A stretch of 51,901 nt of DNA, taken from assembly GCA_049999805.1 (NCBI GenBank), contig JBNGIO010006337.1:1-51901 (forward strand). The letters are read 5' to 3'. A program made the translations under genes and the position numbers. The DNA is from Folioceros fuciformis. Taxonomy: Eukaryota. Below, piece by piece: positions 1 to 51,901 of this stretch. Numbering within the stretch: position 1 is the stretch's first letter; the number at the start of each line of letters is the position of its first letter. The notes beneath the pieces were generated by a model. The model saw only the letters and a list, made by a program, of their open reading frames with translations. It was not told the DNA's origin and did no database searches.

Positions 1-247
1 ACTCTAAATATATGATGTCAATACAGAGTCATCTAATCACTATGCAGTACCCCGCCAACCCCGTATGGTCGTCCCGCCAACCCTTCCTTAAAGTGGAGAG
101 TATGGAGAACGCCTAACAGCCTGATAAGGAGGCGAGTTGTCTAGGGTTCTTGTAGCTATGAAGCGTCAAGGAGGGGGAAGGGTTTAACGGCTCCTTACTG
201 AGCGAGGCAGGCGAGCAAGGAGAGCCGAACACTAGGAGCGAGCGAGG

Positions 248-1485
248 ATGGAGATGGACAATGCCACCACGTATCAGCGGTTCCCCACGGTGCGAATTAG
301 GGAAATCAAGGACGAATTTCTAAAATTTGAGCTGCGGGACACGGACGCCAGCATAGCCAATGCTCTGCGTAGGATTATGATAGCTGAGGTTCCCACGCTG
401 GCCATCGACCTGGTGGAGATCGAGATCAATTCCACCGTGCTCAATGACGAGTTTCTGGCGCACAGGCTGGGCCTCATTCCGCTCACCAGCGAGCGCGCCA
501 TGGAAATGAGGATGTCGCGGGAGTGCGAGGCCTGTGACGGAGACGGCAGGTGCGTGCGAGGAATTGTGCTCATTTGTAGGGTTAAAGGCGATGTGTCCTG
601 AGCGAGCTTTTGTGACTATTCCGTGGGATGGCAGGTGTGATTACTGCTCTGTGGAGTTCCATTTGAGCGTGAGGTGCGATTCGGATCAAACTCTGGACGT
701 AACCAGCCATGATCTCCAGAGCTCGGATGAGACAGTGGTTCCCGTGTCGAGCCGAAATGCGGAAAACTTGTCCGAAGAGTCTGCTGACAGGAAGTAAGAA
801 GTTCTTGGTTTGCTTTTGCCCTGCGGAACGGAACTCTGTTCGGCGTACTCGACTTGATAAGTTTCGGTGTGGCTGGCTCAGAGGCATCTTGCTGGTAAAA
901 TTACGGAAAGGTCAAGAACTGAAACTACGGGCAATTGCGAGGAAAGGGATTGGGAAGGATCACGCGAAATGGTCTCCCGCCGCCACTGTTTCTTTTCAGT
1001 ATGAGCCTGATATTCAGATTAACGAAGCTCTGATGGAGACTCTGACCCTTGAGGAAAAGAAAGAGTGGATGGAGAGCAGTCCGACCAAGGTGTTTTCACT
1101 GGACCCGGTGACTCAACAGGTTTGTGTGCGTCCAGCCCGCTTTCCTTCTCGCTGTCCTTGTGTTTTTTGGCATGCGAGTTGGGACTGAGGTGCAGTTGTG
1201 TGGTAGGTCATTGTCACGGACGCAGAGGCTTACACCTACGACGAGGAAGTATTGAAGAAAGCGGAAGCCATGGGAAAGCCTGGTTTAGTGGACATAAGTC
1301 CCAGGGAGGACAGCTTTATCTTCACCGTGGAATCGACTGGAGCTATCAAGTCTACCCAGATGTTCCTGAACGCTATTGACATTTTGAGGCAGAAGCTGGA
1401 TTCCGTTAGGCTATCTTTCGACGCCGAAGAAGTTGATGATCAATTCGGTGACATCGGAGCGCATATGCGAGGAGGGGGTATGTAG
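248..1485 (+). CDS. NRPB3: RNA polymerase II/IV/V subunit 3 (RPB3), 4 exons, 325 aa
   Basis: Motifs [72 protein letters not shown] and [14 protein letters not shown] exons 248-549, 635-793, 882-1119, 1207-1485 join in frame (978 nt). Confidence 0.97.
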
Positions 1486-2076
1486 GCTGATCAGTATCCC
1501 GGAAGGGAAGCGCGCACTAGGGTGGCTGACGGGACCAACCCTACAGTCGCCACCTGCAGCGCTTCTACATAAGTTTCCCGGAAGTTTTGGACACTCTGGT
1601 CCCCCCTGAGTTGGTTGGTAGGCTGTGTAACTGACAAGTCCGCGGTGGAGGGAAGACGGATTTGAATGAGAGACGTTACGAAGGGGGGTATCTAGTAGCC
1701 CCCTTCGCAACCGAAGGGCTCATGCGAAACAATAAAACACTGTGTATAGATCAATACTTGCGTGTCCCGACATTTGCCTCCTCTAATCGGGATTTCACTA
1801 AAGTAACTGTAAACCAGGTACATACATACATGTGCGTATAGGCCATCCGTACAGCGTCTCGCGGTTCGCGACCCAGTGACATCTCGTGTCACTGAATCCA
1901 ATCTGCGGGGGCCGGCAAACCCTCCCTGCAGGTGCAGGATCCCAAATCCCGCCCCTGTCTGATCCCTTGAAGAATACCCAAGATCCCTCCAGTGCACCAA
2001 TTCGTTCAGTGCTGCAACATACTAGCGGCGCATTGCATACACCCAGCCGCCTGTTGAGTTGAGCTGGGTCGTGACC

Positions 2077-3252
2077 ATGGGGCGCAGGTTTCATGTATCC
2101 GGTCTGGTGTCGAAGGTTTTTGTGATTCTGCTTTTGCGTGGAGCTGCTGCTCAATGCGGGGACGACCTCTTCTGCCCGATTAAATATTGTTTTGCGGACG
2201 CTTGCGTGTGTCCTCCTCCGTCAAACAACACGCTGCTGGACGGTGACCGGCCTTTTGGCAGGTAAAGTGTTTCGCTCCATTACTGACACTGCTGCAGCTG
2301 GTATGTCCTCCGCAACAATGCCACACTCTGGCGGACAATGTGTTGTAGGGATCGGTGAAAAGTGTGGTGAGATGCGTTAGAGAATGTGGGCCAGATCTTG
2401 ACTGGACTCTTTGGTTCGGATCGGCAGGGGTGTCAGCTGTAATATATCAAGTGTGATGTGTGATGGCTCAAATTCCTTCTTTTGTGATAACGGCGGCGTT
2501 TGCAACGAGATTGTGCAAGGAGAGGTGTATACCTGCACTTGTCCAGCAGGATACAGTGGCAGCCAGTGCCAGCTGAAAGGCACACTGTGTGCAGTGGACG
2601 GTTATTACTGCTTCAATGGTGCCGCCTGCCAGCGGTTATTCTCCCCCCCTTGTGACTGCCCTAGTGAGTGGCGAGGAAATCAGTACTGCTCTGTGAGGAC
2701 TGGTGAAGGTGGGTGCCCTGAAATGGAGAACGTCTGGAGTTTTTAAGTTCTGCAAGTGATCGGCCCTCTTGGGCTGTAGGATTTGGTCGAGTCACGAATT
2801 GATGGACGAGTGTGCTTGCAGGTGGGACTGAAGGCACACCAGAAGGGAGTTCATCAAAGAGGGAAAACGCTCAGGTAAGTCTGCAAAGGGAATTAATTAT
2901 ACGCAGTGCACCTGAGAAGCTACCTTCAGAGTTGCATATTTGAATTATGTTACCCTCGATAGCCAACAATGATGTTCGACGGTGGTTTCCCAATTGTACG
3001 TCGCTGAGTGTCTCCAACTTGCCGTTGAACACATCTGACTGTTGTTGTGTGGTGCAGAAGTGGTATGTCCCTTTCCTTTCGGTGGTGGCTGCACTGGCCG
3101 TAACTGGATTCTTGGGGTTCCTGGGCCTCCGGTACTACAAACAACGCAAAGAGGGTGCCTTCAGGTTTGAAGAAGTTCAGATGCACGGGGGACCCGTCTT
3201 TTACGACGATGACGATGACGCATTCACCACTAAGCCACTCCAACGTCGGTGA
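2077..3252 (+). CDS. EGF-like-domain type I membrane protein, 4 exons, 237 aa
   Basis: Signal-peptide-like N-terminus (VFVILLLRGAAA); EGF-like Cys patterns CDNGGVC..YTCTCPAGYSGSQC and CFNGAAC..CDCPSEWRGNQYC; TM helix WYVPFLSVVAALAVTGFLGFLGL followed by RYYKQRK; acidic tail. Exons 2077-2261, 2428-2708, 2822-2874, 3058-3252 join in frame (714 nt). Confidence 0.85.
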
Positions 3253-3703
3253 CATTCCGCTTGTACCGTACGTTTGATGTGTTTTGTCTTTCTGAACAAA
3301 GCTTAGACATGCGCAACAAAATGCCGTGGAGGGGCGACACTGCCTTGAAACAAGTGTGTGCTCTTAACTTATGTACAGAACATGGCCAGACTGCAACTAC
3401 CGTCGTCTCTGTCGAGCTCGGTGATGCAGACACCAAATAAGTCGACGACTAACCTGTGATCATGCACACAACTTCCCAAGGGCCATTTTCACGGGCTGCA
3501 CGTACATCTTGACCACACCGTGATACAGTCCACAGGGAACCAAAGAAACCCCAGTTTCTCTTCTCTGGCATTCCATTGTCATGCCACGAAAACCCATCAA
3601 CACCGACATTGAACCCGTCAGCGGGATCAACTTACAGTGAATCACACAGGTAATGGCCATCACCTAGGAACACTCCCTTGCAACGCACGAGAGGATGATA
3701 GGA

Positions 3704-6700
3704 TCATCGATCGTACGGAAACTCATCATTATCCTCCAGGACTTTGAAGGGTTTGGGATGATTCCCTTCACAGTAGAGGTTCCACATCTTGAAGTAACAC
3801 CTCTCAAGGTTTTGCACCTGCAACAGATAAACTACGATTAGATGTACGTGAGTACAAACTCCGACACGAGAAATATAGAGTTCGAGAGGCACACCCATCT
3901 TGATGTGTCAAAAAGTGGGCACGTCATCCGTGCTGTCCGCAGCTTGGTCGTCAACTTCTGAAGCTTATCTGGATTTTGGGCAAGCATCACTGCCGTCTCC
4001 TCGTACTCCTTCATGCTGGGATACAATAAGACATGAGCAGAGGGAAAAGAAAGGTATAAACCTTCAGGTGGTTAAGGTCCAAGCTAATACCTGTGAACCA
4101 CCATCTCATCCCCGCATCCAGCTGCATAGCACAGGGACATGGCTACACGGGTTGCCATCTTCTCCAAGGGAAGTGTCACCATTGGAAGCCCAGCCCACAG
4201 CACGTCAGTTCCAGTAGTGTGTGCATTGCAGAGTGGCCTGAGGACAGTAATAAACATGTTATGACCTTGCAATTCACACACTTCGATACATCTATGTCCA
4301 GAAGTGGCAAGACCAAGGGCTGGTGACTCACGTATCCAAGAAAAGATCAGCCAAGGCACTTCGTCTTATGTGTTCATTCTTGGCTGCAACATATGTGAAA
4401 ATAATCTGGTCAGGCTTCACACCTTGTGCTTCGGCATCTGCAAGCCACGAGGTACAGCTTAGCTTTGAACAGTAAGATTTGAGTGAACAGCTCAAACCAA
4501 AGCACTTACAGGCACGTAGGCGAGCTTCACCGGCTTGAGGAAACCGTAACAGCCAAAGGGCACTATTTGGTACTCGTTTCAGAATGTTACACCTGCCACC
4601 AAGCAACCATGTAAGAGTTTTTTGAGATCCCAAATCCACATTTATGAATGCTGTTCTATATTAACAATCCTACTAAACTAGGGCCTTCAGAGAACATGCA
4701 CTGCTCTGTCAACACCCACTCTTCAAGTGAATACCATGTATTGAAGATCTCGGGGTCCATCTTATACAGTTGATTGAAGCATGCAAACAAAAACTTGTCC
4801 TCCGGCAGTCCATAGGCTTGGCGCTTTGGTAGATTGGCTGGGTCCAGGACATCACCGTTCCTCTGAATTAACTCCACATTAATGGATTAGGGTGATTTCA
4901 CGGAATGGAATGTGTAGCAGCCAGGACACAACACACAGAGGAGTCCACCACACTTACTTGTTTATAGTCATTCACGAAGTAGCAATGTGGCAGATGAACT
5001 AGCTTCTCAGAGTACATATGTGCATATCTCGTCGGAGACACAAGCTGCCAGGACGCTCAGACGACCAGAAATGTCTTGGTGGCCTTACAAAAGTGTGAAA
5101 GCAGGATAGAGCAACTGATATTCCCACAGGCACAGCGTACTACACACAGGCAGAAAAAACACACCTCATCCGTCACAAGGTAGTCAATGTACGTAGCTCC
5201 CGTAGTGCCAGGAAAACCCATGTAGGACACTTGAATAGGAGCCGGTTGGAGAGCGAATATTTCATTTCGCGCACCCTTCAAAACGTGGACTGACCGTGAG
5301 ATGCAACAACCCAGTTCCGTACAAGGGGGACAAAAATTGGAAAACACTACCTGAAATGCGTAATCACATAAAGCACTGTACCTTTGTGTATCCATTCAGA
5401 TTCACAAGAATTTGGATTTTGTCTTCTGCTATCTGTCTTGCAATTGCATCAGACGGAACAGATGACACATCAATAAAATGCTCAGCCTCTGAGGAGATCC
5501 TCTGCCTCCACTCAGTCCCATCGTTTTGGCTCAAAGCATAACAAAACACCTGCAAAATGTGGAAACAGAAGTGTGAAACTGATGTGCCTTACTCGCGATA
5601 GCAGTTCACACTGCCCATGTGAACTGAGGAAACTGAACATGCACAAAAGGAGCCCTCCAACATACCTCAACATTATCCCGGTTATGCATACCAAACACAG
5701 ATCCCATGAGGTGAGAAAGAGGGTGATTGCCAAAGTCACTGCTCACATACCTGTCATTTGCCCCAATCACCCAACAATCAGTCACATAAAAAGCACGAGG
5801 CTTTTTCTGATCTGCGAGAAAAAACAAGAAACTCACCCAACTCGAAGCCGACCACTTCCACTTTCACTTTTCACAGGTACAGGGGTAGGGTGGCTGAACG
5901 GAGGCATGGGGAACCGTGATGCAATCAGCGAGCAGTGCTCAGCATACTTACGGCTGCAAAGTAAATCCAAATCAGACATAGAAGAAAATATACCACCAGC
6001 TGCACCATCAAAACAAGGGGAAACCAGCTACAACCAACTTAAAAATTTAACTGAGCAGTGCCTTGCACCTTATTTCCAAGGCAAGTAGCGGATCAATTGG
6101 GTAGGCGATAGCATGAAAAGGCTGGACGCTGGGAAGAGCTTTCATCTGTACCAAGGCAACCCAGTTTGCATCAGACGGAGAACCACACGACACAATCCTT
6201 CCCCATTGAAGTCAAAATGATCACTCCTCACTTTGCTAACATTAACTACCTTAATTTGCCGTCTCACTACAGCTTCAATTTCAACAAACTTCTTATCCCG
6301 ATCATCCCAATCACAGACACACTGTAACCAAACAGATGCCAACGTGAGAAAAAGCAACACAATGAAAGGATCCCCTCAAACACATGCCATTTGCTCCAAG
6401 ACGAGTGTTTTCGTCCATCTACCTGCAGAGTGTGCAGCATGTTGCATGTTGCCTCTGGGAAGTCTGGCCTTAGCAACAAAGCTTGCCTGTAACTTTTTAT
6501 CGCAGCCTCAACATGACCACTGCAAATACCACTTCACTGAGACCAAGAGCACCATCCAGGAGAAATCCGCAGCAGGACCACAGTCGTGTAAACACTTTGG
6601 CAAACCTGTCTTTGTATGCAGATGCGAGGTTTGCATGTCCTTCTGCCATTGTAGGGCGTATATGTACAGCTTTGAAGTAGTCCTGAATAGCCTCACTCAC

Positions 6701-9700
6701 CCTACCAACTTCTTTCAGAGTATTCCCTCTATTGACCAGTCCATCAGCAGCATGAGGGTCTATTCTCATGACTTCATTGTAGCAAGCAATAGCCTCGGCG
6801 TAGAGACCCTGAGATTGATGCAAGCTGTCAAAATGAAAGGCTTGTAAAAGATGTTGGAAACTCACTCCAGACCATATGCATAATATTGTACTCACCTGCT
6901 GCTTGTAGATCGTGGCAAGATTACTATACGGTGCAGAAAGCCCCTGAGTGACAGCTAGCGTTGCCTTATAGAACGTGGCAGCAACAGTGATCATGTTCCT
7001 GAGGAGAAAATAGAAAATCGGACACATCACAAACACATCCAGCCACAATCCAGGACACTGACAAAACAGCTACTTCACCTAACTGACCATTCCATGTAGA
7101 TATTTCCGAGATTGGTCAGGGCTTGAGGATGGTTTGATTGGATCTTGAGACAATGCTGCAAGCCATGATTCGGTTGGTTGTGCAGAAGCACAGTTTCAGT
7201 TTCCTCTTGACAAGGGCAATAAAACCACACAAATTCTCAATGGTCACCTCATAGCACTTCAAAGCCTCATCAACCTGTCCCGCGTCCTTCAGAGCATTGC
7301 CCTGATATGACACACGAGTGAAGGTCAGAAACACCAACTTGGAATCACAGATCTGGATCTGACAGCATTTGAGGCACGCGTACTGCAAGCTACCAGATTA
7401 TTGTAAGCCTCCAAAAAACTGCTGTCCAGCAATATGGCATGCTGATAGCATTGAATGGCCAAATCCAGTTTCCCCAACTCGTAATAGACGCTTGCAAGGT
7501 TTCCTGCGCACAATCATCCCGGATGCGAAAACTACCGGTCACCCTAAACACCCTAATGATGCGCGCCGTTGCAGGGCACTCTGTAACACATGGCATCCAT
7601 AACCCCTGAAACCACCTGTAATTCTTTCCCCAGTTGTTGTCTGGAACTCACAACAATCACAAGCTCAACGTACTGGCTTGAAAACAAGCAAGGCACCTTG
7701 CTTGCAAAGTGAACACATATGGCAGATATGCAGCAACAGGCTCAAGCATGTGGCTGTGGCAGTGGAACTTGGATGGTACGATGGTGCATACGGTGCAATC
7801 CAAATTCAGACACCAACAACCCCACCACCACTACCAGACTCATAAACACAAGAGAACTGCAACTTTGACAAGCAAGCTGCAAAGTTCCAGAAAATAGTCC
7901 CCGGTTGCGCTCCTTTACGATGAGAGATATGTGAAGAGAGACAACAGAACAATGAAAGGAGACTGTTAGGAGCCCATGGGTATGCACTTTCCTCCACCAG
8001 AGCAAACAGGACCGAACTCTGCATGCTTCTATATGAGTTATCAGGCACATTCACAATGGTTCCTGGACTGTGAACGTCAGTTTCTCACCATAAGCAATGG
8101 CATACTCTGGGCGCAACCGTATAGCCCTTTCATAGCAAAGGATTGCTTCTTGAGGCCTGCCCATTGCCTGTAAACCAACGTAGTAAAGTGTGAAAAGGCG
8201 GACGTAGAAAATGGCCAGACCAAGATAGTTCAAGCCCTCGGAAACATTAGTACAAATGAAGACACAAATGAGTCGAACACTTGTACCTTGAGTACATTTC
8301 CTTGATTGAGATGGGCATCTGGAAAATTTGGCTTGAGTCTAATAGCTTCCTGTGTGCACCAGTTCGATTGGACACATTCATCAGGTGGGGGACATGCACA
8401 AACTAACCCCAATAGTAGGTCAGGTGGCCTAGGTCTCCTTACACCAGGAAACCTGTACATGTGTAGCACGCTACTCTAGTGGCAACACAGTGACAGTCAA
8501 TCAAACACAAGTACACAGGCTGACAACAAAAATACTGACACGAATCTCAGCCAAAGGGTGTGCAATGCCCTGTCAGGTGTAGCTGCAGAACTCATTAGTC
8601 CTTTGGAAGCACCAACAGAACTAAAGCCAGGAAATGCAGCACAGACCTTGTAATAGCTAAGCGCCTTCTGATAATCTTCTTGCTCCATAAACAGTCCAGC
8701 TAAATTTGACCAGGCAATGGCAAACGTTGGTTGGATTTGCAAAGCCTCCATGTAACAAAGATAAGCCTGTAGAAGACAGGTAGCATTCCCACAAACGCCA
8801 TGAGTGCACAAGGGATGGAGATGCAATCAAGAATGTCTCTTGAACCGATGGCCAGCAGCTTACATGACTGATAAGTCCCTGAGCCTTCATCAGATTCCCA
8901 AGGTTGCTATGTGCATCTACCTGATGTAAAGAAGCAATGTAATGAAATGAGAATTGAACTCAAAGTTCCCCGCCACTAATTCATCAGTACATTGGGCAGC
9001 GCAAGTTCGTCCGGTAAAATTCAGCCTGATTCCATACCAGCCGAGGGTTGATTGTGAGGGCTCGTCGGCAGCATTCTGCGGCATCACCCAGCCTCCCTTT
9101 GCGCATGTATGCACTGGCCAAATTGGACCAAGCATCACAAAAACCAGGCCTTAACTGCAATCGCAAATAAAAAGAATCTGAATCAGAGGATGCCAAACTT
9201 ATAACAGCTCCCAGAACAAAAAATGACTCATAAATCACTTTGACTTCCACCTCGATGGCCATCAGGTAATACTGGATAGCGAGGTCGATGCTTCCTTTCT
9301 CCTGCATAAGACAAGGCAGTGAACATCATTACCCCACGACAGCGTCGACAGACCAGAACGATAATAACCAATAATCCCAGCCAATGGATCCACAACGCTA
9401 CAAACTTGAAGCTTTTGAGGAAACCAAACCCACTCACCTTGAGCGCGTTGGCCATATTACCATAGCATTCCGCGAAGTGAGGGTCAATGCTGATCGCTTC
9501 CTCATTCTTCACGATGCACATGTCGAAGTCGTGAAGCTGCAAGAAGTTAATCAAGGCACTTCAGCAGAGTCAAAAGCTTTGTACGTCCGCTGTTCTACTT
9601 ACTGCGAGTAGAAGTCCTTGTTCATGACCACGAGATCTGTGCACCGTGCAATACTGCAATACACGTGCTCGTCCCTCACGTGCTATCGAGAGGATTCCTA

Positions 9701-10412
9701 ACGGGAAGGACATGGATACAACGTTCTAGCACTGATGAATCCTCCCTCAGGCGCATTAGGGACAAGGATACCTTTCTGAATCCTCCCTAGGCACATGAGG
9801 GACGAGGATCCCGCAATCACAATCACTCCTTCCAGGCAAGACGTCACCTTCCAGGCAAAGGAAGGCACAATACCTGATAATAAACAGCACCGAGCAGGAG
9901 CAGCGCATCCGTGCGCTTCGGACTCCTCTCATCCACTCTCCCACAGTACTCCAAAGACAGTTTGTAATTGCCAGCCTTGTACTCCTGGTGCGCCATTTGT
10001 AGTAGGAGATCCTCATCGACCACTTGAGCAAGGAAAGGGCCTGAGAACAACAAGTAGTCGCGGAGGGAGTAAACAAGGGGGCCCAGCCTCGACCCACCAA
10101 AAGCGCAAGATGCGGTCAGTCACACGCACACACAGCGCTACGTTTCCAAACAGCATGGTGGCCGACACGGGCGGTAGTGGAGAATGAACAACAACAACCC
10201 AGGGTATCCGACCACCAAGACGAGCGGGCCTCACCGTCCGGCAGCTGAGAAGGCCTAGCCTGCGGGTCACCGAGGTGACCGCCGGGATGTGAAATCACAG
10301 ATCGCTTGACATTGGCTAGGGCGAGCGGGTGCTGCTCAATTCTGCCCGGTTCTCTGCCGAACATGCTCTGCCCCGGCTGCTGCCGCACTGGATTCTGCAT
10401 GGACATCATCAT
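3704..10412 (-). CDS. SEC: UDP-GlcNAc:peptide O-GlcNAc transferase (SECRET AGENT type; TPR repeats plus GT41 domain), multi-exon
   Basis: TPR exons ([38 protein letters not shown]) and catalytic motifs [61 protein letters not shown]-terminus [10 protein letters not shown]. Start taken at first ATG of MMMSMQ (10412). Confidence 0.96.
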
Positions 10413-11154
10413 TCTTCCCGCCAGCCCCAATATTCTACCGCAGCCGTATCCCCCCAGATAGTCCTACATGTGGGCAGCTGGGTGCCGCCCCAGCAGAATT
10501 AGCAGGATCCGAGAACAGTGTGCAGCAGCCGGAAGCGCATGGCCGCAAAAATGCTCAGAGCAGAGAAATGCCCCTCCTATCCCGCAGCTCCAGCACCTGC
10601 TGCCGAGGGTTGCTCCGCTACGGTAGTTGCCTGACGGGCTAGCTGCATGCAGCGAGCTCAGCTGCCAGCGGCGACGCGATCACAACCCAGACCTGCGCCC
10701 CGAAAATACGAGACAGGAGACGAGGCGAGGCAGTGACGAAACGCAGTACGCGACTCTCTCTCCCGCCCTCTCGTCAATCAAGCCTGCGGCACGCCATGGC
10801 ACGAAGCACGGCAGCGAAGGCGGGGCCAGCGCCAGCGGCGAGAAGAGAGAGGAGAGCGCCGCGACGAGTACGTCGGCAAGGCAGGGAACAACAGTAGCAG
10901 TACAGACTGACGGCGAGACTGTGAGCGTTTTCGGATAGCGCCATGCCTAGAGCTTCCTAGAAATTACGCTCGATTTGGCCGCAGCAGCGAGTCCTGGTAT
11001 GGCCACGCCGGCGGAGAGCCCCGGCTGTCCGGGCGGCGAAACCGGCGAAACCGCATTTTCCCGGTCCCGGTTCTCGCCGCCGTGCATGTCCTGATGGAGG
11101 CCCAGACGGCATCTGCCGCTCTCACAGTGATCCAGCCCACTCGCGGTGAGAGCA

Positions 11155-11727
11155 ATGGTGGAGGGCCAGGCGAGGCCGGGGTTAGGCGTGGTGAAGCTGC
11201 GGCCTACGGATCTGACGCCCGAGAGCTTCGCTCCGTTCGGGCAGGTCCTGGGAGCGGTTGGGGACGGAGACCCGTATGGCCCACTGGACGCTCAGCTGGA
11301 TCTGAGCCGCGGCGTGCCTAGGTTTTACATCATGCGGATCAGTGACAGGTCGCTCACCTTCGACGCCATCACGCACCACGCCAAGGTGACGCAGTGTCTG
11401 GGATCCGTCGGGGCCCGGAGCTGGTATCTCGGGGTGGCTGCCCCTTCCATCGTGGATCCGGAAACAGCCGCTGCTGTTGGGGATAGGGTTGCCAAATCCA
11501 GACACGGACATGCGTATGTTCCGCCCTCCCCGGCTGATGTGCGGGTGTTCAAGGTGGAGGGAACGCGGTTTCTCAAGCTGCACGTCGGGACCTGGCATGT
11601 CGGTCCCTTGTTCACCGATCCCACGATGGACTTCTACAACCTGGAGCTGAGTGACACCAATGTCGTGGACCACACTAGTCATGTCTTCTCTGCTAAGGAC
11701 GGGGTGGTGTTCGAGATCGAGGACTGA
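11155..11727 (+). CDS. Ureidoglycolate lyase/AllA-like cupin-fold protein, intronless
   Basis: LTPESFAPFGQV N-terminal motif, ITHHAKVTQCLG, KLHVGTWHVGPL, DFYNLELSDTNVVDH; matches the plant 'ureidoglycolate hydrolase' family from memory. ATG at 11155. Confidence 0.85.
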   Translation: MVEGQARPGLGVVKLRPTDLTPESFAPFGQVLGAVGDGDPYGPLDAQLDLSRGVPRFYIMRISDRSLTFDAITHHAKVTQCLGSVGARSWYLGVAAPSIVDPETAAAVGDRVAKSRHGHAYVPPSPADVRVFKVEGTRFLKLHVGTWHVGPLFTDPTMDFYNLELSDTNVVDHTSHVFSAKDGVVFEIED

Positions 11728-11832
11728 TCAGGAGGTGTGAGGCATTCTGGTATAGGTACTAAGAAAATAGATCTCACACTGGTGTCGGAAATTGGAACAA
11801 AACTTTCTCCAGCTGTTGTGGCAGCCTGTTCT

Positions 11833-12927
11833 TCAGAACGAGAAGAACTGCTTGGTAGGGAGGGGCTGCAAGCTGAAGGGCTTCTCATGCACGCGCTGCC
11901 ACGCAGAATCGTTTCCTATGCGCACTTTCTTCTCCATGGCCTTCTCGACGGCCCATGGCAGGTTGTGAAAGAAGCTCTTTACGAAATGCGGTTTCTCTTC
12001 CTTCGCCTGACAGCAGGTAAAGTCTACAGACCACTTCTGTGCATGGTAGGCTTCACGATCCAATCTCCTTCGCTGCTCCATAGCTGACTCGTATGGACCT
12101 GACCTAGCGAGGTATTGAGGAATTCGCATTCCATGCTTGGTGGAGTAGCTCGGCCGCTCTTCAATCCAGAATTTCACGAAGGGCGCAACTTTGGCCCCAT
12201 TTCGTCTCTGCTGAGCCAGGTGGTGTCTCATGGCCTCCACCATATGTTCCTCCCATTGTTTCTCGTCCGGGCAGTCCTTCTTGGAGGGCCTCAGGGTTCC
12301 TCTATGGGATCTTGTACTTATCTAGCCAGTAATGTACGCTCAATCAATCCTCCAATCCGAGCACTGATCAGAGCCTTGCACAACCCAAACGTCCACGACA
12401 GCTAGAGACTTACACAAGAATGGTTCGACAGCCAGAATCGTTGGAATTCTTCTTGGGCCGTTTTTCTTGCTAGTTCTTGTCTCTTGAAGATCTGGTGTCT
12501 GTACGATTTCTGGATCAATTCCTTGACATGCGTGCCTTCCAAAACCACCCGTTGAATGAACTTTTTCCTGACATAGAAGTCGTGAATTTTTTTTCGGCTC
12601 AGGTATCCTCTGAACACTTTCTGAATCCTCGTCGCATTAGCATTGATTCGAATTATTTGAGCGCGTGCCCTTCCTAAATGACCCCTATAAACTCGCTGTA
12701 TGTTACATATGGCTTTNNNNNNNNNNNNNNNNNNNNNNNNNNNNNNNNNNNNNNNNNNNNNNNNNNNNNNNNNNNNNNNNNNNNNNNNNNNNNNNNNNNN
12801 NNNNNNNNNNNNNNNNTCATATTTACAAACATTAAAAAAATTAATAGGTCTATATAGGAGCAAATAATCACTTACTTGAATTCTTAAAGCAGCCAAAACT
12901 TCTTCATGCCTATGTTGTTGTGCTTGT
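11833..12927 (-). CDS. IQ-motif protein, SPATA17-like (ciliary/sperm); 5' end unresolved, interrupted by assembly gap
   Basis: Exon 12927-12876 (QAQQHRHEEVLAALRIQ); exon gap-12414 (IQRVYRGHLGR, IQKVFRGYLSRKKIHDFYVRKKF); exon 12321-11833 (ISTRSHRG...). Three IQ motifs, then a coiled coil, then an 'H..ST' motif: the SPATA17 architecture as recalled. Confidence 0.7.
12717..12816. other. Assembly gap (100 N)
   Basis: Run of N inside the IQ-protein gene. Confidence 0.99.
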
Positions 12928-13706
12928 CTGCAAAGAACTTGGACAAGAAGGTAAATTTTGTTGTCCCGTAACGTAAAGTGCTGATAAAAGAAAATTAAAG
13001 GAAGCTTTTCTCTCTAATGATATGTGATAAGTTACTCATAAAGAAATGCAACTTCTTGTGTTGAAATTTTAATTGTTGGATAAATAAATAATCAGTGCCT
13101 TTTTTGCTTTTATGAATCATTGTTGACGATATGGCATATGTTGAAATATGTAGTTTATGTAGTTCTAGTTAGAATCTGCATGACTAGCACACCATTTATA
13201 AAAGGTTATTAAGTAAAAAATAATAATTATTTAGACAAAGTAATTTAAATTCTTCAACCTAAATTGAATAAAATTTTAATTCAAGAAGGGAGAATTCATA
13301 CTCTATCCAATACATAAAACCTTCAAGAACGGAGGAAATTCTTGATGCAAGTTGGTTCATTTCCATTTTTTTTTTCAAATTATCCTGTCAAGATAAATTT
13401 AGCTTAATGTGTAGTATCTAATGACTACTCCATAAATTAGATCTTAGTTCCGAACAAAAAATGTATTGCAATAAAAGATTTTATAAATACTATTAATTAA
13501 CTTATCTTTTACATACCTTGGAAATCTGAAGGATGCCTTACGTTGTATGACTTGGTTATAGTGGTTGCATTTTCAATTCTGGCAGCATCATCCAGTAGTG
13601 TCATGACACTGTAACAATCAAATCAATCACTTTCAAAGCTACAAAATAATGAACTAGATGCACTTCTGCACCTATGATTCCTTTCTTTCTTTGTAGGAAA
13701 GTGTCC

Positions 13707-14894
13707 TTATAATGCAGCATTCAATCTAGGGTGGAATGAGAACCATGAAAATGTAGCATGATATCTAGCTGGTGGAGATGTGTCTAATCTATGCCAAGAC
13801 TTCTGGGAACAATCAAATATGACGAATAGATGAGGACTTTTGCATTCACTCAAATAGATGAGATCACCGTGTCCTACACAATTGAATAGTAGGTAGCCAG
13901 GTCTTTTCAAGAGGTATTTGGATAACTGATAAGGCATTGTCTCCACAACAACCCATTCCAAGCTAGGTTGGCGGAGTTCCCATATGCGGATTCCTACAGT
14001 TATAGAATTATGTTCACCAAATCCTCCCACCATTAATAAACGACCTCGACATTCTACTAATTGGGGACATATGTAAAAAAAGGGGGTGGGAGCTCCCACT
14101 TTCCTCCACATACCTTGATTAACACTGTAAGCTGAGACACCATCACATGTGAATTCACCGTTTGGGGCTTCCCATGTCATGAAATAGAGAACTCCATTGC
14201 AATAAACACTTCCAGTTGTGAAACTGACTCTTGATACACCTGTAATGTGCCATTCATTTGTGGTAGAGTCATATACCTCTGTTCGCAAGAGGTGTGTGTC
14301 ATCCCACATCAAATGATTTGTTTGAACAATAATCCTATATGCAACAGATCTGGGCTCTACTACAATTCCCACCAAATTTCCATAGTATCTACCGATCATC
14401 GGAGGTAGCTTCCTCCAAGACCTTGTGATGGGATTACATACACACATGCTAGAGGACCCATTTGATTCTACTAGCCTAAAGCACAATAGGCCACCAGCTA
14501 CTGTCACATTATATATATCCGAAGGTAAGAAGGACAGAGGCAAGGTGAGCCACCTATTCTGAATAGGTATATAAGCAAAAACAAATTGGTAATGAGGATC
14601 AGCAAACATAAGGATCCATGACTCTTGAGAAGGTAGTTGTGAGTAGAGCGTGAGAAAACTTCCTGAGGATACCATAGAGTTCCATCTTTTGCACACTGTG
14701 CGATTGCGACAAAAACTGGATAGAGGAAGCCATGCTAAAACTCTATCGAGAAGATCTTCTGGAAGATAACTCCAAATTGCAGGATCCATAATTGCCTGAG
14801 ATGTGTTGGCTTCACTGCTTGTAGCAACTACATCCCCTGTGCTACATCCTACACTAGTTTGGGTGGAAGGTTCTCTGAGAGCCCAAACATCCAT
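13707..14894 (-). CDS. F-box protein with kelch-like beta-propeller C-terminus (UFO/LCR-like family), intronless CDS
   Basis: F-box IWSYLPEDLLDRVLAWLPLSSFCRNRTVCKRWN; VCNPITRSWRKLPPM; TEVYDSTTNEW; LVECRGRLLMVGG; C-terminal FHPRL. First ATG at 14894. Confidence 0.93.
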   Translation of the reverse strand: MDVWALREPSTQTSVGCSTGDVVATSSEANTSQAIMDPAIWSYLPEDLLDRVLAWLPLSSFCRNRTVCKRWNSMVSSGSFLTLYSQLPSQESWILMFADPHYQFVFAYIPIQNRWLTLPLSFLPSDIYNVTVAGGLLCFRLVESNGSSSMCVCNPITRSWRKLPPMIGRYYGNLVGIVVEPRSVAYRIIVQTNHLMWDDTHLLRTEVYDSTTNEWHITGVSRVSFTTGSVYCNGVLYFMTWEAPNGEFTCDGVSAYSVNQGMWRKVGAPTPFFYICPQLVECRGRLLMVGGFGEHNSITVGIRIWELRQPSLEWVVVETMPYQLSKYLLKRPGYLLFNCVGHGDLIYLSECKSPHLFVIFDCSQKSWHRLDTSPPARYHATFSWFSFHPRLNAAL

Positions 14895-15982
14895 TTTCAA
14901 TCAAAATACCTAAACCTACCTAGTCTTTGATTCTAGAGAGGAGTTTAAACATCGTCATGACCACGCCCTAGCCAAGGTGATCCCATTGCTCTCTTACAGT
15001 ACATAGAGGAACAAGAGAGAAAGTACGCACAGAAAAATGGATGATTGGCATGCTTGGTCAATAAGCTGAACAATTCAAAATACCTAATCTCAATACTTGT
15101 ATCAAATCTCCACCACAATGGACCAGGCGTATAGCATAGGGAGGCACCGGAGCTCAGTGTGTAGTTGGCATGTCCTGAATTTGAATTCGCAAAAAGCTGG
15201 TGGCTGGGAAGGGAAAGGAAGGAGGTGACGATGTTTGGAAGGGCGCTTTATGGTGGCACAGGCACCTTCCAATGGATGGATTGAGAAACAAAATGTGAAA
15301 TTAACGAATTTAATATATAAAAATGTTTATTTGGATACCCATTGGGCATGAGAAGAAAGTGGCAAGAACGAAAGGTTTTCACAACCCCCGCACCGTGCAT
15401 CTCTTCACTTGCCGGGCAGATCCCTTTCATTGGGCACGTCCCAGCTCAGGAGCTGCATGCCTCAGACAGGTGCATCGTGGGTCTTGGGCGTGGCAGCTCC
15501 TCGTGGAATTCCAATAAAGTTGGCAACACTTTGCTTGATGCATGTTGGATGCTTTGCTTTGACGATGGATCGACTTGTGTGGGTCGTCGCGGTCGCCTGG
15601 GATGTCACGTGCCAACATCCACTTGACTCTGCTGCTGTTTCCAGCGCTCAAGTAAGGCGTGTTATCTCTTTCAGATCTGGCTTCGTAGGGAGCATGTAGC
15701 TTGGAGACGGGAATCCGTGAATGATCGAGATTTTGTCACACTTGTCTGGATCCGTGCCTGCGTTGATCGTTTTTTGCGTAGCCGTCAGACAAAGGAATTG
15801 GTCCTTTTGTGTGTGGAATTGCGTCTGTTTGGGCGGAGAGAATGTGTAGGAAGAAGAACCTGAAGCGGTGTTGTGGATGTTTAACATGTACAAAACATGT
15901 AGCTGGTGAGATGCGTGAGTGTTTGGGACGAGTTCTGAGGAGTAGCTCTGGACTGGGCTCATAGGAGGTTGATCAGGGCACG

Positions 15983-17509
15983 ATGGTGGTGCCATCGTCT
16001 CCTGGCTCAGATCCCCGAGAGAGTGTGGAAGGCAGTAGACCACCGCAAGGGAAGAAGTTATCCATGCTGCCCCTGGTGGCTCTCATTTTCTATGAGGTTT
16101 CTGGTGGGCCCTTTGGGGTTGAGGACTCTGTGAAGGCCGGGGGACCCCTTCTGGCCATCCTTGGTTTCCTCCTTTTCCCTTTGGTGTGGAGCGTGCCGGA
16201 AGCACTGATTACCGCAGAGCTGGCCACCGCTTTCCCTGAGAACGGAGGTTACGTCGTGTGGATCTCTGCCGCGTTTGGCCCTTTCTGGGGCTTTATGGAA
16301 GGTTGGTGGAAGTGGCTGAGTGGCGTGATAGACAATGCGTTGTATCCGGTTTTGTTTTTAGATTATCTCAAAAGGGCACTCCCTGTTTTTGCTGAGGGGC
16401 CAGCTCGGGTGACTGCCCTCGTTGTGATCACTTGCGGGCTTACTTACCTGAACTACCGTGGCTTGACCATTGTGGGAATGACTGCTATAGCTCTAACCGT
16501 GTTTTCTCTCTTACCTTTCTGTGTCTTAGCTATTCTCTCAATTCCTGAGATCAAGCCCACAAGGTGGTTCGTGATTGACCTGAGCAATATTTGTTGGAGA
16601 AGTTATCTTAACACTCTTTTTTGGAACTTGAACTATTGGGATTCCGTCAGCACTTTAGCAGGGGAGGTGGAGAATCCTCAAAAGACCTTCCCGAAGGCGC
16701 TTCTGTCAGCTGTCGTCCTGGTAGTGTTTGCTTACATCATCCCCCTACTTGCAGGGACAGGAGCCTTAGATTTAAAGCAGTCTGCGTGGGAGGCTGGGTA
16801 TTTTGCGGATGTTGCAATGGTCATAGGTGGTGCTGGATTAAAGTGGTGGGTGGAGGTGGCAGCTGCACTTTCTAACATGGGTTTGTTTGAGGCGGAGATG
16901 AGCAGTGACTCCTATCAGCTGCTTGGAATGGGAGAGCTGGGTATGCTGCCCGAAGTATTTGCCCGTAGGTCTGTCTATGGGACTCCTGTGTTGGGGATAC
17001 TCTGCTCTGCGCTGGGTGTACTCCTGCTGTCGTCAATGACTTTCCAGGAGATCGTAGAGTGTCTGAATTTTCTTTATTGTTTTGGCATGCTTTTGGAGTT
17101 TGCGGCATTTATTTGGCTTCGATGGAAGCAGCCAGAGTTGTTGAGGCCCTACAAAATACCCCTAAATATTGTGGGTATCACACTAATGTGTGTGCCACCA
17201 TCCACTTTTCTTATTATCATCATATGTATCGCCTCCCCGAAAACGATACTCTTCAGTGTTTTAGCCTCTGGGGTTGGCTTACTTGCATATCCTGCGATAG
17301 AGTACATGAAGGTGAAAAAGTGGATGAAGTTTGCAGTGAGTCAAAGCCTTCCGAACCTCCCCGTTGAAGGGGCTGAGGGAGGTTTGGAGAAGAACGAATC
17401 ATCTGAAGCTGAGACTGGTCTTTTGTCAGCATGGGCGGATGATGTCAAAGTAACAGCTCAAACGATCTCTTCATCAAGCATTAGTTCACCAATTGTCATC
17501 CACTATTAA
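15983..17509 (+). CDS. PUT: Polyamine uptake transporter (PUT/LAT, RMV1-like, APC superfamily), 508 aa
   Basis: [75 protein letters not shown]; about 12 hydrophobic segments. Confidence 0.95.
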
Positions 17510-17850
17510 CTCTGATGCAACCTGCCTTAACGTCGAAGCTTCATAGGATATTGTGAAAATTGTTCTTCCTGCTGACTAAGGAGCATTCAAAGCTAATTTC
17601 CAAGCTGGGTGCGTGAAACCTAGGGCAGCAAGTGACGCGTTAGTGTCTTTGACGTCCCTCAAAACCGGAAACCTTGTTGTATGATATGCCATCAGCTGTG
17701 GCCTGGAAAACCTAGCGTTTATATTAGCCTGGATGCGGTTACCGCCAGCTCAGTTGGCTCTGCGTACCAGACTGGTTGGTGCTTCACGTTCTAGAGGGTC
17801 CATTTTTGAGTTTCCGATGATCTGTCTCTCGACACTGCTTCTGCAGCGTT

Positions 17851-20800
17851 CTAGGTGACCGCCAGTTTGGTTGGTAAGAAGAAGGCTAGCCCAGACAGTA
17901 GCCAAAGTGGTTTTTCTTCCGGCTTGCATGGAACTTGTATTTGTGCTATGGCCTTTGATCGTTCGACTGTCTCATACAGGGGTATGTTCATGAATGAACC
18001 TAATGGATGAGGTGTGTCTTTTTCCAACCATGAAAATCTGCAAGATGGGACGCAAGATATTTGCTGTGACTTCTCGGAACATCTGGATAGTCTGGATCCG
18101 TTGAACAGAGCTCCTTCTATGGACAAGTCAACTGAGATTGAGCAGATGCTTTCCTCAATGTCGTGTGCACCGTCCCATGTGGTGACAAGCACCAGGCTAT
18201 CAATGGTTGTCCTGGACATTCTAGCAGCTCGATGTTGAAGGGAGCTGAGATATCTGTGTGGGTGGAAAACGTTTGACAAACGTAATAGATTAATTTGCAG
18301 TTGTTGAGCAGCAGCCATGTGAAAGTAGGTGTTGACTGCATCGCTTCTTTGTAGTGCACCTCTGAGATACTGGACTGGATCGTCAGGACCTTCCCACAAG
18401 TCCTTCCAGGTTTGAAGAATATGGCCTGCAACTAGAGTCTGACAGTCGGCCAGTTTCTGAGTATCAGGAGACAATGTCGAGTTGAGTATGTCACAGATCC
18501 CTGAGAGTGATTGCTTAATTGTAAGCAACATTGTTTTGGAGAACTCCAGTTCTAATTGCAGGAACCTCATAACAGGAAACGAAGCATCTGCTGGGAGGGT
18601 CCTTATCGGGGTCCTCACAGATTCTTCCAGCTCTTTTACTGCTTTAGCTATGGAGGAATCAGATAGTTGAAATAGAACAGACAGATGTATAAAGAGCTGC
18701 TCCCTGTCCAGCTGACCAGATGTTAAGCGTAATGCCGTCAGTGCCTTCAACTTAGTGAGTACGGTTCTTCCGTTGCATTGCTGCAATGATGTGTCAATAT
18801 TTGCTGGCAGCCCCAGAAAAGCCGGTGCATTTACGTCTGGTAGTCTCCTCAGAAGCTCCAGGTATTCAGCTAAGCTGGAAGACCTTGGGAGGACAAGTCG
18901 AGTGTCCCCATACTTGATCCCTTCACCCAAATCACATTTTTGAACGATTGGAGGCTTTGGGTTAGCTGTTCCTGCTGTTATGACGGCATCCGACAAATAG
19001 CATTTGACATAAGTCTCCAAAATTGCAGCATCAACTGGATTGTCAATGTGGCCTCCATATATACCACATGCAAGCAGTCCATGGATGTGAGCCCATGGAG
19101 GGTCCTCCCTCTTCTTTGTGATAGCGAGCAGGATGCCAGCTGCTGATCGCAAGTCAGCAAGGCTAAATTCGTAGTGGGTTGTCCACCCCGTAGGAACGTA
19201 TGCTACTCGCTCCTGGACTGCAGCGTGAAGAAGAGCAAGTGCAAAGACCATTTGTCCTTCAAGTGGTCTTAGTTGGGAGAAAAATTCCTGCGTCCATCCA
19301 CCATATATTCCTCGGAGCTTGTTTGTAATTCCTGGCGGAGTCTCACTTGTAATCTTTAAGCTGGCTTCTGCCAGACTGCCTGGGAAATCCTTGTGGGGTT
19401 CGGATGTCATCCAAAGGCGAAAGGCAGGGTGTGCACATAGGTTATGCATCTCCCGTTCTAAAGTTGGCAACCATGCTGTGACCAGGTGCACATTTTTGAG
19501 AAAAAGCCAATGTCCAGCTTCTGCGGAGTTATGTAGCATCCTCAGAGCTTCTGTAGTTTGACCCTGCCCCATGCCTAGTTGATGATAGTTGGATCTTCCT
19601 ACCTGTCGGAGAGCAAATTCTTCAACCTCCAGCGAGGGGTCGGCTCCAGGTGCTGTGATGAATAGGATTGGTTGGTTTGCTCTGGTCCCAGAAGCTAGGA
19701 TTTCTGGGAGGGAAACTGGTGCTGCATGAAAGGATGATAGCCCAAGGGTATGACAGACGTATCGTTTCATTGCCTCCTCCAGCCTATCGGGCCTGAGCGC
19801 CTGAATCATCAAAAGCCTTTGAAATGAAGTTGTATGACTAGCAACGATATCTGGGAACTTAGTTTCACAAACTGGGGACTCAATCCATTCTGTCCAGATT
19901 TGGGAATTGTGAATATCCATGGATTGGACTAGTGTGGGATGTGCGGCATGCATGAGCTTAAATGTTTGTTTCTGGGCTGCTGGTATCCAAGAAGGAAGTG
20001 AAGACTGCTCATGCAATGGTTGATCATTGCCAGGAATGAACTTAGTTGATGTGAGAAGCCGCAGAAAGAGGTCGCGCTCTAGTTTTGAGACTTGATCTAG
20101 CGTTGTAAAACTTTGGGCCAGGTGCATAGCAAAAGTGAGACGATCACTTTTGTACAGTGACCTTGATGTATGGGTGTATATCAACCCCAGAAGCCTCTTG
20201 GATAAGTACGAGATGCGTTGTGCAATTTGTTGTGAGCTTTCCTCTCCCTGTTGTTTTCCGCTGACAGTCTGAGGATCAAATGCCCTCTTAAACAATTGTA
20301 CAAACGCCGGGAGTCCAAAGCAGTACATGGGGTTGAGACTAGCCAGGCCCCTCAAAACGAAATATAGGGAGCTTCCCATGTCTGCAAGGACTTCATATTT
20401 GTTGCTTTGTGTGGTCAGGGACAATTGCAGAGCGGTAAGCTCTTCAAGGGACTTTTCGATGGAGCTGCTCTTGAGCTTTGTTTCATTTAGTGAGTTGATA
20501 AGAATTTTATTTTCCAAGAGGTCACCCTTCGATGTAGCAAGCTGCTCAAGTAGTAGTTTCTCAAGTTTTCTGAGTTGTAGATGCAACTTTTCTTCTGACT
20601 GCAATTACAAGAGTGGTAGTTAGTTCTTAGATGTTTCACGCGTAACGAGAGAGAGAGCAGCAAACATTTTGGCTCACCGGGCCGTGCTAAGATTCGTTGG
20701 CAGTTCCAGTTTGCTTACCTGTAATAGTGAAGCCTTCTGCTTTTCAAGCTGGGGTTGTTCGTGAACCAGTATGGTTGTCAACAGCTGTCTGCGTAGGCTG

Positions 20801-23800
20801 GACTTTGTGACGTTGAAATTGACAGTCATGAGCATCGACATTGTATCTGGCGTTGTCCGCGGTGCAGACTCTCGAGTAAAGAGATATAGCTGGAAGTCTT
20901 CGTTGTAGTCCACCAAATTGCCACCAAGTTGCAGAGTGCACTTGGAACCATGGCGACTTAAGTCATTCCTTACCAAGGGATACAGCATGGGCTCAACCTG
21001 TTCTACATCTTGGACTAGCAGCTTTTTTCCAAACCGTACCGCCAACTCCAGCGACTTGGTGAAATTCGGATCTTTGTATGCCACTACTTCATACAATGTC
21101 TGTTCTCTTTTGAAACACTGAATCAGCCAGGCTGCTACTTTAGATGATGGGTCGATGATATACTGACATAGCTTGGAATGGCGAACAACGATAGCATTTT
21201 CCAATGACAAATCATCAGCTGGGAGACCGTCATTTTTCCAAACAACCATTTGGTCTGTTGACATGAAAGCCTTTATGTCGAATGGTTTGGTTACAGAGGT
21301 TGGGCTTCCATGATCAGTGCACCGAACTAGCTTCTGCCACACTAATTGCATGGCTTCACGGTAGTCTTCCGATCTAGCAGGCAGATATGTAATAAATGCT
21401 GCGGCCATGATAGCTGAGGCAGCTAGCTCCCTTATATCATTTTCCAGTTGCTGAGCCTGCCCGCGGCGTACTTGTTATTTTTGGTTTACTTGCAATGTTT
21501 TTCAGTTCTGCAATTTCCGTAGGTTGTGAGGCTCACCTGATGTTTCCACCGCGCCTCTTCTCCTCCCAGCTTTTGCAGCAGTTCTTCTGCAGAAATTACT
21601 TTGTCACGAGCGTTGTTTAAGCTAATTTTAAGTGCCTCTGCTTCCCCTGTTCTCTTGCTGAACTCTTGCTTCAAAGTTGCGACTGTTTCGTCCACTTTAG
21701 TCATGTCATCCTCACACTGTTGTATACGCTGTTTTGCTGCTTCTATGGGCTTACTGAGTCCGAGAATTTGTTCCTGGAGAGGGCGGATCCCTTCAAGTAC
21801 CAGCGCGTATTGAACGTTTGCCTTGACCCAAGCTGCCACCCAGACGGGCAATGCAGAGTATTACGTTTTGCATTTTGGAGAAAGTCTGTATGACTACACA
21901 CTTCCTTTGGGCGTCTTGGAACTTGTTAGCGGATGTCAGACAGGCTAAGGTTTATCAGTTGTGTCAGATCCTTACCTGCTAGGGGAGCAGCAGCGACACT
22001 GACGTGGTATATGGTGTTGTGCTCAAATGAGCTTGCTCTTGCTTGAAGGAGCTTTTGGACATCATTGCAGAGCTGCCTGTTGACTTTGGTCGCATCAAAA
22101 TTCATAATTTCTTCCTTCACGGTGCGCATCCCAAGAAACTTTTTCATGTTTAACCAAGACGTGTCGTAGTTCCCCATCAGCCGTAGAACCCCTTCTAGCA
22201 CGTCACGTATGGCATCAGGTGGTATCTTTAGAGACCGTATCTCACTGCAGGCAACTGCCTTGTCAGTTACGAGAGACAGACGACCAGTGTACATACAGTC
22301 AAGTTGTGGACGTACTTTAGATGATCAGTTCTAATTTGGCCCACTGCCTTCTTTGCCGCCTCAACTTGTGGCTGCACACTCTGTAACTCATCCTCAACTC
22401 CTCGCCTTCGTGATTGCAGTGCTTTTTCCTCTTCATTCAGGCTGACTTTCAGTTTCTCTATCTCGGCTTTTCTGGAAGTGACACACTGCATTGTGCTAGC
22501 AATTCTCTGGAGAGAATCTTCTGCTTGTGCCTGTTTTTCAGTTACAAGTGACTCTTGCATAGCAGCTTCTTTGGATAGGACTTCCACTTTCTTTGCAGCA
22601 TCTGCCAGCTTTGTGAGACCAGCCTGCAGAATTTGAAGAATTTTCGGTTTGAATTTGAAGAAGTTTCGGTTTGCAATTTCTCCCGAGCCTGGGATTATGA
22701 TGTACGCACCCGTAAATGGTTCATATTCTCTTTCAGCTTGTCCTTTTTCTGCCGAGTAATCAGCTTGAACTCTTCAACAAATATGACATATTGTCTTGGG
22801 GTAACAGACAACCCGCTAGCAATAACACTTCTATGAACGGCCACCATGACTGCTGCAATTGCAGGAACCATGTCCTTATCGATGGTCGATGTGTTATCAA
22901 GTAGCCTGGCCTTAGTGAAATACGCCATGCCATGATCTGACCACTCTTCTAGCCATAGAAATGTACAATGGGTAAATATTGCTCGGTACTTCCCGCGTCT
23001 TGACTCATAGCTGGGGTTGATTGGGTTCATGCTTAAAATGACATGAAGGTTCTTGCGGACCTGATTGAGATAAGCTCTCGCTGTCAATTCAGAACTTTCA
23101 TGCCTGTCAGTAGCCTATTTTCACAGCCACCTGGTTTTTCGGAGGTTCTTACCCGAGAGACGAAGAATGAGAACAACGAAGAGTAGGCAAAGCCTTCCTT
23201 TGCCATGACCTCTTGCAAAGGAGCCAATGCTACCTGGCCGCAAGTCATTAGATTCTAGTTTGAGAAAAGACAAATTGATTCTTTGCGATGTCCCGGAATA
23301 TCAAACGAAATATCAAGTTTGGACAAGTTTAGCACACACCTGAAGTTCTTCTGCGGAGTAGTACTCAGAAAAGTCATTGCCACTGAGCAGACTGTTAGCA
23401 ACTTCAAGAGTGGAAGGGTCAAACAGCTGATGGTCTTCCAGAAACAATATTATCTACAAGACAGATCTGGCTGGGTCAGATCTGAGGAATACATCAGTTA
23501 ACAATGTTCCTTTGATTCCTGACTGTCGTAACGCTAGGATTGTTGCATTGAGCTTAAGCATGTGTTTTGGTGAGAACTCACATTTTTTCCTTCAACGCCT
23601 GCTACCTGAAGTATGCTCTTGATGTCAGATAGAAATGCCTTCTTTCCATAGCTGTCAAATGAGAGGAATTCAAAGTGAGTTGCATTGTGGTATTTCATCG
23701 TCTATCTCGTTTGTATGAAGTGAAATGGCTGCTACCCGCGTGAGACTGCGGGAGTAAATATTGTCATTTGGTGCATGTATGAAACTAAGGTTGTGCACGT

Positions 23801-26800
23801 GCGTCTCCCAACTCCAGTTTTTCCAACCAGTAACATGGAACCACCGGGCCTTGATAAAATGCGGTGCATCTTAGCGATCCTATGCACTATCTGGAGTGAC
23901 ATACTGACATCCACCCATTATCTCCCTGCATACAAGTAAATTGTAATGAAGGTTCTGCAATGTGGCGGATGTACCTCTGGAAACAGAACAATATTCAGGG
24001 GCCTGTTTTCCCGTTCATAGCAGTTCAAGGCATTTGCCACTAGTCCATGAAAGTCATCGATGCTCATCATGCTGAGGACTTTGCTGTCATTAAGCTTACT
24101 GGCTTTAAAGTGGGCCTTGGACATGACCCATGTCGTAAACACCTTGTTAGGTTGCGGTAGGCTCATCTGAATGGACAGATAAAGTCAGGGAGGGATGGGC
24201 TAAACGTAAGTTGCGATGATTAAACGTTCTTTTTTCAACCTGTGTCTTGAAGTTCTTCGTCATGATTTTGTCAAAACGAGTCTTCTCTTCTGGAAGTGTC
24301 ATTTGATCTCTAATTATGCAAATAGCCTGCACGTAGTTGTGGCCCAACCCGTTTGTTAACTGCCGAAGTGCATACAATCACGTGAAATGCGGTTCGGTTA
24401 GTGTCACCTCGTATGCAAGCGCATCTTGAATGAAAACATGTCTCAGGTCATAGAATTGAAGACCCTGCGAGAGATGCAGGAGGAGATCTCAATTATCATC
24501 ACTTCGTGTAAATTTATGTTCCATTTCTGATGGTCTTGAGAGTTGACTATGGTAGTCTATGGCAGCAGATGACTTATTTTTACTGTACCGGGGCTCATAA
24601 CGCAGCTCACCAGAATCCAGTCTGATAGAATTCGCGGAGAAAATCCGTAGTGGCGGTTGTTTTGTGCGGACTCTACATTCTCCAGCTCGTGGTACACATC
24701 CAGGAGTTTTCCTGGGTTGATATTCGTGGTATCCATTAATATTCTGCCCCAGTAATAGCAAGGCACTCGGCAGCCTTATACTGTTTGAGCTTCCTAATTC
24801 ACTTTCAGTGAAAGATCCATACCTGCTAACTCCGTAGTGTTGTTGTTGACTGTCCAGGTAGAGTCCTGCGGCATTGCCAGAAGCAGGACCTTGTGTAGCA
24901 TCTTGGTGTAAATTACCTGTAAGTTTCATGTAGAGAGAATCGGTTTGCAAGGAGGGAATATGTTTGCAACGTATACTTTGTGAATGTTGGATCACTGAAT
25001 GTTGCAAGTTGGTAAGTTGTATTACTGAAAGTTGTTCTTGTGAAGAGTATGGCATAGATGCAACTCGGACAATGCTTGTGAACCCTTTTGCCAAAGGATA
25101 GCTGCCCTGGTCAGCTGCGGAATGCATGGTTGCAACAATCTGCAACACAACAGCTAATAGTTCATCGCCCAAATGGTTTATGAACTTTTGGAGTGATTGT
25201 TTGTTATTTTGTATGCCTTGAAGGTCTGATAGTAGTGAACTAAACTTTGAGAGAAAGGTGGTATTGAACGTAATTGATCTTAGCACCTGAATGTTCTCCA
25301 CATGAACAAATTCCAAGTCATTGTTGTAGAAGCCCTGATAGCATACAAGCTGCCTCAAAAATGAAATCAGCTGGCTGGTCTCATATCTGTGAGGTGCAGG
25401 ACAGAATACATTCGTAGACGTTATATGACTAGATACTGCTTTGTCGCAGAGTGTGTGACTGGGGTCTAACGGGCTGGATTGAGATACCTGTCTGGTTCAG
25501 GAAAGTTAACATTCCGAAGATATACTATCAGGTCTCTGCTGGTCTTGGGAGTGAGTAGTTTAGAGCCGTCTTTGCCAACACATGTCGTGCCCAGTTGGTA
25601 GAGCCTATCCACAACTTCCTGTACTCCTGTCTTTGCACTGACAGTGCGCAAGTTCAGGTTAATATGAGTTTGTGTTTCGGGTGACGCAGGTCTCAGCATC
25701 TTTGCATGTATATCAGAGGTATGAGGTAGATTTGCACCTGCAAAATATTGTTGTTACGGCTGTGGATGTTAATCTCTGAAAGCAGTATTGCAATAGGGTG
25801 TTTTTGCCGCATTTTTCGGGACCCACCTGGAAGTTAGTTTGTTCAGATATATGTTTTACCCCGATAGCTCTGCCTGCCATGACCTTAGTATCATCTGCTT
25901 CACATCGCTTACCAAAAGCACTGGCTGGGATGTTCCAACCCAGGGCCAGACCATGGCTGCTGTTTGAGACATGTTTTCGACATCAACGATGTCTGTCGTA
26001 CAGTCTTTTTGAGGGGCGTATCGTGATAGGCAAGGGAGGTCGTTCAAGGAGGGTTTCTGGACAGGAAGTCCTGACAACTTCTCTATCTCTGAAAACAGCT
26101 GCGCTCTGATCTCTGTTCTCATGCTGGCTCCTAAGCCGTAAGCAAGTCCTTGAACGAAACCTTGTAGACAATGCACTTCATTTATGTGGGAAAGGGCGTC
26201 CTGTAGAATGCCCATCTGCAAATCAAGGTCTTCCGTAGTTATTGATAAACGTATAAAGAAGGATTCCCCGCAAGCATCAGATATCAGATCCAGAGGTGCA
26301 TCCAGCTGAGACCTGTACAGACCTTAGTTCTTGCAATGATAGTTGGATGTGTGCATGCCCAGTGAAAGGCTTTCTTGAAGATTTCTTGAAACCACGTCCT
26401 TGCTTGCGTCACCATTTCCTTTCCCTGGTTGCAAATTTATTCACAGCCCGAATGACGTGACTTAGAGCCCAAGTCAAAAGGTACTATATCTTAGTCAGTC
26501 GTAAATCTTGAATTCAAAAGTAACTGATATAGCAGTAAGGACAGTGAGACTGACCTGAGACGAGAGCCACTTGTCACCAATTCCATCCAGACTGATATCA
26601 TCCTCAGAGAAAACAATCATCTCCATTCTGCTCACTGTTGCTGGTGACGCAAATGTAAGGTTTTCACATTCAAAGAGGAAGTTCACTTTGGAGTTGAGTT
26701 GAATTCGTTCGCCACTGATCACATCAGATGTATGGAGTGACAAGTTTTTACTCATTTTATGGTTTATGAAGTTTTTTGGTTGCTCATCTCAGAAACAATT

Positions 26801-29800
26801 AGAGGACTTCTGTGCACGGTACCTTGGCAGAGTAAGAATATGATTGTCATCGAGGACAGAGTTGAGTGATTCAATCCATTCTGGGTCAACATCCCCATCA
26901 CAGACAATCCAAGATTGCTGTTCTTGGGGTTCTTTTGCCACCTGGTTGCACGGAGCAAGCAGTCATATGTAACCAGTCATGTTTAAGCCAAACAGTCTAC
27001 CCTCCTTGTTCATGTATTTCATGGGCTTGTTGAAAGTTGCCACCTTTCGGGCTAGAGCAGAGAGCACTCCATCATGCCACTCACGAGTGTCCAGATCCAT
27101 GTGTCCAAGGAGATCTTGTCGTAATAGTGCCTGCCCAGATTTTCCTGTATGCTCAATCACTACAATTCTATGTTGTTGACGTTTTAACATAAAGGACAGG
27201 TTTTTTTTTGGCATTCCAACAAGTCTTGGTGATCTAGATTTCTCACCTTAGGGCTGAGGACGTGCACTTTGATAGGTTTTTGCTTATTCAAAGTTGTGAG
27301 CGTATGCTGTAGAATCCTCCAAACTGTTGTCTTTCCACTTCCTGACGGACCTACAAGGCTAATGCCAATCCGCTGTTTGCACGCTACATGCAGCTGTATA
27401 ACCTTCTGCACTTGCGACTCCATAATCTGGTCACAGAATTGTGAGTTCTTTCACCGCTACCGTTCTCTACAAGTGCCAGAGCATCCCTCCATGTTCTCGT
27501 GAAAATTGAAGCTTTTCACTACCTCTAGATTCTGCTCATGAATTGTTTGTCTGATAGCGGCAAGGAATTTCATCGGAGTTTCTTCGGTGTTGTCCACTCC
27601 TGGGAAAATATCTGAGACTAGCTGCTTAAAAGTTTCAATGTCTGCATGGACTAACTTTGGCACAGTGCTTGCCAGAAGGCAGTGGACAACTATATGCTGT
27701 TCTTCTTGTCTAGTCAGCTTGGTGACATTTTCCGTATTTTCATGAAGAAAGTTGCCAGCCATGTTGAGTACAGACTTTATTGCACGAAGACCCCAGTCGT
27801 AGTGATGTTGCTTGGTCAGTAACTGCACGGCCAATGTGCAGTATGTAGAGTTGTCATATCTGCTTCTAGATCGCCCAGGACTATGCAGATCAGGTGTGTA
27901 CCTCACTGGCGAATGTGAAAACAGCAACAACCTTTCGACCAAGTTCTTTTGCAGACATGAAACCCTCTGACATCAAATTAACCTGTAAAAGGTTGTCAGC
28001 GGGTTCTTCTGTGAGACATTTTTCCAAAGCGAAATTTCTGTCCTAAGGTTTAATTGCTTCATACCTCGGCGATCAAGTCCGAGTTGGGGTAGGTCATTGT
28101 TACAGAACGGAATAGAGCTTGAAGGTTGCTTGGTAACTTCGAGCGACCAGCATAGTCTTTAGACTTGGGATTAAGTGTAACAAAGATAGCAGAGTTGCGA
28201 TTTAGCTTCGTTATCTTCCCAAAGAAGCTGATCTCGGGTATGTTATCTCGAATGGCTGATTGAATTGCTTGAATCTGGAGGGAAAGAGCAGACAAAACAT
28301 CTTCTTCGAGCCTGTTGAATTCATCAAAGCAGCCCCAAGCTCCTGATTTGATAATTCCTGAGAGTATGCGACCCATGCTTTTGAAGTCAAATTCACCGTC
28401 ACAATTGAAAACCAGGACCTGTTCCAGTAAATTTAAAGCAAATGAGGGATGTCAGCCGATTCTATTAGACCTGCCGCAGTAATGTTCCCATTCCATGTGG
28501 CTTGTAATATTGTCCTATGCTGTGAAGGTTTTGATAAGGGGGGAAGTAATAACCTCTCTGCCAAGATAGTAACCAAGTGCTTTCACAGTCTCTGTTTTTC
28601 CCGTGCCTGCTGGTCCAAAGATATTCCCACCGTATCCTAGATGAAGCCCTTGAGTAAGCACAAGAAAACACTTATCTGAAAGCGGAGTGTAGACGAGTCT
28701 AGGGCCATTGCCATGATACTCAAAAGAGTAAACAAAGTCTGCTTCTGCCATCTTCACGGAAGCTCCAAGATTGGTTGATTTGTAGAATCGGAGCTGCAAA
28801 TTGTAGTGGGTTATTTATTGCAAAGGCTGTAGGCCTCCCTTATGTCTGTATTGCTCGTCCAGTATTTGAGAATGTACCTGCCGTGACCATATCCATTCTT
28901 CAGGACTGCAAGCATTGGCTGTCAACAGGTCTTGCACGATTTCAAGTGCATGGATCAGATCCAGGATGAGTGGTTTGAACTTCTGATTTTGTCGTGCTAT
29001 CCCTGATTTTGTAAGACTTTGCAGTTCTGATGCAAGCTCTGTTCGCAAAGAGCTTAACGCATTACTTTGAATGGCTTGTTCACACTTTCTTGTGAACTCT
29101 ACTTGGGCTGCTAAGCAAAGCATTTGGCACGGCAAATGTTTCTGGTCCATCTTCTGTAAGCAATCTGCGAGATTCTGTCGCAGTGTTGACTGTAGGGTAT
29201 AGATCAGGTGTCAGTCTCTGCCATAGAACCTGAGATGGTCGGACCTAAAAGGGCTCTGCCTGTGCTAAAGCAAGCAGAGACTCTCAGCTTGAAAAAGTAA
29301 ATTAGCAGCATCGCGGGGTGTGATATGTATTGTGTGCCAGCCTGTCAGGTTAGAAGTCACCTGCAACGTAGCAGCAAGGACATTCAGCCAGTGTTCTATC
29401 TCCCCGCTGATCTCAACTTGGGCTCCAAGATTCAATACCTCACCCTCAGGACTCTGCACTGATACAATTCTGCACAGCACGTCCACTGGGATTGAGCCAG
29501 TTTGTTTTCCTTTTGATGTTTCAAGGAATCTGCCCTGGGAAGTTCAGCTCACAGCCCACCTTCTTGATTGGGGTGAAAACTTGACACTCTGTATCCCTGG
29601 GAATATCTTGGTCAGGTGCGCCTGGACACATCATCGGCATAGCTATGAGCACAATTATCGCAGATTGCTGTGATTTCTCAAGTTGTCATAACTGGCTATC
29701 TGCTGCAAACCTGTAGTACTTCAGGTGTTTCTGATTGCCCCAAGATTTCCAAGAGGTCGTCATCTCCTACAAAGTAGAACCGTGGAAAACTCGTCCGCTT

Positions 29801-32800
29801 CTCCTGCAACCCACCCGTTCAATATCTGATACTGTATTTGACAATGACACGTGGCATGCCAGTCGAGTCCGGGATAAGCGTTGACCTCGAGGAACAATGA
29901 GAGTGCACGTTGACATATATCCAGTTGTTGGTCAAGGTGTGGAAGGACTTCTTCCAGTTGAGGGTAGTCCAACAGTTTCATGACTGTTGAGTTGGTGGAT
30001 ACTGACTGCAAGATGGTTCTCAGCTCAGCGTCCACCTTGTTGAACCGCATCTGAAAAGGCATGTGGTTCACTGTTATTTGAAGTGTAGGAGGCTGACAGA
30101 CGAGCATAAGATCTCAAGTCAGATATATTTGTGTCAGATATATTTGTCATAACTGACTTCGTCAAAGAACTGCTTAAGCTACCTGTTCCATCGGGAGGGC
30201 TCCTTTTGCAAAGATTGGCTCCAAGTAGACCCATTTTCTCTGTATGCTGGCAGGCCCGCAAGATTAGCAACAGTACAATCCTTGTGTGCGGTTGATGGAT
30301 AATAATAGCCAGTCGTACCGGCAATGTGACCAGATTTTTCCTTTCAGAAGCCTCGCACAAACCTGTTTAGACGATGGAGGGACTGCTGGAGTCTTGATAA
30401 CCGGTGCTCCCAAAGGCGTAGGTCATCCCTCAATACTGTAGCGAAAGGTGATTCTTTGGACGCCTTCAGCAGTAGTTGGTTGTCTCCTATCTGTGTACAA
30501 GAGCTTATAAGCGCGCGAGATGTAAGCAACTACTCGATTTGTCTTCGGACAAAGTTTCTCCTTTTCATAGCTTTTGGAGTGCAGGACTTGTGGGAGATTA
30601 GTCACTGACTTCTGTCAGAAGTTGTGCCCAGTCCTTTATTAGGATGGTTGATTGGCTGTTTTTCTTGCTTGGACTGTAAGAAATTGTGGAAAAGCATCTC
30701 TCCAGACTCCAAGTAATCAGCTGGTTTATGGATTCCCTAATGCTCACCTGTTAGGACATTTAGAAGCAAAAAAAGTAGTTAGTATTCAAGAACTGCCAAG
30801 AGAGTGGGTGTCATGTCTCTCAACCTCTCCAGTAGCTTGTGCATTTAAAACTTCAAGTGCTCCTGCTTCTTCAATTATTTTGCCAGCCCGGGCCATAAAG
30901 TCGCCCATTTGAAGATGTGCCACTTGCAGACCCTGGAGAATGAAGGGCAAAAATGCATTGTGGAGAATTTACTCAGCCATGGCTCTTCTACTGTGTTGTT
31001 TGAAGCTTATCTTTCAATGGCTGTAGTCATGTTTTGGAAACTTTCACTACCTGATCGTTTAAGTCAAGCAACGAAAGCAGTTGGACCCAGTGGTGGTATT
31101 CCCAGGACTCTCCTTTAATAAACGATAACAGAGGAATGCATGCGTTGTAGTCTTCAAGTTCTCTAGATAGTGCTAAGTGCGTTTCATCGTTGTGGACACT
31201 CGATTTCAAAATCTGTTGCCATTTCACTACAAAGTCTTCTAGGATGTATATCTTGTCTCTTGCTGTAGTCCATTTGCAAGTTGCTAGTTCGTCCCTTTCC
31301 TCCACAAATCTCCCCACTTGTGTCCACCGCTGCCAGGTACGAGCAGTAGAAAATTAATCCTTGCAAGTGTTGCCCTTTAGTGTGGGCTCTTGGTGATAAC
31401 TTGCAAATGTGGACTCTGCGGCAAGCGTTTCTATCCCAATTTTCATGACAGCTGAAAGTGTTTGTGGCATGCCTCCTGAGTGAGCTCAAAGTCTTGTTTG
31501 ATACTGTCAAGCAGTGGGAATGAAGGCTCCCCCATTTGCAAAATCTTGCACCTCTTTGAGGCCTTCTCTGTCCGCCCCTGTGTTGTTCGTTTTCAAGTCA
31601 AACTTGCAGGTGGAACACCACCGAGGCCAGATTGTTCAGAACGAGTCGCTTGCTTACCTCCAGCTCCTTCAGCAGATGTTCACTCTCTGCCAGTTCCTGG
31701 AGAATGCTCTTGATGTTTTGAGGGCACTTTGCCTTAGCATGTTGCTGGTGCCTGCCAAGCAAATCAGGGGTGTGTTGTAGACGTGTAAACTCACTGCGAC
31801 TGCGTATGATGGGTAGGCCTTCAAGTACCAAATATCTGCGAAGAACAATATCCGGTTCTGCACTTCTTGAACTTCCTGGTGCATCTTGTTTCGAAGTTTG
31901 TGTGCTTGCTGATGTAGATTTGCCTGTGCACGAACTGGCTATGTTATCAGAGCAGATAGGGGAACGACGAGTCGTATAGACGGATGTACCTCATGCTGAT
32001 TCAGCTTCGCCATGAATGATTCCCAACTGCTGCCAAAGGATGCGGCATACATGTCCGTGTTACCGTGTCCAATTCCTGCAAAACTTCTGAAATGCCGAAG
32101 TAACTTCAGTCTCTCCTCGGTGTCTTGCCGTACCTTCACGATGTGTGGAAGGTTTGCAATCTGCAAATCCCCACATCATAGACTGTCAAAGCTTTGTCCA
32201 ACGATAAGATGGAGCTTAAGACCATCGATAGGGATGAGCACGTTGGAGGGTATCCAAGCATACCAGTTGCAGAGCTCCCTGACGTGTGTGTTCTATGTCC
32301 TCAACTGAAGATAGGCTGCCCTCAATGATGTCTTGTCCGTCTGCCATAAAGCTCTCAATGGCAGCGATGTCTTTGTCAACTTGGCCTCTTAGTGACTCAC
32401 AAAGCACATTGTGCAGGTCCTTGACCTGGCCATGTATGGATTCTTTCGCTGGTGTCCCCAGTACCCTAAAGCACCCAACCTGGTCATGTATCAAACAAGA
32501 TTGTCTCAAACACTGGTGCGAGGCAACCAAAGGCGAAGCCCTCCTTCTGAGGCCCAGTGAGGGAGATGATGCTGACCTTGAATTCTAGGGGCACGGCTTC
32601 ACATTTCCTGCAGAGAGTCCGGATCTTTTTGAATTCATCGTCCCAGTCCCTGCTTTGGTCCGTCAAGGTCCCAGCCAATTTCAGCAAGGCTAGATTTTCC
32701 TGCAAACAATAGCAGCGTCGGGGAGGTTAGCTGGGTTTCCCAGCTGAGTAAGGTGACCGACATGTAGGGATCTGTAGGTACCAAATCTAACTGTTCTGTC

Positions 32801-35800
32801 AGTTTAGTGCGCTCGGTTTGCAGTCTTGTGAACAATTCTCTCGCTCTGTCAGATCCAACAGTACTTAGCTGCAAGGCTTTGAGGAGCGGAAAGTGAGCGG
32901 GCGTTACGAAAACAGGTACCTATCGTCGATAAGTTTTACTCGGGGATGGGCTTGCAAAGTGTGGCTAAACTTATTGAATGTTTCTGTGCTGACACCAAAG
33001 CCTCGGAAGCTCACTGGCAAGCTGTGATTGTGGCAACAATCCTTTAGTAGTGTGAAGATGTTGTTCTTTTAGACGTAAATGGTATAGCTGTGTGGATGAA
33101 CGTTCCACTGTGATGAACATGGAATGGGGACGTGTAGAACCTGAGGCGGTCCTTTATCATTTGTTGGTGATGTGCAGTGATGTCATCCATGTCAGGGCTG
33201 TAGGCAAGTGATCCGTCCTTGAACACTAGTTTCACGTTCACCTTATTTGTAGTAAAGCATGCAGGCATACTTCTTAATTCTATAATAGGAGATGAGTACC
33301 AAAACAAGTGGAAGGTCAGCCGTTGTCCAGACTTAGATGGAGTACCTCAGGCAAACTTCTTTCGAAGTGTTCGAGGAACTTATCATATTGACGCTCCAGC
33401 ATTTGGAATATCTGGCAAAAAACAGCCAGTAAATAGGATGTCGAAGAGTTTGCATTTCACCTGGGTGTCAAGCTTGAAGATTCAACGTCCTTGGTTCTCA
33501 CTGGCTTCGTAAATTGACATTAGACGCGAGGCGCCCATGTCAGCTCACCTCTATATCCCAATGTTTTTGCCACTCGCTAAGTTGAGAGTAGCCTTGTTTT
33601 TCTGCTTCTTCAAAAATACGACTCATTTCTTGCAAAGACGTTCGCCACTGTTGGGACTGATGCTGAATGTCAAGTGCTGCCAGTTTCTTGGCAATTTGCG
33701 CAAGTTTGCTGTACGCGCAGTTTTAGCACATCAGATTTTCGTAGGGAGCAGCCTTGAACCCTGAAAGATCGTCCACAGCGTCAGTTCAGGGGCAACCTGT
33801 GCTGCAGCCTTAACAGCCTGTTCCTTTCGGATAGTTTGAGTGTTGCATTCTGAAGCCTTTCTGTATAACTCTGAGTGGAGAAGAGAAGGAGTTATTGAAG
33901 AGTCGGCCAAAGCAATAATGTATGACAAGTTCGTCGGCTCCATGAGAATGTGGGTGTTGGTGAGGCGTTTGTTATCTCAATTACCTGTACGGCTGTAAGA
34001 TTGCTCCACAGGAGTGGCTGGCCTAAGGAGTCACAGGGATTCTTCAGAATTGCCTCAAACCTCAAGGCATCTTTCAGGAGCATGACCTTCTGACAGGGGA
34101 TCATTTGTGTCGAAACATCGTTGTAGAAATTGGCCACTTGCTTCAAGAGCATTGCTTGCTTCTGGAACTTTTGGGCTCTCTCTACCACTTTCACTATCTC
34201 ACCCTGTAAGGATGCACGGCACATGACATTTTCTTCGTATCCTGTGGTTAGCAGGCACCCGCGGAAGAGGAAATGTTTTTCAGTTCCTTGAGAGCTTGCC
34301 TAGTTTAACTCATGGCTTGGTACTTACATCCAAGACAAATCCTGATGTGATTAGCTCGCGAGTTTGGCGAATAAGTGAAACGAGATCAGTGCAAAATGTC
34401 ACCTGTGTCCAGTCAGCAACGGTTAGTGACCTGCTGACTGAACTGCGCCGTCGGGCATATGTGGTGGTAATACCTCTACATGGCCGTCTTCAGGATTCAG
34501 TTTCAGAAGCTTTCCCGATGTCTCGAGAGATACATTTTTCAGTCTCGTTTTCACGTCTGCTTCCCATGTCTGGAACACTCTTTCGTTATAGACCCCTAAG
34601 GACTTGAGTCAGGAATGCCCAAGCCAGAATGCCTTGACCAGACTTACCTTAAGCTGATTTTTCTTGTAAGCCGCGATGTCTTGGTTCAAGTCACTGCACA
34701 CAGGCCAAGCCAGTATGCTAGTGTTGGATGACCAGGGTGCTACTATTTGTAAGTTAGGTTCGGGTTCTATCCCTCGAGTCTCACCTGAGCTCCTGAAGAA
34801 GGGTGTCGAAGGGCTCAGTCATAGAGGAAAGAAATGGCCTTAATGCTATTATAGTAGTCCTTGTTTCATGCACCTTAATGGCAAGAAGGCAAAGTACAGT
34901 TAATCCAGTTACATTGTAGAATGATAATAGCGAGTTCTTGGGCATATTTGTTAAGATTGCTATACCTTGTGCTCCTGCTGGAGTGACCAGAAAATGCTGC
35001 CAACAACAAGGGTAGAATTGCAATGAGGGAGGGATGATGGTCCTGGAGTCCCTTTTTTCCCTTCGTTTCGGCAGTGCCTATTGTAGTTACCTCTTAGTCC
35101 TTCCAAATGCCTGCATGCCGAGGCGCTCTAAAGCTTAGAAATGCATTGTGCTGCTGTTCCGTACAAGGCTGTTGCAAATTTGCCTGGAGGACCTGTTGAA
35201 GAGTGACAGCAGCAGCTCTGTTTTGCTGCTCAAAGCCTGGACCACAAGCGGCCTTTCAAGGAAGTTTTTGTACTTCCGGATCTCGGCCATGACCTGTTAT
35301 TGTTGTGGACATGTCAACGATGGATAAGGATCCTCGAGTGAAGACACTTTCTGTTTCATGTTACCTGGTGGGGACCAGCCGTTGCTGCTGTGGCGGTCTC
35401 AGTGATTTTGGGTTCCAATGAGGCAGCGAATGATGGTAAGATGGAGGAGCAGAAAATTTCGCTCAACTTCATTGCTATCTTGCCTTCAAGAGGGTTCATT
35501 TGCTTTTCATACACCAAAAGAGCCGCCTATTTCCACAGGCAAAGTCTCCACTTTAAAAAATATCTGAACTTGACTTTGAACTGTATGTCCTGACTGTACC
35601 ACATTCGTTTTGGCATTCAAGAGGCATAACAAGCGGGCGTACCTTCCAAGCATTTTCTCCGGAAGGGGTGCAATCCAGGGCACCTAGGTTGGTGAAAGCT
35701 CGACACCTACTCAACTTTACCAGTGAATCATTCTCAGACTCCGAGACCAGCGTCAGGAGCCGCTGAGAAACCTGTTAGTTAGCAAGCCAGTTAAAATTGA

Positions 35801-36623
35801 TGTCGACTCTCTGACCATCTCGTTTGTGGCCTCAGATAGCAAGGACAATGAGAAAGATCGCGCCACACGGAAGAAATGCATCTCTTGCGTGATATACCTC
35901 GAGCAGCTTGAGAATCTGGTCAAGACGATTGTGAAGAGTGTTGAGCAACTCATCCCTAAAATGCTGTCCGAGCCAGGGTCTGGTTACATGCGAGGGCCAT
36001 GTGTATCCAGTCAAGTGTACTGTCATGTGATCCCACGTCTCTATCAACCGCATCGCCTGACTTAAAGCGAGCTCCACCTACGGCAACATGACTGACTGTT
36101 AAGGAGTATTGTACAGCCTGTATTTCCCTTTGCGATTAACCACGGCGCATCAGCACCTGCTGGAATCGTCCAGTCCATATATCCACTTCAGATATCTTGT
36201 GGAGCACGGCCGCATGAAAGGACCTTCCCACAAGTCTCATGAGATGCTCGGTTCTCTTCTGGCTAAACGCTGCGGGAAACTCCCCCGTGCTCTTGAGGTT
36301 TCCATCATTAGAAGGGACGATCCACAGCTTCTCCAGAGCATCTTGCGTGCTGTCTACCAAGTCCAGTAGCTCCTCATCACTCTTGGACTCGATATTCTGC
36401 AAGAAACACAAGTAGTCCGTGACTCAACCAGCGGGTCAGACGCTCCACTTCCGGACGCGCAGTCGGTACATCCACTGACCACAAAATTGTCCCTAACAGG
36501 CCGCAGCTCCCGCACAACACTGAAAGCCTGGTCCCGAACAGCCGCCGAGGTTGCCGTCCTAGCCAGGTTCTCCCACGCCTGAAACTCGTCAGCAACGCTG
36601 TCCGTCGCCTTCAGATTCTCCAT
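17851..36623 (-). CDS. DYNC2H1: Cytoplasmic dynein-2 (retrograde IFT) heavy chain, DHC1b/DYNC2H1; dozens of exons; start codon tentative
   Basis: AAA1 GPAGTGKT and [13 protein letters not shown]2 [11 protein letters not shown]3 [11 protein letters not shown]4 GKTGVGRRT (Arg in place of the P-loop Lys, as in dynein-2); [15 protein letters not shown]; microtubule-binding domain [25 protein letters not shown]...SVAAAPLA; C-terminus [10 protein letters not shown]. Confidence 0.93.
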
Positions 36624-37220
36624 TCCTCTCTTGCAGCCAGCCGATCAGCAGTCGCAGAGTCCTAAACCAGTCCAGGCCGTGACAAGTTGCAAGAGAAGGC
36701 GGGTTCTACTCGGCGACGCCTTGCCTCCGTTCGCCGCTCCAGCAGACCCACCTCCGTTTCCAGCTCGCATCAGCCAATCTGACTCGCACATTTGCGACAC
36801 CCAGCTCCAAAATCATGCCGTGAGGACACAAACACATCAAAAGGTCTTACCCACCAAAGGTTCTACGAAACCGTTTCCATGTCCATGTAACGTGACAGGC
36901 AAACGTCCCGTCCGTACGGACTGTAGGGGGCGTTAAACCAGCGCCTGCTGTGATACGCCTCCGCACTCTTTCCTTTCGTATCCCACGACCGGGACGTTTA
37001 TCAAACGCTTTTCCCGTCCGTCCCATCCGTTTGCCCCGTTCAGGACTCAAACTCAACTTCAAAATCGATTCAGACACTGAATATTCTTACACGCCTTGTG
37101 CTGGAGCTAACCAAAGAGCGTGCAAGGATCCAGTCGTGATTCTTTTCTTCGTCCCCCATCCGCCCACGCCCTTGGGCGGATTTCATTAAAGCAATCAAGT
37201 TATGTGGAACGAATGAAGGC
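36624..37220. promoter_or_regulatory. Putative bidirectional promoter/5'UTRs between dynein-2 HC (-) and tetraspanin-like gene (+)
   Basis: Head-to-head start codons at 36623 and 37221, 597 bp apart; no convincing coding sequence between. Confidence 0.55.
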
Positions 37221-37882
37221 ATGGCATTATTAAGGGAGATCCAATTAGGAAAGAGCTGCCCAGGGGAATCCTTGAGGGTCTTCAATGTACTCATATTTGT
37301 AAGAACACCATCACTAAACATTCATTCACTCTCCACGCTTGTGCCACTCTCTTTTAATTTGAATGATTTGTCTATATTTTATAGATATCAGGGTTTTTAA
37401 CCATCCTGATGGTCATTGTTATCCAAAAAGGATCGCCCAACTTCTCTCCTGGCTTGTAATCTCATGACCTAGTTATGAATTTTCTTCTTTCTTCTGAAAC
37501 ATACATTCATACGTATTGACATACTATTGAACTACTATGCACATATCAGCATGCTCTTAGCTCTTGGAGCAATAATCATAGCAGCAGCAATAACTGGATG
37601 TGGTACCAATGCTTTGACTCTATGCTTTAAAATCAATATGCTCCTTATGGTCATCTCCACAATTGGCACTGTCGGGTTTCTTCTTGCGCTTTTAGCAACT
37701 GTAAGTCTCACTATGTATTGCCTAAAATTCATCTAATGTTTCAAATGAGTTTAAGATGAATGAAACTTTCTTAAATTTATAGTATTCATCATTTATCTCA
37801 CAACCTGCAGAGGAGCAAAGTGGCAAAGAGCTTTAACTCAAAGAGCTACACATTCAAAAGTGTAAAGACTTGAACTTCTCAT

Positions 37883-37914
<32 letters not shown>

Positions 37915-38599
37915 ATAATTTCTGATTTTAACATTAATACTCCATTCAGATAGACGACTTTTGCCGAGGAGCTACACTTGGATACATTATTCTCTTTGTA
38001 TGTGAGGTACAATATACATTGGATCATTTAAATATATAAAATTTTGTAAAATAAAATTTAAAATATTTGCCAACAATTCTAGCAAGTATTTTTGCAGATT
38101 GGAGCAATGATCTGTGCTTGTGTTCTAAAATCTAGAGGTTCAATGCCAAGTGAGGCATATGAGGTATGACGTGTTCTAGCTTTTATATGTGTTTCTAAAT
38201 ATATCAGCATTTTGAGTTCATATATTGATTTATTTATTTATTTAATTTTCTTAGACCATGGAACAAACACGGAGTCGCCGTGAAGTAGCTATGGGCCAAC
38301 TGCGACATGATTTGTACTATTCTTCTCAAACTACCCACCAAAGTTTTTATAAATATGTGATTATGTACTGATAATGTAATTTTTTTTTTTCTGGGATGTG
38401 TGATTTTAGGAACGTGAAAGATGTAAGCGTAGACAAGAAGATGGCTAAAGCTGTTGCTAGCAAAATGAAAGAAAAATATGGAGAGTAAGGATTTCTTTAA
38501 CAACTCTTCTTTTCATGCTTTTTTAATACTTCAAAATGGCTAGAGTTCTTTCTTCCTTCCTTTTTCAGGTGGACACATGAACTTCATGGATCGTATTGA
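37221..38599 (+). CDS. Four-TM tetraspanin/TOM2A-like membrane protein, 9 small exons, 212 aa
   Basis: GT-AG exons 37221-37298, 37385-37455, 37550-37700, 37811-37861, 37950-38006, 38098-38163, 38255-38313, 38410-38484, 38569-38599 are phase-compatible (639 nt, no internal stop). TM1 LRVFNVLIFISGFLTILMVIVI, TM2 LLALGAIIIAAAITGC, TM3 MLLMVISTIGTVGFLLALL, TM4 LGYIILFVCEIGAMICACVL; tail SKMKEKYGEW. Confidence 0.82.
37883..37906. repeat. (TA)12 microsatellite in intron 4 of the tetraspanin-like gene
   Basis: Direct reading. Confidence 0.95.
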
Positions 38600-39162
38600 T
38601 ATTTTGTCAACCGGATGGATTTATGGATTCTTGGATGCTGAAAACCAAGAACAACACTCGCACATATTCATAGGCATATCTTTTGTTTCTCAATATGCAC
38701 ACAAAGGTATACATACTTCCACGCTAACTTCGTACGCTCGAGGTTCCCCGTGTCAAACGCGGGTTTAGAGACTTTGAATTCTTCACGCTGGTCTGTGATG
38801 TTCTTTGTCTTGATGCTGGCCTGTGATTGGGTGTTCAGATTGCGGATGCGCGAAGCGGACAAAAGTTTTCTGAAACGGCCCTTTGGACTACCGAAAGTTG
38901 TCCAAGCTTTAAAGTTGCCAGCCAAAACGTTGTGGCCGAAGCTTTGGGAAAATGGCAACTAGGCCAGGGTCAACAACAAAAACAACAACCACAACAACAT
39001 GTGAAGGGATCTGATAAGCGCTCCACGTGCATATGCGGCAAGCTGGCCCGTCTGTGAAGGACGGCAGGCAGTTGAGACAGTATCCTGCTACCAACCACGA
39101 TCCTGGAGTTTGAAAACTATGTGGCAAAAGAGGAGACTAGGGACGAAATAGAAATGATGTGA

Positions 39163-40372
39163 TCAACCGGTGGGCATGGTGTCCTGCATGATGGGAGCGA
39201 GTATCCGGAAAGCTTGTTCATACACTGGCCTCTTGAACCCAACAGCCTGCAGCATTCCATTCCAACGGGACACAGTTCTTCACCTTCAGCATGGTTGAAA
39301 CAGCATCGGTCACTTGCTCAACTCCACATGAGATGACAAAGTTTGCACACCTTCTCAATAACTTGATCCACTGGCAGCCATTTCCAATCCGAGAACTCAG
39401 CTGCCTCATTTCCATCCCCGACCAGATTGATCTCGCTGTCATCCCCACGAAATCTGAACAAATACCTGCCATTCACTCTGGATTTTGTTACACAACCATA
39501 AGACCCGTGCAATGACACTACACAGCTTTCGAAGGTGCACTCGATAAATGGACAGGTCCAGCTTTCACTGATCACCATTTCTGCGCCTGGCCAGTCCAGT
39601 CTTGCCCCCAGAGCTCCTCCAATCTCGCTCTGACTTCGCTTGGGAAGTCGTATGTGAGCCACTGCGGCACCTGTTCACACATCCAACATCGAACCTCACA
39701 GCCCTCTGTTTATGCATGCATGACCATGCTGTGAAAGGAAATAAAGTCCTCTTCACACCTCCCCGATTATGTCAGCCGATGTCACCCCGGTCTCTTCTCT
39801 CAGCTCCCTGATGGCAGCCTGACGAGGTTCTTCCCCCTCGTCTATGCCACCCTGCGGAAGGCACTCATAGCATTGACAAACACAGCAAGGATGCCGTGGA
39901 TAAGCTGCAGTCCCAACAAGGGGTCGGAGTACCTGAGGCATCTGCCACGAGTCTGGAACATCCAAACGCAATGCCACAAACACCTGCCAGGCCAAGCTCA
40001 CGGTTGTCAGCCTCCAAACATGCGATTTGCGCAAGTAAAATGTTCACCCGGAGCCTCCCGCACCTCGTTCTTCTGGTTGACGAGACAGATCCCTACGTTC
40101 GGTCTGTAGCCCACAGGAGGGCTCTCCATGCTAGCCACCGTGCCTAAACTCCTCACAATACTTCCGCTCCTGCCATATAGAGATAACCCTCCTTGCCTTT
40201 TCTGCCACAACGCAGGTCTTATCGTGCGGTGTCGAGGGGGTGTTATGCAAGGGTACCGCGGAAAGACCCAGATTCTTCGAAACACCCAAGCTTTGACAGC
40301 GGGAAGGGACTTAGGCAGCAGAACAGGGAGGAGCTTGGGCAAAAGGGGCTCCCCTCTCGCAGAAAGCATCAT
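39163..40372 (-). CDS. Nudix hydrolase, Ap4A/(p)ppGpp type (NUDX26/27, RppH-like) with transit-peptide-like extension, 6 exons
   Basis: [37 protein letters not shown] (Nudix box), [28 protein letters not shown]; stop TGA at 39165-39163. Confidence 0.93.
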
Positions 40373-40805
40373 GCTTGTCTCCTGCTCCGTGCTGTGGGGC
40401 CTTGCTTTTTGGGTCGTGTCGATCTCGTGGGCGTACACAGATATGATGTGCTTGGATGCTAAGAGGGAAAAGGGGACTGAAATAGCTCATCGACCGTTAC
40501 ATGTCTTGACGGGAGCCTCAGCCAATACAGCTAGTGTGCTCCCCTCGAACAAGTACATCCTAAGAGACATGAGATACCTCGTAAGAACAGTGAGTTGTTT
40601 CAAACCTGCTGGCGAGTCGAGAGCTAAAGGGCCAGCCCCAGGGGAATTAGACTACTAGGAAACATCCGACACACAACAACATTCCTCGACATAATGCATG
40701 GGGAGGAGTAGCCGTCTGACTTCACGTCTTGAACTTCTCTCTGCCATTTTGCAGACTCGTTCATCCAGCTAGTGCAAGGGTCCTGAGGCGCAACCCCGCC
40801 TTTGC

Positions 40806-41527
40806 TCATTTCTTGCCACTCTTCTTCAATCCTGCACCGCCGAAGGTGCCCTTTCCTGATGCTTTAGCTTTCAAGTCCTTCAAGGCCTGACAAAAGAAAA
40901 ATAATCTCACTTACATGCTCTACTACAAAGGGCCAGCTACAACCTTCAAGCAGCACACACATCATACCTTCTCTTCGTCCTTCTTCTTTTGAAGATGTGC
41001 TAGATCAGTCTGGAAGATGGAGAGCAAATCCTTTTAAACTTATTCACAACACCCAACTCCTTCCAACCTTGCGCAACAGAAACGCCAACACCATGAGATG
41101 GTATTACCTCATCGTAGTCTTTCTTCTCAGGCTTGGCAGCCTTCAAGGGCTTGAGCTTTCCACCTACATCAATACAGTCTCCCTTCATCAACTCAGGCCA
41201 GGTGACCGGGTAAACCCTAAGAGCGCAGGGCCGTGCAGCGAATGATGCATCCCACTACCGCCCTAGGTGACAACTGCAGTTCGTCCCACAGCATCCCATC
41301 GTAAAGAAATGAATTCCAACAAAACAAACAAGAGACATTCAACTTCCACCCAGACTAGAAACCCGTCATTCCTTACGTGCGCGAACGGGCTCCAGACACA
41401 CCCCATTCTCGTGGTAAAGAACCACAGCTTCCTGAAATAGGATGGAAGGTCTAACAGCAGGGGACCGAAGTGGGAACAGGTTCTAGTACTACGCGCTACT
41501 GCATCACATACCCTGCCGTCCAGACAT
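40806..41527 (-). CDS. TMA7: Translation machinery-associated protein 7, 4 exons, 64 aa
   Basis: Exons 41527-41512, 41163-41108, 41009-40968, 40886-40806 give MSGRQGGKLKPLKAAKPEKKDYDETDLAHLQKKKDEEKALKDLKAKASGKGTFGGAGLKKSGKK*. Confidence 0.95.
41212..41220 (+). promoter_or_regulatory. Telo-box AAACCCTAA in TMA7 intron 1
   Basis: Exact motif; telo-boxes are known to be enriched near the 5' ends of plant translation-machinery genes. Function here is inferred. Confidence 0.4.
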
Positions 41528-41899
41528 GATGTCCGCCGGTGTCGAGCTCCTAAATATCTGCACTGCGAATGAAGCGGCCGCTGAGAGGCTGGATATTTCC
41601 TGCAAATCCGTCCCACGCAGGGATGGGAAACATCAGATACGGTCTGGACCGCGAGATGAGATGATAAACTCAAGCAAACAAGGCGGCACAGATGGGGCTC
41701 AAAACGGCATCATGCAGTAGACAGTAACCGCACCTTGGGGATCACGGCTACAAGCGCTAGGAGAGTAGAAACAGACGCAGCTTCTGGAATTGCACATGTA
41801 CATAAATATATAGGCGTCATAAAAGAAAGTTACCCAAAACTAAGCTGATAATTAGATGAGTGGTCAGCACGTAGTCAGTAAGTGGCCACTGTTAGGTTC

Positions 41900-42810
41900 T
41901 TAAGCTCCTCCTTGGTCAGACTGCCAGTCGGCCCGCACGTCCGCGGCAGTTGGCTCCTGGTGTGCCCTCTCGAGAGCCTTGTCCAAGGCAGCCCGGCGGC
42001 GAAGTATGAGAGGCGACTCGAAGTAGCTGCATAGTCTAGTGAGCTCTTCTGGGATACCTTCCTCGCTCTTGGCTGTGGCGGATACACGTTTCCACCAGCA
42101 TTCGAACTGCAAAGCTGCAAACGCTTCGGGCTCGTATCCCTTGTGCTCGAGGATATTGTAACACACAAGGTAAAGCAGATGACGTGGGAGCGGGGATTTC
42201 AGAGAGCACCAAGAATGCTTACCTTGGTTTCTTGTGCGGAAGCCATTCACAACGCACACAACCTGCCATGGGCGGGCTCCTGCGCGGCAGCTCTTAGCGC
42301 CTCCTCGAATCTCGCCGTTGTGTTGTTTAAGTCTGAGAGAATGTAAAGAAAGATGGTGAGAGGGGCGTCATGAGCGTGTGAAATGCCGAAAGGGTGAGAT
42401 TGAACAGCATACCTTCGAGACAAGTCATTTGTCATTCCAACATAGGTCCTCTTCCAATCGGAGGAGAGGAGAAGATACACCCTCCAAGCACGAGCTGCAT
42501 CCTCATTATCTGTTAGGGTTTTCGGCTTGACGAGTTCTGTGCTGATGGCTTTCGCTCCGTCACCTGGGCTTCCGATGGAGGACGAAGCCTTTTGCTTCTT
42601 GCAACTCTTGGGAGGGGTCGGAGGGGCGATCGTTTCTTGTTGGGAGTGTTCGCGCTTGTGGATCCGCATGTTGGAGAGGGTGGTTGTGTGCTGTGAGGAC
42701 TTTGTCTTCAAAAAGACGTGTGTCATTCCATAACTGGAGGTAGCTGCGGCGTAAGGTAATGCCCTGCAACCGATCGACAATCCTTGATGTATCGACATCC
42801 CCTGTTGCAT
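41900..42810 (-). CDS. SLX1-like GIY-YIG endonuclease (short plant type), 3 exons; start uncertain
   Basis: WRVYLLLSSDWKRTYVGMTNDLSRR|LKQHNGEIRGGAKSCRAGARPWQVVCVVNGF..Q|ALQFECWWK; exons 42810-42413, 42332-42223, 42114-41900. Confidence 0.88.
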
Positions 42811-45537
42811 CTGACAATTCCACTGCCACCCGAAGTCCAGCTACCTCTGCAGACACCTTTCCATGCTGGTCAGACCTCTGATCTAGCCTCTCAGCAGGCC
42901 GCCTAATGTGGCGTACCAGCATACTTTCTACAGACAACTGGGAGCTTAGGACAAAGAGCAACAAAAAAACACATATCTGAGGGTAGTGAGCCCTCACCTC
43001 GTAGGGTGCCAGAGCTTTTTCGTACGAATTCCAGTAATCTAGGTAGGTCCTGCGTGGACATCGCACGCTCGCGACTGATAGTTTACGACATCAAGATGCA
43101 GAACGAAACAAGGGAAATTCCAGGACGCAAGCAGCCTCAAATTCATTCAGGTACATCTTTTGTCGTTTCAAACTTCATGAGCAACAATTCTCGGACCTCC
43201 ACGGCCCTGGCCTGGACAATCAGGCGCCTATGGCATACCACCCCGATCTGGCTTGATTTAGCGAATCTCAAGGAATATGTTTAAATATTATAATATACAT
43301 ACTTTTACTTCCTCATTCCTACGCTAAGAAAACCAAAGAAGCTTTTGACCACGTCACCGCCTCAACCAAATGCGGACACAAAGCAAACAAACATGCAAGC
43401 ATATGTTTGCCTTAGCCCCAACATGGGGTTGCCTAGCTTGCTCAAATCAGCTGCCCATATTGAATTTTAGGATTGGCCGGATGGTTGCTGAAGGGTTGGG
43501 CTTTACCACCACATCCACACTATTCCCTAAAAAATGAAAACCTTTGATTGTAGGAGGCATCATGTTGTGGTTTCATTTTATGCTACTGTCATCTCTATAC
43601 CAAACCGGATGCAAGAATTTGACGTAAGTGCATTCCAAAGAAACTATTCTAAGGAAGCCAGTGTTCACCATGCATCAAAAGTCTCTAGAGCATTGCATAT
43701 GCAAAAAGGTAACTTGGCTACTCCAATATGTTGTGAACGTCGAATTGTCTTTGTTCTCCTTACTGAATGAGATCTAGTTATACAAAGAGTACCCATCTAG
43801 AAAACTATCTTTCTTGTAGCATGCCAGTGTATCTATCATACCATCCATTAAGGGTAAGGGATAATGATCTCTAAAGTTGCAACTTCATTCAATTTGCCTG
43901 GCACACTCTCACCATCCTCTTTTATGTCTTACATACAATGTTGGAACATTAATGAACCAAGTCTATTTTAATTATGCGATGTGTTATACTTTGTCCACCT
44001 TAGTTGACAAATGTTTTCTTCTTTGGGGCCTATAGTAATGTGGAACATGAAACCCCATTACCCCGACATTCTTCATATAGTGGCCACACCCATGATCGTT
44101 GTAGATTTTCGTGGTCCGTCCCCGTGACTAAATTGCTATCCTTGGTGTCTAAAATTCAATAGCACATCCAGTGAGAAAACTAAAGTGACAATCCCCTTAG
44201 AATAAAAGACTGAGTCCTTCAAAAATCAGCACACAAGGGCTTCACAAGCCAAGTCTAGAAATGTCTTCAATCATTTCCATTCTCACCAACCTCGCTTCTC
44301 ATACTGCAGCCTCCTTTTCTATTTTTCCCTCCTCTCTGCACTTAGTCCTATCTTTCATATTCTCTTACCTCCCCCGCAGTTCCAAGAGTCCTTGCCACCA
44401 TTAGTTTGATACAAATTGAAAGCATATGCACTCTCAATAGTACCACTGTATATTATGCGAACTTCATCTTGCTCCTAGGTCTCATCACTCTCCATCGTAT
44501 AAGAGCATTTTCAAACAATACAAAGCCTTCATCTCCAGGAAAAACTCCTAACTCCTTTGATCTAAACACCTTTGCCTCACCTCTCTCCTTTAGTCTTCTC
44601 TTGGTGGCTTTGCTTTCTAGAAAGAATTTCGTTCTCATTCCCCCACAACACTTAAAGCTGATTCTAAACTACTCCTCTTTTGACAATAGCCTCTATCACA
44701 TTCCTTGTGCCCCTCCTGCTTCCATCTCTTCTAATCAAAGAAACCAAAGGTGTCGGCAAAGACATAATATCGTATTGGTAGCAAGCAAATATATACATGG
44801 ATTTTAGTTAAGTGGTTGTAACCAATTTAACTTATGCAATTATATTCTCAAGTATATATTGAACTACTCAATTATAACTAAACTATCTACGTTAAGTTCA
44901 TAAGTGCCCTAACTAAGTGCGACCAGTGTTAAATAAAGGACGCTTAGTCACAACACTAATAATGATTTTCTATTTTTTACAATCAATCTCGTTACCTAAG
45001 CCATTAGCAAATTGAGGAATGGTACTTTTGCAGAAGCAACTGGTATTCTAGTAGATCTTTTATGCTTTGCTCACAGTAACTCTTTGTTCTCTCATCTTGC
45101 ATCCTTATTAAATGATGCCTTATTCTTTGGTTTTCCAACATCTTTGTGCAAGAATGATATCAACTCTATGCTCAAGATTGGATATCTTAATCTCTCCTCT
45201 ATTTACAAATGCATTACTTTGAAATCTATCTATGCCAACACCTTCAACTCTTGCTCAAAAATTTTCATCACATCTTGGGCTAAGACTTCTAACTTACAAA
45301 ACCAATAAAACAATACATGGGACAAACTGCATCGTCTCTCTAAGTAACCACATGTGACTTAAATATCTTCTCTACAAGGCAATTTAAATTCATATCCTAA
45401 ACTATGCATCCACATGTCTACATCATGTTTGTGACTAAAAAGGGATAAAATCTGGAAATGCAGTTGGGTTTACCCTTTTTGAAAATGGCACCCCATGGGC
45501 TTTTAAGAATCCAGCAATTTTGTGCACACTGTATTAC

Positions 45538-45728
45538 ATAAAGAGGCATTTAGGATTAGGAAAGTAATATATTGAATGCAAGAAGAAAGCAAATAATAAT
45601 GCAACAAGTCCCAACATGATTGTCATAGGAGATCAAGTTATATAAAGAAGCATTTGGGATAGGAAGCTAATATATTGAAAGCAAGAGGAAAGCATATAAT
45701 AATGCAACAATTCTCAACATGAATGTCA
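45538..45728. repeat. Imperfect tandem duplication, two ~87-bp copies, period ~104 bp
   Basis: ataaagaggcatttaggattagg...gcaacaagtcccaacatgattgtca (45538-45625) versus ataaagaagcatttgggatagg...gcaacaattctcaacatgaatgtca (45642-45728). Confidence 0.85.
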
Positions 45729-46199
45729 CAACTTAGTGACAAAGATGTGAAGTAGTAAGATAGGTGCGCTCCTAACGCAGTGCACACAACCTAGACAATT
45801 ACACACCCTTGCCCTATCCATACTATGATGAAGCTCCATCTTTTCAACATTTGCTCTAGTGATCTTTATGCATGCTAGGCTCCTCCTAAGTATAGTGATC
45901 ACAAAAATATTGTCAATAGTGTGGATAATGTAGTGGGGAAAGAAATCCAGCAAGGTTTCTTAGTTCCTAAAATCCACTTTAATACATATTGCTACTTACC
46001 GCAAACATAGAATCAATATTGTTTATCATTATCTCTTGATCGAGGATTAACAAGATTTAAGAAGTGCTCTACTAATAGGAGTATTGTCGTAATCCCTCAA
46101 GATGTGGGTTACCCATGAAGGGGAGGAAGAGAGAAAGGCTGAGGAAGGGGAGCGATAGACCTAAGTACGTCCAACGGGCTGCCGTACCAACGATAAGAT

Positions 46200-46299
46200 N
46201 NNNNNNNNNNNNNNNNNNNNNNNNNNNNNNNNNNNNNNNNNNNNNNNNNNNNNNNNNNNNNNNNNNNNNNNNNNNNNNNNNNNNNNNNNNNNNNNNNNN
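46200..46299. other. Assembly gap (100 N)
   Basis: Run of N. Confidence 0.99.
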
Positions 46300-47329
46300 G
46301 GGCGGGTCCAAGTGGCCGACGAACTTTGATCAACAACGGTGAGAATGAGTTCGTAGGAAGAGAACAAAAGAAGAGCAGAGAAGCGTCGTGTGGACTGTGG
46401 GCGGAGGAGAGCGGGAAGCCATGTGAGATAGATCGAAAACGAGTGGAGGGTGGTGCGAGGGTGTCGAGAGTGGAAGAGGGCAAGGTCTCTTAGGGGTCGT
46501 TGCAGATAGAGGGGTGAGGTTCGCCCCATGAACATCGTGTAGTCAAGTTTGCTCCCATACCAAACCATGAGGAGGCAATCGGGGTGTATTGGACGTGCCT
46601 TCTAAACTCAGGCGGGTTATGTGGAAAGAGGAGGAACTTCCACGAGCATTCTCCACTGAAAAGGAAGTGATGAAGGTTGTGATGCGACACAACAAACCAA
46701 AATCTCAATTCATGTGAGCACAACGACATTGGCACCTCAAGGAGTGGCCTATAGTTCATATTAGGTGTCGAACATAGAGTTTCTAAACTGTCATTACAGA
46801 AAAGAAAGAAAATCTACTCTACTATCTCTTGGCAATCCGATTGTCCACGGGGCTTAATCCTTTCTGACTCAGTGGTGCTTTAAATGGTAGAAAAGTTAGC
46901 CTAATTTAATGACTTGGAGGAGGAGTGGTGGCTACATCAGTCGACATGCTCGAAGGTTGGGCGGAACGGGTTAGTGCAAGCCGAGTAGGTCCAAGGGGAG
47001 AGTCCTCTTGTTTAATGGTGACTAGGAGGGTGGCCATGCCCTCCGGCCGCTCTTGCTGGGAGGGCTTTAGAAGGTGAAGGACTGATTTGGGACTGATCTA
47101 GACATATTGGATGGTACTATTGGAGGTCCCATAGAAGGTTTCACTAGTCCTTCGTCCACCGTGATCACCTCTTTTGCCGAGTCCTAAATTACTCACAAAA
47201 CTTCCTTGTGATAAAAACTGAAGTTGCAGTCCAACTATTGCATGGCATCGATGACCATCCTCTTAAGGGTTTGGTAATTCGGCCTATACCTAGCCTCCGA
47301 GAGTTCTGTGTGTTGAGCTACGGCTACTG

Positions 47330-47586
47330 GTACATACCTTTGAAGTTCTTCCAACACCACAGAAGTGGTTACGGCTTCCTCCTAAAGTTGGAGACAACTC
47401 CCACCTGCATTCGTTACTACTTCCACTTGCGTCTTCAAGAGTTTGACCTTGGTCTCAATGTCTCGACTATTCAATTCTTCCTCCTTCATCCGGAGGTCTT
47501 TATTTTCCTTCTGCAACTTCTATAGGTGGTTGAGATGTTCGTTTCACTCATTTCCACGTGTCTCCATGCTTTGGAGATTCTCCCTC
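47330..47586 (-). pseudogene. Decayed coiled-coil ORF, probably transposon-derived
   Basis: Minus frame reads RENLQSMETRGNE*NEHLNHL*KLQKENKDLRMKEEELNSRDIETKVKLLKTQVE...QL*EEAV, with in-frame stops. Confidence 0.45.
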
Positions 47587-47601
47587 ATGATGCCATGTTA
47601 G

Positions 47602-48768
47602 ACGTCAATAACGGAAGCCAATTGGAATTTCTCCTTAGGACTTTAAACGCAGAAGGGCTTCTGGAGGACATAGGCAGAGAGGAAGGCATGATTGGTGGGA
47701 TGTGCCTAAGAGGGATAACTACACTTTACAGGGCTAGGCGTGCGGGGCTTTGGCTCACCCAGGAAGAACATGATGGCAAGAAGCACCCTCCACATCAAAG
47801 TCCTTTAAGATGTTGGTTCCGTTTGAAGGAGAATTGGGAGTTAGTGATGAGACCTTACCTATATACGTGGCCTGGGAGTTCCGGAAGGTTGTAGGCGAGC
47901 GTGAGATCACTCTTCAACTTTCCTTCGGCTGCCATTTATCCCCGATTGGTGCGCGCACAGAAATCTCTTCAACGAAGTCGACTGGCCCCTCGATTGAGGC
48001 TCTCCCAACGTCGCCAGAGGGCGACAATTAAGCTCCTCTGGTCTACAATTGGGGTTCCCCCCAAGGTGCGGGTTACAATTTGGTGTTTCTTTCAGGCTTG
48101 TTTGCCTAACGCAGATCGCTGGGACAGGTTGCTGGCAGCCATGGGGGAGGAATGGTGCAGGCTTTGTAGTGTTGGCGCCTAGCACAAAAGCCAGCATATC
48201 TTCTTTCAGTGCGATTATGCGCAAGGTGTTTGGACTGAAGATGGCAAGTGGCTTCAAAACCTTCTCCCAGGGAGAATCATTTTGGTTACTAAGCAAACTG
48301 CCCTTTTTGGGCTTGACAAGCAAACAGAAGAGCCTCTTGTACAGAAACAGTGGTGGGGAGTGGTATGGTCTTTGTCTCTCTTCACCCTGTGGCAAAACTG
48401 GATAGCAATGGTCTATGGCGGCAATGACCCGGTATAAAGGAAAGCTTTACTTTCGCATATCTGGGAACAAGTCCAAGTGACTGCGGAGAGCATTCGTACT
48501 TCCGCCCACAACAAGTTCAAACGAACTGAGTGGAAGTTGGCCGATTTTCTCGGGCATAATGGCTAGTGGAACCACTCCTGCGCGTGGCGAAAGTGAGCCA
48601 CTCATGGATGAGGCAACTCTCGCCTGAACGATAGGTCTGGTTTGATCACTTCTGCAGTTTAGGTATTAGCATGTAGAATAACGCCGCACGCAACTATGCG
48701 AGCAAGTACTGTAATCTGGCTGTAGCCTGAGCTACGTATAATTAGATTTTTTTCTTCGTGAAAAAAAA
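47602..48768 (+). mobile_element. 5'-truncated non-LTR retrotransposon (L1-type LINE ORF2 C-terminus, zf-RVT) with poly(A) and 15-bp TSD
   Basis: LWSTIGVPPKVRVTIWCFFQACLP...CRLC...HIFFQCDYAQGVW; A-run at 48761-48769; identical flanks ATGATGCCATGTTAG at 47587-47601 and 48769-48783. Confidence 0.88.
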
Positions 48769-48871
48769 ATGATGCCATGTTAGTGCATATATAGGGTTTA
48801 CGTGTACCCTAACAATACATATACATTAGTTAAACCCAGACGAAACGGTGTGACTGTTAGAGGGTAGTCAA

Positions 48872-48915
48872 AGCAAGTCGTTTCTAAAAGATAGCAAGTC
48901 GTTTCTAAAAGATAG
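48872..48915. repeat. Perfect 21-bp tandem duplication AGCAAGTCGTTTCTAAAAGAT x2
   Basis: Direct reading: 48872-48892 and 48893-48913. Confidence 0.95.
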
Positions 48916-49222
48916 GCTAGTTGTCATTTAAAAGGAACTCTGGTGTATATAATTAATTGATTGTAAAATACATAGATAGAGAACTACTTCTCAAATTTGC
49001 TTTGCTCCCTAGGTCACTTTGTTCTCATTGTATCAAAGCCATGCTAGATTCCCTGGAGGAATCCTGGAATTTTACCGAGGCAGGGCGCACCCAATAGGGG
49101 CAGACTCGGATGCGGACTTGCTAGGGAATTCTTCGCCGCAGGCCGTCCACTCGAGCATTTGGCGCACCTCTCGTCAGAAAGTGCACGTGACCCTAGAAGA
49201 GGAAGAGCCCGGCGCCCTCGGC

Positions 49223-49322
49223 NNNNNNNNNNNNNNNNNNNNNNNNNNNNNNNNNNNNNNNNNNNNNNNNNNNNNNNNNNNNNNNNNNNNNNNNNNNNNN
49301 NNNNNNNNNNNNNNNNNNNNNN
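49223..49322. other. Assembly gap (100 N)
   Basis: Run of N. Confidence 0.99.
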
Positions 49323-49851
49323 TTGCCAACGTTCACCCCTGCAACGCGGCGGCGCCCCCGATGCGCATTGTTCCTTCGAACGATTCACGTTGGCTTGCCA
49401 CCTGTGTAACGCGGCGGGGCGCTCATCGGCACCCAGGACACCTGCAAGGCACCAACACAACTCGGACATCAATCCAAACAAGGGACTGAGGAAAATTCTT
49501 GACAGGTCGCAGAACATCCTCAACCGCGTGGAGGGATTGCTGTACAGCCTGTTGTCGTACCAGCTTCCTCCGGAATTCTCACTCAACGCCCTAATCTTGA
49601 ATCCAAGATCACTGAACCCTCTAATACTAATAAAATTTGCCAGAGCATATGTCAAGTCGCAGATTACCTCAAGAATCTCGATAGGCAAAGGCAAAATTCA
49701 AAGGATTCGCTCACCAATTCAGGGTCAGATAGCCTTGGGTCCTAGATCCTTCCACTGCCGAGGAGAACCAACATTCGCGAATGGGCAAGCTCGGTGCCCC
49801 AGACGCGAACCGGCGCGATGCGCTTCACGTCCTTTGCCGAGACCAATCTTG

Positions 49852-49951
49852 NNNNNNNNNNNNNNNNNNNNNNNNNNNNNNNNNNNNNNNNNNNNNNNNN
49901 NNNNNNNNNNNNNNNNNNNNNNNNNNNNNNNNNNNNNNNNNNNNNNNNNNN
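49852..49951. other. Assembly gap (100 N)
   Basis: Run of N. Confidence 0.99.
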
Positions 49952-49964
49952 GCCTAATAGACTA

Positions 49965-50449
49965 TGTTAGACCTTATAACCCAACGTGTTCCCACGCTGT
50001 AGACGCCAGTGACGAAACCTTCAACTAGGTGCAGGACCTAGAAGCCACCACCTCGGATGGCCTCTGAACTCTATGCCCAGCTAGGTTCCGCCGCCTACGT
50101 CACAACGTCAGCAAATAAGGGAATGACAGCATAATTGTGCGGGTTGCATGCGCACCTACCTCCCTATACCACTGTAGCCAGAGCTCCCTTGGTCGGCCTA
50201 GGTGTTCATGTTCACTCCTGCACAACTCAATTCCCTCATTAGTGGTAACGTAGTTATCGCGTGACCAGAATCACCGTGGGCAGCGCCATGATCAAGAGCA
50301 TGAAGAAGCTAAGGCGTTGGCGTAAGTGATTATTACATTGAGGTTTTGAAAAAAGCTTAAAACAGAGAGCTAGTTGTAACCGTTTTAACCTAACTTAAAT
50401 ACGAACCATTATTGGCTTAGTGTCTGAATAGGTAATTGCCAATCCTACA
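49965..50449 (-). repeat. Putative 3' LTR of the Ty1/copia element (left end tentative)
   Basis: Minus strand: PPT-like CTGAGGGGGCG (50460-50450) directly followed by TGTAGG...; candidate terminus ...CTAACA at 49965. The partner LTR is outside the window. Confidence 0.5.
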
Positions 50450-50923
50450 CGCCCCCTCAGGCCTAATGCCAATCTAATCACATCAGCAAAAACTTGAGGC
50501 GAAACGCAAATTCTGGTCTCCACACACCTAGTTTTGGTGACGCGAACGCACTCCGAATTCGCGCCCCCTTGCTATGGCTTGTGCATGCTGGCTAACCGCT
50601 CTCCTATGTCCCATGCTCACCGCAAGGTGATTGAGAGGTAGAGCAGTACCCGAGCATCAACCATGTGTGAAGATCCGCTGCAAGCTGGGCTGATAAAAGC
50701 TAAAATAGGCGCATGCCTCTTCCCATCATAGTAACTCATGCCTGCAGCATTGGTATGGCAATAAAACTAAGAGGTTCGTGAGTCCTGATTCGTTTACCTT
50801 GATGCTTCATCCAGGACTGATTCATGTGTGTGTAGGTGATGCAGGATTGGCTCCAGTGACTGAGCTGTGCGTAACACTCAGGGGATGTGTTCTCTGCGGA
50901 AGCCAAAATGCTGCATCAGAATC

Positions 50924-51901
50924 TTAGGCTGCTGTTGCTGTGGCATGTTGCTTGTTTTCAAGATAAGTTGTTGTTCCCGTTAAGCCCAATGTGGTGCGAT
51001 GTTGTGCATGTGTTGCCTTAGGAAGGCCCTTAGTTAACAGGTCAGCAACATTCTCTGTTGTGTGCACATATTGAAGCTAGACCATGTCTGTTTCAACTGC
51101 TTGACGAATAAAATGGAACTGTATCTCAATGTGTTTCGACCGAGCATGAAGAATAGGATTAGCTGTGACAGCAATAGCGGATTGATTGTCACATGCTAAT
51201 ATTGTGGCTGTCGGTTGCTTCCAGTGAATGCCCTCCAGGAATTGACGGACCCATATGATCTCACATGCTGCATGTGATAGGGCTCCGTATTCCGCCTCAG
51301 TTGATGAAAGGCTCACTGTTGTAAGTTTCTTAGAATGCCAACTAATGGCAGATCCACATAACAGCAAACAATATGTAGCAATGGATTTCCTTGAATCCAC
51401 ATCGCCAGCCCAGTCTGCATCTGCATAAGAAGTAAGTATTCCGCTTCCACCAGTTGTATATTTCATAGAAAAATCCTGTGTACCTTTCAAATAACGTAGG
51501 ATTCTTTTGACGGCTGTCCAGTGCTTCTGACCTGGGTTGGAGAGGAAACGAGACACTACACCTACAGCCTGTGAGATGTCCAGACGAGTCCAACCAGCCA
51601 AGTACAAGAGACTACCTACTGCTTCTCTGTAAGGTACTTTTGCCATTTCTGCAACGTCTGTTGGTGTGGTAGGACAGTTCTCTATGGATAACTTTTCTCC
51701 AGATGCTATAGGGGTGGTAACGGGATGTAATGCAGAAAGGTTGAATTTGGACAGCAACTGTCTTATGAAGTGTGCGTGGTGGATGGTGACGCAGGTCCTA
51801 TCAGGGCTAAAGCTAAATTGAATGCCTAAGGCGAACTTCAAGGGACCTACATTTGTCATGTCCCATTCTTGTGACAGGGCTTCTTTCATTTCTGCCAAAA
51901 T
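50924..51901 (-). mobile_element. Ty1/copia LTR retrotransposon pol (RT C-terminus plus RNase H), runs off the window, one premature stop
   Basis: PYREAVGSLLYL, HWTAVKRILRYLKGT, YADADWAGD, SSTEAEY, CDNQSAI, HARSKHIEIQFHFIR; after TAG at 51079-51077 the frame continues LQYVHTTENVADLLTKGL to TAA at 50926-50924. Confidence 0.95.

Follow-up and report, generated by a model that had tools for sequence, protein, structure and literature searches.

A cytoplasmic dynein-2 heavy chain gene from the hornwort Folioceros fuciformis that probably lacks the N-terminal homodimerisation domain

Introduction

In human DYNC2H1 an N-terminal homodimerisation domain (NDD) precedes eight helical bundles, as described in the accessible part of PMC10987677, and the dynein-1 counterpart of this domain is covered by the accessible part of PMC5473941. 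Models of dynein-2 assign to the NDD the formation of the homodimer, and on this homodimer depend the asymmetry of the motor, its auto-inhibition and its loading onto IFT trains. Among land plants, the dynein-2 heavy chain (DHC16) is reported in the available text of PMC9237703 only from Marchantia (Mapoly0108s0011) and Anthoceros angustus (AANG014060), in both cases with all six AAA domains; the same text describes mosses, lycophytes, ferns and Ginkgo as having swimming sperm whose flagella are built without dynein-2. Some dynein genes of Basidiomycota and diplomonads are split, according to the available portion of PMC5100056, which also names the N-terminus as the part of dyneins that is most often mispredicted.

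Here we describe the dynein-2 heavy chain gene (DHC1b/DYNC2H1/DHC16) of the hornwort F. fuciformis, which lies within a stretch of 51,901 nt that is an entire contig of the genome assembly (JBNGIO010006337.1, referred to below as the window). The encoded protein is colinear with human DYNC2H1 (PDB 6SC2, 6RLA, 8RGG) from approximately residue 163 to the C-terminus, with the P-loops kept, and is approximately 36% identical to vertebrate orthologues; residues ~1–162 of the human protein are, however, absent from the hornwort gene. The best scores are obtained with green-algal DHC1b (Mesostigma Mv22388, Cymbomonas, Chlamydomonas/Volvox), but these algal proteins carry the NDD, and the hornwort protein begins at their residues ~170–200. 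The Marchantia and A. angustus proteins belong to the same class, a likeness drawn from their description in the available text of PMC9237703. Split heavy-chain genes (DHC1 of Ustilago, Agaricomycota and Wallemia; DHC3/4 of Giardia/Spironucleus) also lack an N-terminal part in cis. They differ in having an identified partner gene and in their cited breaks, which fall before or inside the motor domain, whereas for the hornwort gene the searches turned up no partner and the missing part is confined to the NDD.

By its sequence and its motor the predicted hornwort protein is a dynein-2, but one without the NDD (residues ~1–150) of the canonical homodimer, which DNA-level tests did not find in the same polypeptide. 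The reading that we favour, with a confidence somewhat better than even, is that of an intact, functional dynein-2 that starts at ATG 36623 and has no NDD anywhere. The features on which the discussion draws are collected in Table 1.

Table 1. Features of the window at and around the 5′ end of the dynein-2 heavy chain gene
Feature	Position	Strand	Basis
Cytoplasmic dynein-2 heavy chain gene without NDD	17851..36623	-	63 exons, ~4165 aa, spliced profile alignment
Exon 1 (first homologous): ATG, last linker residues, start of helical bundle 1 with DEFQAW motif	36480..36623	-	HMM positions 163–209, E 7e-5; profile alignment; boundary from AlphaFold
Exon 2, helical bundle 1	36157..36396	-	HMM positions 210–280, E 1e-12; profile alignment
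Exon 3	35898..36077	-	HMM positions 278–348, E 1e-12; profile alignment
AAG resembling a weak splice acceptor, same frame as exon 1	36630..36632	-	Score -2.4
In-frame TGA, eight codons 5′ of exon 1 ATG	36645..36647	-	Sequence; no differences in contig of RNA run X1
Stretch like the last NDD helix, ELETEVGLLERR	36709..36766	-	7.3 bits ungapped, not significant
Possible leader exon or old first-exon remnant: ATG 37159, MGDEEKNHDWILA, then GTAAGA donor	37091..37159	-	Weak, post hoc
CpG/GC-rich stretch, read as 5′ end and shared promoter	36401..37200	.	32 and 29 CpG per 400 nt
Divergent gene of 8 exons; 203-aa product with four hydrophobic segments	37221..38488	+	Stop-free spliced ORF, 7 GT-AG introns
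Antisense RNA contig over 5′ part of dynein-2 gene	34000..36275	+	Record 1 of X1, 20,039 nt; dynein introns retained

Results and discussion

Identity and overall structure of the gene

The gene was modelled using a spliced profile aligner written for this analysis, with a profile of 4274 positions derived from 25 orthologues and run on 39300–17700. The alignment covers profile positions 168–4271 with no stops and no frameshifts, and contains only two deletions of at least 8 profile positions. The modelled introns are 66–171 nt long, and comprise 61 of the GT-AG type and one GC-AG. Identity to dynein-2 orthologues is 35–41% over query residues ~1–4160 in all 10 tested, among which Mesostigma and Cymbomonas gave the highest scores (41% identity, full length). 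A homologue search with the 917-aa last ORF as query likewise returned dynein-2 heavy chains: among the 120 of 383 matches listed, every named one that states a dynein class is a dynein-2. The P-loops of AAA1–4 and the Walker B motif of AAA1 agree with the seven orthologues aligned, those of AAA3 and AAA4 being of the dynein-2 type, and the reading frame is unbroken through the stalk and the C-terminal domain. The protein has diverged further than its algal orthologues in every 300-residue bin. On this sequence evidence we identify the gene as a cytoplasmic dynein-2 heavy chain, colinear over tail and motor.

The genome assembly searched comprises 87 Mb in 7240 contigs. The conserved tail exon of the dynein-2 gene matches one genomic copy in it, and the region 36000–37400 also has a single match. 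A search of the genome with PF08385 missed the dynein-2 gene and matched only contig C6163, where the minus strand at ~134800–137700 encodes an axonemal dynein heavy chain, probably an inner-arm dynein-f chain, that has DHC_N1 and in which an NDD can be recognised.

No land-plant orthologue occurs among the matches listed in three homologue searches (120 of 383, 14 of 14 and 120 of 501), and none of the six matches of a HMMER library search is identifiable as a land plant. A metagenome scan for dynein-2 orthologues matched 410 stretches, of which none was confirmed.

The start of the protein and the domain boundary

Exon 1 opens with an ATG at 36623–36621, which is 597 nt from the ATG of the divergent gene. 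The preliminary description of this DNA had reported this start, the TGA eight codons 5′ of it and the distance to the neighbour, and all three are borne out at the coordinates given here and in Table 1. A base-calling error at the TGA is unlikely, because a 205-nt X1 contig that spans 36636–36840 agrees with the genome letter for letter (0 differing letters, 0 gaps); its depth is 2.7, and the TGA lies 9–11 nt from its end. The acceptor-like site that had been noted just 5′ of exon 1 is also present, as an AAG ending at 36630, and is weak: its score compares with -2.0 for the weakest of the 62 acceptors modelled in the gene, which consist of 57 CAG, 3 TAG and 2 AAG.

The DEFQ.W motif had been placed roughly 190 residues into the protein, a figure that has to be revised. 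In human DYNC2H1 the motif, as DEFQFW, is at residue 174 (position 380 of the chain, from which a tag of 206 residues is subtracted); it is also at 174 in a mammalian orthologue, and its median position among 99 orthologues is 172 (range 64–216). The methionine of exon 1 corresponds to approximately human residue 163, so that exon 1 does not align with the true N-terminus of the orthologues, in agreement with the earlier expectation. The missing part is ~162 residues (~490 nt) rather than ~190 (~540–570 nt).

The N-terminus of an algal orthologue was modelled with AlphaFold (8-row alignment, mean pLDDT 75.5). The model has an alpha/beta domain at residues 5–151, a low-confidence linker at 155–164 and helices from 170, and the start of exon 1 maps to residue 170. 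The absent part coincides precisely with the NDD plus the linker that follows it.

The CpG counts around the start (Table 1) compare with 11 (median) and 15 (maximum) per 400 nt in 44 bins of the gene body, and comparable peaks are found at other gene starts within the window. The composition thus points to this peak as the mark of the 5′ end of the dynein-2 gene.

Search for the domain on the contig

An NDD HMM of 168 positions, run over the whole window, gave a best match of only E 6.9. A spliced NDD profile scored 12.1 bits in 37300–36624, as against 11.3 ± 1.3 in 200 shuffles, and 19.1 bits over all the contig DNA 5′ of the gene (15 kb), which is the background level (19.0 on the other strand, 19.8 downstream). 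An NDD profile made from 20 green algae likewise gave no NDD signal 5′ of exon 1. Extensions forced to profile positions 145, 138, 120, 90, 40 and 10 never rose above shuffles in any of 12 tests, 13–87 of 100 shuffles being equally good whether stops and frameshifts were treated strictly or made cheap. In the controls, windows of 167 positions from the gene's own tail scored 58.7–256 bits (21 of 21), the NDDs of held-out orthologues 109–188 bits (12 of 12), and the NDD of the paralogous axonemal dynein on C6163 40.1 bits (null 14.0 ± 1.1). No Pfam NDD model matches the N-termini of the orthologues.

The space available was also considered. In the dynein-2 gene 167 profile positions occupy 690–1062 nt (21 of 21 windows) and only 597 nt lie between the two ATGs, and the NDD is therefore not encoded between the two genes. 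When permissive splice sites and introns of 60–250 nt were allowed, 182 stop-free paths connected an ATG further 5′ with exon 1, of which the longest spliced leader adds 94 aa, without NDD likeness. These results uphold the preliminary description, which had argued that the NDD exons could hardly fit, that at most a short extra exon was possible locally, and that the motor may be truncated at its N-terminus; the last of these now has the support of HMM and spliced-profile tests with positive controls, which found no NDD on the contig. We consider it very probable that an NDD is absent in cis.

It is improbable, in our estimate, that a cis-encoded NDD was missed, either because its exons have diverged too far to be recognised, because they lie on the far side of the neighbouring genes (across a very long intron, or inside an N gap), or because a misassembly severed them. 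Such an arrangement could make use of the in-frame AAG acceptor; N-termini are the most divergent part of dyneins (PMC5100056, in the portion available), no independent DNA run spans 36276–38866, and there are N gaps further 5′ on the contig. It has to contend, however, with the lack of space and the 94-aa limit on permissive leaders, with the absence of signal across 15 kb upstream, with a same-strand Nudix gene that lies in between and is transcribed down to 38866, and with a CpG peak that is unbroken across the start, in a region with a single genomic match.

A clear NDD is present in 173 of the 186 dynein-2 orthologues fetched (at least 3900 aa). The other 13 show scattered starts or fusions and are probably gene-model errors. 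Two of these 13, the Logan dynein-2 predictions P0168 (4160 aa) and P0171 (4075 aa), also start just before the DE..W motif; they may have been truncated independently, or gene calling may have gone wrong at an intron. Two further Logan fragments, P0123 and P0125 (35% and 31%), begin 3′ of the NDD region and so are uninformative on the NDD. We found no published report of a dynein-2 without an NDD in the literature searched, which left most subscription journals out of reach.

Candidate leader sequences

A short leader would be a further way to extend the protein. Here a 23-codon first exon starting at ATG 37159 would keep the first NDD helix and be joined to the AAG at 36630, with or without one small exon in between, the core of the NDD having been deleted internally. 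The encoded MGDEEKNHDWILA gives an ATG-anchored match to NDD profile positions 1–13; with the broad profile 13 of 2000 shuffles reach its score, as do 7 of 320 real tiles. Its GTAAGA donor is in phase 0 and in frame with 36630, and there is a likeness to the N-terminus of Mesostigma (EPRHAWLVA). The match is, however, post hoc, and with the green-algal profile 132 of 1000 shuffles score as high; none of the 62 modelled acceptors is as weak as the one required, an intron of 461 nt would be needed where the longest modelled is 171 nt, and ATG 37159 is just 61 nt from the ATG of the opposite gene. We regard this leader as unlikely. From its sequence the stretch may be a first-exon remnant or a short leader, and the domain core would be missing either way.

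Two other stretches were considered and rejected. ELETEVGLLERR, which has a TGA two codons 5′ in its own frame, was discarded as an NDD helix, forced extensions scoring no higher than shuffles even with cheap stops and frameshifts. TRLLLQLVTAWTGLG, which tblastn joined across the TGA to one orthologue, gave forced extensions that were no better than shuffles.

A separate domain elsewhere in the genome

The NDD might instead be a polypeptide of its own encoded elsewhere in the genome, or be joined by trans-splicing, in which case the holoenzyme would be ordinary. There are precedents in Basidiomycota and diplomonads (PMC5100056, available portion), and the break sits in what the AlphaFold model of the orthologue presents as a flexible linker. 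Three NDD-only queries against the hornwort's own genome yielded 0 candidates, and the one other weak match, on contig C6178 (E 6.25), scored at background. These searches are insensitive and their genome-wide negatives weak, because the internal control recovered exon 2 only (E 0.003) and the NDD of the C6163 paralogue was missed by all four genome queries; among 7240 contigs a separate NDD could thus escape notice. Against a split gene stand the empty result itself, the prospect of a free NDD with no covalent tether to the tail, and the position of the cited known breaks, before or within the motor domain. We give this explanation little credence.

RNA over the locus

One RNA run (X1) overlaps the region; two other runs, X2 and X3, gave no cover. 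It represents spliced RNA, as is shown by six CT-AC joints of the Nudix hydrolase gene (38866–41000, minus strand), whose six introns these joints confirm. Spliced dynein mRNA was not found in the X1 contigs, which leave 36276–36635 and 36841–38865 outside their cover and which, as RNA contigs, cannot reveal transcript starts. The 5′ part of the dynein-2 gene is overlapped by an antisense contig (Table 1) with two plus-strand GT-AG joints, at 35434–35621 and 35685–35834, and a longest ATG-ORF of 55 aa in the part viewed. If colinear, this contig begins near 15903 (window 15903–36275), at a polyamine/amino-acid transporter gene. It would then suggest transcriptional read-through across the whole dynein-2 gene, with the reservation that a contig is not proof of one transcript.

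That the gene was recently disabled, a 5′ deletion having removed the first exons and left a young pseudogene or non-functional relic, would suit the antisense-spliced RNA with retained dynein introns as the only RNA over the gene, the divergence of the protein, and the dispensability of dynein-2 in mosses, lycophytes, ferns and Ginkgo, all with swimming sperm (PMC9237703, available text), but is very unlikely in view of ~4165 codons and 62 canonical introns with zero lesions, the conserved motor motifs, and the possibility that X1, whose tissue is not on record, comes from material in which a sperm gene might well be silent.

How dynein-2 might work without the domain

Under the favoured reading of an intact dynein-2 without an NDD, the exons for residues ~1–162, comprising the whole alpha/beta NDD and the flexible linker, would have been lost from the gene, with ATG 36623 now the translation start, where helical bundle 1 begins. 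The protein would presumably be expressed in sperm-forming tissue and still drive retrograde IFT. Given the truncation, the heavy-chain pair may be kept, in a looser form, via intermediate chains bound at bundles 3–4, and be clamped by the Roadblock/LC8/Tctex light-chain tower and by motor–motor stacking in the inhibited state; we lean towards pairing of this kind. In human DYNC2H1, R587 contacts both intermediate chains (PMC10987677, accessible part). In our alignment, where the exon boundaries are modelled, the equivalent of R587 is kept in the hornwort protein; the lysine equivalent to K477 (WDR34) is not, at a position that varies among the algae too. Alternatively, and with something under an even chance given the truncation, monomers may be loaded on IFT trains and work in teams. 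Its plausibility rests on the gliding of microtubules at ~0.5 µm/s by ensembles of monomeric dynein-2 motors and on a putative monomer fraction of dynein-2 observed in Chlamydomonas (both from the accessible part of PMC6103457).

Genome searches with PF03259 (Roadblock) and PF15305 (IFT43), which are low-sensitivity Pfam queries that miss short exons, gave no matches. The search with PF05783 (LIC), which also misses short exons, found only a small-GTPase locus, which we take to be SPG1/Tem1-like. All three negatives carry little weight because A. angustus has an annotated Roadblock (PMC7027989 supplement, in the part available).

Since mosses, lycophytes, ferns and Ginkgo manage without the motor, relaxed demands on hornwort dynein-2 would provide a reasonable setting for the loss of its NDD. 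The loss could be one step in the decay of dynein-2, which was lost altogether in other land plants. We tentatively suggest that hornwort sperm flagella may use dynein-2 without direct heavy-chain pairing, with retrograde IFT running via chain clamps or monomers, and that they may represent a living intermediate to the full loss in mosses and vascular plants. If the favoured reading is true, a natural and intact heavy chain without the NDD would imply that the domain is dispensable, and would be one more stage, at the sub-gene level, in the successive losses of dyneins among land plants, of which only a liverwort and a hornwort have been reported to possess dynein-2.

The divergent neighbour and other flanking features

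The divergent gene is AT-rich (30–39% GC) and stands head-to-head with the dynein-2 gene; its seven introns, all GT-AG, are 86–110 nt long. It had no match in Pfam, Atlas or PF00335 (an exon-1 Pfam result not being counted), and RNA run X1 gives it no cover. The 203-aa product reads as a membrane protein with four helices and may be tetraspanin/TOM2A-like, and one may guess that the gene is a co-regulated sperm gene. GC-box-like motifs occur as a pair (CCGCCCA/TGGGCGG) in the shared promoter region, which also has a short palindrome, GAAACCGTTTC; the positions are 37157–37185 and 36860–36900.

Elsewhere in the window, an AT-rich gene with an N gap at 12402–13013 (minus strand) carries the repeats QRVYRGHLGR and QKVFRGYLSR, which resemble IQ motifs and which we assume to be such; it is possibly another flagellar gene. 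Elsewhere in the genome, an LCIB-family gene (PF18599), a marker that fits the hornwort origin of the DNA, is found at 3950–4891 on the plus strand of contig C1919. Among land plants, LCIB is reported in hornworts only, according to the accessible part of PMC8075897.
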